64,000 nt of DNA from an uncultured virus (IMG/VR IMGVR_UViG_3300030100_000622) (taxonomy: Duplodnaviria > Heunggongvirae > Uroviricota > Caudoviricetes): IMG/VR virus record IMGVR_UViG_3300030100_000622. The stretch is one strand, 5' to 3'. Below, piece after piece: positions 1 to 64,000 of the stretch. Position 1 is the first letter of the stretch. Every line of letters begins with the position of its first letter. A program made the translations under genes and the position numbers. The notes beneath the pieces were generated by a model. That model saw nothing but the letters and a program-made list of their open reading frames with translations. It had not been told where the DNA came from and searched no databases.

Positions 1-206
1 AATCCTGCTTGTTATTAGCCCAAAAGTGAGCCGTCATTGTTTCTGTATCAATCATAAAATCTGATTTCCCGCGTGGTGGATTCCAAGTCATTGTTTAACC
101 CCCTTCTGAACATGGCGCAATCTGCGCCACTGTGTTTTACTCATACCGTACTTCTTTACATTTTTGATAAAATTCTTGTAATTTTCTGTTTCTTTCCAAT
201 TCATTT

Positions 207-443
207 TTACTCCCCCAATATTTCTCCTACAAGGAATGCCGCTTCTTTTGCTAATTCTATTAGGACACATTCCATGAATCCTTTTGCTTCAGCCTCCATA
301 GTAGCCAAAAAGGACTCGCATCCATTAGACTCCATAGTTAGGAATAGTGCATCTTGAAACTTTTCAAATTGATATTTTTCCATTCCTTTAGACATTTCCT
401 TAACCATTATTACATGCAACCTTGACATAATATATCTCTCCAA
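207..443 (-). CDS. hypothetical protein
   Basis: 78-aa ORF with GGAGA SD-like site upstream; no recognisable motif. Confidence 0.5.
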   Translation of the reverse strand: MERYIMSRLHVIMVKEMSKGMEKYQFEKFQDALFLTMESNGCESFLATMEAEAKGFMECVLIELAKEAAFLVGEILGE

Positions 444-480
444 GTAACCTATTATGAGAATACACTATGATACGGTAATG

Positions 481-513
481 GCAAAGCCACTACCATATGG
501 TATTGTATCTTTG
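481..513. repeat. palindromic motif copy 1 (CAAAG..ACCATATGGT..CTTTG)
   Basis: gcaaagccactaccatatggtattgtatctttg; recurs at 1380-1420 and 2157-2191. Confidence 0.8.
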
Positions 514-562
514 TTTAATATTGGGTAGGGAGGGCTAAATTTTGGGGTATAGGTCAAAATCC

Positions 563-606
563 AAAAAAAAGTGAGCCTCCATAGGGGGCGAACCCCCTAT
601 GAAGGC
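563..606 (-). terminator. hairpin + T-tract terminator
   Basis: minus strand gccttcataggggg-ttcg-ccccctatggaggc then T8, downstream of ORF 658-1332. Confidence 0.75.
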
Positions 607-657
607 GAATATCCCGTATTTGGGCGTAACAATCGAGAATACTGCTGATTTAGAGGA

Positions 658-1332
658 TTATTCCTCTTCTTCAGCCGATTCCGGTGCTTTTGGTGCTTCT
701 TTGGCCTTATCTTTCGGCTTTCGCACGATTTTAGGCTTCAGAGGCGGCATTTCGATGTAGGTAAGTACACCTTCAACCGCTTTAGACGCATCAAAGACCA
801 ATCGAGGCTTTTTGTCTGTTAGTGCAGACTTAACCGCCTTGTCGTGGGCTTTGTTTATCTCATCTTCAAGCACATCAAGACCAAACCAACCACCTTTTCT
901 CGCACTTGGCGTGAAAATTCGTTGTAGTACAGTGGGTGCGCCATCAATAGCCAATATTTTATTGATAATTGGCTGGGCAATCGCTTTTTCACGCAGTGCA
1001 ACGATTTTTTGGTCAGTGGTCAGGTTACTACCTGTGTTCTTGCTCTCAATAGGCCAATCAGAAAACTTAGAGCCGCTAATTCTCATTGTATTCCAATAAG
1101 ATGCTCGGGCTTTCGTATCTTCATCGCTTTCGTCAAGGTCTTCACACATCGCAAGGCACATTTCGACGCCCATAAGCAGTTTTTTCTCTGCTTTGGCCTC
1201 TTTATATGCCTCTTCGTCGTAATTGTCAGAATCAGGGTCAAATTGCTGAAGTTTGGCTTCAACAACCCCCTTTTTCTTAGCCAACCACGGCTCGATGAGT
1301 TCAACCTTCTCATTGTAGTTTTCCAACTTCAT
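658..1332 (-). CDS. early-region paralog family member 1 (unknown function)
   Basis: YWNTMRISGSKFSDWP aligns with YWGAIRNLGKKYSDFP of 1515-2039; acidic EEEE end. Confidence 0.75.
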   Translation of the reverse strand: MKLENYNEKVELIEPWLAKKKGVVEAKLQQFDPDSDNYDEEAYKEAKAEKKLLMGVEMCLAMCEDLDESDEDTKARASYWNTMRISGSKFSDWPIESKNTGSNLTTDQKIVALREKAIAQPIINKILAIDGAPTVLQRIFTPSARKGGWFGLDVLEDEINKAHDKAVKSALTDKKPRLVFDASKAVEGVLTYIEMPPLKPKIVRKPKDKAKEAPKAPESAEEEE

Positions 1333-1379
1333 TGGTATTCCTCAATAACACCATTTTGGCCAAGTTTAGGGTCACTCAA

Positions 1380-1420
1380 CAAAGATAAATCGCACGACCA
1401 TATGGTTGTAATCGCTTTGC
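1380..1420. repeat. palindromic motif copy 2
   Basis: caaagataaatcgcacgaccatatggttgtaatcgctttgc between divergent paralogs. Confidence 0.75.
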
Positions 1421-1514
1421 GCTTGTTTAATTGCAACCCTATACTCCACACGCAGGTTAGGTTGCTTCGAGAGGAATATGAAGTATCAAACCACTTATAA
1501 TTAGGTGATTTAAG

Positions 1515-2039
1515 ATGAAGATAGAGAATTGGAATATGAACACGGCTCAAGTTACATTGTGGCTTGAGAAAGAGGCTCGACCCGTCAATCCAGCGATTGA
1601 ATTATCAATCATGCTTGGTAACGACGCAGAAAACGACGATGAGAGAGATACTTATTGGGGTGCAATTAGAAACCTTGGTAAGAAATACTCAGATTTCCCA
1701 TCAGCCCGCAGAGGGCGAGAATCAGACCTTCCAGACGAGGTACTATTAAATGCTACTTCTGTGAAGAACACGGTAATCAGTGCCTTTGCTGCACTTACTG
1801 ATGCTGATGTAATTCTAAAGGTTATCTTGCCACACGGTCGCTCTGGCGGTGCTTATGCTACTATTAACGACCTTGCTGAAGAAATGGGTAACAAGGCTTA
1901 TCGTGCGCTTCTTAATGCACACAAAGATAAGAACGGTTCCCGTTGGGATGGTTCCATGGATGGTAATGTGCCATTGATGACTCCGCCTCCTGTTAAAGAG
2001 GCAACCACAACCGCTACGGAGGGCGACGAAGAGGAATGA
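1515..2039 (+). CDS. early-region paralog family member 2
   Basis: AGGTGA SD; shares RRG..S.(L/V)P, H..SGG, WDG and DEEE end with 3673-4182. Confidence 0.8.
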   Translation: MKIENWNMNTAQVTLWLEKEARPVNPAIELSIMLGNDAENDDERDTYWGAIRNLGKKYSDFPSARRGRESDLPDEVLLNATSVKNTVISAFAALTDADVILKVILPHGRSGGAYATINDLAEEMGNKAYRALLNAHKDKNGSRWDGSMDGNVPLMTPPPVKEATTTATEGDEEE

Positions 2040-2075
2040 TGCTGATTATTCCTCTCGTTGCGCCTTATCCTCACG

Positions 2076-2120
2076 GGGCTTGTATGAATACGAATAAATC
2101 TGGCATTCATACAAGCCCCT
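2076..2120. other. perfect 15-bp inverted repeat hairpin
   Basis: ggggcttgtatgaat-N15-attcatacaagcccc. Confidence 0.75.
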
Positions 2121-2156
2121 TCTAAGAGGGAGTACACATTAGGGTTTTCGTTACAC

Positions 2157-2191
2157 GGCAAAGCCAACCATATGGTATTGTAATGCTTTGC
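2157..2191. repeat. palindromic motif copy 3
   Basis: ggcaaagccaaccatatggtattgtaatgctttgc. Confidence 0.8.
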
Positions 2192-2195
2192 AGTT

Positions 2196-2257
2196 AAAAA
2201 ACCCTGTCCGTACAGGGAAAACCCTCTAAAGGAGTTGAGATTTTAGAGGGTTTTTTT
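2196..2257. terminator. bidirectional terminator between convergent genes
   Basis: A-tract + ccctgt/acaggg hairpin; aaaaccctctaaa/tttagagggtttt hairpin + T-tract. Confidence 0.7.
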
Positions 2258-2271
2258 GAGGACATATTGAA

Positions 2272-3009
2272 TCAGCCCTTCTTGCCATCCTTGATATTCT
2301 GAATAATATCGGGCGCACACTTAGACTCATTTAGAGTATGAGCCTTGAAATTGCAGTCCACTTCAGGGTTTGAAACATCAATCCCGTATTTCTTCAATTT
2401 TAGTCTGCTTTCGATAATCTTCTTCAGAGTAACCATGTCATTGAATACAGTATCAACCATAGCGGATTCAATAGCGTCTTTGCGCTGAATTTTCTCAGGA
2501 TTCCAAGTAATTTCAAATGTTAAGACATGCTTTCCATAAGTGTCCAAAACTAATGATGGTCGCATTACAATGTGGTTATGCTCATCATTTTCCATGTGGT
2601 ATAGTAGGTTGCCCTTGATAATGTCCTTAACACCATCTAATTTATCCAATAGGTCTTCTGAAAAGTGAAGCCAAGCACCTTGAGCAGAAACCCACTGTTG
2701 AGAAGTGGAGGTCGTTTCAATAGTAACCAATTCAATATCAACTAAAGTGTGGAATGCGTCATATGCTTTCTGTGCATCACTTCTCCACTTGCATCTCATT
2801 AGTGTGTCGCCGTTAGGGTCTGCTTGTCGTATTTCCCAAACTGTTCTTTCTTCAGTTACTTCTCTGTAACCATACTCTTGTATTGGCCCAAATCTGGCAA
2901 ATAATGTCAAGCCTTTATCTTGAAGGTCTTTTGCTAACTTTGCTTCTTGCGTATGGTTTATGTCACCCTCATAAGTGAAGGTCATAGTGCGTGTATATGT
3001 TATGCCCAT
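2272..3009 (-). CDS. hypothetical protein
   Basis: 245-aa ORF with protein-like composition, followed by terminator. Confidence 0.7.
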   Translation of the reverse strand: MGITYTRTMTFTYEGDINHTQEAKLAKDLQDKGLTLFARFGPIQEYGYREVTEERTVWEIRQADPNGDTLMRCKWRSDAQKAYDAFHTLVDIELVTIETTSTSQQWVSAQGAWLHFSEDLLDKLDGVKDIIKGNLLYHMENDEHNHIVMRPSLVLDTYGKHVLTFEITWNPEKIQRKDAIESAMVDTVFNDMVTLKKIIESRLKLKKYGIDVSNPEVDCNFKAHTLNESKCAPDIIQNIKDGKKG

Positions 3010-3059
3010 AACTACACGCTTTGATTTAGTACAGGGTTTTCATCACAAAGCGACTCATA

Positions 3060-3550
3060 CCTAATTCGCCTATAAACACAGAACAAAATTATACAACAAA
3101 TATGTCCTATAATAGAATAACAATTTGTTACTCTTATCTTCAATTGACCTTATATGAATAATAATATTATACAATATAATGGTGAAGTATTCAATACTTC
3201 TCATCGTTTCTCAAGAATGAGAAGAGAAGAATCGAGGCCAAAACGGAGGGGTTATGTAACATAAATTATTTATTATTTTTATATTTCTCATATTTCTCAT
3301 TTCTCATGGGGGGGAGGCATTTTTTTCAGTGGTCTTACATAACCCTATCATTATAGAGGACTTATGCCCCACAGAATAAATGAAAAAAGACACCCCCATG
3401 AGAAGAAAAAGGACACCCCCCATGAGAAGAGAAGAGAAGTATTGTTTTTGCGGGTTTCGATGTGTTTTGATAGGGTTGTGTTGCACAACCCATATTTCTC
3501 AAAATGCGAACAATCGTGAGAATAATAGTTATCTTTCATTGACCTTAACA
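3060..3550. repeat. AT-rich non-coding region with TTCTCAT/ATGAGAA iterons (candidate origin)
   Basis: at least 7 copies of the heptamer within 3198-3428 in both orientations, G/C strings, 19-bp imperfect direct repeat at 3134 and 3529. Confidence 0.5.
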
Positions 3551-3637
3551 TGGGCGAAAATGGATTAACTTGTTTGTTCAATTTGTGAAAAAATCTCTCG
3601 CTCTTTCTTTAGCAATAGTATCGGTTAGGTTGGTAAT

Positions 3638-3654
3638 TGTCCTCCTTAATATAG
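3638..3654 (+). promoter_or_regulatory. conserved promoter TGTCCTCC-TTAATATAG
   Basis: identical 17-mer at 9905-9921; contains archaeal TATA-like box upstream of a gene start. Confidence 0.65.
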
Positions 3655-3672
3655 TGCCGGAGTAGTGCTATT

Positions 3673-4182
3673 TTGGCCGAGAGGCCCGTAAAAATGGAGA
3701 TGAAAAATATGGATGATGAAACATGGAATGGATTGGTTGCAGAGGTCAACGAGTATGTCGCAACTGACGCCCTACCGGCAGGTGTACGAAAAATCGTTGA
3801 ATTGAATTTGCAGATTGGAACCGCAAATGCTGAAGAGAGAGAACCTTGTGAAAAAGCACTAAAGGCTATCCTAAAAGGCAGAGAAGGTTCACCTTTCGGC
3901 AGAAGAGGAACAAAATCAAATGTGCCAGCCGCAGTTAGAGTATCAATTGACAAGATTTGTGCATTGGTTACAGAAGCCGCAACTAATTACTACAACCACC
4001 ACCCAATTATGAGTGTAATTACTCTAAAGCACACTAAGTCCGGTGGAGGACAGTATGAAAACGCAGAAGAATATGCAAATGTAGTTATGAAGCGAGAGCG
4101 AGCAAAACTGCAAAAGATGTATTCAACAGGTGCTTGGGATGGCCTTTTGGAAAGCCTAACGCCATCTGATGAAGAAGAGTGA
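3673..4182 (+). CDS. early-region paralog family member 3 (true start probably ~3700-3709)
   Basis: similar to 1515-2039 (RRGTKSNVP, HTKSGG, WDG, DEEE). Confidence 0.8.
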   Translation: MAERPVKMEMKNMDDETWNGLVAEVNEYVATDALPAGVRKIVELNLQIGTANAEEREPCEKALKAILKGREGSPFGRRGTKSNVPAAVRVSIDKICALVTEAATNYYNHHPIMSVITLKHTKSGGGQYENAEEYANVVMKRERAKLQKMYSTGAWDGLLESLTPSDEEE

Positions 4183-4240
4183 AAATATCAACTTTTCATG
4201 CGTACAGTGATGTCGCTACAGTGTAGGTGTCACTGAATTT

Positions 4241-4282
4241 GCCTCCCATCTCTCTTCGGGGAAATGGGAGGCTTTCTTTTTT
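4241..4282 (+). terminator. hairpin + T-tract terminator
   Basis: gcctcccat..ttcg..atgggaggc followed by T-rich run. Confidence 0.7.
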
Positions 4283-4373
4283 GTTGTTGAATTGTTTAGG
4301 ATTTCTTTTCATATGGATTATGAAGTCGAGGCAGGTGTGCGGGGCGAACCTATACTGTACAGGGGGGATGGAT

Positions 4374-4506
4374 TGAGTAAGCAGGAATGCGTGAGCAATT
4401 CCACCAACAAAAAACAATGCTTCTCATTTTAGGTTTAGGTTGCAAAACAGGCGCAACTAACGAAGTTAAGTAAATTAGACATAATTTACAGTTTTCCCTA
4501 AACCTA
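4374..4506 (+). ncRNA. putative structured RNA immediately upstream of tRNA
   Basis: taggtttagg(4430-39)/cctaaaccta(4497-4506) closes three hairpins; GNRA hairpin at 4384-4402. Confidence 0.4.
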
Positions 4507-4511
4507 TCCTT

Positions 4512-4673
4512 GGGCTATTGGCGCAGTCAGGTAGCGCAACGGGCTTTTAATGGGGTTTGCCGAGTAATAATAACATATCACCTCCTTCCGGTAATGTGTT
4601 TTTTTATCTTTACACAGTTATTTCCCCAAAAGACATCCGTTGGTCGCAGGTTCAAATCCTGCATAGCCCGCCA
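4512..4673 (+). tRNA. tRNA-Lys(UUU) with 85-nt intron (4550-4634) at 37/38, encoded CCA
   Basis: acceptor GGGCTAT/ATAGCCC, D-arm GCGC, T-arm GCAGG-TTCAAAT-CCTGC; perfect bulge-helix-bulge (CTTT/AAAG central helix, 3-nt bulges, TGGGG/CCCCA). Confidence 0.95.
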
Positions 4674-4763
4674 CATTCACAGTGTAAATTTTTACACAAT
4701 TTCACCGTCTGAGAAAATCGGACTTTTCACATTCCCTATTAATAACAATAAGGAGGAATAAAA

Positions 4764-6194
4764 ATGATAAAAGGAACAAAAGAACAAGAAGCGATTTGGA
4801 ACGCTATACAGAACACAGAGGGTCATGTGTTTGTTAATGCTGGTGCAGGAACAGGCAAGACCTTTACAATTGTTGAAGGTGCAAATAGAGTACAAGACAA
4901 GGATTGTGCTTTCTTAGCATTTAACAAATCTATTGCAACTGAATTAGCAAAGAAACTGCCATATAATGTTGAAGCAAAGACTTTCCATGCGTTTGGATTT
5001 GCAGCAATTAGAAATGCTGGTATTAAAACTAAAGTAAATAATTACAAGGTAAATAACATCATTAAAGAAGTATTAGGTGCTGACTATTATGTTACACCAC
5101 TAAAGAAGTTAGTATCGCTTGTAAAGGGTGCTATGGTTGAAGGAAACAATGTAACTGCAATTCGTGGTTTGATTGATGAATACAATATTCAGTTTCAATC
5201 AGAGAGAGAAGAACAACAAGCAATTCAAATAATGCCGACTATTCTTCAGATGTGCCAAACTCAAACTCATATGATTGATTTTGATGATATGGTTTGGATG
5301 CCAATTGTAAATAACTATCCTTTGCCACACTACGATATTATGTTCGTTGATGAAGCACAGGATTTCAATGAAGTCCAAAGAGAATTGATTTCAAGATGCG
5401 TAAATGGTGGCCGATGTATTATTGTCGGTGATAAAAACCAAGCAATTTACGGATTCCGTGGTGCTGATTCAAACTCAATTGGTATGTTTGAGAAGCGTCT
5501 TAGAAATGGTTCAAGAGAAATAAGCCATTTCCCACTAACTACTACATGGCGTTGTCCTAAATCGGTTGTTTCTGAAGCAAACCGATATGTTGCGGATTAT
5601 CATGCACATGAGGATGCACCCGAAGGAAATGTAATTGTTAATGCGGCATTTACACCACTACGAAACGATATGGTATTGTGTCGATATAATGCACCATTAG
5701 TTAGTGCATTTTACGATTTGATTAGTCAAGGTAAATCAGCATACATTCTTGGCCGTGATATGACGGCTGGATTGGTTAATGCTGTTAAGAAGATTACAAG
5801 TAACAACCATATGGGTACAGAAGAATTCTGGCAGTTATTTATGGCCGACTTTGAATTCAACCATGCTAAGTTGATTAGCCAAGATAAGGTTAATCAAGCA
5901 CTTGCTCTTGAAGATAAGAAAGAATGTATCGCTATCTTCACAGACAAGGCTACCACCGTTGGTGGAATTATCTCTGAAATTAAAAGAGTATTTGATAACA
6001 ATGAAGAAGGAGAGATTATGCTTTCCACTGTTCACAAGGCTAAGGGTCTTGAAGCGGATAATGTCTTTATTCTTGCTACGGATAGAATGCCCCATCCAAA
6101 AGGCGGTAGCGAAGAAAACAACATTTGCTATGTAGCAATTACAAGAGCAAAGAAAAACTTATTCTATTGCGGGCCTAAACCGCAGATTAACTGA
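4764..6194 (+). CDS. UvrD/Rep-like superfamily 1 helicase
   Basis: AGAGTGKT, VDEAQD, VGDKNQAIYGFRGA, TVHKAKGLE, YVAITRAK. Confidence 0.95.
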   Translation: MIKGTKEQEAIWNAIQNTEGHVFVNAGAGTGKTFTIVEGANRVQDKDCAFLAFNKSIATELAKKLPYNVEAKTFHAFGFAAIRNAGIKTKVNNYKVNNIIKEVLGADYYVTPLKKLVSLVKGAMVEGNNVTAIRGLIDEYNIQFQSEREEQQAIQIMPTILQMCQTQTHMIDFDDMVWMPIVNNYPLPHYDIMFVDEAQDFNEVQRELISRCVNGGRCIIVGDKNQAIYGFRGADSNSIGMFEKRLRNGSREISHFPLTTTWRCPKSVVSEANRYVADYHAHEDAPEGNVIVNAAFTPLRNDMVLCRYNAPLVSAFYDLISQGKSAYILGRDMTAGLVNAVKKITSNNHMGTEEFWQLFMADFEFNHAKLISQDKVNQALALEDKKECIAIFTDKATTVGGIISEIKRVFDNNEEGEIMLSTVHKAKGLEADNVFILATDRMPHPKGGSEENNICYVAITRAKKNLFYCGPKPQIN

Positions 6195-6203
6195 GGTGAT
6201 AAA

Positions 6204-6449
6204 ATGTTAGAAGATTTATTGGAGTTTTGCGGATATAACACCGCATTCGATTTACTAAACGACCACATGACACAGGCAGAAATGTCTGATTTCTTACAGG
6301 ACTTAGTTAATAATCCTCAAGATGCAGTTGATTTCGTCAAAGAAGAAGTCGAGAAAATAGCAACAGATATTTTTGAATGGATTGATAGAGATGCTTTAAT
6401 GGCACAAGCCGACGATATGGCTTATGCTAAATACAGAGATGGTGAGTGA
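6204..6449 (+). CDS. hypothetical acidic protein
   Basis: GAGGTGA SD, 81 aa. Confidence 0.65.
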   Translation: MLEDLLEFCGYNTAFDLLNDHMTQAEMSDFLQDLVNNPQDAVDFVKEEVEKIATDIFEWIDRDALMAQADDMAYAKYRDGE

Positions 6450-7743
6450 AATGGCTGAAACATTAGTGGCTAAAAGAAAATTAGGAAACGGCAGATGGGA
6501 TAAAGTCCTAAAGCAAAGACTAACTGAATTATCTAATGCTGATAATTATGAAGAAGCCAAAGAAGAGTGGGTTGCCACAGGACAAGTATGGTGGGGTAAT
6601 GATGATGCGGCCCCCGATTGGGTAACTAATTCTCAAATGGGCCGTGGTAAATGTCTTTGTGGCCATCCGGTTGTATATCATTTTGAGATAGTTAATACTG
6701 AAAATGGCGTTGTTGAATGTGTTGGTTCAGACCATATCAATACTTATCTAATTATGAAAGCAATTGCTGAAGATAAGGGAATCCCTATTGATGCAATTAC
6801 TGATGCACAAATCCAAGAATGGATTAATGTTCGTGTGGCTTCTATGAAAGCAGAAGCATGGTGGGCTGAAAACGGTGAATCGTTTAAGATGATGTTTAAC
6901 AAAGTCAAAGAAATTGATTTGCATTTTAATGTTCATACTACTAATACTACCTATTGGTGTAATGAAACTGAAAGATACCGTTATGTAACTAAGATTAGAA
7001 AGGTAGGTAGTGGTGAATTCGGTACTCGCTTTTTCAAAATGGCTTCAGTGGTTTGGAGATGGAATCATCCTAATAATCCTAAGAATCAGCAAACAACAAG
7101 AGGTTATCCAAATGACCTTTTGATGCGTGACTTGTCTTATTTGTTCGTTATGTCTAATCAGAAGATTGCTGAATATGAAAAATATAAGACTGAAATAGAA
7201 GAACGAAAGCAAGAAGTAATTGAGAAGAGAGAAAGATTGAGAGTCATAAGAGAACAAAGACAGGCTGAACAGCGTGAAAGAGAAAGACTTCGCAGAGAAC
7301 AGTGGGAAAGAGATAGACCAGCAAGAGAAGCGGCTCAAGAAATTTATAAATTAAAAATGAAGAAGAAGCGAGAAGAAGAGGCTAAAAGACAGGCAGAAAG
7401 AGAAAAAATTAGAGCAATCGAAAATGCTCGATTTTTGAGTGCTAATAACCACACATTTGAGAATATGTGTGGATATTACGGCATTCCTGCATTTAATGAG
7501 TCCTTTGCTTCTAATGCTTGGGAAACTAACTTCTTAGCCGACATTAAGATGAAACTAACTGAAGAGAGAGAATTGACAATCAATCAAATAAATAAACTAC
7601 GAAAAATCTTAGACCAAGATTCAGCGACAGAAAAGCAAATTGCTTATCTCAAAGACTTAGGTTATGAAGATGATTTCGATAAACTAACTAAGCGTCAAGC
7701 AAGTTGGGAAATCAATAGATTGAAGAGGCAACAGGATGATTAG
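6424..7743 (+). CDS. hypothetical protein (Cys/His motif, coiled coil, C-terminal ATEKQ-type motif)
   Basis: CLCGH..VGSDH; charged coiled coil; ATEKQIAYL..LTKRQAS. Confidence 0.75.
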   Translation: MLNTEMVSEMAETLVAKRKLGNGRWDKVLKQRLTELSNADNYEEAKEEWVATGQVWWGNDDAAPDWVTNSQMGRGKCLCGHPVVYHFEIVNTENGVVECVGSDHINTYLIMKAIAEDKGIPIDAITDAQIQEWINVRVASMKAEAWWAENGESFKMMFNKVKEIDLHFNVHTTNTTYWCNETERYRYVTKIRKVGSGEFGTRFFKMASVVWRWNHPNNPKNQQTTRGYPNDLLMRDLSYLFVMSNQKIAEYEKYKTEIEERKQEVIEKRERLRVIREQRQAEQRERERLRREQWERDRPAREAAQEIYKLKMKKKREEEAKRQAEREKIRAIENARFLSANNHTFENMCGYYGIPAFNESFASNAWETNFLADIKMKLTEERELTINQINKLRKILDQDSATEKQIAYLKDLGYEDDFDKLTKRQASWEINRLKRQQDD

Positions 7744-8002
7744 AAGATTGTTACGCTCCTTTCAAAGACCGTCACAAAGTCCACCACCTAAATGTGATAT
7801 ATGCGCTCTAAGCGCAACAAATTACATGCAGATAGAAGTCAAGTCATTAGACTTAGACGAATTATCTAAGGTGTTGTTGCGGCTTTGTGACGGTTGTAAG
7901 GATGAGGTACTATCCAAATATAACAATAATGGGCTACCTGCCCCGATAATAAGGTGGAATAAAGATGAAAATGAAAGACAGGATAAGAAAAGCAGAACAT
8001 AG
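7736..8002 (+). CDS. small Zn-finger protein
   Basis: CDIC...CDGC. Confidence 0.55.
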   Translation: MIRRLLRSFQRPSQSPPPKCDICALSATNYMQIEVKSLDLDELSKVLLRLCDGCKDEVLSKYNNNGLPAPIIRWNKDENERQDKKSRT

Positions 8003-8426
8003 ATTCTGGAAAACAGATTATCTTAACACTAATGTTAAGGTAATTGACAAAAGAAGAAAGTATTGCCGAGAGCAATTACTATTGGGTCGTAAAGACCATT
8101 ACAAGATATTTGAAGAAGCAAGGAGGAAATTTAAATGAACCGTTATAAAAAAGCAATAGCATGTATAGAATGCGTACAACAAAATATGAATGATGAACAT
8201 TTCATTGATTGGTTGTATAAAACATTAGGATTAGACTTAATGGAGGCGGGAAAATGAAAAAAGTACGAGATATAGCCTCCCGTCTTGAAAAAGAATGGGA
8301 TAGACACAGAAAACTCTTAGTGTCTTTCACTGCTCTCATTATCAAACAAATTGATGAAGGGAATATTGAAGGTGCGAGAGATACTGCTATGACTTTATTA
8401 GTATCCTTTGAAGGGGTTGGTGAAGA

Positions 8427-9086
8427 ATGAATATATTTGCATTATCGGAATGCCCAAGAGAAGCGGCACAACAAATGATAGACAAGCATGTTGTAAAAAT
8501 GCCAACAGAAACTTGTCAAATGTTACATACTAATATTCTGTATATGATGTTTCGTTTGGAGAAACCTGATGCAGAACCTTCACTAAAAAACTTGAAAGCG
8601 TATCACAAACATATCAAATCTAATTTGATGAAACCTGCTATGCTAAATCATCCTTCGACTATTTGGGCGAGAGAATCTTTAGATAACTTCAATTGGCTTT
8701 TAGCACATGGTAAAGCCCTTTGCGAAGAGTATTCTTTTAGATATAACAAGCGTCATGGTTCACATGACAGAATTCGTGATGTTGATGATTATGGTAAATT
8801 ACTTAGAAGCCATAATTTTCCTTGCGAAGAATTGACTCCTGTAACAATTGCTATGTTTGATGAGTACAGAATACCTAATAATCATGCAAACCATTGTTGG
8901 GAGTTTGTGATTGAATCTTATCGTCATTATTACCTTGAAGGTAAATGGCGATTTGCTGAATGGAAAAAGCGAGAAAGACCGGCTTGGTGGCCTAAGTTTC
9001 ACTTTGCTAAGAAATACAATGTTAAAGCAAGAGCATGGAACGCTACCAATCCTAAATACAGAATGAATATAATGAAGGAGGAATAA
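8427..9086 (+). CDS. pyrimidine-dimer DNA glycosylase (DenV/T4 endonuclease V-like)
   Basis: MNIF.L...P..AA...DKHVVKM..E..Q.L; NHPSTIWAR; YRHYY..K. Confidence 0.85.
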   Translation: MNIFALSECPREAAQQMIDKHVVKMPTETCQMLHTNILYMMFRLEKPDAEPSLKNLKAYHKHIKSNLMKPAMLNHPSTIWARESLDNFNWLLAHGKALCEEYSFRYNKRHGSHDRIRDVDDYGKLLRSHNFPCEELTPVTIAMFDEYRIPNNHANHCWEFVIESYRHYYLEGKWRFAEWKKRERPAWWPKFHFAKKYNVKARAWNATNPKYRMNIMKEE

Positions 9087-9185
9087 CAATGCAAGAAAGA
9101 TGTATGGCTTGTGAAAAACCAATTAGCAAAGATAGATACTATTGCTATGATTGTTTCCAAGCATTAGAAGATAAGGTGAATAACA

Positions 9186-9512
9186 ATGAAGTGTGAAATA
9201 TGTAATGGAAATTTATACTATTTAGTGTATGATAAACATGCAGACAATATGGCAAAGATGGATTGCTTAGATTGTCTAAGTGTTATTCAATACAATGATG
9301 ATGTAAAGGAAAGAATAACTAAACTGTTAATGAATGCAAGCCCACAGAAGTTAGCACAAATCGTTGCTACAATGCTTGTAAATGCAACAGGAGATGATGA
9401 AGTGGAAAATAAATTTGAGCCACTGATTGCAACAAAAGACAGAACCCGACTGTTAGTATTGGGAGAAATAATATCGGAGATGATGAAAAATGGAAATGAA
9501 AACAAATGTTGA
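9186..9512 (+). CDS. Zn-ribbon hypothetical protein
   Basis: CEICNG...CLDC; AGGTGA SD. Confidence 0.6.
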   Translation: MKCEICNGNLYYLVYDKHADNMAKMDCLDCLSVIQYNDDVKERITKLLMNASPQKLAQIVATMLVNATGDDEVENKFEPLIATKDRTRLLVLGEIISEMMKNGNENKC

Positions 9513-9756
9513 ATTTAGAGTAATAAATACAAGTGAAATGCCACCGATTGTAATTACACAAACGGAGGATGATGGCCCAAAGGTTGTCATTAATACATAT
9601 CATAGAATATGGATTAGTCTAAATAGAAAGATAATTGCAGGTATTCTTGAGAATATGCAAGAGAAGATGGATATGCTTCTAACAGGATATTTACAAGAAC
9701 AAAGACAATTTGAGAAAGATGATTTGGAGATGATGAATGATGGGATTAATGAGTGA
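9490..9756 (+). CDS. hypothetical protein
   Basis: 88-aa ORF in operon. Confidence 0.55.
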   Translation: MEMKTNVEFRVINTSEMPPIVITQTEDDGPKVVINTYHRIWISLNRKIIAGILENMQEKMDMLLTGYLQEQRQFEKDDLEMMNDGINE

Positions 9757-9904
9757 ATTACACATTATGTTGAGTAATGGTGATACAATTGAGCAAATTG
9801 CTGATTGGCTTATTCTATTAAATGTTAATAGAGGAACCCACATCACAAGACAGAAGGCGATGGACACCGCCAGCCGATTTTGGCATGACTTCAATGAGGT
9901 TGAA

Positions 9905-9921
9905 TGTCCTCCTTAATATAG
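9905..9921 (+). promoter_or_regulatory. conserved promoter TGTCCTCC-TTAATATAG
   Basis: identical to 3638-3654; directly upstream of Ubl gene. Confidence 0.65.
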
Positions 9922-9947
9922 GGTGAAAAATATAGGAAAATACGGAG

Positions 9948-10163
9948 ATGGAAACTATGATTAAAATTAGAATTCTAAACGAAACAGGCCACACAGAATT
10001 GATGCTTGAGTCCGACTCAATCATCGAACAGATTGACTCACACCCGACCCATTGGTGTTTCATTGATGGTGAAATGGTTGCGAGAGAAGAAATTGCCAAC
10101 ATTAATTGGGACACGGTACAGAATGTTGACCTAACCCCTGCTGTTGTTGGAGGTTCTTGTTAG
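9948..10163 (+). CDS. ubiquitin-like (ThiS/MoaD/SAMP-type beta-grasp) protein ending GG-SC
   Basis: MIKIRI first strand, FIDGE, C-terminal VDLTPAVVGG followed by SC-stop. Confidence 0.8.
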   Translation: METMIKIRILNETGHTELMLESDSIIEQIDSHPTHWCFIDGEMVAREEIANINWDTVQNVDLTPAVVGGSC

Positions 10164-10191
10164 ATAGGTTAAGCCTATTTTCACCCTCTTG

Positions 10192-10244
10192 GGGGGAGTG
10201 ATTTTGCCTTCGCTCATTGTGGCAAAATCGCTCTCCCCTTTTTT
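10192..10244 (+). terminator. terminator after Ubl gene
   Basis: ggggagtgattttgcc..ggcaaaatcgctctcccc + T-tract. Confidence 0.7.
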
Positions 10245-10636
10245 CAGTGATGATAACTGATTTAGTTAATTTTATTGCTGAAGATGGACTTAAAATATAT
10301 TTGAGCGAAATTAAGGGTTGGTCGCTCGTTACGCCCATATTAATAGATGGCGTAGCCGTTGTAAAGCCCGACTTTTATCCCAATAATTATGTAATTGCGA
10401 GAAGCAAAAAGGGATATATTTATGCGTGTGGTGATACTCGCATAAAATACCGTGATGAAGAGTATTCCTCAACACAGGATTTACTTGATAAACATGGTAC
10501 TAAAGCATTAGATGATTTTCAAGATTGGCTATTTCTTGAAGAGAAAGAATGGGTGGTGACAAAAACAGGATTGGATTGGTTACATTCCTTCACCACATTA
10601 GATAAATGGCCAAAAAGAACAAAACTAAGGTGTTAA
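10217..10636 (+). CDS. hypothetical protein (start uncertain)
   Basis: 139-aa ORF preceding RNR. Confidence 0.55.
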   Translation: MWQNRSPLFSVMITDLVNFIAEDGLKIYLSEIKGWSLVTPILIDGVAVVKPDFYPNNYVIARSKKGYIYACGDTRIKYRDEEYSSTQDLLDKHGTKALDDFQDWLFLEEKEWVVTKTGLDWLHSFTTLDKWPKRTKLRC

Positions 10637-12498
10637 AGATGATGAAGAATACACAGATATTATCAGATATTACAGTACATATGAAGTATGCAAAATACGA
10701 TTCTGAAAAGTTACGAAGAGAAACTTGGAGAGAGATATGTGATAGAAACATGAATATGCACATTAAGACATATCCTCAATTAGAACAAGACATTAGAAAT
10801 GTGTATGAGCATTTTGTTGTTCCTAAGAAAGTATTACCTTCAATGCGCTCTATGCAATTCGGTGGCAAACCAATTGAATTGAGTCCTAATCGTGTCTATA
10901 ATTGTGCATACATGCCAATAGATTCACACATAGCATTTAGCGAGGCTATGTTTCTTTTACTCGGTGGAACAGGAGTAGGTTATTCTGTTCAAAGACACCA
11001 TGTTGAATTAGTTAATGAAATTCAAAAACCTAATCCCAACAGACAACGAAGATATTTAGTTGCAGATTCAATTGAAGGTTGGGCTGATTCTATTAAAATA
11101 CTAATGGAATGTTATATGGGAATTAGAACATCAACTCCTGTATTTGATTTTTCAGATATTAGAGAGAAAGGCGCAATTCTAATTACTTCTGGCGGAAAAG
11201 CCCCCGGCCCTCAACCACTAAGAGAATGTTTAGTAAAGATTCAAGGAATACTTGATTCTCTTTCTAATGGTTCTAAATTAACTCCTATTCAAGCACATGA
11301 TATTATGTGCCATATTGCTGATGCAGTATTAAGTGGCGGTATCAGACGAGCCGCTATGATTAGTTTGTTTTCAGCAGATGATAATGAAATGATTTCATGT
11401 AAATCCGGTAGTTGGTGGGAAAATAACCCACAAAGAGGTCGTGCAAATAATTCAGCAGTATTACTAAGACACAGAATTACTAAAGATTTCTTTTTGGATT
11501 TGTGGAAAAGAATTGAATTAAGTGGTAGCGGAGAACCCGGAATTTATTTCAGTAATGATAAAGATTGGGGAACAAACCCATGTTGTGAAATAGCATTAAG
11601 ACCATATCAGTTTTGTAATTTAACTGAAGTAAATGCTTCTGATGTAAAAGACCAAGCAGACTTAGAAATGAGAGTTAGTGCGGCTTCGTTCTTAGGAACA
11701 CTACAAGCAGGTTACACTGATTTTCATTATCTTAGAGAGATATGGAGAAAGAACACTGAAAAAGATGCACTATTAGGTGTATCTATGACAGGTATTGCTT
11801 CAAATGTTGTTGAGCATTTAGACTTAGAAATGGCGGCTCTTGAAGTAAAGAAGGAGAATGAAAAGGTTGCTAAGTTAATTGGGATTAAACCTGCGGCGAG
11901 AACAACCTGTGTAAAACCAGCAGGAACCACTTCTCTTGTATTAGGTACTTCAAGTGGTATTCACGCATGGCATGATGAATTCTATCTAAGAAGAATTAGA
12001 GTTGGAAAGAATGAACCTATTTACTCATATCTTTATGATAATCATGCGGAATTAATTGAGGATGAATACTTCTCTCCACATGATACGGCAGTTATTTCTG
12101 TTCCTCAACAAGCACCAAGTAATGCTATTACTCGCCATGAGTCAGTATTTGATTTATTAGAGCGTGTAAAGAATTTCAGTATTCGTTGGGTTCGTGCAGG
12201 ACACAAAGACGGATTAAATACTCATAATGTTTCAGCGACTATTTCTGTGAAAGAAGATGAATGGGTTGAAGTTGGAGATTGGCTATGGATGAATAGACAT
12301 TATTACAATGGTCTATCTGTATTACCGTATGATGGTGGAACATATGTTCAAGCACCATTTGAAACCTGTGATAAGGAAACTTATTACGGTCTATCTAAGT
12401 CATTAACTGATGTTGATTTGACAAGAGTTGTTGAAACTCAAGACAACACCGATTTGAAAGGCGAAGTAGCCTGTGCCGGTGGACTATGTGAAATTTAG
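10606..12498 (+). CDS. nrdJ: class II (adenosylcobalamin-dependent) ribonucleotide reductase; start likely ~10639
   Basis: VYNCAY, GGIRRAAMI, TNPCCEI, CVKPAGT, C-terminal CAGGLCEI; no beta subunit in window. Confidence 0.93.
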   Translation: MAKKNKTKVLKMMKNTQILSDITVHMKYAKYDSEKLRRETWREICDRNMNMHIKTYPQLEQDIRNVYEHFVVPKKVLPSMRSMQFGGKPIELSPNRVYNCAYMPIDSHIAFSEAMFLLLGGTGVGYSVQRHHVELVNEIQKPNPNRQRRYLVADSIEGWADSIKILMECYMGIRTSTPVFDFSDIREKGAILITSGGKAPGPQPLRECLVKIQGILDSLSNGSKLTPIQAHDIMCHIADAVLSGGIRRAAMISLFSADDNEMISCKSGSWWENNPQRGRANNSAVLLRHRITKDFFLDLWKRIELSGSGEPGIYFSNDKDWGTNPCCEIALRPYQFCNLTEVNASDVKDQADLEMRVSAASFLGTLQAGYTDFHYLREIWRKNTEKDALLGVSMTGIASNVVEHLDLEMAALEVKKENEKVAKLIGIKPAARTTCVKPAGTTSLVLGTSSGIHAWHDEFYLRRIRVGKNEPIYSYLYDNHAELIEDEYFSPHDTAVISVPQQAPSNAITRHESVFDLLERVKNFSIRWVRAGHKDGLNTHNVSATISVKEDEWVEVGDWLWMNRHYYNGLSVLPYDGGTYVQAPFETCDKETYYGLSKSLTDVDLTRVVETQDNTDLKGEVACAGGLCEI

Positions 12499-12507
12499 GT
12501 GAAATAA

Positions 12508-12864
12508 ATGAAACTCTTCAAGGATTATGAAGAGTGTGTGAGAGTAATAATAATCATGTGTCAAGGACTCAAAGAAGAGTCTTTGATTAGAATAAAAAAT
12601 GCAATAAATGTTTGCGAATCTTATAATAAAGACGCAGATAAAATATTTAGATTAACATACTCGTTTAAGGAATGTTTGTGGGACATACAAGAGGCCGTAT
12701 TACAAGGATTTGATAATTATTTGATTAATCAATCTAATAAAATAAAAGAGGCTTTAGCATACCATGATGTTAATTGGGAAGATTGCTGGACTCACGATTT
12801 AGAAGAATGCGGAGTATGCGAAACCATTCATAAACAAATGAATAGAATATGTGGTGAATATTAA
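12508..12864 (+). CDS. hypothetical protein
   Basis: AGGTGA SD; C-terminal Cys/His cluster. Confidence 0.6.
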   Translation: MKLFKDYEECVRVIIIMCQGLKEESLIRIKNAINVCESYNKDADKIFRLTYSFKECLWDIQEAVLQGFDNYLINQSNKIKEALAYHDVNWEDCWTHDLEECGVCETIHKQMNRICGEY

Positions 12865-13021
12865 TGAAAGACAAAGACCCTAAATATATTAAGAATAAAC
12901 GAAAGAATAAGAACACCGCAACCCGATGTAGGGTATGTGGAGGGCAGTTATTGACTGCTGAAGAAATCAATAAAGAAATGCACGAAAAGTGCGATATAGA
13001 CAATACTAATATGTATATGAT

Positions 13022-14260
13022 GTGATGATAATGACAGAAATAATTTTACAAATACAAAAACCAAATGATGCAGGTCAATATTCCCGAACCAATATCAAAA
13101 GTGAAACTAAACGATTCAGTAACAATCATTGTTACTTCATTAGAAGCAAAAAAGACCCTGTTCATGCAGGTCTTGTTAATTGGTGGAAAAAGGAATTAGC
13201 AGTTAGAAAGCACCGAGGCTATTACAATCACTATGGAGAAAGTAGTGAATATGAACATACAATCTATATTCAAAAATTACCTATCATTATTTCTAAAGAA
13301 GGTATTAGATATTACATCAATGGAAAGGCTGAGAGCCTAAATACCATCTGTAATGCCTTAGCAAGAGTTACATTCAAATCTTGTTTTGAAACAGAAGCCC
13401 CTGTGCTAATGAAAACTTTGATGAGTAGTCTTTCTCTATCTGAAAATATCAAGTATTGTTTAGAGAATCGTGCGCCTTATCATTTCTTTGATAATTTTGA
13501 AAAGATTGAGTGTCGTCTAAACATTCAGCAAATTAGTGCTAAGGAATGTGCAGTTGAAGTAAGTGACGGTACATGGGGAGTTATTAAAAATAAGGAGTTA
13601 GAGTCCTATTGTTCCTTTTATGTCCAAGGACATAAGAAAGGCAGATGGAAGTATGTTTCTCCTGCTAATCTTTTTGAGAGAACAGTTGGCAGAAAGCCTT
13701 CAGATTCAGAATTAACTTTAATGATTGAGTTTTTGAAACAAAACCGAACTTCAGACCTTGTTGAAAAGAGAGCAATTCAATTAGTAAATGATTTGCTATT
13801 ACAACATGGCTCTCGATTAAAAGCCGTTTATGAGAATGGAGATTTGCAGAAAATTTATGTTCATGGAAAGGAATATGATTGGATGCTAACGAATGATAAA
13901 TTCAAATCTCAAATTCAAATGGTAAAGACTTATGTTTGGCAACCTCAATATAGAGATGGTGAATTCCGTGAGATGATGGTTAAATATCGAGAGGCATTAG
14001 CAGAATATGAGGCAGGATTAGGCATAAAATACAGTGAGTCAGAATTGACTCCACCAAAGATGCCTAAAAACCCTTGGCAGTGGAGAGGGCCGATTTGTAT
14101 AGACAATATGACTTCAGATTCGCCATTAGGCGACCAATTTGCGGCAAGAGCATTAGCCTTGCTTAATGACACTTTTACAATAAAAATAGTATCAACAATA
14201 AGAAGATACCTAATTAAAAAACCAAATGACAATGAAAGAGTTGATTTTAATGAAATGTAA
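13022..14260 (+). CDS. hypothetical protein with C-terminal E2(UBC)-like GPICID motif
   Basis: 412 aa; WRGPICIDNM resembles the UBC active-site GxICLDIL; function inferred only. Confidence 0.55.
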   Translation: MMIMTEIILQIQKPNDAGQYSRTNIKSETKRFSNNHCYFIRSKKDPVHAGLVNWWKKELAVRKHRGYYNHYGESSEYEHTIYIQKLPIIISKEGIRYYINGKAESLNTICNALARVTFKSCFETEAPVLMKTLMSSLSLSENIKYCLENRAPYHFFDNFEKIECRLNIQQISAKECAVEVSDGTWGVIKNKELESYCSFYVQGHKKGRWKYVSPANLFERTVGRKPSDSELTLMIEFLKQNRTSDLVEKRAIQLVNDLLLQHGSRLKAVYENGDLQKIYVHGKEYDWMLTNDKFKSQIQMVKTYVWQPQYRDGEFREMMVKYREALAEYEAGLGIKYSESELTPPKMPKNPWQWRGPICIDNMTSDSPLGDQFAARALALLNDTFTIKIVSTIRRYLIKKPNDNERVDFNEM

Positions 14261-15104
14261 TGAATGCGGCGCAACAGAAAATTATTTTGATGAAAGAATG
14301 GGAGAAAGAGTCTGTAGTGATTGTGGACTTGTATTAGTACAGGAAATCTTTGAGCAGAATGTTCATATTCTGAATAAAACAGGAGATGTTGTCCATTCGG
14401 CAGATAATGGTAAATTAGGCTCAATAGTTAGCGGCAGAGGTTCCTCCAAATTCAATAAGTTTGGCAAGAATAGTGTCACTCCTAAGAATGTGCAAAATGG
14501 ACTAATGCACTGTAATATGACATTAGCCGCTATTGCACCCCAAATGAATTTGGGTGAAAGAGTCGAAAAGATATATCTTGAATTATATACAGCAAAGAAA
14601 ATGGCCAACTATTCTTATGAAGAACGAGGGGCCGCTATCGTACATTATGCTTTGAAAGAAAATGGTACGCCATATACTTTCAAGGAGATATGTTCTGAGT
14701 TTGATTGTAATAAAACAAGAGTAATGAGATTAACAAGAAAGATTAACCAGCATTATGGTAATAGAATCCTAAAGCAAACTAATCCTTCTTTTAGTCTTCA
14801 AAGAGTATTGAATCTAATTACTAATGATAATGTGTTTCATCTTCAGGCAAAGCAGGTCTTAGAAAGAATAGAACCTGTTTTGAATAGAGCAGAACATAAT
14901 AGAGCGCAGAGTTATTTTGCAGCAGTTTGCTGGATAACTGCAAATGTCTTTGTTAGAAGCGATATAACTTCGGTTCTGATTTCTGAAATGACAGGATTCA
15001 GAAGATGGAATATCCATAAAGAAACTAAGAAGATTATATCCCTTCTTGGTTTTAATGCAGTAAAGGAAATGAGAGGAAAGGATATTAACTTTATAGGTGA
15101 ATAA
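14226..15104 (+). CDS. transcription initiation factor TFB/TFIIB-like (start likely 14250)
   Basis: Zn ribbon CNECG..DERMGERVCSDCGLV plus two cyclin-like repeats. Confidence 0.85.
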   Translation: MTMKELILMKCNECGATENYFDERMGERVCSDCGLVLVQEIFEQNVHILNKTGDVVHSADNGKLGSIVSGRGSSKFNKFGKNSVTPKNVQNGLMHCNMTLAAIAPQMNLGERVEKIYLELYTAKKMANYSYEERGAAIVHYALKENGTPYTFKEICSEFDCNKTRVMRLTRKINQHYGNRILKQTNPSFSLQRVLNLITNDNVFHLQAKQVLERIEPVLNRAEHNRAQSYFAAVCWITANVFVRSDITSVLISEMTGFRRWNIHKETKKIISLLGFNAVKEMRGKDINFIGE

Positions 15105-15106
15105 AA

Positions 15107-15334
15107 ATGAATTTAGATAATATGGAAAGTAAAAGAGCAAGATGTACTACTTGTAGCAATACAAGCGTAACTGATTGTGATAAAACAGGACTACCGGCTT
15201 GCCGTGATTGTGTAGTATTAATTCCTGTTAGTAACGGTGAACTTGATGTTGTGCTTTACAAACACGCACATATCAAGTATAGAAAAAAATACGATGCGAT
15301 TAAAGAAAAGCACTACGGAAAGAAGGAGGAATAA
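15107..15334 (+). CDS. small Zn-finger (B-box-like) protein
   Basis: CTTC-x7-C..T-x4-CRDC..H.H. Confidence 0.55.
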   Translation: MNLDNMESKRARCTTCSNTSVTDCDKTGLPACRDCVVLIPVSNGELDVVLYKHAHIKYRKKYDAIKEKHYGKKEE

Positions 15335-15336
15335 AA

Positions 15337-15894
15337 ATGAAAAGAAAAATATTAGTTATAGGAACAGGCGGAATTGGGTCATTCTTGATTCAGTTTTTAG
15401 ATAAAGTGGATTTGTATGCTATTACAGTAGCAGACCCCGATATTGTTGAAGCGAAGAATATACCATATCAAAACTTCACAAAGTCAGAAATATCTAAAAG
15501 AAAGGTGGATGCTATCGCAAGATATGATAGCGTATTAAACACGCACCGATTTCCTATTCTTAGTGAACAACAAATGAAAGGATATGATTTAGTTATCTGT
15601 TGTGTGGATAATTTAGGCATCAGAAAGACCTTGTATAACACAAGTCTTAAATGGCTCGATTTGAGAGCGCAAGGCAGAAATGCCGCACTTGTGTCACATA
15701 AAGCAGACCCTAAGATGTATGATACCTTATTGGCTGGCCCATCCGGTTCATTCTCTTGTCAAGGAGATTCTTGGGATGGCTCAAATAAAGGAGTACAATT
15801 TATGCAAATTGCTATTGCAGGAATTGGCGCACAATGGGTACAAAGATGGTTTAATGGCGAAGATGTGAAAGAATACATGGTGATGAACGCATGA
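15337..15894 (+). CDS. ThiF/MoeB/E1-family Ubl-activating enzyme
   Basis: GTGGIG, DPDIVE.KN..Q, KVD, DLVICCVDN..R; candidate catalytic Cys in SFSCQ. Confidence 0.9.
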   Translation: MKRKILVIGTGGIGSFLIQFLDKVDLYAITVADPDIVEAKNIPYQNFTKSEISKRKVDAIARYDSVLNTHRFPILSEQQMKGYDLVICCVDNLGIRKTLYNTSLKWLDLRAQGRNAALVSHKADPKMYDTLLAGPSGSFSCQGDSWDGSNKGVQFMQIAIAGIGAQWVQRWFNGEDVKEYMVMNA

Positions 15895-16036
15895 TTAGAG
15901 AATTGAATGATATAAAGGCTAAAGCATGGGATAAACTGTTAGATTACTTCTCACAAAATACAGGTACAGAAAACGATACCCAAGAGGATTGGGAAATGCG
16001 TGAATTAATGCACAGAATATTAATGGAGGTAAAAGA

Positions 16037-16249
16037 ATGAAGTTTAGTTTAGACAATGTAGGAGAAATTCTCGAATATGAGGATAAGAACGGTTGTATTT
16101 GGAATGAGAAAATAGTAGCCGTTTGGTGTTCGATATGTTCAGCAGAATATATTGGCCCAATGAATGAGGCTGGCGGGTTTCTGGCCAGACATGAGTATTT
16201 CCATAATTGGGAATTCAAACAAGAAACAAATGAAGAGATGGTGGCGTAA
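16037..16249 (+). CDS. small C2H2-like Zn-finger protein
   Basis: CSIC...FLARHEYFH; GGAGGT SD. Confidence 0.55.
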   Translation: MKFSLDNVGEILEYEDKNGCIWNEKIVAVWCSICSAEYIGPMNEAGGFLARHEYFHNWEFKQETNEEMVA

Positions 16250-16921
16250 ATGGGTTACAAGACATGCAGATGGAGTAAAGAAGAAGAAACACAATTGTTG
16301 GAATATGTAAATGATGAAGTATCTTGGGAGGACATTTCAAGAGAATTACAGAGAAGTATTCCAGCATGTAAAAACAGAGTTAAGAAATTGGATAAGCAAT
16401 TGATTGAGGAAATCGCTGAAATTGGTAATAGTGTGGAGGTTCAAGAAGAAACTGCTCATTATCTTGGTATTGAAGAAGATTTTCCAACAGGTAGTTTTTC
16501 ATCCTATGAGCAATTTGCAAAAGAAATAGGTGAATACATGGCAAATAACGAATCAGTATTTGTAACACCATTATCTAATTCAGATGATTTTTGGGATTCT
16601 GAAAAGGATTTGGATTTGTTAATCCATTTCTATGAATTAAGCATAGATGAAGCAAAAGCACGATATGGTCGAAGTTACGGGCAAATCGCAAGTCGTTTAG
16701 AATACCTTGTTGATAGCACAGAACCCGAACATATTATGCAGGTTATGAAGGCCACAGACACGATTAGAGTCAAGAAGTTACACTTGGCCGCATTGACTGA
16801 AGAATCGTGGAGAGTCAAGCGTAAAGTGAGTAAAATACGCAAACTACAAGCAAAGATTGAGAAACTAACTCAATCCGTACTCAAAAATTTAAGAGGTGAC
16901 AATAATGAGCAAGAGCAGTGA
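16250..16921 (+). CDS. Myb/SANT-like HTH protein
   Basis: WSKEEETQL..W..IS..L.RS...CKNR plus second degenerate repeat. Confidence 0.7.
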   Translation: MGYKTCRWSKEEETQLLEYVNDEVSWEDISRELQRSIPACKNRVKKLDKQLIEEIAEIGNSVEVQEETAHYLGIEEDFPTGSFSSYEQFAKEIGEYMANNESVFVTPLSNSDDFWDSEKDLDLLIHFYELSIDEAKARYGRSYGQIASRLEYLVDSTEPEHIMQVMKATDTIRVKKLHLAALTEESWRVKRKVSKIRKLQAKIEKLTQSVLKNLRGDNNEQEQ

Positions 16922-17417
16922 TTGGGCTATGAGAGAAGAAGAAAAAAGAAATGGTGATGATGGTTATTCAGATTTAGAAATAGCAAGAGCAGAAGCAGAG
17001 TATTACATTAGAGATGGTTATGAGAATAAGACATGGCATAATGATGAATTAATGGAGGGTATTTGGCATGCCTCCACAGAAATACTACCTAAATTAGAAG
17101 TGCAAGTAGTTATTGATTCAGAAGATAAGATATTCATTTCATCCGGTACTTCTGGTTATGTTGATTTCAAAATAGACCCTGTTGGTATGAAATTACCTAT
17201 TAAGACATGGATTCATACTCATCCATTCGGTAGTGCATATTTTAGTGGAACAGATATTAGAACAGTTAGTATTTGGGAACCATTAATGAAAACTGCATTT
17301 GTATTAGGCGGAATAGGTCATTATGGTTATTGGGACAATAAAAATCCAAAACAATTACAGATATTCCGTGACTTTGAACCGGAAAGAGTACAAGAGTGGG
17401 GAGATGAAGAAGAATGA
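16896..17417 (+). CDS. JAB/MPN+ (JAMM) metalloprotease
   Basis: E...HTHPFGSAYFSGTD (E-HxH-x7-S-x2-D). Confidence 0.88.
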   Translation: MTIMSKSSDWAMREEEKRNGDDGYSDLEIARAEAEYYIRDGYENKTWHNDELMEGIWHASTEILPKLEVQVVIDSEDKIFISSGTSGYVDFKIDPVGMKLPIKTWIHTHPFGSAYFSGTDIRTVSIWEPLMKTAFVLGGIGHYGYWDNKNPKQLQIFRDFEPERVQEWGDEEE

Positions 17418-17601
17418 GATTCAGAACATTAAAGAAAGGACAATCAACTGCAAGAAAATATCCCGAAAGAGCAAGTTATAATGCAACTATGACTGTTCTT
17501 GAAAGAAAGAAACAACATGCACTTAATCACCCTAATGACAAAAACATTCCAAACCCAAACAAATGGGTTTTTAGTGGTAAAAAGAAGAAGGGTGGTAGGA
17601 A

Positions 17602-17871
17602 ATGATTCAATGGTTACTTAGAAAAACAATCAACGGCATGGGCCGAGTTTATGTTATTCTCGATTCATTTCTAAAGAATGAAGGTGGCCCTATTCTTGGA
17701 ATAGAAATTGATGAGGATTTTGAAAAGATGTCAAGAAAACAATTATGTCAATATATTGAACATAAGTTTGGTTGGGAGAATGGAGAGTTTTGGAGCCTTC
17801 ATTCAACGGATAAGATTAGAGTATGTTGCCAAATAGCGAGAAAGAATAAATTTAAGGGAGTGAAAAAATGA
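17602..17871 (+). CDS. hypothetical protein
   Basis: ATGA-coupled ORF. Confidence 0.55.
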   Translation: MIQWLLRKTINGMGRVYVILDSFLKNEGGPILGIEIDEDFEKMSRKQLCQYIEHKFGWENGEFWSLHSTDKIRVCCQIARKNKFKGVKK

Positions 17872-18101
17872 TAGCAGTAGGAGAATATGTAATTATTAAA
17901 ACAGAAGAAAACACCACTGAAAGTGGAATTAAGATTAAACATAACAACATAGGATTAGTTGTATCTTGTGCAAAAGACAAGACTTTGGTTGGTTGTCGAG
18001 TAGTATATGATGATAGCCATATTTACAAAAGTCAAGGACAACATATGTTTGTGCCTTATGATAATGTATTCGCAATTGTGACTGAAGGTGATTCAGAATG
18101 A
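17868..18101 (+). CDS. groES: GroES-like co-chaperonin
   Basis: VGEYVIIK..TTESGI..G.VV..VG..V.Y..DNVFAIV; directly upstream of GroEL. Confidence 0.75.
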   Translation: MIAVGEYVIIKTEENTTESGIKIKHNNIGLVVSCAKDKTLVGCRVVYDDSHIYKSQGQHMFVPYDNVFAIVTEGDSE

Positions 18102-19606
18102 TTATCAATGGAGAAGAAGTAAAACAGAAGTTATTGCAAGGAATTGATTTGGTTGCTAACACAGTTAAACCAACATTAGGGCCGCAAGCAAAGACAGTAA
18201 TTCTTCAAGGTAATCCTCCGGTTGTAATTAATGACGGGGTTACAATTACTAAGTATATTTCACATGAAGATGCTTATGTCCAAATGGGAATCCAATTGGT
18301 TCAAAACTTAGCAAGTAAAGCACAAGAAGGCAGTGGAGATGGAACCACTACCGCTTGTATTTTGGCTCAAGCAATTTGTCATAGAATTATGGATTCATTA
18401 GGCGAAATGTCTGTTCAAGAATTTAATAAGCGAATGGAAGAGGCTAAAGAGCAAATTATTCACTTCTTAGAACAAGCCTCCTATCCTGTAAATGATAGTG
18501 GTATTCTTGATATTGCCACAATAGCCGCAAATAATGACTCTGATATGGGACAATTAATTGCTGATGCACTTGAGAAAGTGGGGAGAGATGGAGTAGTAAC
18601 TGTTGAAGAATCTAAATCACACCTAACCGAATTAGTGGTTAGAGAGGGAATGGAAATACCCGAAGGCTACATTAGTCATTTGATGGCTAATGATGAAGGT
18701 AAAGTAGTATTCAATAATCCATTAGTATTCCTTTCTAATATTCCATTTAGAAACTTTGGTGAATTATTGCCAATGTTAGAATTAGCGGCTTCGCAGAAAA
18801 GACCTTTGCTTATTCTATGTAAAGGAATGGAGGGTTCTTCATTGAATAATCTATTAATGAATATTCTGAATAAGACTGTTGATTGTGCAGTAATACTTGC
18901 ACCTAACTTTGGTGATGCTCAATTAGATGAATTGGGTGACATCAAAACTTTGATTGGTGGAGAGATTTTTAATGCTGAATCTAAGGCTGACCCAACACTT
19001 GTCGTAGCAGAAAGTTTTGGGACTTGTGAACAGGTTATAATTACAAAAGAGAAAACTACCTTTGTTGGTGCTGATGGCGATACTACATCACGAATTAATC
19101 GTCTAAAAGAAACTCTAAAGGATATGACAGGATATGATGCTGGTCGAATTAAGAGCAGAATTACTCGTCTAAAGGGCGGAATTGCTACAATTAGAGTTGG
19201 TGCTGGTTCTTCTATTGAGATGAGAGAAAAGAAAGAAAGACTTGATGATGCGCTTAATGCAACTAAAGCGGCATTAGCAGAAGGTATTGTTGTTGGTGGA
19301 GGATTAACTTTAGCACTTGCTGGTATTGAAACTAATAACAAATTAGGATATGATTTGGCTTGGCTGGTTGATGCTCTCCATGAACCAATTAGAACATTAA
19401 TTGCTAATAGTAATTTAGATGTAGGCAAAACAATGACAGAAATTATTCCTGCTAATGGGATAGGATTCAATGCCTTAACAGGTAAAATAGAAAATTTACA
19501 GAATGTTGTTGACCCCGTTAAAGTAACTAAGAATAGTTTCCTTGCGGCTATGTCAATTGCACAGTTATTCTATTCAACAGATGTTGCAGTATTGTTGGAG
19601 GAATGA
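18098..19606 (+). CDS. groEL: group I chaperonin GroEL-like
   Basis: TLGP, NDGVTI, GDGTTTA, KERLDDALNATKAA..EGIVVGGG, DPVKV. Confidence 0.93.
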   Translation: MIINGEEVKQKLLQGIDLVANTVKPTLGPQAKTVILQGNPPVVINDGVTITKYISHEDAYVQMGIQLVQNLASKAQEGSGDGTTTACILAQAICHRIMDSLGEMSVQEFNKRMEEAKEQIIHFLEQASYPVNDSGILDIATIAANNDSDMGQLIADALEKVGRDGVVTVEESKSHLTELVVREGMEIPEGYISHLMANDEGKVVFNNPLVFLSNIPFRNFGELLPMLELAASQKRPLLILCKGMEGSSLNNLLMNILNKTVDCAVILAPNFGDAQLDELGDIKTLIGGEIFNAESKADPTLVVAESFGTCEQVIITKEKTTFVGADGDTTSRINRLKETLKDMTGYDAGRIKSRITRLKGGIATIRVGAGSSIEMREKKERLDDALNATKAALAEGIVVGGGLTLALAGIETNNKLGYDLAWLVDALHEPIRTLIANSNLDVGKTMTEIIPANGIGFNALTGKIENLQNVVDPVKVTKNSFLAAMSIAQLFYSTDVAVLLEE

Positions 19607-19968
19607 GTATGACTTGGGAAAAGGATTGTTGTAATGAAACTGATGATATAGAAATAACATATAAGCAATTATCAGAAGATGAATATAGTAAAAAGTTTAT
19701 TGCTTTTTATATTTGTTCTGATTGTAAAATGCCTCTCCTTGACGAAGAAGGTTATTTAGATGTTGTTAGCAACCAACCTCATTTAGTTGATGATATTATA
19801 GGATTTTATATGAATAGAGCAAATGAACCCGAATGGAAAGGTAATTTGGATGAATCAATATGGAGGATTAAAAATGCTTAATGATAAAGAAATTGAAAGA
19901 ATGACTATTGTTTATTCAGATGGTTCTATGATTATTCTTGTAAGAAACCCTGATGGATATTTAGTTGA

Positions 19969-20388
19969 GTGAAGGAGGCAAAAGTAATGAAGAAGAGAGC
20001 AATAACCGTTACATTACCTGCCCCGCATAAAGCACAGATTAAATGTCCTATTTGTAAAGGGAATAAATGTGTAGTCTGTAATATGACAGGTAATTTGAAG
20101 ATTGATGTTGCGCCAAAGATACCTATTCAAAGAGCGCACATTATCAAGTATGTTGTTGAGAACATACATGATGTTGCTAATGAAATTACTAAGAAGTATG
20201 GGCTTGTTCCCGAAGTCAATACAATTGAAGTAATTGAAATAAATGGAGGGCAGTACGAAATAGTACAAGTATCATCTTTAGGTGGTGCTTGTTGGGTAGT
20301 GAATCGTTTAGATGAATTAGATACTCCCCGCTATTTCACATCAAGAAAAGAATTGGATAAATTCAAACAGGGGTGGTTTAGTGAATGA
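19969..20388 (+). CDS. Zn-finger protein (DnaJ-type CxxCxG repeat)
   Basis: CPICKGNKCVVCNMTG. Confidence 0.65.
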   Translation: MKEAKVMKKRAITVTLPAPHKAQIKCPICKGNKCVVCNMTGNLKIDVAPKIPIQRAHIIKYVVENIHDVANEITKKYGLVPEVNTIEVIEINGGQYEIVQVSSLGGACWVVNRLDELDTPRYFTSRKELDKFKQGWFSE

Positions 20389-20596
20389 TAATACTATGCC
20401 AACAGTCGGGCGCATAGTGCGGGATGCCACGACTGATTGCCTTATAAAAAAAGGAAAGTGGTGGAACATTGAGGTCATTGATATTAGATGGTTCAAAAAT
20501 GATAAGCCTACAAATAAAGGTATTCGTCTTAATTTAGACGAAGCAAGACAATTAATGAAAATATTAAGGAGAGAGTTAGATGAAGAGAGTCAGTGA
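20381..20596 (+). CDS. PC4-like ssDNA-binding protein
   Basis: IDIRWF..KPTNKGIRL...E..L. Confidence 0.8.
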   Translation: MNDNTMPTVGRIVRDATTDCLIKKGKWWNIEVIDIRWFKNDKPTNKGIRLNLDEARQLMKILRRELDEESQ

Positions 20597-20846
20597 AAAA
20601 TCTGCAAAAAGAAGTTTGAGAAGCGCAAACGAAAAACGACAATACGCTATGGGTTCAGTACAAAAGTTTGGTATTTGCTCTGGAAAGATTATGGATTTAT
20701 TTGCCAAGTATGTTGAACAAAAAATGACTGTTCCTCCAAATGGAGGGAGAGGTTGTCGTATTACTAAAGAACACATTGAATTGTGCTTTGGTAACTTCTA
20801 TCAAGGAATGAGAGAATTCATGGATGGTGAAATGAATGAACAATAA
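20580..20846 (+). CDS. possible divergent histone-fold protein
   Basis: three-helix pattern ending RITKEHI. Confidence 0.4.
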   Translation: MKRVSEKSAKRSLRSANEKRQYAMGSVQKFGICSGKIMDLFAKYVEQKMTVPPNGGRGCRITKEHIELCFGNFYQGMREFMDGEMNEQ

Positions 20847-21204
20847 GTTGTATATGATAACAGTAAATCTCAAGAAGTTTGATGAGTGGTATAAACAAAC
20901 CAAAATTAAACTAAAGAGAAGAAAAAATCCTATGGCATTAGAACATTTTGATGCTGGTTATGCAGACATTAGAAATGGTAATTACTTAGCGAGAGCGTCT
21001 TTTGTTTGCTATTGGGAAATATATTCTGATAACAACTTAGCAAGAATAGCCCCTGCTATTACTCAGGCAACAATGATTCATATGTTGCACCGATTAATTG
21101 AACAAGGTAAAGATGCAGAAGTCCAAGCGATGAGTCAAATTATGACTAATTTCCTTAGACTATTAGGCGTAATAGAAGCAGGTGCTAAGAATGAAGAAGA
21201 GTGA
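20836..21204 (+). CDS. hypothetical protein
   Basis: 122-aa ORF in operon. Confidence 0.6.
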   Translation: MNNKLYMITVNLKKFDEWYKQTKIKLKRRKNPMALEHFDAGYADIRNGNYLARASFVCYWEIYSDNNLARIAPAITQATMIHMLHRLIEQGKDAEVQAMSQIMTNFLRLLGVIEAGAKNEEE

Positions 21205-21320
21205 ATGGATTTATCTTGCTAATATAATGTGGGATTTTTCAGATACACATGATGGTAAATTAAGCATATTGCTTAAAGAATTAATACAAAAAATAAATGA
21301 AAATATGGAAGTGATTATAG

Positions 21321-22847
21321 ATGACATGGGAGAACATGACGAGACTATTGGAAGTGACTGATAGAGTTACACCAACACAACAAGTAACAGTAATTTCAAG
21401 AGAATTAAATAAGTTTGAGGATAAGTCAAGCCTATTGAGAATATTAGCGCAAGCATACGAAATCAATAATATTGGAATATCTAAGGCTAAGAAGTGGGTA
21501 GCCAAGATGTATAATGTATTTGATAGTGAGATAAATGCAGACTATTCAACATATGATGATTTAGGTGATGTTGTCTATTACTTAGATAGCCAAGCAGAAA
21601 AACAGGGCGACTTCACTCTTCAAACAATCATTCGTCTTTTAGAATTAGATTGTAGTAAAATTAATTCAAACCAATTTACTTTACTTTCAGAAAGCATTAC
21701 TTCAATGTCATCATTAGCAAGAAAGTGGTTTATTCGCTTTTGGTTAAGAACACCAAGAAACGGAATTAATTCTGGAACAGTAACTAAAGTTATTGCTAAA
21801 CATTATAATAAAAAATTGAAAGAGGTAAAGAAGCATTTGAATTTTAATTCAGTTGAAACTGTTATTACTTCATATGAAAATGAAGAAACGCCTTCAACTA
21901 ATTTGGTTCATGGCTCTTTCGTTTCACCAATGTTAGCAAAAGAAGTACCTATGGAAAAATGGCCAACTAACAAAATTGTTGATTACAAATATGATGGTAA
22001 TAGATACCAAATTCATTTAGAAGATAAGAATGTAATTATTTTTAATCGTAAAGGGAAAGTAGTTACCCATCAATTTACTGATATTGCAGAATTAGTTTCT
22101 GGTTATCCCATACATAATGGAATATTTGATGGTGAAATATACCCAATTAAAGAAGATGGTAGTCCTGATGAGCATAAAAAGATGGCAACGAGAGTACATT
22201 CAAAGAATCATCAAGAGGCATTGGATAAAGTCGCAGTAAAATGGGTCATTTTTGATTGTCTTAAATTAAATGATGAAACAATTATGGATATTTCTTTCTC
22301 TGAAAGATTGAAGAAGATGAAAAATGTGCCAAATCAGGCTCACCGAATGAAGGATGATAATGTAATGGCCTTTTACAATCAAGCAATCAATGACGGCTTT
22401 GAAGGAATCATAGTAAAAAATGCTGATGTTCCCTATGAAGCAGGGAAAAGAAGCGCATTTTGGGCTAAGTACAAACCGCCTCGAATAGAATTAGATGTAG
22501 TTATCATGTCGGCTAAGTACGGTGAAGGAAAAAGAGCCAATGTTTTTGGTACTTTTGAGATTGGTGTTAAGTCTGATAAAGGAATTGTATCAGTTGGTAA
22601 AGTAGGCACAGGTTTTAGTGATGCAGATTTAGTTAGTCTAACACACAACCTTAGAAGAAATGTGGAGAATTTTGAGAATGATACCTATTACTTCTTGCCA
22701 AGAGTAGTCTTAGAAGTTAGTGCTGATTTAGTTTCAAGAGATGAAAAGGGTAATTTAGGTTTGAGATTTCCAAGATGTAAAAGAATCCGTGATGATAAGT
22801 TTGCGGCAGACATCAATACTTTAGGAGATGTGGAGAGATTAGAATGA
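21321..22847 (+). CDS. lig: ATP-dependent DNA ligase
   Basis: KYDGNR, DGE, IFD, EGIIVK, WAKYK, GKVGTGF, LRFPR..R.DK. Confidence 0.95.
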   Translation: MTWENMTRLLEVTDRVTPTQQVTVISRELNKFEDKSSLLRILAQAYEINNIGISKAKKWVAKMYNVFDSEINADYSTYDDLGDVVYYLDSQAEKQGDFTLQTIIRLLELDCSKINSNQFTLLSESITSMSSLARKWFIRFWLRTPRNGINSGTVTKVIAKHYNKKLKEVKKHLNFNSVETVITSYENEETPSTNLVHGSFVSPMLAKEVPMEKWPTNKIVDYKYDGNRYQIHLEDKNVIIFNRKGKVVTHQFTDIAELVSGYPIHNGIFDGEIYPIKEDGSPDEHKKMATRVHSKNHQEALDKVAVKWVIFDCLKLNDETIMDISFSERLKKMKNVPNQAHRMKDDNVMAFYNQAINDGFEGIIVKNADVPYEAGKRSAFWAKYKPPRIELDVVIMSAKYGEGKRANVFGTFEIGVKSDKGIVSVGKVGTGFSDADLVSLTHNLRRNVENFENDTYYFLPRVVLEVSADLVSRDEKGNLGLRFPRCKRIRDDKFAADINTLGDVERLE

Positions 22848-23287
22848 TTAAAGAAGGAGAATTAACAATGATTAAATTTGTCACATACAGATGTATTAGA
22901 GTGGAAAATGGTATGGCCCATTTGAAAAATGTAACCACTGATAAGGGCAGAGCGAAATTAGTTAGAGTCGAAGAATGTCCCTATATTGAGAACGGTAAAT
23001 TGATAGTACCGGAAATTCCTGCAAAGCCGAAGTATAAACGCAAGACCACTTTGAGTATTCCTAAGATAATCAAAGAAGTTACTGATTTATCAGTATCAAC
23101 AAATGCGAGATACTTTATCGCTGAATGGATAGAAACCGCAGTGGCTAATCTGATAGCCAATGGAGAAGCAAGTGCTAAGAACCTCGGACATAAACGAATT
23201 ACAGAAGCGCATATCTATTGGATGGAAACTAATGACCTGCCGATAGGACATTGGAAATCAAATATGGAGTATATGAAAGAGGACTAA
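22844..23287 (+). CDS. histone-fold protein with N-terminal extra domain
   Basis: IPKIIKE..SVSTNAR..A.ASAKNLGHKRITEAHI matches the HMf-type pattern. Confidence 0.75.
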   Translation: MIKEGELTMIKFVTYRCIRVENGMAHLKNVTTDKGRAKLVRVEECPYIENGKLIVPEIPAKPKYKRKTTLSIPKIIKEVTDLSVSTNARYFIAEWIETAVANLIANGEASAKNLGHKRITEAHIYWMETNDLPIGHWKSNMEYMKED

Positions 23288-23646
23288 TTATGTTTAATGA
23301 TGTGGAGATTCAATCATGGATAGATAAACATGGAACTGCTACATCACTAACATGGTTAGTTTTTGGTACTACAAAAGAAGAAGAAACTAATCTTCTAATT
23401 AAGGGCTTAATGGTAAGATTAATGGAAAATGAAATCGAAAGGAGTTTTGCTTTATTTGCTGACCCTATTGATGAAGAACAAGCAAGGGCTTGGAATAGTT
23501 TTCAAGGAACCAGCCTATCATTTGTTTTTGCAGGTGATGTGGTTCCTTTTGAAGAAATAATAGTTATGACTGTGAATGACGGTCTTGACTTTTTGAGATA
23601 CAAATACAAATACTTAGGTAATAAAAATAGTGATAGTTATGTATAA
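23251..23646 (+). CDS. hypothetical protein (start likely ~23290)
   Basis: ORF in operon. Confidence 0.6.
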   Translation: MEIKYGVYERGLIMFNDVEIQSWIDKHGTATSLTWLVFGTTKEEETNLLIKGLMVRLMENEIERSFALFADPIDEEQARAWNSFQGTSLSFVFAGDVVPFEEIIVMTVNDGLDFLRYKYKYLGNKNSDSYV

Positions 23647-24001
23647 TAAAGAAATATTAAAGGGAATAATGATTAGTCTTGCAAGAGGATTAATTCAATT
23701 AACTTGTGAACCTTCTTATGCGATAGGATATAAGGTCGTATTTTCAATAAGATTGAATGGCGACCCCGAATTCTTAGATGCAGTATTAAGAAGTTTAGCG
23801 CAACATAATATTGTAGCAAACATAAGCAAAAGAGAATTGAGAATATATAGGCAAGATTCAATTGCTAAATTAATTGATTTAGTTAAAAATGAATATTGTC
23901 CTAAATTAGAAACCTTCATTGAAGGATATGACATATGGAATTCTGACTTGCCTAAAGCAAGAAAGTTTGATGCCATATGCAAATTGAAAGGGTTGATTTA
24001 A
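23630..24001 (+). CDS. possible degenerate LAGLIDADG-fold protein
   Basis: F.I...D.EFLD.V...L....I...L.I..I..L pattern; signature helix degenerate. Confidence 0.4.
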   Translation: MIVMYNKEILKGIMISLARGLIQLTCEPSYAIGYKVVFSIRLNGDPEFLDAVLRSLAQHNIVANISKRELRIYRQDSIAKLIDLVKNEYCPKLETFIEGYDIWNSDLPKARKFDAICKLKGLI

Positions 24002-24855
24002 TGGGATTAACAAATATGAATGACAATAGGCCAATACTAATAACAGGAAAAACAGGAACCGGAAAGTCCACAAAAGCAAAAGCATATTTTACTGATGAAG
24101 TAAAGATTGTTTATGCTAATGATATAGAGTTTGATTTAGGTTCTCATCCTAAGAGTGCAGGTATAATTATAGAAGATGTTCATTACAAACCACAAACGGA
24201 TATTATAATGAACATTATCAGAAGTTATAGAGGACAGTTAGTATTGACTTCAATCAATGAAAAGAGCGTTCCTAAACAAATTAAGGATATGTGTAAAATT
24301 AAGAGAGCAGGTTCTCTTAATCATTTGCAGAATGAAATCAAGTACCTTGCACCTAATAGTGAACCACCTTTCTCATATGAGAAAGATACATATTCATTAG
24401 TTGCAGAATACATGAAGAACAGTGATAGAGATTTAGTAGCCAAATTACTGTTATACAATAAACCAGCAGACACACAAATAATGTCATGGTTAAATGAAAA
24501 TATGCACCCCAACAAATTATTGTTTGTTGATGGTGTAGTTAAGCGAAGATGGAGTCAAAGATACTTCTATGAAATGTTAGCGTATGTTCACGCAGGTAAT
24601 TCTTATGATAGAATATCAATGCCAAAAAGAGGAACATATTCAAAGATACCAAGTCTATCAAGAAGATTAGGTGTCAAGAATCCAAGCGTGTTACGGCAAC
24701 TTTGTATGGATAATACCATAGCAGAACATTTCAAAAAGAAACTAAACAATGCAGAATGCCGACTGCTTCAAATTGGCGAAAAGAAAAAGAAAGGTCGTAA
24801 AAAGAAAACCGACCCAATTAGAATAGAACAAAAAAGAATAGGTGATTATTTATGA
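23977..24855 (+). CDS. clamp loader large-subunit-like AAA+ (RFC-L)
   Basis: GKTGTGKST, IIIEDVH, C-terminal PIP-like QKRIGDYL. Confidence 0.7.
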   Translation: MQIERVDLMGLTNMNDNRPILITGKTGTGKSTKAKAYFTDEVKIVYANDIEFDLGSHPKSAGIIIEDVHYKPQTDIIMNIIRSYRGQLVLTSINEKSVPKQIKDMCKIKRAGSLNHLQNEIKYLAPNSEPPFSYEKDTYSLVAEYMKNSDRDLVAKLLLYNKPADTQIMSWLNENMHPNKLLFVDGVVKRRWSQRYFYEMLAYVHAGNSYDRISMPKRGTYSKIPSLSRRLGVKNPSVLRQLCMDNTIAEHFKKKLNNAECRLLQIGEKKKKGRKKKTDPIRIEQKRIGDYL

Positions 24856-25178
24856 ATAATAAAGAATACTACATAGGAGAAGCAACCATCACATATCTTG
24901 TTGATGGTGAAGAAAGAGAAGAAACAGGACAATTAATGATTCCATCATTAATGTTTTTACATGAGGCTTTTGTCTTAGGAAAAGGCAAAAAGCAAATTGC
25001 TATTTTTATGAAAAATGTTGTTAAAATAGAAATGGAATTAGATAACGAACTTTATTGGATTAAGACTAAAATGATGGAGAAGGATATTTCTGTTCGCAGA
25101 AAACAAAGACTGTATGAACAACAACAAATATCTGAATCTATTGATAGAGAAAGCGATAATGGCGTAATGGTGGGTTAA
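24852..25178 (+). CDS. hypothetical protein
   Basis: GGTGA SD, 108 aa. Confidence 0.55.
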   Translation: MNNKEYYIGEATITYLVDGEEREETGQLMIPSLMFLHEAFVLGKGKKQIAIFMKNVVKIEMELDNELYWIKTKMMEKDISVRRKQRLYEQQQISESIDRESDNGVMVG

Positions 25179-25424
25179 GTTTGGGTACAAGAACCGACCA
25201 ATATATTCAAAAAATTAAAGAAGTCTTAGATGAAAAAGAAATGACTTCAAGAGAAGTTTTAGATGCTTTGATTAATTATCAAACATCAAAAAAATTATCA
25301 AGACGACAAGTACCCACTTACAGACAAGTGGTTGCTTTGCTAAAAAACCCCACTAATTTTATAGAAGTTAAAAATGAAGATTTGCCAAGAGGCAGAAAGT
25401 TAAGAATATACAAGGTGAATAAAA

Positions 25425-26333
25425 ATGCTATGGACAGAAAAATACAGACCAAACAAACTAAGTGATATAATCGGACAAGAACATTTTGTAATGGATGCTG
25501 AATCTTGGTTAGAAGAAAACAACATGCCTAACCTTTTGATTCATGGTAATTCTGGTAATGGGAAAACTTCAGCCGCTATTGCTTTTGCTAAGACTATGTT
25601 AGGAGATGATTATGAAGATAACTTCTTTGAAGTAAATGCTTCTGATGATAGAAGATTAGAAACAGTTAGAACCACTATCAAGAATATAGCACAAAGCGGC
25701 ACAATTGGTAATGCACCATTTAGAATGTGTTTGTTAGATGAAATGGATGGGATGACAAACGATGCTCAAAACGCATTGAAGCGAATTATGGAAAGATATT
25801 CCAGCAATATTAGATTTATTATTACTTGTAATGATAGAAACAAAATCATCTTTGCACTTCAAAGCCGATGTGCAAACTACCATTTCAAACCATTATCGAA
25901 TGAAGCCATGTTCAGCGTATTGAGCCAAATACTCGAACATGAGAGAATAACTCGATTTGATGAAAATGAATTGTCCTCCTTTATATATGCTATGAACGGT
26001 GACATGAGGCGAGCCGTAACTGAATTACAAGCCGCTAAGTCAAGCGATAAAGGACTCGCAGTGCAACTAAAAAATTCACTAAAAGAATACGAAAAAATAC
26101 TAATTAAATTACAGAATAAAAATAAAAATATATTGGGTGAATTACATGAATTATTGTATCAAGGCAGAACAGTTAGAGAAATCTGTCTTGGGCTACATGA
26201 TGCAGTTATCGCATCTGAAATTGATAGCATTAGCAAATTCAAATTTCTAAGAACAATAGGAGAAACAGAATGGCGTTCCACTACAATGACACCAAAGGTA
26301 TTACTATCTTGGATGGTAGGTCAATTGTTGTGA
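25425..26333 (+). CDS. rfcS: replication factor C small subunit
   Basis: WTEKYRP..L..IIGQ, GNGKTS, NASDDR, LDEMD, QSRC. Confidence 0.95.
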   Translation: MLWTEKYRPNKLSDIIGQEHFVMDAESWLEENNMPNLLIHGNSGNGKTSAAIAFAKTMLGDDYEDNFFEVNASDDRRLETVRTTIKNIAQSGTIGNAPFRMCLLDEMDGMTNDAQNALKRIMERYSSNIRFIITCNDRNKIIFALQSRCANYHFKPLSNEAMFSVLSQILEHERITRFDENELSSFIYAMNGDMRRAVTELQAAKSSDKGLAVQLKNSLKEYEKILIKLQNKNKNILGELHELLYQGRTVREICLGLHDAVIASEIDSISKFKFLRTIGETEWRSTTMTPKVLLSWMVGQLL

Positions 26334-26372
26334 TAATAAAAAAACAAAACGAAAAAAAAAGAGGCGAAAAAT

Positions 26373-27590
26373 ATGAATGAAAGTATGAAAGCAGAAATCG
26401 AAAAGAGCGCACCATATATTGATATGGGCGTTGATGAGGCAATAGCCAAGTTTGAGGAACTATGTTCAGCAAACGGGCTTGAAACAACCAACCCTGCATC
26501 TATGGGTGTATGGAGAAACTATGTGGCGAATAGCCGAAGAATGAAGAAGAATGGAAACGAAAGTAACAATGATAATGATTCATTTTACAAAGCGGCATTT
26601 GGATTCTTTGTTTCCCTTGACGCACCAAGAGATATGATGGCTTGGAACAGAATGAAAGCAAAAGAAGAATACCTGCGTGATGAAAACAATGCACTTGAAA
26701 ATGGTATTGTTGCAGTAGCAACAGAGAATGCTCTTGGCAAGTGGGTAGTTTCCCGTTATCATAATGGTGAATATAGAGAAGCAACTCTTTCTGAATTACC
26801 TAACGGTGCAGAAGAATTAGAAGATGGCCGAGTCTATATTCCATTGGATAATACCGCTACATACATGAATGGCGGAACCAATGCTAATTATGGAAAACCA
26901 CTCCCTGCTGAACAAATGCGAAGAAGTGGAGTATTCTATGGTTCATTAGATAATGGAGATATGAGAATGTATTATTTCTCATACAAGAATCAAGGCGGTG
27001 TTGACTTTGCACCTAACACTTTTGAATGGTGTCATTTCCTTTGTGTTGAAGGTTCTAATGGTACAGACATTTATGGTGCTAAGGATTTAACTTCGGGTAG
27101 TTTGTCACTAAATGCAGACATTGACCCCGAAAGCAACATTTACCGTGATATGAGTAACTTTTCCTTTGAGAATTGCTTGAAGGAAAACTTTGAATCTAAC
27201 TTGGTAAATATCCTTGATTTGGATAGAGCGCATATTCAGCGACAAGCACTTCCTTCTAAGGAAAGATACATCATTACTGATGGAACAGTTTGTAACATGA
27301 ATATGACTCCAACTAAGAACGGTAATAGAATTATCAACATTACAGACATTAACGCTGAAATGAATTATGAAAGTGATTCTGGCGTTGTAACTTGTTGGAT
27401 TCCAGAACATCTATCCTTAGATTTCGGTATTGGTTCAACAGTATATGTTGTAGGCAGAACAAGTCAAAGAACAGTTGATGGTGAAGTGGAACCTGTTACA
27501 ATTAATGCCTCCGGTGTTCATTGTGTAATTAGACATGGTTCTCCGGTTGAATCTAATCAACCTGTGGAGGAAAACTTTGATTGGTTTTGA
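26373..27590 (+). CDS. putative ssDNA-binding (RPA/OB-fold) protein
   Basis: C-terminal OB-like pattern, acidic-aromatic tail EENFDWF, replisome context. Confidence 0.55.
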   Translation: MNESMKAEIEKSAPYIDMGVDEAIAKFEELCSANGLETTNPASMGVWRNYVANSRRMKKNGNESNNDNDSFYKAAFGFFVSLDAPRDMMAWNRMKAKEEYLRDENNALENGIVAVATENALGKWVVSRYHNGEYREATLSELPNGAEELEDGRVYIPLDNTATYMNGGTNANYGKPLPAEQMRRSGVFYGSLDNGDMRMYYFSYKNQGGVDFAPNTFEWCHFLCVEGSNGTDIYGAKDLTSGSLSLNADIDPESNIYRDMSNFSFENCLKENFESNLVNILDLDRAHIQRQALPSKERYIITDGTVCNMNMTPTKNGNRIINITDINAEMNYESDSGVVTCWIPEHLSLDFGIGSTVYVVGRTSQRTVDGEVEPVTINASGVHCVIRHGSPVESNQPVEENFDWF

Positions 27591-27705
27591 AGTGATACTC
27601 TAACCTAATCTTCTCTCGGGCTGAAGAAGATTTGGGTTTCGGGCAAGGTAAATGTGACTTGTGAGGGGAATTGACATTCAAGTGGGTGCAAAGCCCACAC
27701 TTTAG

Positions 27706-27996
27706 GTGATTATAATGGAATTATACGAAAATGCAATACAGACAGATAGAGCGTTCATTTATTTTAATAGAATAGCGCATATCTCTTGGAAAGAAGTAGC
27801 GTTGGGGGCAAAAGGCGTAAAGCCTTCTTCAATCTATTATGAAGTAAAAATATATTCGGATGCAGGAATGATTATTCAAAACATGACTGCTTCACAATAT
27901 TTGGCCTTTATGAAAGCATACAGAAGAAATACACAAATGAAAATTGTTCAAGATGTTACAGGAATAGATATTAACGGTGAAACACATGGATATTAA
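27706..27996 (+). CDS. hypothetical protein
   Basis: AGGTGA SD near 27704. Confidence 0.55.
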   Translation: MIIMELYENAIQTDRAFIYFNRIAHISWKEVALGAKGVKPSSIYYEVKIYSDAGMIIQNMTASQYLAFMKAYRRNTQMKIVQDVTGIDINGETHGY

Positions 27997-28249
27997 AGAA
28001 AATAGATTTCTAATAAAAGAAAACAGTTACATTGTTGATTTATTCAATGTGGACTTTATTACATTCAAAGAGAATGAAAAGGATTTTGGTTCATATTGGA
28101 TTAAATTACACATCGGCTCAAAAGAGGTCAGATACATATGTGACGATATAAATAAACTAAGAGAAATAGTGGAATTATGGTGTGGAATACACGGTAAAAC
28201 AATTTCACTTGACGAAAAAGAATTGGTAGGTGAGAACCAATGGGATTGA
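27977..28249 (+). CDS. hypothetical protein
   Basis: 90-aa ORF in operon. Confidence 0.55.
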   Translation: MKHMDIKENRFLIKENSYIVDLFNVDFITFKENEKDFGSYWIKLHIGSKEVRYICDDINKLREIVELWCGIHGKTISLDEKELVGENQWD

Positions 28250-29064
28250 CAAACAGCAATAACAGTACGAAAGCAGTAGCGAATGAGGTAACAAACAATC
28301 AAAGAGTTTTGTTATTTCAAGATAAACTAAAGAAACAAACCGGAGAGAGATTAGCAAGAAACAACCGTCTAATTTGCGGTATTTGGGGAGAACCAAAGAC
28401 TGTCAAAAGTGGTATCGCTCTTGATTTCCCCGATAAACAAATCTATGTTTTAGATTGGGATGATGGTTGCGAACCAACATGGCGACAAAACCACGATATG
28501 ACAGATAGAATTACACTATGGAATCCTGAAGTCAGAAATCAAAACGGTGAATTAGACATACAGAAGTCTGAAGCAAATTCAGAAGATTTTGTTTTGTATG
28601 TAAAGTCTAAAATTGAAGAAGGTGAAGATGTTCTCTTTGTATTCGATGGAATTGACAAGTGGCTTGATTGTTGCACACTTCATGTAACAGGTTCTTCTAA
28701 GATTGGAAAGCCACAGAAGATGAAGTTTGAATGGGGAAAGCGTAATGCACCATTCTATTCTCTTCTAATGATGTGTAAGAATCTAAACTGCGACCAAATT
28801 TACATTACTCATGCTAAGGCCGATTATGGCGCAACAGGAGAAGTAATTGGTTCTAAACCAAATTGGCACAATTGGGGAGATTATCTGCATCAAGTAATTA
28901 ACACAAAGCGCACACTAAAGAAGGGAGATGTTGTCTATAAAGCAGAATTGCAGAGTAGTAAATCAAATACTTCTTTGGTTGGAAAGACTTGGGAAACACT
29001 AACTATTGCTAAAGGCGAAGTTAAGTGGGATGGTATTTCTGAAATGCGAGAGGGGTTAATTTGA
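28240..29064 (+). CDS. RecA-superfamily ATPase (Sak4/RadA-like)
   Basis: GEPKTVKS Walker A variant, LDWDDG, FVFDGID, YITH. Confidence 0.7.
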   Translation: MGLTNSNNSTKAVANEVTNNQRVLLFQDKLKKQTGERLARNNRLICGIWGEPKTVKSGIALDFPDKQIYVLDWDDGCEPTWRQNHDMTDRITLWNPEVRNQNGELDIQKSEANSEDFVLYVKSKIEEGEDVLFVFDGIDKWLDCCTLHVTGSSKIGKPQKMKFEWGKRNAPFYSLLMMCKNLNCDQIYITHAKADYGATGEVIGSKPNWHNWGDYLHQVINTKRTLKKGDVVYKAELQSSKSNTSLVGKTWETLTIAKGEVKWDGISEMREGLI

Positions 29065-29831
29065 GATTTACTATTGATAGTAAAGAATTCAAAGAGGCTT
29101 TAGTTAGTTTGCGTGTCAAAGGAAAACACTTGGTTACTAATGGATTAGTCAATTCAAGTCTAAGTCAATATGCTTATTGTGTATTGAAAGACGGAACATT
29201 GTCTATGTTCAATGGTGATGCGACATTTATTGCTAATGTTAGATTAGATGTCGAATCAGAGAATGAAGGTACTTTTGTATTAGACTCTGCCATTGTTGTT
29301 CCTTATCTAACTGAGTTTGATGGGGATTTACAAATAAATGTGGGTGATTATGTTACAATTCAATGCGGTACAAAGAAAGCATCTGTACCACTTGTAGTAA
29401 ATCATCCTCAAGAAAATGCACTTAGCAAGGTTCAAAATATGCTGGCTCATGTTAGATATGAACCTGTGCCTCAAACAATGTTTAACTTCGGTAAAACTTC
29501 TAAGTTTGAAGGTGCATTTACTTTGATGCAAAGCACTTTCAAAAAGACTTTGAAAACTTGTGAATTAGTCAAAAGTGGAATCTATAAATTAGATTACAAA
29601 GAAGGAGTACCTTCTTTTTCCACAAGGCTAAATGTGCAAAACAAATACAGTGAGTCACTTGAGCCTATGTTTGCTATTGGAGAAGATGCAACAATAGACT
29701 TCAGTGGCCCACTGTATGCCTTTTTCAAATCAGACCAATTACTTAATTTCTATATGAAAGATGAGTTTCCATTGTTGATTGTGTCTGATGATAGAATGCT
29801 AATTAAAGCACCATATGTAAATGGGGAATAA
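29061..29831 (+). CDS. sliding clamp (PCNA-like)
   Basis: 256 aa two-domain pattern, C-terminal PLLI...LIKAP, between RFC and PolB. Confidence 0.7.
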   Translation: MRFTIDSKEFKEALVSLRVKGKHLVTNGLVNSSLSQYAYCVLKDGTLSMFNGDATFIANVRLDVESENEGTFVLDSAIVVPYLTEFDGDLQINVGDYVTIQCGTKKASVPLVVNHPQENALSKVQNMLAHVRYEPVPQTMFNFGKTSKFEGAFTLMQSTFKKTLKTCELVKSGIYKLDYKEGVPSFSTRLNVQNKYSESLEPMFAIGEDATIDFSGPLYAFFKSDQLLNFYMKDEFPLLIVSDDRMLIKAPYVNGE

Positions 29832-29833
29832 TA

Positions 29834-31498
29834 ATGATAATATGCAAAACAAATGACAATAAAAATATTTATTCAAGTTGGAGAGAAAACGGAGAAAAGA
29901 AAAGCAAGGTTGAGGAATTTAGACCTTATTTCTATGTTCTTGACGATGCTAAAGAAATACCATCGTATAGACCTTCTAAAACTTTAATTCGACCTTTTGA
30001 ATATGAGAAGGGAGATTGGGTTAATCTTGATGGACAACCACTAAAGAAAGTATATGTGGATAATTCTTATGATATTAAGAATGCACGAAAACTATTCTCT
30101 CAAACCTTTGAAGCAGATGTTCCATATCATTTCCGCTATTGTGTGGATAATCTAAATGATATGCCAGAATACAATATGCGTAAATGGTATTGGGATATGG
30201 AATGGCAACAAGGTGGAGAGTATCATGATTGTATTACTACTATTGTAATGTATGATAATTACGATAAGCAATACTATCAATGGGTATGGTGTCCTAATCA
30301 AGAGTTTGATTTATCAGTTTTCACCAATTATGGAAATAATGAACTATTTTTATATGATAATGAAAAGGACATGATTGAATCTTTTATCAGCACGATGGTA
30401 GACAAAGACCCCGATATGTTGATTGCTTGGTTCGGTCATTTTGCAGATTTACCTAAATTGCTTGAACGAGCGTGTATTCTTGGAATTGACCCAACGGTAA
30501 TGTCACCAATCAAGTCAATTAAGGGCGTTAAGAAGGTCAAGGATGGCTTCAAATTCTCTTATGGTGAAAAGGGCTTCTCGCCTATCGAACAACCCATAGG
30601 AGGCCGCATAACCCTTTCATTAGACATGGCTTTTGAGCGTCAATGGAATGATTCTCAAAGAGGAACATTACCATCTTTGAGTCTTGATTATGTTTCTGAA
30701 AGTGTATTAGGTAAAAAGAAATTAGTGTCAGAAAAGTTTCCCGATACAAATGAGTTTTACAGACATGGTTGGTTAGAAGATACAGAAACTTATCTTGAAT
30801 ATGCTCTAAAAGATGTTGAGTTGATTGTTGAAATTGATGAAACTAATTATTGCAGTGAAGCAATTCTTTCACTTCAAAGATTATTGATAGCACCATTTGA
30901 TGCTTGTTTCTATGCTTCTCATATGGGTTCAATCTATTTTATGCGTAATGCTGATTGGAAAGCACCAACAGGAGTTAAAGTCGAAAATAGAAAACAATAC
31001 CAAGGGGCTATGATTTATGACCCGCTAAGTGAAAACACAAACGGTTTGCATTTAGGTGTAGCCGCATTTGATTATGCAGGACTATATCCAAGTATGATTG
31101 TAGCCAGAAATATTTCCTTTGAAACTAAATCAAGCGAACCAACGGAGTTTGGAGTAAATATACTAACTCCAAGAGATTTTAGCGAAGTAAAAGAAACAGA
31201 GATGGTGTATTTTAAAACAGATAAATTGGGCTTAATTCCAAGAGCAATTTTAGAATTGAAATCACTAAGAAGTAATTACAAAGCAAAGATGAAAGAAGCA
31301 AGAGAAACTAACAATGGTGAATATGCTAAGTGGTATAATAACCAAATGGCAGTAAAAAGATTATCTGCATCTTTCTATGGAATTCTCGCATTTCAAGGGT
31401 TTGGATGGGCTGATGTTGATTTAGCCGCTTCTATTACTGCAAGTGCAAGAGAAGCAATTAGATTAGCGGCATTCAAAGCAAAGGAGATGAAAGAATGA
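29834..31498 (+). CDS. polB: family B DNA polymerase, N-terminal subunit (exonuclease + motifs A, B)
   Basis: FRPYFY, FEADV, WDME, YALKD, FDYAGLYPS, K..SASFYG; ends before motif C. Confidence 0.93.
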   Translation: MIICKTNDNKNIYSSWRENGEKKSKVEEFRPYFYVLDDAKEIPSYRPSKTLIRPFEYEKGDWVNLDGQPLKKVYVDNSYDIKNARKLFSQTFEADVPYHFRYCVDNLNDMPEYNMRKWYWDMEWQQGGEYHDCITTIVMYDNYDKQYYQWVWCPNQEFDLSVFTNYGNNELFLYDNEKDMIESFISTMVDKDPDMLIAWFGHFADLPKLLERACILGIDPTVMSPIKSIKGVKKVKDGFKFSYGEKGFSPIEQPIGGRITLSLDMAFERQWNDSQRGTLPSLSLDYVSESVLGKKKLVSEKFPDTNEFYRHGWLEDTETYLEYALKDVELIVEIDETNYCSEAILSLQRLLIAPFDACFYASHMGSIYFMRNADWKAPTGVKVENRKQYQGAMIYDPLSENTNGLHLGVAAFDYAGLYPSMIVARNISFETKSSEPTEFGVNILTPRDFSEVKETEMVYFKTDKLGLIPRAILELKSLRSNYKAKMKEARETNNGEYAKWYNNQMAVKRLSASFYGILAFQGFGWADVDLAASITASAREAIRLAAFKAKEMKE

Positions 31499-31713
31499 AT
31501 AGACATAATAAGAAATGGATTAAGAAAATAATTAATGAATTAGAAGAACCTTTTACTGCTCAAAATGTAAAAGCGGCCATGATTGAAAAACATGGTACTG
31601 CTTTTACACCGAGCAACATTAGTTTAGGACAATTCCTAAACAGAATATGTGTTGTGGTAGGAAAGCATAGAGGTTCTTTATTATACAAAGTACGAATGGA
31701 GGGAGATGAATGA
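31495..31713 (+). CDS. small wHTH-like protein inside polB gap
   Basis: ATGA-coupled; PFTAQ.V...LGQFL pattern. Confidence 0.55.
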   Translation: MNRHNKKWIKKIINELEEPFTAQNVKAAMIEKHGTAFTPSNISLGQFLNRICVVVGKHRGSLLYKVRMEGDE

Positions 31714-31988
31714 AAACAAAATATGTAACAGTTAAAGTGGCTTATGACACAGAAGAAACTTGGGATATTACTTTACAAGAAGTAAAGGAGTTATTTCAAA
31801 TGATGAACAATCTAAAGCGTAATGCCATTATCATTGATATTGAACAGGGCGTGAATACAAATGATGATGGACAGAACGAATGAATTGCTTGAAGAGTTGT
31901 TGAAGATGATAGCAAGAAGCAATAAGATATTGATGATGGTAAATATCGTAAATATAGCAACCATCCTAACAATAATAATGGTGATGTT

Positions 31989-32279
31989 ATGAATAAAGAA
32001 AATGAAGAAATTAAAAGACTAACATTAGAAAATGAAGGTCTTGCCAATAGAATAGAAGAAAAGGCAGAGAAAATACAAGAATTAGACGAAAGAGTTAGAG
32101 ATTTAGAAGGCAAACTCGAAAGATTGGAAATAGAATTGGAGGGTCTATACGACCAAGATACACCGGAGATGTTTCTTTTAGCGAGAGCAGTACATGAAAT
32201 GCAACAAGACCTGCTAAAATTGCATCCTGAATTAATAATCAATAACTTAGTTTATGCACCGAATAAGGTGGGAATGTGA
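31989..32279 (+). CDS. coiled-coil protein inside polB gap
   Basis: heptad-rich, GGTGA SD. Confidence 0.6.
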   Translation: MNKENEEIKRLTLENEGLANRIEEKAEKIQELDERVRDLEGKLERLEIELEGLYDQDTPEMFLLARAVHEMQQDLLKLHPELIINNLVYAPNKVGM

Positions 32280-32488
32280 TGCCGTTCACATACAATAGAA
32301 CATGGTCTGAAATACATGATATGTTAGAGAAGGCAGAGAGAAAACAAAACATGCACTATACTAAGATGCAGAAGGCTTCTAAGAAAGAGAGAATATATCA
32401 TATGCGTAACTACAAGGCATTAGAAGGTGTAGTTAAGGCACTTAGATGGACTCTTGGAGATAAAGATATTGAACACCCATTGGAGTGA
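32276..32488 (+). CDS. hypothetical protein inside polB gap
   Basis: ALEGVVKALRWTLG helical motif. Confidence 0.6.
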   Translation: MMPFTYNRTWSEIHDMLEKAERKQNMHYTKMQKASKKERIYHMRNYKALEGVVKALRWTLGDKDIEHPLE

Positions 32489-32645
32489 TTAGAATGAATA
32501 AGAAAACAAAACAGGAATTATTAGATTGGTTTTCACTTCACATTGATGATGTGACTTCAATTGCTATTAAAAAAGACAAAGTAACTCTTTTTGTTAATGG
32601 AGTCGTTAAGGGAATTATATCTTATCAAAGAATAGGTGATTCAAA

Positions 32646-33536
32646 ATGAAAGTGGTTTATGGACATACAGATTCTATTTATGTTCAGATTGATTCAGTCG
32701 AGAAGGCTGAAAAAGCAATCAAGCAGATAGAAGAAAGCGTTAGAGAACATTTTCCTAATGTTATGGGATTAGATGAACACCCTGTTCAATTAGAGTTTGA
32801 GAAGTATTATTCGGCATTGGGCGTTGGTACAACTAAGAACCGTAACGCTGGTTTAGTATCTTGGGAGGATGGAGTTTGGTTAGATAAGCCAAAATTCACA
32901 ATGACAGGATTTACTGCCAAAAGAGTTAGTGAAACAAAGTTAGCGAAAGAAGTACAAACTAATACTCTAACAATGTGGGTTGAAAACAAATCTCATGCGG
33001 AAATCACTAATTATTTACATGGAGTTTATAGTGATACCTTGAATGGTAAAGTACCGATTACTTCAGTAATTAAAAGAAGCCGTCTTAGAAAAGATAGGCT
33101 AATGGTAAAATGTCCCAACTGCGACAAAAAATACAGTCTAAAGGAATGTCAGAAATTACAAGAATTACCATACTGTACTAAATGCTCATGTGCAGTTAAG
33201 AAGTTTGTAACGCTGGATGGTAAAACGCCTTCTTTGGGTTCCGGTATTGCTGGCGTTATTTACGGCTGGAAAAACAATATAGAGTTTGACGACTCTTATT
33301 TGTTTTTGAAAGTAAAGACAAATGAATCGTGGATTCATCCACTAAAACACGATAGAAGAAATGTTGAGTATATTTCCGGTGCAACCTTGAAGGACTTTGA
33401 TGATGTAAAGCCCGATTGGAAACATTATGCTGAACAAGTAGTGGATAAAGCAAAGCCCATTTACAAGGCTATGGGATGGGATATATCGAGCATAAGAACA
33501 AATAGAATACAAGCAAGTTTGGAGGAATGGTTTTGA
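32646..33536 (+). CDS. polB: family B DNA polymerase, C-terminal subunit (motif C, thumb, Zn finger, PIP box)
   Basis: VVYGHTDS, LEFEK, KNRNAG, CPNC..CTKC, QASLEEWF; own GGTGA SD. Confidence 0.92.
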   Translation: MKVVYGHTDSIYVQIDSVEKAEKAIKQIEESVREHFPNVMGLDEHPVQLEFEKYYSALGVGTTKNRNAGLVSWEDGVWLDKPKFTMTGFTAKRVSETKLAKEVQTNTLTMWVENKSHAEITNYLHGVYSDTLNGKVPITSVIKRSRLRKDRLMVKCPNCDKKYSLKECQKLQELPYCTKCSCAVKKFVTLDGKTPSLGSGIAGVIYGWKNNIEFDDSYLFLKVKTNESWIHPLKHDRRNVEYISGATLKDFDDVKPDWKHYAEQVVDKAKPIYKAMGWDISSIRTNRIQASLEEWF

Positions 33537-34462
33537 ATACAGAAGAAAAATACGAAGCAAAAATAAAATCAATGCAGGAATACACATACGATTGGATGCC
33601 AGAGAATTATGACGACCCTTCAAAGCCAATTTTGAAGATTAGTAAATCGTCATTAGGTTCGTTTAATTGGTGTCCTAAGAAATATGAGTTTAATTATATT
33701 GAGAAACTACCGCAAGACCAAACAGAAGCCATGATTAAAGGTACTGTACTACATAATCATCGTGAGAATTTCTTTAATATCTTTGATGTTAAGAAGGCTG
33801 AAACTCTTAACAATCAAGAGTTAATTGAATACTGTACGGGTCTTATGCCTGTTGATGATTACTTTGACATATCTCTTTCAGTGGCGGCATTTGAAGCACA
33901 GAGATTTGCAGAAGCAAAAACAGAAGAAAAGATACATGAGTATTTACCTATTGCTAATGAAGGACTATTTGATTGTGAAATAACTATCCCTGCTGGCCCA
34001 TACAAAGGTGGTGCTTGGAATGGTAATGAAGAGTTTTCATTAAATAGAGATTATGTGGTTCACCTTCAAGGTATTATTGACCGAGTATTTGTTGAAGATG
34101 GTAACTTGATTCCATTTGAATACAAGACCGGCCCTTGGAAAGATTACAAGCGTACTTCAATGCGTCAAGAAATGGCTTTCTATCAGTTAATGATTGAGAA
34201 TTGTTCTGAAGAAGTATTGACTAAGTTAGGCATTGATAAGGATATGCCGGTAACTCATTGGGGATGGTATTATCCTGTATCGAATTATGTTTATGTTGAA
34301 CCTGTTAAGCCTCGTTCAATGACTTCGGTAAAGAATAATATCGCTAAGTTACTGTATGCTTATGAGCAGAAAGAATTCCCCACCAAGTTTTATTACAAGA
34401 CTTGCTCGCATTGTTCTTACTTCGGTATATGTGATGCGGCAAATACAGATACATGGGTGTGA
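33527..34462 (+). CDS. Cas4/AddB-like PD-(D/E)xK nuclease with Fe-S cysteines
   Basis: WCP, GTVLH, GIIDR..EYKTG, Q..FY, C..C.....C. Confidence 0.88.
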   Translation: MVLNTEEKYEAKIKSMQEYTYDWMPENYDDPSKPILKISKSSLGSFNWCPKKYEFNYIEKLPQDQTEAMIKGTVLHNHRENFFNIFDVKKAETLNNQELIEYCTGLMPVDDYFDISLSVAAFEAQRFAEAKTEEKIHEYLPIANEGLFDCEITIPAGPYKGGAWNGNEEFSLNRDYVVHLQGIIDRVFVEDGNLIPFEYKTGPWKDYKRTSMRQEMAFYQLMIENCSEEVLTKLGIDKDMPVTHWGWYYPVSNYVYVEPVKPRSMTSVKNNIAKLLYAYEQKEFPTKFYYKTCSHCSYFGICDAANTDTWV

Positions 34463-34817
34463 TAAAATGACAGATAAACTACCCGAATATAATGAATATG
34501 AACCTTTAGAATGTTATAGTTGCGGAACCACAGACAATTTAGGAATTATAAGTGAAATAAGTGATTATGTGTATAGACAAGTACATTGTCTTAAATGCGC
34601 TATAGAATGGTACAAGGAGAATGATTAAAATGAAATGTAGTATATGCAAAGAAGAGATAGATAAACAACACCTTCACGGTGATATATATTGGGATGAGGG
34701 CCATAATGCTCAACCAATTAATGATGGGAGATGCTGTACTAAGTGTAATAATGAGGTAGTTATTCCTACAAGAATAGGAATGCACTTTAGGCGCAGAAAT
34801 TTTGAGAGGGAACATCA

Positions 34818-35189
34818 ATGAAAGAATTAATCAGAAAAAGAGTTTTGTCAAAGAGTTGGACATTTTCAGAAATATCTGACTTAAACAATACAATACAAAT
34901 CCTTTCTGAAGAAGTATGGTCTGAAATGACTTTACTTGAAAGAATAGATTTAGTGAGAGATGTTAGAATAAATGAAACCTTAGTAGGATGGGATTTTGAA
35001 CATGCTATTAGAGAAGTGGTGCTAACTTCTTTGAAAGGAGATATAGCAGAAGTAATTAAAAATATGCTAAGTAATGCAACAATAAATTTTGGAGGGAATA
35101 ACAATGAAATATCCGAGAGAAGTATGGGCGGGAAGCCACATAAAGAACGCCCCGCAGATGAAAAGAAAGATAGCGTGGTCGAGGAATGA
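34818..35189 (+). CDS. hypothetical protein
   Basis: 123-aa ORF. Confidence 0.55.
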   Translation: MKELIRKRVLSKSWTFSEISDLNNTIQILSEEVWSEMTLLERIDLVRDVRINETLVGWDFEHAIREVVLTSLKGDIAEVIKNMLSNATINFGGNNNEISERSMGGKPHKERPADEKKDSVVEE

Positions 35190-36135
35190 ATATGTTGAGT
35201 TTGTTAATGCTCAAAATAATAGAACAAATGTTTATACAACTGTTTATGACTTTGAACATTTTTCAGAAAAAGCAAAAATAGATTCAACAGTTATATTGGA
35301 TAGAGTGTTTTTAGATTTTGATGGACATGATAATGATTTAGAAATGGCTTGGAGAGATGTTCAAATGGTAATGCAAAGAGTTATTCAAAATGATTGGAAA
35401 CATACTCTCTTCTTTTCTGGGAGAGGTTTTCATCTGTTTCTCTTTGGAGAGCGCACGAATAATATCAGAAACATTCAAATCTTTTTTAGAGAATTTAAGG
35501 CAATACTTGACGCAAACTTCGGAGGGAAAAATACTCTTGATGAAAGAGTTGGCCAAACTACAAGATTGCGAAGAGTGCCAAATACAGTAAATATGTCGTC
35601 TGCTGATGCAAACGGCAACCCGTATTATTGCATCCCCTTGACTAAAAAAGACCTTTCATTTGGCCTTGAAAGTATCTTGTCTTTGGCTCAAGAGCCTCGC
35701 CATTTACCGTTTCAAATGGGCGGAAATAACTTGGTTGTATTCCCCGAAGCACCCCCTATTCAAGCGGTAGGGGGCGAGGTTTCAGTACCGGAAACGATAG
35801 GAAAATTGCCTATGTTGCCGTGTTTGCACAATGCGGTTATGACAGAGAATCCGTCACATATTTCAAGAGCATACTTGGTATCTTGGTATCGTGACTTAAT
35901 TACAGGATATACAGATTTGATTACTCTTGATGATAAAGTCGCTACTTTGAATTTAGTTGTTGATGAATTAGAAAGAGTATTTGCTGAATCAGATACAGTA
36001 TGGTTGGATTGGGATAAAGATACTACCAAAAAACATGCAAGGTTCACAGTGTTCAATAACTACAATACCCCTCATTGTGATAAACTAATCAATGAAGGGT
36101 TTTGTATTGGTAAATGTTGGAGGTTTCCAGAATGA
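35089..36135 (+). CDS. archaeo-eukaryotic primase, PriS fused to PriL-like C-terminal domain
   Basis: LDFD, FSGRGFH, RLRRVPNT; LPC...Y..PHC..L...G.C...C. Confidence 0.88.
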   Translation: MEGITMKYPREVWAGSHIKNAPQMKRKIAWSRNEYVEFVNAQNNRTNVYTTVYDFEHFSEKAKIDSTVILDRVFLDFDGHDNDLEMAWRDVQMVMQRVIQNDWKHTLFFSGRGFHLFLFGERTNNIRNIQIFFREFKAILDANFGGKNTLDERVGQTTRLRRVPNTVNMSSADANGNPYYCIPLTKKDLSFGLESILSLAQEPRHLPFQMGGNNLVVFPEAPPIQAVGGEVSVPETIGKLPMLPCLHNAVMTENPSHISRAYLVSWYRDLITGYTDLITLDDKVATLNLVVDELERVFAESDTVWLDWDKDTTKKHARFTVFNNYNTPHCDKLINEGFCIGKCWRFPE

Positions 36136-36460
36136 GAAAGAAAGTAAATTTTAGAATACTAAAAGAAATAACATTAAATGAATTAAATGGTGTTACAGAA
36201 GATAATATTTGGTTATGTGACTTAGTTGAACAGGTGGCTAATAAATACTCAAAAACTATGCCAGCATGGAATTTGACATCAAGAAATTATAAAAAAATAA
36301 AACAATGTGATATGATGATTTCCAATATAGCCAAAAATAATGGTTGGGGTTCAAGGCAGAAAAGAAGAGAACATACCTTATATAAGGTCGAGGGAATGGA
36401 AAAAATGTTAATCAGAGTAATAAATTCAACTCTATTGTATAGATTACAGGAGGAAGAATA

Positions 36461-37150
36461 ATGTTGATAATTGATTCAAGAGAAAACTCCCGTCTATCTA
36501 AATTAGTTATGCAACAAGCAAAGGCTATCAAAGTACCTTGCGAAAAACGCTGGATTGAGATAGGAGATTATGTATTTGATAATGTTTGCTTTGAGGCAAA
36601 ATCAACAACAGATTTCTTAGGTTCAGTAATGAATAAAAGATTATGGACTCAATTAGATAACATGGATAGACATTACGAAACTAATGTAGTTATTATCTAT
36701 GGAGATATGCAAGAAGCAATACACAATGTTATTCAGCATTCTCCAAGTAAAATGCCTATTGCTACAAGAAGTATTATGTTAAATAATAAGTTTCTTGGCG
36801 CAATAGGTCGCATTGTGTTAGATACCGATGCGAAGCCCTTTTGGGTTAAATCAGAAGAAGAAGCGGCACTAATTATAACAGCAGTTAGCAAAATGAAACC
36901 AATAACAAGAGAAACAATAGCACCACAAATATTCAAAAGAATAACAACAGATGATTTAAGAATAGATTTACTAAGCAGTATTAAAGGAGTATCAATAAAA
37001 AAGGCAAAACAAATGATAAGCCAATTTGGTTCTATCATGGAAATAGGCGAATGTTCAGCATATGAATTACAAGCCATAGAAGGAATTGGAGAAACCTTAG
37101 CCAAAAGAATAATCTCCACCCTAAATTCAGAAGAGAAGGTGAAAATATGA
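36461..37150 (+). CDS. ERCC4/XPF (Hef-like) structure-specific nuclease
   Basis: IDSRE, GDY, EAKS..DF..S, RL..QL, C-terminal tandem HhH. Confidence 0.92.
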   Translation: MLIIDSRENSRLSKLVMQQAKAIKVPCEKRWIEIGDYVFDNVCFEAKSTTDFLGSVMNKRLWTQLDNMDRHYETNVVIIYGDMQEAIHNVIQHSPSKMPIATRSIMLNNKFLGAIGRIVLDTDAKPFWVKSEEEAALIITAVSKMKPITRETIAPQIFKRITTDDLRIDLLSSIKGVSIKKAKQMISQFGSIMEIGECSAYELQAIEGIGETLAKRIISTLNSEEKVKI

Positions 37151-38688
37151 ATGACAATACAGTACAAGGCGACCAACGCCTTAATGATGATATAGAGGAT
37201 GAACAAGCATATGATGATATGCTCGTACAAAACGCAGGTATCTTTAGTGAAGCACTACCGGCAATTGTTCGAGATTTCCAGAAATCAGCAGTTGAGGTAT
37301 CACACTACAATGATATACCGGCTGGCATTTCATTCTTCAATATCTTAGGACAGATAGTGAAAGACTTCGTAATTATTCCTAATGGGAGAAACCACGAAGA
37401 TTCGAGAATCCACTTTTGTTGGGTTCAAACAAGCGGAACCGGAAAATCAACATTATGGAATTTTGTTGGGCCTGTGGCAAAAAGAACATTTGAGAAAATA
37501 AATGACACTAATCAACACCCACCATTATTGACAATGCAAGATGGATTACCAATACCTATGGTTAGAAGTTTCAACACTTTTGGAGTAACCGATTATACCG
37601 ATTCAGTTCTAATTGGAGGATTTGAAAAAGTCCTTCAAACTGAAAGAGGTGATGATGGTAATGAAAGACAAACCGGATTATGGGAGATGGAAAGAAGGCC
37701 CGGAATTTTAGAAGGTAGCGGATTAGCCCATTGGGATGAGTTTGAATACTCCGGTATTTTTAATCAGTCCTCTCATAAAGAACAAGCAATTGTTTATCTA
37801 AATACTTTGATGAACAGTCTTTCCGGTGAATCTTGGATTATTTCTAAGGCATTAGCATCATTTGGCGGAGAAATTATGGAATGTTTCTGTGAGCGTTCAG
37901 TATTGGCTATGACTTATCCTCCATCTAATTTAAATGAAATTATCGCTGAAAAGGGAGTATTACAAAGAATGCTTCTGTATGTTTGGGAGGTTCCCGAATT
38001 TATTCAACATAAGATGAGAGAAGAACAAATTGATAAAGCAGGTACTATTGAAGAAGTCAATCAACCAATTGATAGATACGCTGATGCACTATTTACTCTA
38101 TATGAAATGACTAAGAAAAGATTCCATGATGTTGGAGGCGACCCGCTTAAAACCATGAGATTTACAAGTGATTTTAATGCGGTTCTAAAGTTAGAATACA
38201 ACAACATGAAGAATTACCTTAACAATACAAGAGCAGATGTGGCTAAGTTAGCAGGTAACTTTACTACCCGTCTAATGAAGATTATGATGAAGATGTCAGT
38301 ATTATGTTCCATAGCATCAGCACCTTCAATTAACAATGAAGATGATAGATTCTTAGTCACCGGAACCAATGTTAGACAAGCGGCAACTATTGTCCGACAG
38401 TGTTATATGACTCTCGTTGATTGGTTAGAACGAAGCCTAAGAGTTAAGCGACAGTCCTTGGCAGAGCAAACGCTTGAACCTGTTTTCATGGAAATCTATA
38501 AAAATGAAAGTGAAAAGTCGGAGGATGGATTAGTCAATAAAGCGCAGTTTTTGAAGAAGGCGGGCGCAAAGGCAAAGAAATCCCAATCACAAATTTACAG
38601 ACATTATGAAAGAATCCGTCATAAATTTGAAGAAGAAAAGCATGGTCGCAGTACATACATAAGGCGAATAGGAGTGGATGAAGAATGA
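37147..38688 (+). CDS. MCM-like AAA+ replicative helicase
   Basis: SGTGKS, G.L..WDEFE, LQRM arginine finger, C-terminal wHTH. Confidence 0.7.
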   Translation: MNDNTVQGDQRLNDDIEDEQAYDDMLVQNAGIFSEALPAIVRDFQKSAVEVSHYNDIPAGISFFNILGQIVKDFVIIPNGRNHEDSRIHFCWVQTSGTGKSTLWNFVGPVAKRTFEKINDTNQHPPLLTMQDGLPIPMVRSFNTFGVTDYTDSVLIGGFEKVLQTERGDDGNERQTGLWEMERRPGILEGSGLAHWDEFEYSGIFNQSSHKEQAIVYLNTLMNSLSGESWIISKALASFGGEIMECFCERSVLAMTYPPSNLNEIIAEKGVLQRMLLYVWEVPEFIQHKMREEQIDKAGTIEEVNQPIDRYADALFTLYEMTKKRFHDVGGDPLKTMRFTSDFNAVLKLEYNNMKNYLNNTRADVAKLAGNFTTRLMKIMMKMSVLCSIASAPSINNEDDRFLVTGTNVRQAATIVRQCYMTLVDWLERSLRVKRQSLAEQTLEPVFMEIYKNESEKSEDGLVNKAQFLKKAGAKAKKSQSQIYRHYERIRHKFEEEKHGRSTYIRRIGVDEE

Positions 38689-38927
38689 AGTGGGAAAACA
38701 CATATCTTATCTTTGAAGTAGCGAAAGGGCCAAAAGTAATAACAGATTCGTTAGATACTTATGGTGACGATGGATGGGAATGTGCGTCTATGTTATTAGT
38801 CGCAGGTTCCAAAATCGTTTGTTTCCTAAAGAGAAGAACCGATACAGAAGAACCCGTAAATAAAGAAGAAGAGAAGATTAGCAAACTATGGTCGTCTAAT
38901 TCCTCTTCTTCTGCAAGTAAGGAATGA
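38685..38927 (+). CDS. DUF4177-like small protein
   Basis: MKWE...L..YG.DGWE...FLKR. Confidence 0.6.
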   Translation: MKWENTYLIFEVAKGPKVITDSLDTYGDDGWECASMLLVAGSKIVCFLKRRTDTEEPVNKEEEKISKLWSSNSSSSASKE

Positions 38928-38931
38928 TAGC

Positions 38932-39525
38932 ATGTCAGTATTAGCATTGGATATTGAAACCAAAAATATGTCCTATGAAATAGGCGGATTTGGTAATACC
39001 CATATGTTTCAAGTATCAACTGTTGCTACTTGGGATGGCAATACAGGAACAGTTTATGTTGATGAGCCGGTTGATTCATTTGCTAAATCTGGCCATGTGA
39101 TAAAACCCCTTTCTGAATTAAAATATGATTTAGATAATCATTTTCAGAAAGGGGGTTCTTTGTTAGGACATAATATTGTAGCGTTTGATTTACCTGTTCT
39201 TAGAGATTCTATGGATATTTATTGTATTCACAAGTATCTAAAAGAAGAGAGGTATATTGACACTTCAAAGATTCTATTGAAGGAACATGGCGAAAGATTT
39301 CAACTGAAGAATCTTGTTAAATGTACTATGAATGATGCCAAGTTAATGGATAGTGCAGATGCCCCTAAACTATGGAAAATGGGACAATATGATGAAGTGG
39401 TGGAATATTGTATGAAAGACACACAATTAGTATATGACCTATGGAAATACGGTCAAATAAATGGAATAGTCAAGGCTTTTTCTTTAGAGAAAGCAGAACA
39501 TAAAGATTTAGAGGTGAAGTGGTAA
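38932..39525 (+). CDS. DEDD 3'-5' exonuclease (RNase H-like)
   Basis: LDIET, GHN..FD.P.L, IDT, EYC..D. Confidence 0.88.
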   Translation: MSVLALDIETKNMSYEIGGFGNTHMFQVSTVATWDGNTGTVYVDEPVDSFAKSGHVIKPLSELKYDLDNHFQKGGSLLGHNIVAFDLPVLRDSMDIYCIHKYLKEERYIDTSKILLKEHGERFQLKNLVKCTMNDAKLMDSADAPKLWKMGQYDEVVEYCMKDTQLVYDLWKYGQINGIVKAFSLEKAEHKDLEVKW

Positions 39526-39819
39526 TGACAGGTTGGGATTGGTTCGGTCTGATTACCTTTATCATTATTCTAATGCTTTTGTTCTTTGCGGCATTTGGAG
39601 GTTCTAATATCTCTGATGAAACCGTTGAGGATTATATGAAGCGTTTAATGAAGAATAATGATAAAGGCGGTCTTTGATGAGTCTAAAGCAAAAGTGCATA
39701 TTTTGTAATGAACGCACAATTGCCAAGAGAATTCTTGGCTTTTATGTTGGCTCTAATGAGCAAATCAAATTATGGGAATGCCGGTCATGCAAAGGCATTT
39801 GGTCGGATAAGACCAAAAT

Positions 39820-39856
39820 AGGAGGGGGGGCGTAATGCCCTCCCTCCATTTTTTTT
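39820..39856. terminator. terminator at convergence of replication and virion arms
   Basis: ggaggggggg-cgtaatgc-cctccctcc hairpin + T8. Confidence 0.7.
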
Positions 39857-39892
39857 GGCTTTTTGAATTCTCATAACTCGTTTTTTATTATA

Positions 39893-41278
39893 TCACGCTA
39901 TTCCAATAATCATCCAGCCGGGTGTTAATGGCGCAATTGAGTCATTAACTCCTTGTAAAATAACACCTGTTTGTGGTGCTAATGTTATCGTGCTTGGCGC
40001 AGTTACATATGGATGCCCTGTATCATTTTGGTCTATTGTTTCTCCACCTGTTGCAGTAATAGTAATTGGATTAACAGGGTCTATATTTTTAATGTGATGT
40101 ATTTGTTGTGCCACCGCATTTGGCATAGCAAAGGTATTTCCTATTGGTGCTAAATTAAATGAATAAATTACTTTCTTAGTTAATGTTGGAACAGGAACTC
40201 CTGCCGCCGCATCCAATACTTCAAAACCAGCCAAGAAGTTTGCACCACTAACGCTCACTGTGCCTGTTACCGAAGTAGTAGCGGATATTGCACCTGTAAC
40301 TGATAATGTGGAACCATCAAATTGTGCATTTGCTTCTGCATTCATTCCATCTGTGCCGGTAGCAGTAACTATTCTATTGTTAGCCCCATTAGTCATAAAG
40401 TCCGAGACATCAACTGCAATTGTAGCGGTTGAGCCTTCAGCCGGAGTATGGGTGACATCTATTCCTGTTCCAGCAGAAACATCAGTCATATAGTTTCCAA
40501 CGGTATCTGTTCCTAATGCAACGCTATTTGCTTGTATTGTAGCCGCACCACCAGCCGCTATTGCTATATCTCCCGAAACATTTCCAAAGATTGCATCTTC
40601 TAAATTAGTAAATGAAATCTTTTTCTCAGTACCATTATCAGAGAATACAAAATGGTCTTGAGTTTGATGTAGTCCTGTTCCACCTAATGCTGAATAACCG
40701 TCAATATCTAAACCAATTCCATCTGTTTCAGAACTTGTTAGGTATTGAATATGTCTTGTTGCTTTTGCTTCTCCCTTTTGCATTCTTAATACTGCAATAG
40801 GAATATCCCCGTCACTTAAATCTGCTACTTTATCGACACCGGGAGATTGTCTGATTTTAACTGCGTTTGTTGAATCAACTACAATAAGATGATAGCGATT
40901 AGCACCGGAAGAATCAGCAGTTACTTCTTGAAATTGAATAGAAGTATCAGTCATACTACCACTATGAATTATTTCTGTAATTGTTGCTTCAGTTGTAGCA
41001 TCCATTAAAACTCCGCCTCTAATTACTTTACCTGTTCTAACTGTAATTACAGTTAGACCCGATGAATCATTCATTTGCATATTGAAGTTTTTAGAACCTG
41101 TTCCTGTGCTGGCAGTTAAACCTGCATAGCCTGTTGTAGCCATAGCGTTTAATGCCTTAATTAGACCCGAATGGGGAAAATCCACACCATCAACAGGTTG
41201 CCCTGCTGAACCATTATGTGTGCTATTATCTCCCATTTTTGTTATATATCCACTGTTAATATATTCGTTATCTGCCAT
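39893..41278 (-). CDS. tail fibre-like protein
   Basis: G/T/A/S-rich modules (IQANSVALGTDT.GNY, AGTGI); last gene of tail cluster. Confidence 0.65.
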   Translation of the reverse strand: MADNEYINSGYITKMGDNSTHNGSAGQPVDGVDFPHSGLIKALNAMATTGYAGLTASTGTGSKNFNMQMNDSSGLTVITVRTGKVIRGGVLMDATTEATITEIIHSGSMTDTSIQFQEVTADSSGANRYHLIVVDSTNAVKIRQSPGVDKVADLSDGDIPIAVLRMQKGEAKATRHIQYLTSSETDGIGLDIDGYSALGGTGLHQTQDHFVFSDNGTEKKISFTNLEDAIFGNVSGDIAIAAGGAATIQANSVALGTDTVGNYMTDVSAGTGIDVTHTPAEGSTATIAVDVSDFMTNGANNRIVTATGTDGMNAEANAQFDGSTLSVTGAISATTSVTGTVSVSGANFLAGFEVLDAAAGVPVPTLTKKVIYSFNLAPIGNTFAMPNAVAQQIHHIKNIDPVNPITITATGGETIDQNDTGHPYVTAPSTITLAPQTGVILQGVNDSIAPLTPGWMIIGIA

Positions 41279-41279
41279 A

Positions 41280-41627
41280 TTACTCCACCTCGACTTCTAT
41301 AAAAAATTCGACTTCTTCGCTTGTACTGAAAGGCCCAATTGCATCAAAAGGTATTCTTAGAAGTAAATTACCCGAAGAATCTTCTAAACTAATTTCTCTC
41401 AATGTGCGACCCGTTATTGATGATTCAGAACCTTGTACGGTTACTTTCCATTGAACAGTATTTTCTGCTGACTTTACTCCAATTGCTGATACATTACTGC
41501 TTAACAAAGGAACATCTAATTCTAATTGTGCAGGAGAAGTAGCGTTTCCGCCAGAACCAACATTAGCCTCATTAAATGTACTAATTAAGTAACTTGCTAT
41601 TAGCGATTTTCCTTTATCCGTTATCAT
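41280..41627 (-). CDS. baseplate/tail-fibre attachment-like protein
   Basis: MITDKGK..IA...GSG..T...L..REI.L pattern. Confidence 0.55.
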   Translation of the reverse strand: MITDKGKSLIASYLISTFNEANVGSGGNATSPAQLELDVPLLSSNVSAIGVKSAENTVQWKVTVQGSESSITGRTLREISLEDSSGNLLLRIPFDAIGPFSTSEEVEFFIEVEVE

Positions 41628-44600
41628 AATTCTTCCTCAATTAAGTCTGTATATGTCACCGACTGACCGCCTGTGAATCCCATTGGAGTGGTCGAAGTAT
41701 TTAACACTGAACCGAAACCAAGTGTGGCCCCTCCCGTAGCAAGGCGTTTTCTTATCTTTATTCTAATTTCTTTGACCTTCATACTTTCAAAGTGGTCTGT
41801 TGATTTAGAAGGCTCTTTGAATGTCTTTGCTCTTGTTAGCCCATGTAATTTTTCATTCTCCAATAGAATTTCAGTGAATCTATCCCCTATATTTTTATTG
41901 TTATTTCCTAATTTTAATTTGCTAAAACCATCTAAACTATGTTCTATTTCTATAATTAGGTATCTGCCTCTTTCAATATTTTGTGAAGGAAAAGATATTT
42001 CTATTTCATCAGCAGGTCGTAAAGTGAATAAGTTGTCGCCTCGTACTTCTATGTCCACTAATGTTCCTACATCACTATGTATAGATAATAATTTATTTGC
42101 TCTTGCATCTGCATCTTTTTGAGTGTAAATATTTTCATCAGTAATTTCTAAAGTTTTTCTATTTCCCGTTTCTTTTATGTTTCTAACATTTTTTCTATGT
42201 GATTTTACATTTCTTCCATAAATAATAACTTCATTATATTGGTCGAAAAGTTTTCCTTCTTTTGTAATGCTTCTTATGCTATATTTATCATCTCTTTCAG
42301 AAATCAAAACCTTTGGCTTATTTAGTGAGGAATCTCCATCTCGCAATATGAATTTTTTATCATATAATACTCTTCTATTTTTATTATCTAATATGTAATT
42401 AGCCGCAGTTAGCAAACTGACTCCTTTGAATTCGGGCGATAAAAAGACAGGATATTCGGTGACATCTTGTTTTGTAAATTCTAATCCTTCATCTTCAAAT
42501 AAGTCGTTTAATAAATCATCTGATTCAAAACAAATATTAACTCCGCAACCTATTGTAGCATCTGTATAATTGCCTTTAATCTCTTTTGGAACTGTTATAT
42601 CAAACACTTCACCTATTGAAGTAGCACCAACCATATCTCCTATCTTTGAAAAATTCAATTCATGTATATTTAGGTCAGCCACATAAGAAACAGTAACTTG
42701 AGATTGTAAATTACTTATTCCATCTGTTATTCCTGAAGAAAAGGAATCATTATTATCTAATAATTTATTTGAACCTAAATAATCTGAAGGGGTTCTATAA
42801 ACCAAATGACTGCCCGACCCTTTGTTACTTGGGTCGGCTATAATATACATAGAAGATACTCCTTCACCGAACCCTGTTTCTGAATATATATGCGGAGAAA
42901 CATTATCTTTGTCGGCGGTTCGCACTTCAACAATAAATTTCTCATATCTTTTATTATGGAATCTGAAGGATTTAATATCTTTGTAGCAACTATCACTATA
43001 TGCCATCTTAGTATATTCTGGTGTTAAGGTATTTAATTTAATATTTTTAGGACTAAAATTGTAAAAGGTATTTTCTGCAACTCTCATTACTTTATACACT
43101 TTACCAATAGTGCTGGCATTATCAATTACTATTTGATGTATATTATGTGTACTTGTTCTTTTTATCGTGTGAGAAACAACATAATGAATATAGGTTGGAA
43201 CAGTTTCAAATAATCCTTTAAGTGTTCTATTATGATTAGCCTGTTGTGTAGCATCACTTGTGTAGTATGCTTCAGTTGTTTCTGACGCAGAAACAGTTGG
43301 AGATGAGGAATTCCCGCCATGTTTTTTTACCCCATACTGTTTTCCATGATGGCTAACTAAATAGCAACCTGTTAAATTAGGCGCATAGTTTAACCAAGCG
43401 TTGCTTCTTTGTGATGCTACATCACTACCATCTAAATCTCTAATAGTGAACTCAAATAACTTAGTGTTTCCTCCACCAACAGTAGTGACGATTTGAGAAG
43501 CAGTATAACAGTTTGTGCCAAATTTATCCACAAATTCAAGATATGGTTTGAACAACATATATGCACCATCAGCAATATATGGTGATTTACCATCAGTGCT
43601 TTCCACTCCTTCACTTTCATAAAATCCAAATCCTTGCTCTGTTTTAGTTTCTAACATTATTTTATGATGCAGGTGAGCCGTTCTTCTTTCTAACAAAGGA
43701 ACAGATTTTGTTATTTGAGATGAGGTCATACCTGCACTTATTTCTGCTTGTCCTCCATCTTCAATATCGAACCTATCTAAAAACACAGGCAAAGTATGAG
43801 AGTATAAGTTTTGAAGATGATTTTCAGTGCTTGCAAGGCTCTTAACTACTTCTGAAATATGCAGGTTATTTTCGGTATGAACCAACGATTCATCAAGAGC
43901 AAGGCTATATTTTAATTCTCTTGCTGATGGTGAAAAATCATTATATCTTTCATTAAAATAACAATATTCCATAATTAGATATTTATTTCCATAAGTTTGG
44001 TTTGCGGCAGTCTTTCCTAAATATATACCATCTGATAGCCAAATATGATATTGAACATTATTAGTTAATGCTGATGTAGCGGCAGTCACTAATAGACAAT
44101 AATCATATTGGCCCGAATAAGGCTCATTTCGTATTCTATATCCTTGATAGTCGTTTTGTGGTGGATTAACATAATTTACATCTATTCCGCTTGCACCTGC
44201 GGCAGTCAGTAATTTATGGTCTGCTGTTCTTCCTTTTAATGAATAATAATCCCCTGTCCAATTATTTCCAGCCTCAGAATATCCGCCACCTATCGAGCCA
44301 CCTACTCTATGTAATAAAGAGATTTTAATTCCTCTCATTGTGTTAGTACCCTCCGGCCCATAATCTGCGGCTTGGGCTTGGTGGTTTTCTTGTGTAGTAC
44401 CTGTTACGCCTGTATTATCTTGTAAAAGTAATTCATGTGCATTAGCAGTATTATTTATGGCATCCGACCGACTCAAAGAAACATCTTCTGTTGTTTCTTC
44501 TATTGTATCAATTATACGAACACCGGATAATGTTGTTAATGTTGCCGCAGAAGCAGAAAAAGTTGGTGGCAAAGCAACGCTGGCTGTTCTTTCTTCTGAA

Positions 44601-47600
44601 GCCAAGTTATCAACTAAACTATACTTGGTATCTCCGCTATTACTTGGCAAATACAAATCATGGTAAGCATCTCCATTATCTTCTGCATAGCCATCCATAG
44701 TACCTGTTGCGCCCGCTTCATTATTCATAACTGCGCCTTTTAACATATGAATTTCGCCATCTTCGGGCATAGATGTAAATGTGTCTTTAGCCCCATGTCC
44801 TCTTATGTATAAGTCATTATATTCTGCACTATCATCAACAATAGCATACACTTCTGTATCTATTCCCGTAGTGAGAGCAAGACCATCATTGATATGTGGG
44901 CCGGTAATTCCATATTTAGAACTAAATTGAATTAAAGCCGCCCATGTTTGTGAAGCGGCATATCCGATATAATGACCTCCTGCACTAAAGAAAAGATAAT
45001 TTTTTGCTTCTAAATCTGGAATATCATTAAGAACCATTCTATTATTAGATGTATCATAACTGTTTATGACTAATGCACCACCACCAGCGTTTTTGACTCT
45101 TGCATAATTAGTCATTCTATTGGCAGTTTCCAACTTCAATGTTTTATTTTTATCCGGCAAGTTTTCTGCATCAACTGAATTAAAATGCCAATCCAATGTC
45201 ATTTCGACAAGCCTTAACATGCTAAACTTCTTTAGTGAATTTATTGTTGGCGCAGAATTTATTATAGCAACAGGGCTATTATCATCGGTATCAGAAATAG
45301 AAACTCCGCCTCCTACATAAGCACTATGAGAATTAGAAACATTAGAAAGAGTGCCTTTATTCCTCAACATAATACTAAAGTCTGTTAAATCTCTTGAGCC
45401 ATAATACAGACTTGTTTTTCTTAAATCAGATTCCGGCAATAAATCACAAGTAGTAAATAAGAAATTTCTTGACACTTTAGAATCCATTTGCCTAAGTGTT
45501 CTTTCCCATGTTCTTGCCACACTTGCATTTAGAACATGAGGTAATCCAGCAATAGGGTATCTAATTCTTGATGACATATTCCCTAAATAGTAATCAAAGA
45601 AATTACTTCCTCTTGATGGCTTGTTTCCTCTTCTTTCATAAAATCCTTGTAACTGTTTTATATTACTAAAAGAAGAATCATCTTGGTCTGTTTCAGTAAA
45701 AGATGGCGTAGTGATATAAGAAGGAGTGAATCTATGAGAAATAGCATAATAATTTGTTTGGCTTCTAACATCATAGTAAATTGTATTATTGCTCTCTTCA
45801 TTCAAAGTGGTTGTATCTGTGCCGTTTAACTTTATTTGGGGTAAATCACCAATTGGGTATTCATCGAGAGCATTATAGTTTCCTTGCTCTAAATCAACAA
45901 ACTTGTAATATGGAGAACCGTATCTTTTAATGTAATTAGTAGTAATTGTGGCATCTCCCGCATCATGTATGTTTATATTAAATGGCAATAAACCAGAAGT
46001 ATTGCTAACTATTGGACTTGCCAATTGTATTAAAGAAGCGGGCCTATTTATGAAATACATATCGGTTGTATTTTTTTGAGTTAATTTGTAAATATTATCT
46101 CCATTACTTGCAGTGGCTTCTCTATCTAATCTAATTTCATTATAAGAGTAATGTGAAGCCCCGCTACCAGAACCGGCTTCTGCACGAATAAAATATCCTT
46201 GGAATGTAAATACTCCACTATTTTCTGTAAATACAGGTTCGCCTCTTTTGAAATGAGTTTGAATTGCGGCAGAAGAGGTAGTTATTCCTGTTTTAGATAT
46301 AGAAGTACCTTGCGCATCCATAGTAGTATCTTTTAATTTCATATAGTCACTTTCATATACATCGGGACTTGTATCTGTGAGAACAAACTCTTGGTTTGTA
46401 GTTACATCATTTCTATCAACTCTGCCTAAATATAATCCGACTCTTGGGGCAAGACTAATTGTTGTGGACTTATCTTCAGCAGTGGTTTTTAATACAATAA
46501 AATCACTTAACCCATTAACTACATTATGACTAAAGTAATTCCCTGATACATCATCTTTTAGTTTTGCTTGAAACGCTCTGTCTTTTTTGACATTACCGAC
46601 ACTTTCAAAGTTATATCCAACTCCTTCAGCATTTGTGCTTTCTGATGTTCCGGCCAATAAAAACTCTTTATTTCCTGTTGTAGTATAAATTGGCGGGTCT
46701 GCTGTGGTTCTGCTTGATACTGAAACACCACTTGTAAAGAATATTCCTTTATCTGATGCGCCTTCTATTGAACTAACAGTATTGGAGTTTGTAGCACTTG
46801 AACTTAGTGCCTTTTTGAAAGTATAATGTTTGTTAATAGAACCAACATATAGTTGAGAACCATAGGCCGCAGTAGCACAAGAACCAAATTCTAAGGTATA
46901 AGAACCCGGCCCTGATGGGCTTATTACAGAAACAAGTCCTATAAAATCTCCATCAGAATTATACAAAGCATCTCCAACTGATAGATTATTAATTACTCCC
47001 GAAACCCCAACAGAAGTATTGTTTAGTGTTAATGCAACAGCAAAAGTAATGTCTGTGCCATTTGCTTTTTTAGCCTTAGATATATTAGATAAAGGCGACA
47101 TAGAAGAATGAATTAAATCTGCACTAAATAATGTGTTTTTATTTATGATGGGGCTAATTAATTTAGAGAAATCATTACGGCCAGCAATTTCAACAACAGG
47201 CTGACCCATTTCAGTATCTTCTATTATTTCTTCTATTTTGCCATCAAAGATTTCTAAATCAATAGTAAAACTACCGAAGTTATAATCAATGCTTGTTTTA
47301 GAATCGGCTTCTGTTCTATAATGCGTTCTTTCTGGTTCTAATCTAAAATACTGATGTGTTTTATCCCCAAAAGAAACTCGTATTTCCTTTTCAGTATAGT
47401 TTCCTCCTGCTAAGGTAACTATGGCATTACTAAATCTTGATTCATTATATGAACCCAATGTAATATTATTTATTTTGTAAGTTAAACTGTCTATATCTAA
47501 AGGATGGTCTGTTAATGCACTTAGTCCTGTATAGGTGACATCAGTATCTAATTCTAAAGTAGTCATTAGTGTTCTTGTTTTGGGCGACCACATTCTTCTG

Positions 47601-49018
47601 TAAATCTTATCTCCTGCACTAAATGGGGCAGAGCCATGATTTGTAAAGGTGGATTCTGTTTCTAATCTCCAATAAGATTGGCACACAACAGTATGTAATG
47701 AAGAAGAAGGCGCACTTATGGTGCTAATAAAACCAATATAATCACCAATTTTAACTTCTTCATGTTGGCCCCAAAGTGTTCTGGCATCATAATCTGCTTC
47801 TGTCTTAAATTTGAGATTTGTACTACCACTTGTAATTGAATCTAATGTTAATTTTGTTTCAAACCAGCCTCTCAATTGACCTTCGCTAATTTTTTCTTTT
47901 AGAACATATTTATCATTTAGAGCATTCTTTGAAGTAAAGGTTCTATTTCCATCAACTATTTTAGTTTCGGCAAAACTCGCTCTATCTTTCATTGAAGAGA
48001 ATGCTCTTGAACTAAACATATCTATTACTTTATTCAATACTTTAGGAGATTCTTCATAGTGTAAATAGGTATAAGGGCCAACTCTTCCAGCAGTACCGTT
48101 AGAGTCATCGGTATCTCTTCTAATATTAGGAAAATTAGTAGTATAATTTGTAAATTCCGTAACTGCGGAAAATTGGTTTCTATCATCATAATAAAAAGAA
48201 GCCGAACTTGAAGTTGCTGGATTATCCATTTTTCTTTTATTATCTATTAATGTAGTGGATAATGTAAATTTACTGTTATCTATTATTTTTAAGTGAGCAT
48301 CTTGAACAGTAACAAATATTGAAGTAAAATCACTTAGAGTAATTGCTGAATTATCTGTGCTATAATTATAACATAATCTATATTTGGTATTGTGGTCTAA
48401 TTCATTCTTTTTGTTTAATCTATCGTTGTAAAAAAACCAAAGCGGCCTTGCAACTATAAAATTAGTTAAGTGTGTGTCATCAGTAGTAGTAACTAATGCA
48501 CCAGCAGAAATAGCAACTACCGAAGTATCTGTTACTGCTGGCCCTTTGAATACAATAAACTTAGTGCCTTTTGGTATTTCACTACCTAATTTGGGAGTAA
48601 ATTCTAAAGCATCTCCTTCGACATCATCTGTGACTTCAGCAGTAATTTTAGCAAAATGATGTTGTTTATTGTCATCAGCAAATAAAAGAATAAAATAATC
48701 ATGCGTTGTTAAATTAATAGAATTATATTGTTGTCCTGTTTGAGTTTCATTAAAAAATGTCTTTACTCGATAACCGGGAGTTTTTGCTAAATTTTCACCA
48801 TAAGAATTATATGCGCCCGTTGTTTCTTTAACCATAGTAGTGGCTGTACTTGCATCAATTCTTATTTCTGCACATATGTATTTATTGTTTCTTGCATTAG
48901 TATTTGTAATAGAAGGATTTGTAGGACAATCAAAATTAACATTAAAACCGGCATTATTCCAAGTAGTGTTAATCGCAGTGTCTTTGTGAACACCTGTTTT
49001 ACGAACATATACTGCCAT
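41624..49018 (-). CDS. giant tail tip/hub protein (2464 aa)
   Basis: uninterrupted ORF after distal tail genes; C-terminus like phage hub proteins (NEVIIYG, L.P.D.I.I, Y.I.EIEH). Confidence 0.7.
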   Translation of the reverse strand: MAVYVRKTGVHKDTAINTTWNNAGFNVNFDCPTNPSITNTNARNNKYICAEIRIDASTATTMVKETTGAYNSYGENLAKTPGYRVKTFFNETQTGQQYNSINLTTHDYFILLFADDNKQHHFAKITAEVTDDVEGDALEFTPKLGSEIPKGTKFIVFKGPAVTDTSVVAISAGALVTTTDDTHLTNFIVARPLWFFYNDRLNKKNELDHNTKYRLCYNYSTDNSAITLSDFTSIFVTVQDAHLKIIDNSKFTLSTTLIDNKRKMDNPATSSSASFYYDDRNQFSAVTEFTNYTTNFPNIRRDTDDSNGTAGRVGPYTYLHYEESPKVLNKVIDMFSSRAFSSMKDRASFAETKIVDGNRTFTSKNALNDKYVLKEKISEGQLRGWFETKLTLDSITSGSTNLKFKTEADYDARTLWGQHEEVKIGDYIGFISTISAPSSSLHTVVCQSYWRLETESTFTNHGSAPFSAGDKIYRRMWSPKTRTLMTTLELDTDVTYTGLSALTDHPLDIDSLTYKINNITLGSYNESRFSNAIVTLAGGNYTEKEIRVSFGDKTHQYFRLEPERTHYRTEADSKTSIDYNFGSFTIDLEIFDGKIEEIIEDTEMGQPVVEIAGRNDFSKLISPIINKNTLFSADLIHSSMSPLSNISKAKKANGTDITFAVALTLNNTSVGVSGVINNLSVGDALYNSDGDFIGLVSVISPSGPGSYTLEFGSCATAAYGSQLYVGSINKHYTFKKALSSSATNSNTVSSIEGASDKGIFFTSGVSVSSRTTADPPIYTTTGNKEFLLAGTSESTNAEGVGYNFESVGNVKKDRAFQAKLKDDVSGNYFSHNVVNGLSDFIVLKTTAEDKSTTISLAPRVGLYLGRVDRNDVTTNQEFVLTDTSPDVYESDYMKLKDTTMDAQGTSISKTGITTSSAAIQTHFKRGEPVFTENSGVFTFQGYFIRAEAGSGSGASHYSYNEIRLDREATASNGDNIYKLTQKNTTDMYFINRPASLIQLASPIVSNTSGLLPFNINIHDAGDATITTNYIKRYGSPYYKFVDLEQGNYNALDEYPIGDLPQIKLNGTDTTTLNEESNNTIYYDVRSQTNYYAISHRFTPSYITTPSFTETDQDDSSFSNIKQLQGFYERRGNKPSRGSNFFDYYLGNMSSRIRYPIAGLPHVLNASVARTWERTLRQMDSKVSRNFLFTTCDLLPESDLRKTSLYYGSRDLTDFSIMLRNKGTLSNVSNSHSAYVGGGVSISDTDDNSPVAIINSAPTINSLKKFSMLRLVEMTLDWHFNSVDAENLPDKNKTLKLETANRMTNYARVKNAGGGALVINSYDTSNNRMVLNDIPDLEAKNYLFFSAGGHYIGYAASQTWAALIQFSSKYGITGPHINDGLALTTGIDTEVYAIVDDSAEYNDLYIRGHGAKDTFTSMPEDGEIHMLKGAVMNNEAGATGTMDGYAEDNGDAYHDLYLPSNSGDTKYSLVDNLASEERTASVALPPTFSASAATLTTLSGVRIIDTIEETTEDVSLSRSDAINNTANAHELLLQDNTGVTGTTQENHQAQAADYGPEGTNTMRGIKISLLHRVGGSIGGGYSEAGNNWTGDYYSLKGRTADHKLLTAAGASGIDVNYVNPPQNDYQGYRIRNEPYSGQYDYCLLVTAATSALTNNVQYHIWLSDGIYLGKTAANQTYGNKYLIMEYCYFNERYNDFSPSARELKYSLALDESLVHTENNLHISEVVKSLASTENHLQNLYSHTLPVFLDRFDIEDGGQAEISAGMTSSQITKSVPLLERRTAHLHHKIMLETKTEQGFGFYESEGVESTDGKSPYIADGAYMLFKPYLEFVDKFGTNCYTASQIVTTVGGGNTKLFEFTIRDLDGSDVASQRSNAWLNYAPNLTGCYLVSHHGKQYGVKKHGGNSSSPTVSASETTEAYYTSDATQQANHNRTLKGLFETVPTYIHYVVSHTIKRTSTHNIHQIVIDNASTIGKVYKVMRVAENTFYNFSPKNIKLNTLTPEYTKMAYSDSCYKDIKSFRFHNKRYEKFIVEVRTADKDNVSPHIYSETGFGEGVSSMYIIADPSNKGSGSHLVYRTPSDYLGSNKLLDNNDSFSSGITDGISNLQSQVTVSYVADLNIHELNFSKIGDMVGATSIGEVFDITVPKEIKGNYTDATIGCGVNICFESDDLLNDLFEDEGLEFTKQDVTEYPVFLSPEFKGVSLLTAANYILDNKNRRVLYDKKFILRDGDSSLNKPKVLISERDDKYSIRSITKEGKLFDQYNEVIIYGRNVKSHRKNVRNIKETGNRKTLEITDENIYTQKDADARANKLLSIHSDVGTLVDIEVRGDNLFTLRPADEIEISFPSQNIERGRYLIIEIEHSLDGFSKLKLGNNNKNIGDRFTEILLENEKLHGLTRAKTFKEPSKSTDHFESMKVKEIRIKIRKRLATGGATLGFGSVLNTSTTPMGFTGGQSVTYTDLIEEEL

Positions 49019-50250
49019 TACATATCCACCTCTTCAAATGTCAAAAATAGTAATGATTTGTCGTGATAGGGATAAAGTGATTTTCCATTAAAAGCAGAAT
49101 GAGTATGTGTAGTCATGCTTAATTCGTGAAAGACTCCATAAAATTGACTATTAGTATATCCTATATGGTCTGGGAAAGAAGATACCGTAGCGTGTGTGTT
49201 TGTTCCATTTGCACCTAAGTATAAATCTTCAGCCGCTAATTGAAAATCATTATCATTTTCATTATGTGTAACTGTTTTAATGGGTTTGCCATTAAATAGA
49301 ATACTTAGTTTTCGAGTAGCATTATCAAATGAAACTCCTATATGATAAGAATTATTTACATAATTTGCTTCTTTCGGGGCTTTTTGATAAATTGTTTCTG
49401 AATTCAAAGACGAAGAGGGAGTACCACTAAGATATACAGTAGTAGTGCTTAATGTTGGCCAACCCGAACCAAAAACAACCGTACCGATTGATTTGAAACT
49501 AAATCCTCTTTTAACAAATAATTCTTGGCCTAAATGATATTTGTTAGATGCAGGGTTTGTTCCCGATGTAAAAGATGCGCCGCCTCCATGTGCGCTACCT
49601 CCTAATGTTTCTATTTTAGTATGAGTTAATCTTCCTTGACGGTCAAAACCACCTGTTAGAATATCAGCAGTATAGGTGGATGGTTGAATATGGTCGGGGA
49701 AAATTAAGGTGTCACTAACTAATGTAGTGGTTGTGCTACCCGTAGTTAATTGTACTTCTAACTTATATGATGCAGGATTGTTAGTATTAACTGTATGATA
49801 TGTGCCATGTAATACATCATTAGTAGCATTACATAAGTATATTTTCAAATTAGTGCTGTAAAATATAGCCATCTTATGATTTGCTCGAATGACCGCTTGA
49901 GTAGCATGTGTTCTTGGTAAATGCTTATCGGAGTAATAGCCAGAAGTAGTAGTATATGGCGAAGTATATTCTCCATCGGGAAATGTCTTTTTTGAATTGG
50001 TGACAGTTGTTGCTGATGTTCCCGTAGTATGATTACCACTACCGTTCACATCATATGGAGTAATTATTGCATCAAAACAAAATGAACCCTTATGCCCCCA
50101 AATGCCATAAGGTATGTCATTTGAAGTATCTGCATCTGAACCAATATCCGGTATATTATCTTGATAATCTATTTTAATACAGCCATTACACATTACAGGA
50201 AAAACCAATCCTTTTTTATTTCCTATTGATAATGTCTGCATAATAATCAC
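49018..50250 (-). CDS. tail protein with LamG/ConA-like domain
   Basis: YHIGVSFD...L..NG, LYLGAN, FYG..HEL. Confidence 0.6.
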   Translation of the reverse strand: MIIMQTLSIGNKKGLVFPVMCNGCIKIDYQDNIPDIGSDADTSNDIPYGIWGHKGSFCFDAIITPYDVNGSGNHTTGTSATTVTNSKKTFPDGEYTSPYTTTSGYYSDKHLPRTHATQAVIRANHKMAIFYSTNLKIYLCNATNDVLHGTYHTVNTNNPASYKLEVQLTTGSTTTTLVSDTLIFPDHIQPSTYTADILTGGFDRQGRLTHTKIETLGGSAHGGGASFTSGTNPASNKYHLGQELFVKRGFSFKSIGTVVFGSGWPTLSTTTVYLSGTPSSSLNSETIYQKAPKEANYVNNSYHIGVSFDNATRKLSILFNGKPIKTVTHNENDNDFQLAAEDLYLGANGTNTHATVSSFPDHIGYTNSQFYGVFHELSMTTHTHSAFNGKSLYPYHDKSLLFLTFEEVDM

Positions 50251-50972
50251 ACCGTCATAGCCACTATAAATTCTAATTGAAAACTTATTGCCATAGGTTC
50301 TTCAGCGTTAAAATCACAACTAAATGATTGAACAAATCCATTTAGCCCTGTATCAGTAGCACTATCTGGGAAATCTGATAAAGCAAGCGTAGCCCCTTGA
50401 TTATCCAAAGTATCGTTAAATCCTCTTGCGGCAAAAGTAAAAGGAATCAAACTTGTACTTCGGTCAGAATTACGGTATTGGTATCTGCTATCCACCTTTG
50501 AATCTATTAATATAATTAGTTGATTCATATTCTGCATTTGTTGTAATGCGGTTCCATCTGTATTTGAGTGAATTAATTGAGCAATTTCTTCTTTTGTCAT
50601 ATCAATAGTTATTGTGTTATTAACGATTGGAGGATTTAATTCTGTATCATCATTAAAAGAGGAATTAGAAGGATTGCTTTCTGATTTATCAAAATTCTTA
50701 GGATTCATGCTATCGAATCTTCTTATAATCGTAGTATCAGTAATAACACCTGTAACACTAACTTGTTTAGATGCCATACCCATATTAAAAGCCACTGTTC
50801 GAGATTCACCACTAAACATTCCAGAAAAAGGAACATCAAAAGAAGGAATTGTTTTTGTAGTGGAAATACTTACTGTTTCTGCTTTAAGCGGAATAGTATT
50901 CACTTGAACATCATCATTTTCAGATGCGCCAAGACGCAAAAATACATAGTGTGTGCCATCGGGAGAAGTCAT
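50247..50972 (-). CDS. distal tail-like protein
   Basis: position after tape measure; beta-rich. Confidence 0.5.
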   Translation of the reverse strand: MTSPDGTHYVFLRLGASENDDVQVNTIPLKAETVSISTTKTIPSFDVPFSGMFSGESRTVAFNMGMASKQVSVTGVITDTTIIRRFDSMNPKNFDKSESNPSNSSFNDDTELNPPIVNNTITIDMTKEEIAQLIHSNTDGTALQQMQNMNQLIILIDSKVDSRYQYRNSDRSTSLIPFTFAARGFNDTLDNQGATLALSDFPDSATDTGLNGFVQSFSCDFNAEEPMAISFQLEFIVAMTV

Positions 50973-50981
50973 TTAATCACC

Positions 50982-53219
50982 TTAACTATAACTTGAAGAA
51001 GTACCTCTATTTACTTCTCTATTAATCATCTTTCCAATTTGAGCAGCAATTCTTCTCATTTCTTTGTCGCTTGTGTCTTTCGCATTAATAGTGATATTGT
51101 AATTATTTACTGTTCCTCCACCTGCGGATTTAGCAATTCTTTTGCTATCTTCGTTATTATATACTCTTGTTCCTCTTGGTAAAGCCGCAATTTCTGGCCC
51201 TTTTTCTCCAACTATTTGTATTGGTTTATTTACTACTCCACCTGTTTGATAAAATCCTAATAATTTCCCAAGAGAATAAATCATTAGTCCAACAAGCAGT
51301 GCAGGGAATATTGACATTTGGAACCAGAATGTCGCTATGAAAAAGGCAACTGCGGCTAAAACTACTCCAACCTTTTTCTGCCATTTAATGCTGGTATTCA
51401 AAAAGAATTCTTTTCCTCGTTTGTATATTGCATATGCTAATTTACCAAGAGCCACCAAAGCAACAGGAATCATAACTCCAATAAAGCCAATTGCTGTTTG
51501 TAAAAGCCCCACTGATATTTTGATTATTGCACCCACGGCTTCGTCAAAAGTGCCTCCTTCAAACACTGCCGACCATAACGCTTGTGCGCCCTCCCAAACT
51601 TCATTTAATCCTTCATAAAAGAAGTCAAAGACAGGCATAAGAGTATCTCTCATTCCTTCAAAGGCTGACATAAAGGTTGGGCCAATTACTTTGATAATGG
51701 CAACAAGTCCTAACGCTAATACCATAAATCCAAATGTCATTTTTATTGCGAAACTCAAGAAGGTTTTTATCATTGACCCAACACCCAAAGTGAATTTTTG
51801 GACTTTCTTCATCCTTCGATAATATGGATGATTCGCAAGCATAGTTTCTTCTAACTCTTGTTTTGTATCAAGTGCGCCCTCTAATCCTTCGATTAATAGT
51901 TCTTCACTGAAAGTTTGTCCTTGGAAAACCGCTTCAGCAGGGCCACCCGCCGCTTTACTTGCTTCAGCCGCTTTTAATGCTTCAGCCATTTCTTTGACAT
52001 ATGCTTCTTGTCTTTTTGAGGCTTCGCTTAATTCTTTGAAACCTGCTCTGCTGGCTTTTGCGCCTTTACCAAACATAAAATTTTGACCTGTTGCTGCATA
52101 AGCCGAACCCGCTTGTAAAACTTGTCTGCCTCTTTCCTGTGTTTCTCTTGCTCTCTTTTTTCTTCCACCTGTTAGGAAATCACCTGCTTCCTGTACGCCA
52201 GCAAATCGAGCCGCAAAACTCCCTATTGTATCAACGCCTTCTGTAATGTCCTTTCCGGTTAATTGTTTTCCTGTATTTATCAAAACATCAAATACATTTC
52301 CTTTAGGCATAGGAATTCTTGTCGCTTTCATAATTGTACCAAAGAAGTTACCTACTAAAGAAGGATTCATAGCATCTTCTAATTCTTTTATTTGTTTAGT
52401 AAATGCTTCAACTTCTTTTGTACTGCCTTCTGCTTCTGCTACAATCATAGCCTTTTTTAGTTTCTTAATTTCTTCTTTTGCATTCTTTCCATCGTCACCC
52501 ATTTTTCTATAAGTGCCTCCAACGAACTGTAATACTGAAGAAAACTTATTCAAAACTCTAAAAGTTCCGGGTGGTGCAAAACCATACAATACTTTACGGG
52601 CTTTAGCAGCCTCCATTCCAAAAATAGTTAATTCTTCTCTTGATGAAGTTAAGAATTCAGCAAGATACTCCATCGAGTTTCCGCCTAATTCAGTATATTT
52701 AGAATACCCTTTCAGAAAACCTATGTTTTTTTCTCCATCTTTATTCATCTCTCTTGCAAGACTTTGCATTAGAGCAGTTCTCTTATTGAAATTATTGACT
52801 TTTTCACCAGCATTGTTTAGCATTTCGCCATATTCATTGACTTTTAATCCATTACGGACAAAGCCATCCCCTTTTTTATTTAACTGAATCCCTAATTCTT
52901 CTTGGGCTTTTGTTAGAGTTAGGACTGTTGAAGCCGAACTCGCTATTGATTTACTATAACTTGCCTGTACTTGAGCAGTTTGTTGAACGGCTGGTGTCAT
53001 TTTCTGAAGATTATAGATTAATCCATTAAACATTTGAGTTTGGTTTTGGATTTCTTTAGTTAAGTTGGGAAATGTGCTTCTCAACATATAGTCCATTTGC
53101 TTAGACATTAATTGTGAAGAATCTTTCACCTTTCCCATGTCATCTTCGACTTGCATTAAAGCACCGGACATTAAACTCATGTCATTTGCCATTTGCTTAA
53201 TGTCTGCCAAAATCGTCAC
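50982..53219 (-). CDS. tail tape measure protein
   Basis: helical with hydrophobic segments, GGVV..VGEKGPE motif, follows chaperone pair. Confidence 0.85.
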   Translation of the reverse strand: MTILADIKQMANDMSLMSGALMQVEDDMGKVKDSSQLMSKQMDYMLRSTFPNLTKEIQNQTQMFNGLIYNLQKMTPAVQQTAQVQASYSKSIASSASTVLTLTKAQEELGIQLNKKGDGFVRNGLKVNEYGEMLNNAGEKVNNFNKRTALMQSLAREMNKDGEKNIGFLKGYSKYTELGGNSMEYLAEFLTSSREELTIFGMEAAKARKVLYGFAPPGTFRVLNKFSSVLQFVGGTYRKMGDDGKNAKEEIKKLKKAMIVAEAEGSTKEVEAFTKQIKELEDAMNPSLVGNFFGTIMKATRIPMPKGNVFDVLINTGKQLTGKDITEGVDTIGSFAARFAGVQEAGDFLTGGRKKRARETQERGRQVLQAGSAYAATGQNFMFGKGAKASRAGFKELSEASKRQEAYVKEMAEALKAAEASKAAGGPAEAVFQGQTFSEELLIEGLEGALDTKQELEETMLANHPYYRRMKKVQKFTLGVGSMIKTFLSFAIKMTFGFMVLALGLVAIIKVIGPTFMSAFEGMRDTLMPVFDFFYEGLNEVWEGAQALWSAVFEGGTFDEAVGAIIKISVGLLQTAIGFIGVMIPVALVALGKLAYAIYKRGKEFFLNTSIKWQKKVGVVLAAVAFFIATFWFQMSIFPALLVGLMIYSLGKLLGFYQTGGVVNKPIQIVGEKGPEIAALPRGTRVYNNEDSKRIAKSAGGGTVNNYNITINAKDTSDKEMRRIAAQIGKMINREVNRGTSSSYS

Positions 53220-53428
53220 CTAACCTTGCCTTTCTTCATGGCTTTATCAATCTCTTCAGATTCTAATTCTTTTATTAATTTATGGACTTGTAACAAATCC
53301 ATAACTAAACTCGCTGGCATTTTATACACCTCCAAAGGACTTATCGCTAATGCCTTTGAGAGAGAATAAACTACGATTAGAGAAGCGTCTTTATGAGAGG
53401 CTTTGCCTCCCGTTAAAGCCCTTCTCAA
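53216..53428 (-). CDS. tail assembly chaperone GT part (-1 frameshift product)
   Basis: in -1 frame from slippery site; SPLEVYKMP pattern. Confidence 0.75.
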   Translation of the reverse strand: MRRALTGGKASHKDASLIVVYSLSKALAISPLEVYKMPASLVMDLLQVHKLIKELESEEIDKAMKKGKVR

Positions 53429-53799
53429 ATCTCGTTTTTTGAATCATCCTCCGAAAATGAATCAAAAGGATTTGGTAAAATGTCTTTTAGTTGATTGCCT
53501 ACATATGGAGTCAATCTGAGAATATCCACTGTTGATAATGATGGTTCAGTTTTTACAATAAAATTCTCAACCATATACCTAAACATAGCATTCATGTCAA
53601 TATCCATGTTCTGTGTTTTGACATCTAACTTCATCATGCTATTCATGGCTTTATCAACTTCAAGCCATGTAGGTTCTTTAGTCCAAACCTTTAGGTATTC
53701 TTCTTTATCTTCTGCCACTTTAACATAATGTAAAGTGGGTTCTGTTAGCGCAAATAGTACGCTCTTGTCACTTATTATTTTCTTTTCCATGTTATCCAC
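53425..53799 (-). CDS. tail assembly chaperone G
   Basis: between tail tube and tape measure; ends just after slippery heptamer. Confidence 0.75.
   Translation of the reverse strand: MDNMEKKIISDKSVLFALTEPTLHYVKVAEDKEEYLKVWTKEPTWLEVDKAMNSMMKLDVKTQNMDIDMNAMFRYMVENFIVKTEPSLSTVDILRLTPYVGNQLKDILPNPFDSFSEDDSKNEI
53434..53440 (-). other. -1 programmed frameshift site A AAA AAC
   Basis: TCA AAA AAC GAG ATT TGA; -1 frame reads AAA CGA GAT TTG AGA AGG into next ORF. Confidence 0.8.
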
Positions 53800-53972
53800 C
53801 TTCTATACCAACAAACAAACTAACGGTGTTGGTGGAATATAATGTCTATTCAGTCTGCGTTTCTTTGACTTCTTCGACAACTGCCTTTTTAGCAGGTTTT
53901 TTCTTTTTTTCTCTTTCTAATCTTCGGACTTCAGCCAATTCTGCTCTCATCTGTTCTTTCGTTGGCATTTAA

Positions 53973-55580
53973 TCACCCCATCAGAATGTTATCTGTTTTG
54001 ACAACACATGAATGCAAATCTCTTGGTTTAATAGTTGAACTAAAACTAATTGGGCCTTTATCATCAGGAATAGTAATTTCCGTAGTATCTAAGAAATAAT
54101 TCTTAAATTTCAAAGTGATTTCTTCATTTGTTCCACCCTTTGTGAAAACAAATTCAACCATTTGTCCATCAGTAGTGCTAACATTTTCTGTTTCATTTAG
54201 CATGTCTTTGAATATTTGGTCATCTGTAACTACTGCTTCAAAGGTAATAGTGTAGGTTCTTTGTGCAGGGATTCCTTCTTTCATATCACGATGTCCTCCC
54301 ATGTATCTCTTATCCATTAGATTGTTATTGATTTCAATACTAACTGAATTGACCTTCAGATATTCTTCACCAAATGCTTTGAATGTTCCTTCAGAAAAGA
54401 AGAAAGGTGCGGCATAATTAGTACCAGCATTCCAATTAAATAGGTTCTCATTTGCAGTTACCCCTGCTCTTGCGACATAATTTGTTACAAGACTTCCATC
54501 ACGGTAAATATCTGTAATGCTATCAACAAGTCGAGCATTAATATCCATGTTCATTTTTAATTCTTCACCTTCTGATGCTTCAAGCGTTAGAGAATTGATT
54601 CGGCAACCTCTCGCAATACGAGTAAAAGTCTGACTTTCATCAACAGTTCCAGCAAAACCTCCGCTACCGTCATCGTTTCCATCAGTAGTTAAAGTAGCAG
54701 GGTCTTTTGCCATTGATTGCTCTAAACTAAATGAAGGCAATTGGTCTGTGTTTAGTTCTGCAATTGTATATGTGATTAAGTCTGATGGGCGACCATCTGA
54801 ATCAGTTGGTATTTTTCTAAAACTTGTACCAGCATAGGTTTTGAAATCAAATGGAGGAACAATTTGTGTTCCATCTTTTACTGTTCTATAAAACAGGGGG
54901 CCGGTTGAAGAAACATTTGCGGTAGTGTCGTTTGTTGCTTTAATGACAATATCATTATTTGCCGCCGCATCAGCATCAACATCACTTCCTGTAATTGTTA
55001 AAGTTGTAGCCGCCGCACCAACAAAGTTAATTGCTGAAACAGAACCAAAGGCATAATACAGCCATGAACCCGTATTTGCGACTAATGCAAGTGAGCCGTT
55101 ATCAGCCGTTCTGATTCCTTTGTATTGAAATGTAAAGTTTCTTGAGCCACCAAGACCAAGATTCATTTGTTTCAATTCTTGACTTAGATTAGGGAATGTT
55201 ACTGATTCCATAATTCCCAACCAATTATCAGCAACTAAACATTCATCAGTGGAAACAAGAGGATGAGGGGCAGGTGCGCCATATGCTCTTAGCATAGCAT
55301 ATTTGACTGTTCCATTAGTAGCGGGAGTTGAGCCTAAAGTAAATGCTGTTTTAGTATTAGCAGTAACAGAGTGACTTGAAACTAAACCATCTGCATCATT
55401 GTAAATGTCAATTGTGCAACCAACATAAATATTCGGTACTAACTTGTAAATGTTAGTAAATGCGGCTTCGGGAGTTAAAGTCGTTGTTGTTCCCGAACCT
55501 GTGCAGGGCAGATATATGTCCTGTTCGGGTATTAATGTTGTACTTGCGCCGCTTCCTAAAAATATGTTATTATTTACCAT
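53973..55580 (-). CDS. major tail tube protein
   Basis: LPSFSLE, GCRINSLTL, S.EINNNL, siphovirus synteny. Confidence 0.75.
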   Translation of the reverse strand: MVNNNIFLGSGASTTLIPEQDIYLPCTGSGTTTTLTPEAAFTNIYKLVPNIYVGCTIDIYNDADGLVSSHSVTANTKTAFTLGSTPATNGTVKYAMLRAYGAPAPHPLVSTDECLVADNWLGIMESVTFPNLSQELKQMNLGLGGSRNFTFQYKGIRTADNGSLALVANTGSWLYYAFGSVSAINFVGAAATTLTITGSDVDADAAANNDIVIKATNDTTANVSSTGPLFYRTVKDGTQIVPPFDFKTYAGTSFRKIPTDSDGRPSDLITYTIAELNTDQLPSFSLEQSMAKDPATLTTDGNDDGSGGFAGTVDESQTFTRIARGCRINSLTLEASEGEELKMNMDINARLVDSITDIYRDGSLVTNYVARAGVTANENLFNWNAGTNYAAPFFFSEGTFKAFGEEYLKVNSVSIEINNNLMDKRYMGGHRDMKEGIPAQRTYTITFEAVVTDDQIFKDMLNETENVSTTDGQMVEFVFTKGGTNEEITLKFKNYFLDTTEITIPDDKGPISFSSTIKPRDLHSCVVKTDNILMG

Positions 55581-55609
55581 GCTACTCTCTCCTTTCCTTT
55601 ACTAACTTA

Positions 55610-56122
55610 CTAAGGGAGTGATAATGCGAATCTTTTTGCTTCTGTTGTGACTTTATATCCGAATAAACGCTTGGCTCTGTCATTACTTTCTGTTCTATTT
55701 CCTAAAAATAATTGGTCGAATTTAGAACCATCACTTGCAGTGTAGCCATTACGCTTGCTCTCAATTACCCGACGAAGTATTAGGTATATAGCCCTTAGCC
55801 TATCTTTGCCATATGAAGCGTCAATTCCGCCCCTTTCATCGTGCAATACTCGGATATGGGTAGTGAATGTATATGTTTCATTTCTGATGTCATACATGGC
55901 AGTTGGGTATTCAACATTTTGTCCATCCTCAAAAACAATAATAGTGGTTGGTGAACGACTTAAATCCACTCTAACACCTTTATGTTTTGTAGTATTTCTA
56001 ACATCGAGAAATTCGGGAGTAACTGCATGAGAAGCAGAAATTGTACCTGCACTAACTAATGCAGTGGCATTAGCAGACCAATTGTTTGATAGTAAATCTA
56101 TGAAAAGACTGACTTCATCCAT
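55610..56122 (-). CDS. tail terminator-like protein
   Basis: size and position upstream of tail tube. Confidence 0.5.
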   Translation of the reverse strand: MDEVSLFIDLLSNNWSANATALVSAGTISASHAVTPEFLDVRNTTKHKGVRVDLSRSPTTIIVFEDGQNVEYPTAMYDIRNETYTFTTHIRVLHDERGGIDASYGKDRLRAIYLILRRVIESKRNGYTASDGSKFDQLFLGNRTESNDRAKRLFGYKVTTEAKRFALSLP

Positions 56123-56322
56123 GCTGATACCTCCTGTGTTACTTCTTTTTGAATATATTTGGCATATTCTTCTTCAGCAAATTGCATGACTTCATCATCA
56201 CTAAAAGATATATCATATCCTAACTCTTCTGATAACTCTTGTAAAATCAATTGTCTTTCTTTTTGAATGTTAAGAAACTCTCTAAATTTTTGTAAATCAA
56301 CTTTTATTGCCATGCTTATCAA
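56098..56322 (-). CDS. hypothetical virion-cluster protein
   Basis: 74-aa ORF in operon. Confidence 0.55.
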   Translation of the reverse strand: MISMAIKVDLQKFREFLNIQKERQLILQELSEELGYDISFSDDEVMQFAEEEYAKYIQKEVTQEVSAWMKSVFS

Positions 56323-57626
56323 TCCAAAAAGTACACAATATCTCCTTTGCTCTTTAGTATATCCATTCCTTCTTTTCGCAGAATATCGTACTTTTCCTTT
56401 GTGCTAATATTGCCACCTGTTTCTGCAATTAGAACGCTTTGGTCGTCATGTCTTAGTATTTCAGCCGCCACCAATTTTGTTGCGGCTTCATGGATAGCAG
56501 AAGGTACTCGACCATCACCTGCTAAATAAGTTACAATTACTGAATTCTTTGTATGGTATGGATAATCTCTCAAAAAGAATATTCTGCCTTCTTCTTTAAT
56601 AGTCCAATAAGAACCCAATCTTCTCAAATCTTCTTTATCAGTAAAGTTAGTCAAAGTACAAACAGTAGGAATAGTATCGCTTGTAGTGAATGTTAAATCA
56701 TTACTACCGGAACCTGTTGCGGCGGCACTTAATTCAATAGTAGTCGCATTAGTAATAGAAGCAATAGTAACTGTGCCACTAATACCTGTTCCTGTAACTG
56801 TCATACCTACGGCTAATTTAGAAGAATCAGCCACGGTTACGGTAGCATCAGTATTTACTGTCGTACATGCTTGTTTTATTGTTGCTTTTAGCACACAATC
56901 GGCCCCATCATCACCGGAAAGCAAGGATGAAATAAGTACCTGCTTGCCATTTGCTCGGTCTTTTGCAGCATAAAAAAAGTCTGATATTGAAAGACTTGAT
57001 GAAGTTAGTGACTTAGCCGCAGTAGCCCCTGTAAAAGAAGAAGTGCTTGATGGAAATTGTTCATTAATTAAGGAAACTAAATCGTTATTTGTTGTCTTAA
57101 TTCCAAAGGTTGTGCAAAACTCATCATTACCTAAACTGCTAACAGTATTTTCTGCAATCATTTCAAATGCTACTCCACTGTTAGGTAATTCCAAAATAAT
57201 AGAATGAATATCTCGATAGTTTTCTTGTAGCAAAACCTTGGCTTGAGCAGAAGCCAATTCTTCATATTCGCTACCTTGCCAAACTTGCAACGATACGACT
57301 TTACGAAGTTTCATTTTTGCTAATTGGACAAACCCTACATATCCGCCATAATAGGAGTGCATTGGTAATGTCTTGAATTGAAAATCGTGAAATTCATTTG
57401 TTGTAATAATTGGTCTAAAAGAACGCTTCACTTTATCATCAATTATTCCTTCAACTCTTTTGATAATTGCACCGACTTGTGCTAAAGTCGGATAAGTGGT
57501 GCTGGCAGTAAAAGCAGGAACCTGTAATAGATTAGCCACTTCTGTTGCATCAGTATAAAATCCTCGACCATCAGTGTAACTTGGATTAATTGAAGTATAA
57601 TCGCTTGGCGATATGGTGGTTCCCAT
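56319..57626 (-). CDS. head-tail adaptor-like protein with beta-rich insertion
   Basis: Y....EV..LL N-terminus; V.VTY.AG...VP..I..A C-terminus. Confidence 0.6.
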   Translation of the reverse strand: MGTTISPSDYTSINPSYTDGRGFYTDATEVANLLQVPAFTASTTYPTLAQVGAIIKRVEGIIDDKVKRSFRPIITTNEFHDFQFKTLPMHSYYGGYVGFVQLAKMKLRKVVSLQVWQGSEYEELASAQAKVLLQENYRDIHSIILELPNSGVAFEMIAENTVSSLGNDEFCTTFGIKTTNNDLVSLINEQFPSSTSSFTGATAAKSLTSSSLSISDFFYAAKDRANGKQVLISSLLSGDDGADCVLKATIKQACTTVNTDATVTVADSSKLAVGMTVTGTGISGTVTIASITNATTIELSAAATGSGSNDLTFTTSDTIPTVCTLTNFTDKEDLRRLGSYWTIKEEGRIFFLRDYPYHTKNSVIVTYLAGDGRVPSAIHEAATKLVAAEILRHDDQSVLIAETGGNISTKEKYDILRKEGMDILKSKGDIVYFLD

Positions 57627-57627
57627 C

Positions 57628-59676
57628 TTAATCCAACTCCTGCATTAGCGTTCTTATTTTATATTTTAATGTGTCAATATCATCCATTAGTTCTTTGTTG
57701 CCCGTTTGAGTTTGTTTTGAATAAGGAATTACAAAATAAGTAACAAGAGAACATTCAACTTTAATTGTTGCTTTTGATAATTTGTCATTAGGGTCACTAA
57801 CATCTAATTGCCCTGTTCTAAACTTCATTACTCCTGACTCATATATGTCAGCAAAACCCTCTTCATTTACAAGTAAAATTTTGTTATCTTGTTCAAATTG
57901 TCTTAGGTCTTCCATATGTTCTGTAAAGTCAAATTTAACATATTTAATAGTCCAAAACTTTTCTCTTTCTTCGGGACTTAACTCATTATATTGTTTTTGA
58001 CTAATAACTACTTGCTCATATTTTTCTTTGTCATCTTCTTTATGAGAAATATATTTGCCATCTTCTTGAGGCTTTTCTATTTTTTTACCTTTTTTATCCT
58101 GTAAAGCATACCAGACTCCTATATTGAATTCTTCAAAATCTTTGCCTTCAATTTCTTTACCATATTCATCTGCTACCATTTGAGTTAATTTTTTAGTTTT
58201 TCCAGATGCGGTAGTAACAGTAGCGGCGGCTCTTATTCCTTTGACTTCATTTTTAGGTCTTAATTGCGACCATGTTTTAGCCGCTTTTTCAATTTCTTGA
58301 GTGATAGCATTCTCTAATGTATCCCATAAAGAATCAACATTTAATTCAATTTTAATAGGGTCATTTACACTACCTCGAATTTCCCATGTTACAGGATATT
58401 TGCTTTCCTGCCATTTATCTTGACTATACATCATAGGAATAGTAGCCTTGCCATCTTGTGCATTTTCCGCCCAAATTTCTTGTATCTCGGCTGTTAATGG
58501 TGCGGCTAATGTTCTTGGAACAATCATATTCTTTTCTTTATATTGTCCAAGAGTTAGCATTTTATCTTCATCACCTTCAACTTGTAGTTTTGAATTAATT
58601 TGAGAAATACTCTTTCCTTGTTTCTCCGCTTCTTTAGCCGCTTTAGCATATTCTTTTTTGTATTCTTTATATTGTTCAATGACTCTTCTCAATGCTTCTT
58701 TTTCACCAATATTAACTTGACCTGCTGCTTCTCCTGCAAAACGACCTTCTTCTTCAAGCATATACAATTTAGTGGTAAGGAATTGTTTGTCACCAAACTC
58801 GTTAATGAAGTCTTGAGGCAAACTAAAATCAAAACTAAAATCCAAAGTTTCAATATTGTCTTTTTTGTATGATTTTGTTGTTTCAAGAGTTTCCCCTAAT
58901 TCTGCACTTAATTCTTCTCTTCTGTCAGCCGCTAAATTAGTAACTGCTTTTTCTAAATCTGATTCACCTAAAGATGGCCATTCTAATAACATATGGCATG
59001 TATATGCTTTCAAATCCTTATCTGTATTATTAGCAGTACCATAAGTCATTTTTCCTGTTGGTATTCCTGTTTTTGGATTTACCATTTCTTTGAAAATCAT
59101 TTGTTCTTTTGCAATAGGATTACCCAAAAAGTATTCTTCAATATCATCATCACTTAATTCAGGAGGTTTTTCTTCGGTTTCTCTAAGAAATTGTAATCCC
59201 GATAATCTTCGAGTTACTGCGGTGTTAAGAATGTCTTTGAGTTTTTTATCTGAAATGTATTCTATATTTTTTTTATTAGGAATAATCGTTTGGCCTCCAC
59301 CAACAACAACCTTATCTTTGCGTCTTTTATCTCCTTCTGTTCTTCTAATTTTTGTAGTTTCTAATTTACCTGTTTTCAACCTTGGCCTTTCAACAAACTT
59401 TTTCCATCCGTCTGAATCCTTCAGCCAATTTTCTAAAGGTTCTTCTAAAACAACATCAACAATTTTAGTTTTAACCCAATTTACAAATATTTTTTCATCT
59501 TCTGGATTTTCAGTATCTTCTAATATATCAACTGTGTCCATAAAATTGTTGTAAAACTTTCTATTTCTTTCTTCTTTCAAATAAGTTCTAAATTCCGCTA
59601 AAAGATTACTTACTGATGTATCATCCTCGGTATCTTGAGTATAACCATCCCAATCAAAAGATACCATATTATTCAC
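57628..59676 (-). CDS. hypothetical charged protein
   Basis: 682-aa ORF, GAGGTGA SD. Confidence 0.7.
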   Translation of the reverse strand: MNNMVSFDWDGYTQDTEDDTSVSNLLAEFRTYLKEERNRKFYNNFMDTVDILEDTENPEDEKIFVNWVKTKIVDVVLEEPLENWLKDSDGWKKFVERPRLKTGKLETTKIRRTEGDKRRKDKVVVGGGQTIIPNKKNIEYISDKKLKDILNTAVTRRLSGLQFLRETEEKPPELSDDDIEEYFLGNPIAKEQMIFKEMVNPKTGIPTGKMTYGTANNTDKDLKAYTCHMLLEWPSLGESDLEKAVTNLAADRREELSAELGETLETTKSYKKDNIETLDFSFDFSLPQDFINEFGDKQFLTTKLYMLEEEGRFAGEAAGQVNIGEKEALRRVIEQYKEYKKEYAKAAKEAEKQGKSISQINSKLQVEGDEDKMLTLGQYKEKNMIVPRTLAAPLTAEIQEIWAENAQDGKATIPMMYSQDKWQESKYPVTWEIRGSVNDPIKIELNVDSLWDTLENAITQEIEKAAKTWSQLRPKNEVKGIRAAATVTTASGKTKKLTQMVADEYGKEIEGKDFEEFNIGVWYALQDKKGKKIEKPQEDGKYISHKEDDKEKYEQVVISQKQYNELSPEEREKFWTIKYVKFDFTEHMEDLRQFEQDNKILLVNEEGFADIYESGVMKFRTGQLDVSDPNDKLSKATIKVECSLVTYFVIPYSKQTQTGNKELMDDIDTLKYKIRTLMQELD

Positions 59677-59677
59677 C

Positions 59678-60316
59678 TCACATTAACCATTTAGCCCAAG
59701 CCGCACCTTTTTGAATTGCTGAACCTAATCCTAAACCTGCTTTTGGTGGCTCATATGACATTTGACCGTTAGCATCAATCCAATAAGGTCTGCCATATCC
59801 GTCTGTTCCATTTGGAGGAACAGGATAACCTGTACCATTATTCACTGCACCTTGCATTTGTTGGTATTGTTGCATATTGCCTGTTACTCCTGCAATAGCC
59901 GCACCTGCACTTGGCCCACCGCCAAATCCTTGAGATTCAAGATATTGTTGCTTAGCCATTTTTCTTTGATTAACTACTTCAGTATTAATTGCAGAGTTTA
60001 ACAATTTTTGAATATCTAAATCAATATTTGCTTGTGTTATTTTTTCAAACTCTCTCGAAGCATCAGCATCCACCGAGATTGTGCTACCTGTCATATTGAA
60101 TTTTAGTTGATTTAATAATTTGCTGACTGTTCTCTCAACAACATCTTCCATCAATTGCTCAAGAGCAACCAAGAACATTTCTCCATGATATTGAAAAAAC
60201 TCTTCGACATGGTTATCTTGCAAAGATAGCAAGTTATTCATTGACTTAAATTGCTGGTCGCCTTGTGCCTGTACTGCACCTAATACTGTTCCGTTGCTTG
60301 TCCCTAATATTCCCAT
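59678..60316 (-). CDS. helical protein with Q/G-rich linker and C-terminal amphipathic helix
   Basis: ends LGLGSAIQKGAAWAKWLM; GGAGG SD. Confidence 0.7.
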   Translation of the reverse strand: MGILGTSNGTVLGAVQAQGDQQFKSMNNLLSLQDNHVEEFFQYHGEMFLVALEQLMEDVVERTVSKLLNQLKFNMTGSTISVDADASREFEKITQANIDLDIQKLLNSAINTEVVNQRKMAKQQYLESQGFGGGPSAGAAIAGVTGNMQQYQQMQGAVNNGTGYPVPPNGTDGYGRPYWIDANGQMSYEPPKAGLGLGSAIQKGAAWAKWLM

Positions 60317-60318
60317 AC

Positions 60319-60981
60319 CTATTCCTCCTTAGTTTCTTTTTTATCATTTTGAGGCTTAACTCCTTCTTTAATCATTAAATAATTAAGTCTATCAGTTAGA
60401 ATATTTATTTCCCCAACAATCTCTATCGCTTCGTTGGTTGCACTCCTATTATCTCCTAATGTCGGTGGCTTTATTAAATAACCGCTTGCAGTCAAAGATA
60501 TAATATCCTCTTTACTCAAATGGGTTACAGGGCCACTTTTCAATATCTTAGGCATTTTTGGTTTGAAGGCCGCAAAGTCAAGTCCATGTTTATCAGCGAG
60601 TATTGTTTGTTGTAGCATTTCTAACTGCGTGAACATAGACGCATGTTTAGGGCAATATGTACCTGCTAATGGTCGCCCTTTTACTACTCCATCTAAAGGA
60701 ATAGGAGGCCGCATATAGTCGCCAGCCTCCCAAATATGATGAAAACCGCAAACTACACATCTATCTTTTAGATTGAATTTTTTCCCGTATTTTAAAAACA
60801 ACAATTTCTTAGGTTCGGGCTTTAATACCTTAATCAATTCATTCAGTTGTTTTTTTGGTTTATGTGCAATAAACTTGTATTCAGTTACTATTCCACTTGC
60901 TCTTGCCGCTTTCAACGGAGTCATAAAAGCCGTTGGTAGCGAATTTTGTCCTATTAGTTGGTTGTTATACATAATAATCAA
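60319..60981 (-). CDS. Zn-binding protein downstream of GTPase
   Basis: CVVCG...YCPKH. Confidence 0.7.
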   Translation of the reverse strand: MIIMYNNQLIGQNSLPTAFMTPLKAARASGIVTEYKFIAHKPKKQLNELIKVLKPEPKKLLFLKYGKKFNLKDRCVVCGFHHIWEAGDYMRPPIPLDGVVKGRPLAGTYCPKHASMFTQLEMLQQTILADKHGLDFAAFKPKMPKILKSGPVTHLSKEDIISLTASGYLIKPPTLGDNRSATNEAIEIVGEINILTDRLNYLMIKEGVKPQNDKKETKEE

Positions 60982-61661
60982 TAATCCTTTATCATTGAAG
61001 TGATTCCTTTATACACCATTTCGGGTTCTGATTTAGCAGATACAATATATTTGAAACAAGGTATTCCTTTATCATTCAGTTGCCGCATACCGTATTTGAA
61101 AGGTTCAAATATTTCATGTTTATCCATGGTTAATCCTTCTTTCAATGGGTACTTTTCTCCCCATATGTCATATTTGTTAGCCCATATTCCGACTGCCATA
61201 GGATAATCTTTTTCTTTTTTCTTTCTGCCTGTGGGCCATCGAGATGCAATAATTGTATCAACTAAAAATTTCCATGCTACTTGATGGTCTAAGTTTGAAG
61301 AATTATCTAAATGTCTGTGGTCTATCATAAATATAACATATCTGACTTTACGCCCTTGCATATCTTTTACCCATTCTTTCCAATAGATTGCTTCACCGCC
61401 AACATCAGCACTTTTAACTGTATGAGAATCTCCATCAATTTTTACTGTTTTTCTCGAAGCCCTGTGTAATCCTACTGTCCGTTCATTTATTTGCGGTACT
61501 TCGCCTCTTGTTCTTAGTTGATTACTTAATGTTGTTTTACCAACCATAGTTGCACCATAAATACCGAAGTTAATTGCATAAATTTTTTTCCAAAAACCTA
61601 TCATCGCTTCTCCAACAAGTATAGCAAATCCTGTCATTACTGACAATATTAGACCTCCCAA
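60978..61661 (-). CDS. Ras-superfamily (Arf-like) small GTPase with hydrophobic N-terminus
   Basis: G1 GATMVGKTT, G2 RTVG, G3 DVGGE, G4 ANKYD, G5 SAK. Confidence 0.9.
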   Translation of the reverse strand: MGGLILSVMTGFAILVGEAMIGFWKKIYAINFGIYGATMVGKTTLSNQLRTRGEVPQINERTVGLHRASRKTVKIDGDSHTVKSADVGGEAIYWKEWVKDMQGRKVRYVIFMIDHRHLDNSSNLDHQVAWKFLVDTIIASRWPTGRKKKEKDYPMAVGIWANKYDIWGEKYPLKEGLTMDKHEIFEPFKYGMRQLNDKGIPCFKYIVSAKSEPEMVYKGITSMIKDY

Positions 61662-61864
61662 GAATGCCAGAAGGTGTCTAATATCCAGCCGATAACATTA
61701 ATGTCAAAAACACCCATTATGTTTCCAATAAAGAATGCTGTTAAGGTAGCGCAGGTTCCCCAAAACCATGCTCTCATTTTGAAGAAAAGCATGTCTGCTG
61801 AATGCGCTCTTGATTGATTATAGATATAATCATTATCAGTTAGGCCCATTATGTCTGAAAGCAT
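61649..61864 (-). CDS. small membrane protein
   Basis: hydrophobic segment AWFWG..LTAFFIGNIMGVF. Confidence 0.7.
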   Translation of the reverse strand: MLSDIMGLTDNDYIYNQSRAHSADMLFFKMRAWFWGTCATLTAFFIGNIMGVFDINVIGWILDTFWHSWEV

Positions 61865-61873
61865 TTAACCGCC

Positions 61874-62272
61874 TCACTGAAGAGTAGCGGCTAAAAAGTC
61901 TGCACCGACTGTATTATCATCGGCTTCAACGGTTGGTGCAACACCATATGGACTAAAAGATGTCGAATACTGCTTTGCAGATTCTTGCATCTTTCTCAAC
62001 TGTTGCTCATCTCTTGCTTTTCTCTCCCAATAGGCCGCAATTTTTCTATCAAGAAGCCACATCTCAATTTTGTCATTAAGAACCAAATCAAATACTGCTT
62101 TCATAATCATAATTGCACCCACTGTCATTAGACCAAACAAGATAGAATGGGCCAATACTCCGTGTGGGAATGTTATACCATAGTTAGCATAAAAAAATAC
62201 ATTTGCACCACTAAGCGCACCGACAAATAAAATTGTCATAATCAACCGTGTGTCTTTATTTAATACTGCCAA
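61874..62272 (-). CDS. two-TM membrane protein with coiled-coil tail (TTG start after GAGGTG)
   Basis: two hydrophobic helices then charged helix. Confidence 0.7.
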   Translation of the reverse strand: MAVLNKDTRLIMTILFVGALSGANVFFYANYGITFPHGVLAHSILFGLMTVGAIMIMKAVFDLVLNDKIEMWLLDRKIAAYWERKARDEQQLRKMQESAKQYSTSFSPYGVAPTVEADDNTVGADFLAATLQ

Positions 62273-62282
62273 AATTAACACC

Positions 62283-62591
62283 TCAAGAGAAGTGAACCGA
62301 TACTGCCGCCCCCGTACCCGTACCTGTGGATATATCCAAATATATTCCATTAGAGCAGATAGCACCATGTAAATCCATCTCAATGATTTGTGGAGATGAA
62401 GGGTCGGCAGGGTCAAGAACAAGTCTAATCATTTCTTTGCCAGAAGCGGCTGAAGCATTATCAAATAATCTAACTGTTGTAGTCGCACCCATACCTGTTC
62501 TAAGACAATGAACAGAAACTAATCTGCTTCTTTCGCCAGAAACGGCTTCACTTGCAGTTAATACTCCACTACTTCGACATACTGACGACAT
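62283..62591 (-). CDS. small beta-rich virion protein
   Basis: VRLFDNASAASG..GIYLDI pattern, head-gene cluster. Confidence 0.55.
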   Translation of the reverse strand: MSSVCRSSGVLTASEAVSGERSRLVSVHCLRTGMGATTTVRLFDNASAASGKEMIRLVLDPADPSSPQIIEMDLHGAICSNGIYLDISTGTGTGAAVSVHFS

Positions 62592-62645
62592 ATTGGTTCC
62601 CTCGATTTTTGTTTGGGGATAACTCCCTCTTAACACTTGCGTAAA

Positions 62646-62975
62646 TCATTCCGATTCAGCAACAGGTTTTGGTGCTGAAACTTTCTTTGGCTTGGTTTTC
62701 TTCTTTTTAGGAAGAAGCAAGTCACACAATTGCTCATGGGTAGTAATAGTTTTACCTAATTCTCTTGATATGATTTCAAATCTATCAAGCCCAATTTGCA
62801 TTAGACCTTCTCTATCAGATTCCTCAAAGATAAAGTCTAAGTTTTTGTCACTGTATCGAACCAAAGCCCCAATTAAAGATGGAAATGCAACAGGTTCGGG
62901 GCTGGTTTTACTTAGCCCCAAACCCATTACATTCAAAGAAAACGGAGATGTACTACTCAGTTTTACTTTAACCAA
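62646..62975 (-). CDS. hypothetical protein with Lys-rich tail
   Basis: 109 aa after capsid genes. Confidence 0.6.
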   Translation of the reverse strand: MVKVKLSSTSPFSLNVMGLGLSKTSPEPVAFPSLIGALVRYSDKNLDFIFEESDREGLMQIGLDRFEIISRELGKTITTHEQLCDLLLPKKKKTKPKKVSAPKPVAESE

Positions 62976-62984
62976 TTAAATCCC

Positions 62985-63350
62985 TCAAAGATTACCAAAT
63001 ACTCTAACTCGGAATTGCATTCCACTATGAGTACCGCCGTCTGCTACTTCGGCAGGGGTCGCTTGCAACGCTTGAACCAATAACATTGTTACTGAATCTG
63101 CGCTGGTATAACTACCGTCTGTTCCCGAAATCACAAAGGTTGGATAAAACAATACATTACTTGTCCCTGTATGGGAAATAGAATTAATTGTATTTAGACC
63201 GAATTTGGTTGCAGACATCACTACTCCGCTTGCATCATATGTGGAAACATCAATTAGCGCATCAACCATATATTCATCACCATTTGCTCTTGGCTTGGTG
63301 AATCCCTTATGGTCGGCTAATAGCGTGACCGTAAATACCTCTTCTGTCAA
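62985..63350 (-). CDS. putative head decoration protein
   Basis: beta-rich, directly after MCP. Confidence 0.5.
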   Translation of the reverse strand: MTEEVFTVTLLADHKGFTKPRANGDEYMVDALIDVSTYDASGVVMSATKFGLNTINSISHTGTSNVLFYPTFVISGTDGSYTSADSVTMLLVQALQATPAEVADGGTHSGMQFRVRVFGNL

Positions 63351-63361
63351 GTTAAATCACC

Positions 63362-64000
63362 TCACAGAAGGTTGGTAATTTTACCTTGTCCTTTGAAGTA
63401 TGAACAACCGACTTCAGCAATTGTGCGGTAAAGAGCCTTGTTTCCAAGAGTACCGACACCGAATGGGTTTCCGTTGCTAATACCATCCTCAAAGTATTGG
63501 GTTGGTTTCATAACGCTCATCCATAGATGGTCTGTATCAAGGAATAGCATATCACTAATACAAGCCGAATTAACTCCGGTTGAAGCCATAGCCGCAACAG
63601 GAATCATAGGAATGTCGTAGTATGTTGATACACGGAATCCGACTTCTTGACCTTTAACACCACGAACACCATTTACAGTTGGAACAATTTCCTTTCTATC
63701 CATGAATCTCTCTTGTGCTTGTAGCAAATCAGAGATAGTTTGTAGTGTGTCATATCCTGTTAGAATAACCTTTGGTGAACCACCAGCAACACGAAGTAGT
63801 CTAATCATTTCATTTAGAACAGTTAGTGTCAATTGGCGGGCATCTGCACTTGCATATGAATCACCGAAAGTAACCTGTGCATCAAGATAAGAAGCACTTG
63901 TACGGTTCTTTCCGTATAGATTGTTTGCTTCGTTAGCAGTAGCACTTGTTAGAAGGTTTGCAGTAGCCATAGCCTGTAATTCTTCTGTTGAAGAAACAAC
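63362..64000 (-). CDS. major capsid protein (HK97-like), 5' truncated by window
   Basis: frame open to window edge; Y..IPMIP, DM.FLDT, GKITNL C-terminus. Confidence 0.8.
   Translation of the reverse strand, partial: VVSSTEELQAMATANLLTSATANEANNLYGKNRTSASYLDAQVTFGDSYASADARQLTLTVLNEMIRLLRVAGGSPKVILTGYDTLQTISDLLQAQERFMDRKEIVPTVNGVRGVKGQEVGFRVSTYYDIPMIPVAAMASTGVNSACISDMLFLDTDHLWMSVMKPTQYFEDGISNGNPFGVGTLGNKALYRTIAEVGCSYFKGQGKITNLL

Follow-up and report, generated by a model that had tools for sequence, protein, structure and literature searches.

A conserved five-gene block around a divergent Arf-type GTPase in a magrovirus, with a possible role at the host membrane

The window analysed here, 64,000 nucleotides of an uncultured virus (IMG/VR IMGVR_UViG_3300030100_000622), carries on its minus strand, between positions 59678 and 62272, five tightly packed genes built around a small GTPase whose modelled fold indicates a very divergent Arf-type GTP switch, nearest to Arf, Arl and Asgard ArfR proteins. 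The same five genes were found together in four deeply divergent viral lineages, in which their neighbours differ. We tentatively favour the view that the block is a GTP-switched module that acts at the host membrane during a late stage of infection, possibly in egress.

Gene order, conservation and selection

The window belongs to a magrovirus, a tailed virus of Poseidoniales (Marine Group II). It encodes a split family-B polymerase, thermosome, RFC, ligase and TFIIB, and one of the homologues bears the name of a protein from Poseidoniales virus YSH_150918. In the surface ocean, magroviruses rank with the most abundant viruses (PMC5434244).

The five tightly packed genes proposed by an earlier sequence-only reading were confirmed as open reading frames, separated by 2 to 11 nt or overlapping, with Shine-Dalgarno-like GGTG, GGCGG and GGAGGT upstream of cassette gene starts. 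They encode a protein with two hydrophobic segments (TM2, 61874..62272), a protein with one (TM1, 61649..61864), the Arf-like GTPase (60978..61661), a Cys/His protein (60319..60981, overlapping the GTPase stop) and a Gln/Asn/Gly-rich protein (59678..60316), all on the minus strand. Upstream, the major capsid protein gene runs off the window, leaving its C-terminal part within (63362..64000, minus strand; SU10_MCP, E 1e-6; phrog_24667, major head protein). Between it and the cassette lie three small genes of 121, 109 and 117 aa (62283..63350, minus strand), which have no family match and are syntenic in lineage-A loci, lineage A being that of the window. Downstream of the cassette, the stretch 56319..59676 (minus strand) encodes a 682-aa Glu/Lys-rich protein and a 435-aa protein (phrog_17057, unknown function), and a tail-tube-like gene is found on this side in lineage A. 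The block had been placed between head and neck genes. The head side of this statement stands, but the gene recognised downstream is tail-tube-like and no neck gene was identified. Its location inside a virion operon is likewise true of this lineage, whereas the flanks differ in the others. As had been noted, no holin or endolysin was recognisable: no lysis-type Pfam family was matched among the 45 ORFs scanned in the window, which spans about 64 of the roughly 92 kb of the genome.

Conservation of the five genes as a set had been chosen beforehand as the test by which the reading could be refuted, and the set was recovered in all four lineages. Among 80 lineage-A loci, TM2 and TM1 were each present in 79, the GTPase in 80, the Cys/His protein in 71 and the last protein in 66; truncated loci account for many of the misses. 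The corresponding numbers for 80 lineage-B loci were 78, 79, 80, 80 and 80. The block was complete in 4/4 lineage-C loci, and its genes were found in 6 to 9 of 11 lineage-D loci, many of which are short. Between lineages, hhalign gave 99.9-100% for the GTPase, 92-100% for the Cys/His protein and 51-96% for the last protein, as compared with mostly below 5%, and at most 8.9%, for pairs that are not counterparts. The flanks consist of the capsid-side small genes in the window, a 2351-aa ORF in lineage B, the thermosome region in lineage C and other genes in lineage D. Because the block recurs in four lineages with different flanks, gene order indicates that it forms a self-contained module and not a head or neck part, and the differing flanks argue against ordinary capsid assembly parts.

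These positions bear on the possibility that the five products are morphogenesis factors, which would take part in virion building at the membrane (as an assembly chaperone or a head-tail joining checkpoint) or enter the particle as minor virion proteins. The lineage-A cassette does sit between the capsid gene and the tail-tube-like gene, and the cassette region and the capsid gene occur in the same RNA libraries. Contigs from four marine metatranscriptome runs of one study covered the cassette at 99% identity or more, and one RNA-library contig of 1746 nt joined the TM2 start to the capsid gene. Such contigs, which may include DNA and cannot show transcripts or their levels, give a hint of expression of the cassette; some bins were almost uncovered, and holes in contig data are uninformative. 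On the other hand, the flanking genes in lineages C and D are not virion genes, none of the five proteins matched a PHROG structural family, and we know of no tailed virus whose assembly requires membrane proteins or a small GTPase. A role in morphogenesis appears quite improbable.

The changing position of the module relative to virion genes across the four lineages also favours a different explanation, in which the GTPase and its partners would rework the host membrane or cell cycle and would not serve virion release. Candidate tasks are a block of division, vesicle shedding, masking of receptors against superinfection, and a membrane-bound site of replication or assembly. Conservation of the GTPase equals that of the capsid protein, which would be expected of a protein that must fit a conserved host target, and the closest functional precedent, ArvA, makes vesicles without lysis (PMC10927574). 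Against such a takeover of the host, the cassette of this lineage is tightly embedded among the virion genes and shows signals of translational coupling, and the partners bear no resemblance to known proteins of division or vesicle formation (OapB and OapC are absent). We regard this explanation as rather unlikely.

All five cassette genes are real and under purifying selection. The median dN/dS against related loci was 0.07 for the GTPase, the lowest value of the 11 genes tested, 0.11 for the Cys/His protein, 0.12 for both TM2 and TM1, and 0.13 for the last protein, ratios that are rough because dS is near saturation. Chance reading frames, or a GTPase that is a decayed and inactive relic, would agree with the fact that no Pfam threshold was reached. 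Ratios of this order for all five genes, invariant G1-G5 motifs, a confident GTPase model and hundreds of conserved homologues leave this idea with a negligible probability.

The GTPase profile matched 858 clusters, of which the 120 listed were all on contigs of at most 126 kb, and a phmmer search with the single protein matched 63 representatives among 1.84 billion proteins. Among the matches listed, the distribution of the GTPase is virus-only, without a close cellular relative. A tblastn search of a phage record collection gave no match. Of the other distant relatives, P0147 and P0166 were absent from the viral contigs searched; P0132, likewise absent there, was found in metagenome contigs. 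P0180, a distant alignment member without Pfam match, comes from an Anaerolineae bacterial MAG and is uninformative as to the host. Separately, extra ORFs were seen inside the cassettes of relatives, eight of nine without Pfam match and one with a sub-threshold GNAT match.

The GTPase

As listed, the GTPase has 227 aa. A product of 222 aa is likelier, because GGAGGT lies 6 nt upstream of the TTG at 61646 and the homologues are 222 aa long. The G1-G5 motifs that had been claimed are intact (G1, G36-x4-G41 K42 T43/T44; G2, T62; G3, D86-V-G88-G89; G4, N162-K-x-D165; G5, S208-A-K210), and all motif residues are invariant in 17/17 close homologues. The P-loop, DxxG and NKxD are retained across the viral lineages. 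The Glu reported at the catalytic Gln site of Arf, in the switch II sequence DVGGE, was found in every lineage-A sequence (E90, 51/51). Elsewhere the residue after DxGG is Gln (33/49 lineage-B and 8/8 lineage-D sequences) or His (2/2 lineage-C sequences). The hydrophobic N-terminal helix is also present as described (predicted helix 3-27; KD 1.96, mean hydrophobicity 0.59, moment 0.23), and from these values it looks more anchor-like than amphipathic in the window. Hydrophobicity of the N-terminus is kept in all four lineages, with median best 15-residue KD values of 1.88, 1.69, 1.27 and 1.48.

The window GTPase lies below every Pfam GTPase threshold, its best score being 19.8 bits for MMR_HSR1 (cut-off 21.9). 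Pfam Arf (PF00025) did not match it at E 0.1 and found nothing in a near-identical 92.6-kb genome even at E 1; the same model gave matches in 14/14 control genomes. Searching solved structures with the single sequence returned only a chance antibody match.

Support for the proposed Arf-like character came from both fold and profile. The AlphaFold model has a mean pLDDT of 91.9 and places helix 3-27 ahead of strand 1. When the model was compared with known structures by VIA-align, rows 1-32 and 34-38 were Arf, Arl or Asgard ArfR, and row 33 was SR-beta. The best match had a Z of 18.8 and an rmsd of 2.3 over 162 residues, and the Arf-type rows, together with the SR-beta row, ranged from Z 18.8 to 17.3. 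Rab and G-alpha matches start at Z 17.2 and lower; the margin of Arf over Rab is small, only about 1.5, and Foldseek alone ranked Rabs first. In this comparison the single model resembles GTP-bound forms. The family profile matched GerdArfR1 (8OUN) at 6e-10, and also Arl3 and Arf1 over full length. This strong GerdArfR1 match is underpinned by three distant sequences (P0168, P0182 and P0166), the only relatives that exceed the Pfam Arf threshold. With a profile made of the four viral lineages only, six of the seven matches other than RecA constructs were still to ArfR or Arl8/Arl10, at E 3e-4 to 6e-3, which are weak matches once the distant alignment members are left out.

SR-beta belongs to the Arf-like GTPases and is fixed in the membrane by an N-terminal anchor, and both SR-beta and Sar1 carry His after DxGG. 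The viral protein might in the same way be a membrane-anchored targeting GTPase that helps to insert viral membrane proteins into the host membrane. In agreement with this, the fold matches include SR-beta (6frk_v, Z 17.7), three of 17 family members weakly match the Pfam family SRPRB, and lineage C has the His residue. However, the window GTPase itself has no SRPRB match, no SR-alpha-like partner was recognised among the cassette proteins, and a dedicated targeting GTPase seems costly for two tiny proteins. We give this explanation very little credence.

The partner proteins

None of the cassette proteins that accompany the GTPase contains a known domain (Pfam, PHROG or NCBIfam). The two-TM and one-TM proteins announced for the cassette agree with the predicted hydrophobic segments. 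TM2 (132 aa, TTG start with GGTG upstream) has two, at residues 9-29 and 38-66, followed by a charged, helical C-terminal tail rich in Lys, Arg and Glu. TM1 (71 aa) has one, at residues 44-62, and a Trp-rich acidic tail. The TM2 proteins of lineages B, C and D have the same architecture at the same position and are mutually homologous (hhalign 98%), whereas homology of the window TM2 to these counterparts was not detectable (4-8%). For TM1, hhalign gave 25.8% (E 7e-4) with the lineage-C counterpart and 4% with that of lineage B, as against 71-92% among lineages B, C and D. A crude hydrophobicity cut is passed by TM1 in only 0/2 lineage-C and 1/6 lineage-D sequences. A shared C-terminal 'IGW' motif in TM1 was considered and rejected, as it occurs in only 10/51 lineage-A and 4/51 lineage-B sequences. 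Neither protein matched a holin family in Pfam or PHROG. TM2 is holin-like in its small size, in a number of TM segments within the range of one to three, and in its charged C-terminal tail, a combination that is not specific.

The Cys/His protein (220 aa, probably from M4) carries the motif CxxCxxHH...GR...GTYCPxH. Residues C75, C78, H81, H82, C110, H113 and H132 are invariant in 51/51 lineage-A sequences, and on this pattern the protein is inferred to bind zinc. No Pfam, PHROG or NCBIfam family matched it, and its AlphaFold model is poor (mean pLDDT 54). Pairwise BLASTP between the lineage-A and lineage-B partners aligned only the GTYCPxH patch, profiles being needed for the remaining homology; with profiles, hhalign against lineages B, C and D reached 92-95%. 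In lineage D the second Cys/His half-site is lost, and Tyr or Trp stands at the conserved Arg position. A universal zinc site was accordingly rejected, lineage D being without the second Cys and His, as was R103 as a universal arginine finger. The idea that the zinc protein acts as a GAP or GEF is weakened, because one lineage has lost both this half-site and the Arg.

The last protein (212 aa) consists to 38% of Q+N+G+M+P and has a glycine-rich C-terminal motif. It had been described as a helical protein ending in an amphipathic helix; its C-terminal 18 residues are indeed amphipathic, but weakly so (muH 0.27). It was related to its lineage-C counterpart at 96.5% (hhalign, E 8e-10) and to that of lineage B at 51%, and it matched nothing in Pfam, PHROG or NCBIfam. 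The ESM Atlas held no usable match for this protein or for the Cys/His protein.

Proposed role and comparison with known systems

In the reading that we tentatively favour, the five genes would be one self-contained viral module around a membrane-associating GTP switch. Produced along with the virion genes, the GTP-bound Arf-like GTPase would dock on the host cytoplasmic membrane via its hydrophobic N-terminal helix and work there with TM1 and TM2. The Cys/His and Gln/Gly-rich proteins would serve as regulator, effector or scaffold, and the module may deform or breach the membrane, most likely letting finished virions out. We infer membrane binding, GTP control, contacts among the five products, late timing and a role in egress; timing is taken from gene position, which holds for this lineage only, and egress is no better tied to the module than another membrane task. 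A more elaborate version, in which the TM proteins recruit or activate the GTPase, the Cys/His protein tunes hydrolysis and the Gln/Gly-rich protein assembles into a layer of coat-like or condensate type, would make the cassette a minimal viral Arf/Sar-type machine that vesiculates or ruptures the membrane and frees tailed virions. We consider it unlikely. If true, it would be the first case of virion release driven by a GTPase in any prokaryotic virus and would explain how tailed archaeal viruses leave wall-less hosts.

Egress of Poseidoniales viruses is discussed, in the available text of PMC11706807, only for a different order and via holin-like genes. We found no description of the cassette in the searchable portions of the literature on magroviruses, Poseidoniales viruses and archaeal-virus small GTPases. 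PMC5434244, PMC10160649, PMC11706807 and their supplements, one PMC5434244 file excepted, hold no relevant mention of GTP, Ras, Arf or SAR1, and the literature found on small GTPases or Arf in archaeal viruses, including PMC11529989, does not apparently concern magroviruses in its accessible text.

The exit of tailed archaeal viruses from their hosts is an open question in the field, for which an Arf-like GTPase that is conserved, virus-only and accompanied by fixed membrane partners provides a concrete five-gene set for testing. Such a protein would also extend the range of Arf-type GTP switches from eukaryotes and Asgard archaea into viruses that infect Thermoplasmatota-type hosts, and bears on the spread of membrane-remodelling GTPases before eukaryotes.

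Phage holin cassettes resemble the block in having small one- or two-TM proteins with charged tails among late virion genes, and the lysis genes of P2 sit between head and tail genes. The viral block differs from them in that no holin family matched, no endolysin was found and a GTPase is included; to our knowledge, no described lysis cassette includes a GTPase.

In the Sar1/COPII system, the GTPase works with the membrane-bound GEF Sec12, the zinc-finger-bearing GAP Sec23 and a Pro-rich outer coat. On paper the cassette offers the same set of players, its membrane-helix GTPase being accompanied by membrane proteins, by a Cys/His protein and by a protein of low complexity, and lineage C has His after DxGG. 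However, none of the partners proved to be related in sequence or fold, and lineage D has lost the Cys/His half-site as well as the Arg.

In the ArvABC (OapABC) system of Haloferax volcanii, an Arf-like GTPase of archaeal origin, likewise equipped with an N-terminal helix, shares its operon with partner genes that include one for a zinc protein; ArvA with its partner genes drives vesicle formation in Haloferax (PMC10927574). By the same published description, the top Pfam label of ArvA is MMR_HSR1, as for the viral GTPase. Unlike in ArvABC, the partners in the viral cassette include membrane proteins. The ArvB and ArvC partner domains are OapB (DUF2073, PF09846) and OapC (DUF2072, PF09845 zinc ribbon), and neither gave a match in the near-identical genome or among the cassette proteins encoded by lineages A, B and C; the OapB search matched its controls, Haloferax and Methanosarcina. 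None of the 63 phmmer matches was shown to be ArvA. Because neither domain is present, the cassette is, by its domain content, not an ArvABC system, and the link to the haloarchaeal vesicle GTPase would be one of analogy only.

A virus-encoded Ras-superfamily GTPase is also known from mimivirus (Rab, 5XC5; fold match Z 17.2). That protein is a eukaryotic-virus Rab from the host lineage, whereas the present one is Arf-like, belongs to an archaeal virus, has fixed partners and is without a close cellular relative. With the Arf family (Arf1, Arf6, Arl1, Arl3, Arl8; GerdArfR1 and HodArfR1; 8OUN, 8OUM, 8OUK) it shares the fold, the best profile matches, a helix that precedes strand 1 and has basic residues after it, and T-V-G, DVGG and NKxD-type motifs. 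Asgard ArfR requires its N-terminal helix to bind membranes (bioRxiv 10.1101/2024.02.28.582541). Unlike members of the Arf family, the viral GTPase misses the Pfam Arf threshold, has in this lineage Glu for the catalytic Gln, contains insertions of about 40 residues and has a far more hydrophobic N-terminal helix, and it is encoded by a virus, fixed beside genes for membrane proteins.

A tightly packed five-gene cassette in a magrovirus-type genome

Judged by its gene set, the window is a magrovirus-type genome. The plus strand carries a UvrD-type helicase, a ribonucleotide reductase, a TFIIB-like protein, a thermosome-type chaperonin, an ATP-dependent ligase, an RFC-like clamp loader, Cas4-like and ERCC4 nucleases, and two family-B polymerase ORFs (29834-31498 and 32646-33536) separated by about 1.1 kb, a split family-B DNA polymerase being a known trait of magroviruses. 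The tail-tube-like and capsid protein block lies on the minus strand. Magroviruses, which are tailed and associated with Marine Group II (Poseidoniales) archaea, are described with the same gene set (PMC5434244). One homologue of the cassette GTPase is a hypothetical protein that NCBI assigns by name to Poseidoniales virus YSH_150918, and a near-identical virus contig (G001; 92,582 bases, rated 98% complete) encodes a GTPase 98% identical to that of the window. The replication half also contains a pyrimidine-dimer glycosylase-like protein (8427-9086), a ThiF-like protein (15337-15894) and a Myb-like DNA-binding protein (16250-16921), and the tail region a 2464-aa ORF (41624-49018) without Pfam match.

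The region 59678-62272 is filled by five minus-strand ORFs, as the sequence-only reading had claimed: TM2 (61874-62272), TM1 (61649-61864), the GTPase (60978-61661), a Cys/His protein (60319-60981) and a Gln/Gly-rich last protein (59678-60316). The genes overlap or sit 2 to 11 nt apart, and GGTG, GGCGG and GGAGGT precede starts, an arrangement consistent with translational coupling. The most likely GTPase start is a TTG at 61646, which lies 6 nt behind a GGAGGT and yields 222 aa; most homologues measure 217-222 aa and use the same start. A hydropathy scan revealed two hydrophobic segments in TM2 and one in TM1, and the GTPase has a further one at its N-terminus. Median dN/dS (Nei-Gojobori, window against related loci; dS was 0.9-1.9, near saturation, and pairs past saturation were excluded) was 0.07 for the GTPase, 0.11 for the Cys/His protein, 0.12 for each of TM1 and TM2, and 0.13 for the last protein, the neighbouring capsid fragment reaching 0.16 and three small upstream genes 0.32-0.39. 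The GTPase was under the strongest constraint among 11 genes tested, and, with values this low for each cassette ORF, all five are real genes.

One study contributed four marine metatranscriptome runs that contain parts of 55600-64000, the best with 68% of the sampled words; in run X1, contigs spanned all 30 bins at 99% identity or better. A 560-nt contig crosses the TM1/GTPase junction and a 1746-nt contig links the interior of TM2 with the capsid gene. These contigs, which come from a single study with uncontrolled DNA carry-over and from which transcripts, strand and level are not readable, are compatible with co-transcription of the cassette and the virion genes, a weak hint. In one X1 contig an additional T follows 58188, within the 682-aa gene; true variation or misassembly may be the cause. 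The capsid ORF, which closes the window (63362-64000), matches only C-terminal parts of profiles (SU10_MCP 136-254 of 292; phrog_24667 267-456 of 457). Contigs of three runs depart from the window at 63789 with an identical loose end, and another contig continues through. A split in the capsid gene, an intron or strain variation could explain this.

Conservation of the cassette in four lineages

Close relatives, which with the window make up lineage A, are encoded on 256 IMG/VR stretches. In the 80 loci kept, where the GTPase is 80-98% identical, the cassette and its neighbours appear in unchanged order wherever the locus extends far enough. Lineage B, retrieved with the GTPase relative P0133 (about 33% identical), comprised 127 stretches, of which 80 were kept. 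Its order is a 2-TM-type protein whose tail is Gln-rich, a protein of the 1-TM type, the GTPase, the Cys/His protein, a Gln-rich protein and an extra small membrane protein, each present in 73-80 of the 80 loci, and the block lies immediately downstream of a 2351-aa ORF (28-7083 of locus L084). The same five genes follow a thermosome region in lineage C (4 loci). They recur at 11 metagenome loci that form lineage D, where a 260-aa acidic protein comes between the membrane genes and the GTPase. The genes are thus conserved together, the check that the sequence-only reading had set.

In profile-profile comparisons, on-diagonal values were 99.9-100% for the GTPase, 92-100% for the Cys/His protein and 51-96% for the last protein, off-diagonal pairs being mostly below 5% (maximum 8.9%). 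When lineages B, C and D were compared with one another, TM2 reached 98% and TM1 71-92%; lineage-A TM1 matched lineage C at 25.8% (E 7e-4), and lineage-A TM2 reached 7.6% at best against the other lineages. By these comparisons at least three of the window's five cassette genes are homologous in all four lineages, and both membrane genes keep their position and architecture. The location of the cassette inside the virion operon, claimed from the sequence, holds in lineage A and not in lineages B-D. Since flanking genes differ between lineages, the cassette is a self-contained module. A rival reading, in which it acts as a morphogenesis factor, is considered improbable.

In some relatives the cassette contains an additional ORF of 96-191 aa. 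It lies at the GTPase/Cys/His junction in 12 of 72 loci (L003, L007, L023, L025, L026, L046, L059, L067, L073, L076, L078 and L080) and at the TM1/GTPase junction in 9 of 80 (L029, L046, L049, L052, L053, L054, L072, L073 and L075). The sequences are unrelated; 14 of 15 compared begin with MW[KFE][DNE][IV][LI]K, a motif absent from the window; that of L076 begins with MSLDEQ. Eight of nine scanned had no Pfam match, and one 96-aa type gave a sub-threshold GNAT match.

Arf-like character of the GTPase

Some homologues already carry the automatic JGI label 'GTPase SAR1 family protein', which means that recognising a GTPase here is no novelty; no description of the cassette was found in the literature, including magrovirus papers and their supplements (one supplement file was unreadable). 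All G1-G5 motifs, as originally noted, are present, and none varies across 17 close homologues. The single sequence scored below every curated Pfam threshold (MMR_HSR1 19.8 bits for a cut-off of 21.9, Roc 16.7, Ras 12.9), did not match the Arf model, and obtained 24.7 bits with TIGR00231 small_GTP (cut-off 42.5). A single-sequence search of solved structures retrieved no GTPase. With phmmer, just 63 proteins among all 1.84 billion representatives matched at E 0.001 or better, indicating an isolated family.

A confident AlphaFold model built with 38 aligned relatives (mean pLDDT 91.9, pTM 0.85) places a helix (residues 3-27) ahead of strand 1. Foldseek put Rabs and Arl1 on top with similar scores. 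With VIA-align, rows 1-32 were Arf6, Arl1, Arl3, Arf1, Arl6, Arl8 and Arl2 (Z 18.8 to 17.7), followed by SR-beta and the Asgard proteins GerdArfR1 and HodArfR1 (Z 17.7 to 17.2); Rab and G-alpha entries begin at Z 17.2, a small margin below the Arf-type ones. The SR-beta match is a point in favour of an SR-beta-like targeting device, a reading that we regard as very improbable. A profile including very distant relatives matched 8OUN, which is GerdArfR1-GDP (bioRxiv 10.1101/2024.02.28.582541), at 6e-10. It also aligned with Arl3 and Arf1 from end to end, the Ras match being confined to the N-terminal half. Because three of these relatives are Pfam-Arf positive by themselves and another, P0180, has no Pfam match and is located in a bacterial MAG, the search was rerun with the four viral lineages only. 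The top three matches were then concatenated RecA constructs (P-loop repeats), followed by 8OUN (3e-4), five Arl8/Arl10 chains (7e-4 to 6e-3) and one Rab33B (7e-3).

On this modelled fold and these profiles the Arf-like assignment stands, on modest numbers. The proposed Arf/Sar likeness was thus retained as resemblance, nearest folds and profile matches being Arf-type; formal Arf membership fails, with a score under the Pfam threshold and the catalytic Gln absent in the window's lineage. At the position following DxGG, all 51 lineage-A sequences have Glu, confirming the substitution first noticed in the window, both lineage-C sequences have His and all eight lineage-D sequences have Gln; the 49 lineage-B sequences divide into 33 with Gln, 9 with Glu, 6 with Asp and one with His.

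Partner proteins and a possible task at the host membrane

The partners belong to no Pfam, PHROG or NCBIfam family in lineages A, B and C. Seven Cys/His positions of the Cys/His protein are unchanged in 51 of 51 lineage-A sequences. When lineages A and B were aligned, a Gly-Arg before GTYCPxH appeared invariant, which raised the idea of an arginine finger (GAP). The lineage D homologue (7802-8533 of locus L178, and relatives) has Tyr or Trp at the Arg position, Ala or Ser for the second Cys and Phe or Leu for the second His. These substitutions rule out a universal zinc site and a universal Arg; the protein is still conserved and in the same place despite these losses. Its structure model was too poor to use.

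The broader reading, a membrane-associated GTP switch module, is rather probable. As a whole, the cassette is best explained, tentatively, as a GTP-switched module on the host membrane, whose steps beyond the existence and co-travel of the genes we infer. The Arf-like GTPase would dock on the host cytoplasmic membrane via its hydrophobic N-terminal helix and meet TM1 and TM2 there; together with the two soluble orphans it would deform or breach the membrane when virions are made. Such a set of genes might instead serve host takeover, which seems unlikely. For the GTP-switched module, egress is the most attractive task, if a doubtful one, because no lysis enzyme was recognisable among the 45 window ORFs scanned (in agreement with the sequence-only reading), the envelopes of the hosts' group may need little beyond membrane rupture, and phage P2 offers a precedent for a lysis cassette placed between head and tail genes.

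Searches for OapB and OapC gave no match in the cassette or in G001, and control genomes were positive. The Haloferax volcanii vesicle system, in which OapB and OapC are partners of the Arf-like GTPase ArvA (PMC10927574), thus differs from the magrovirus cassette, where the GTPase is accompanied by neither.
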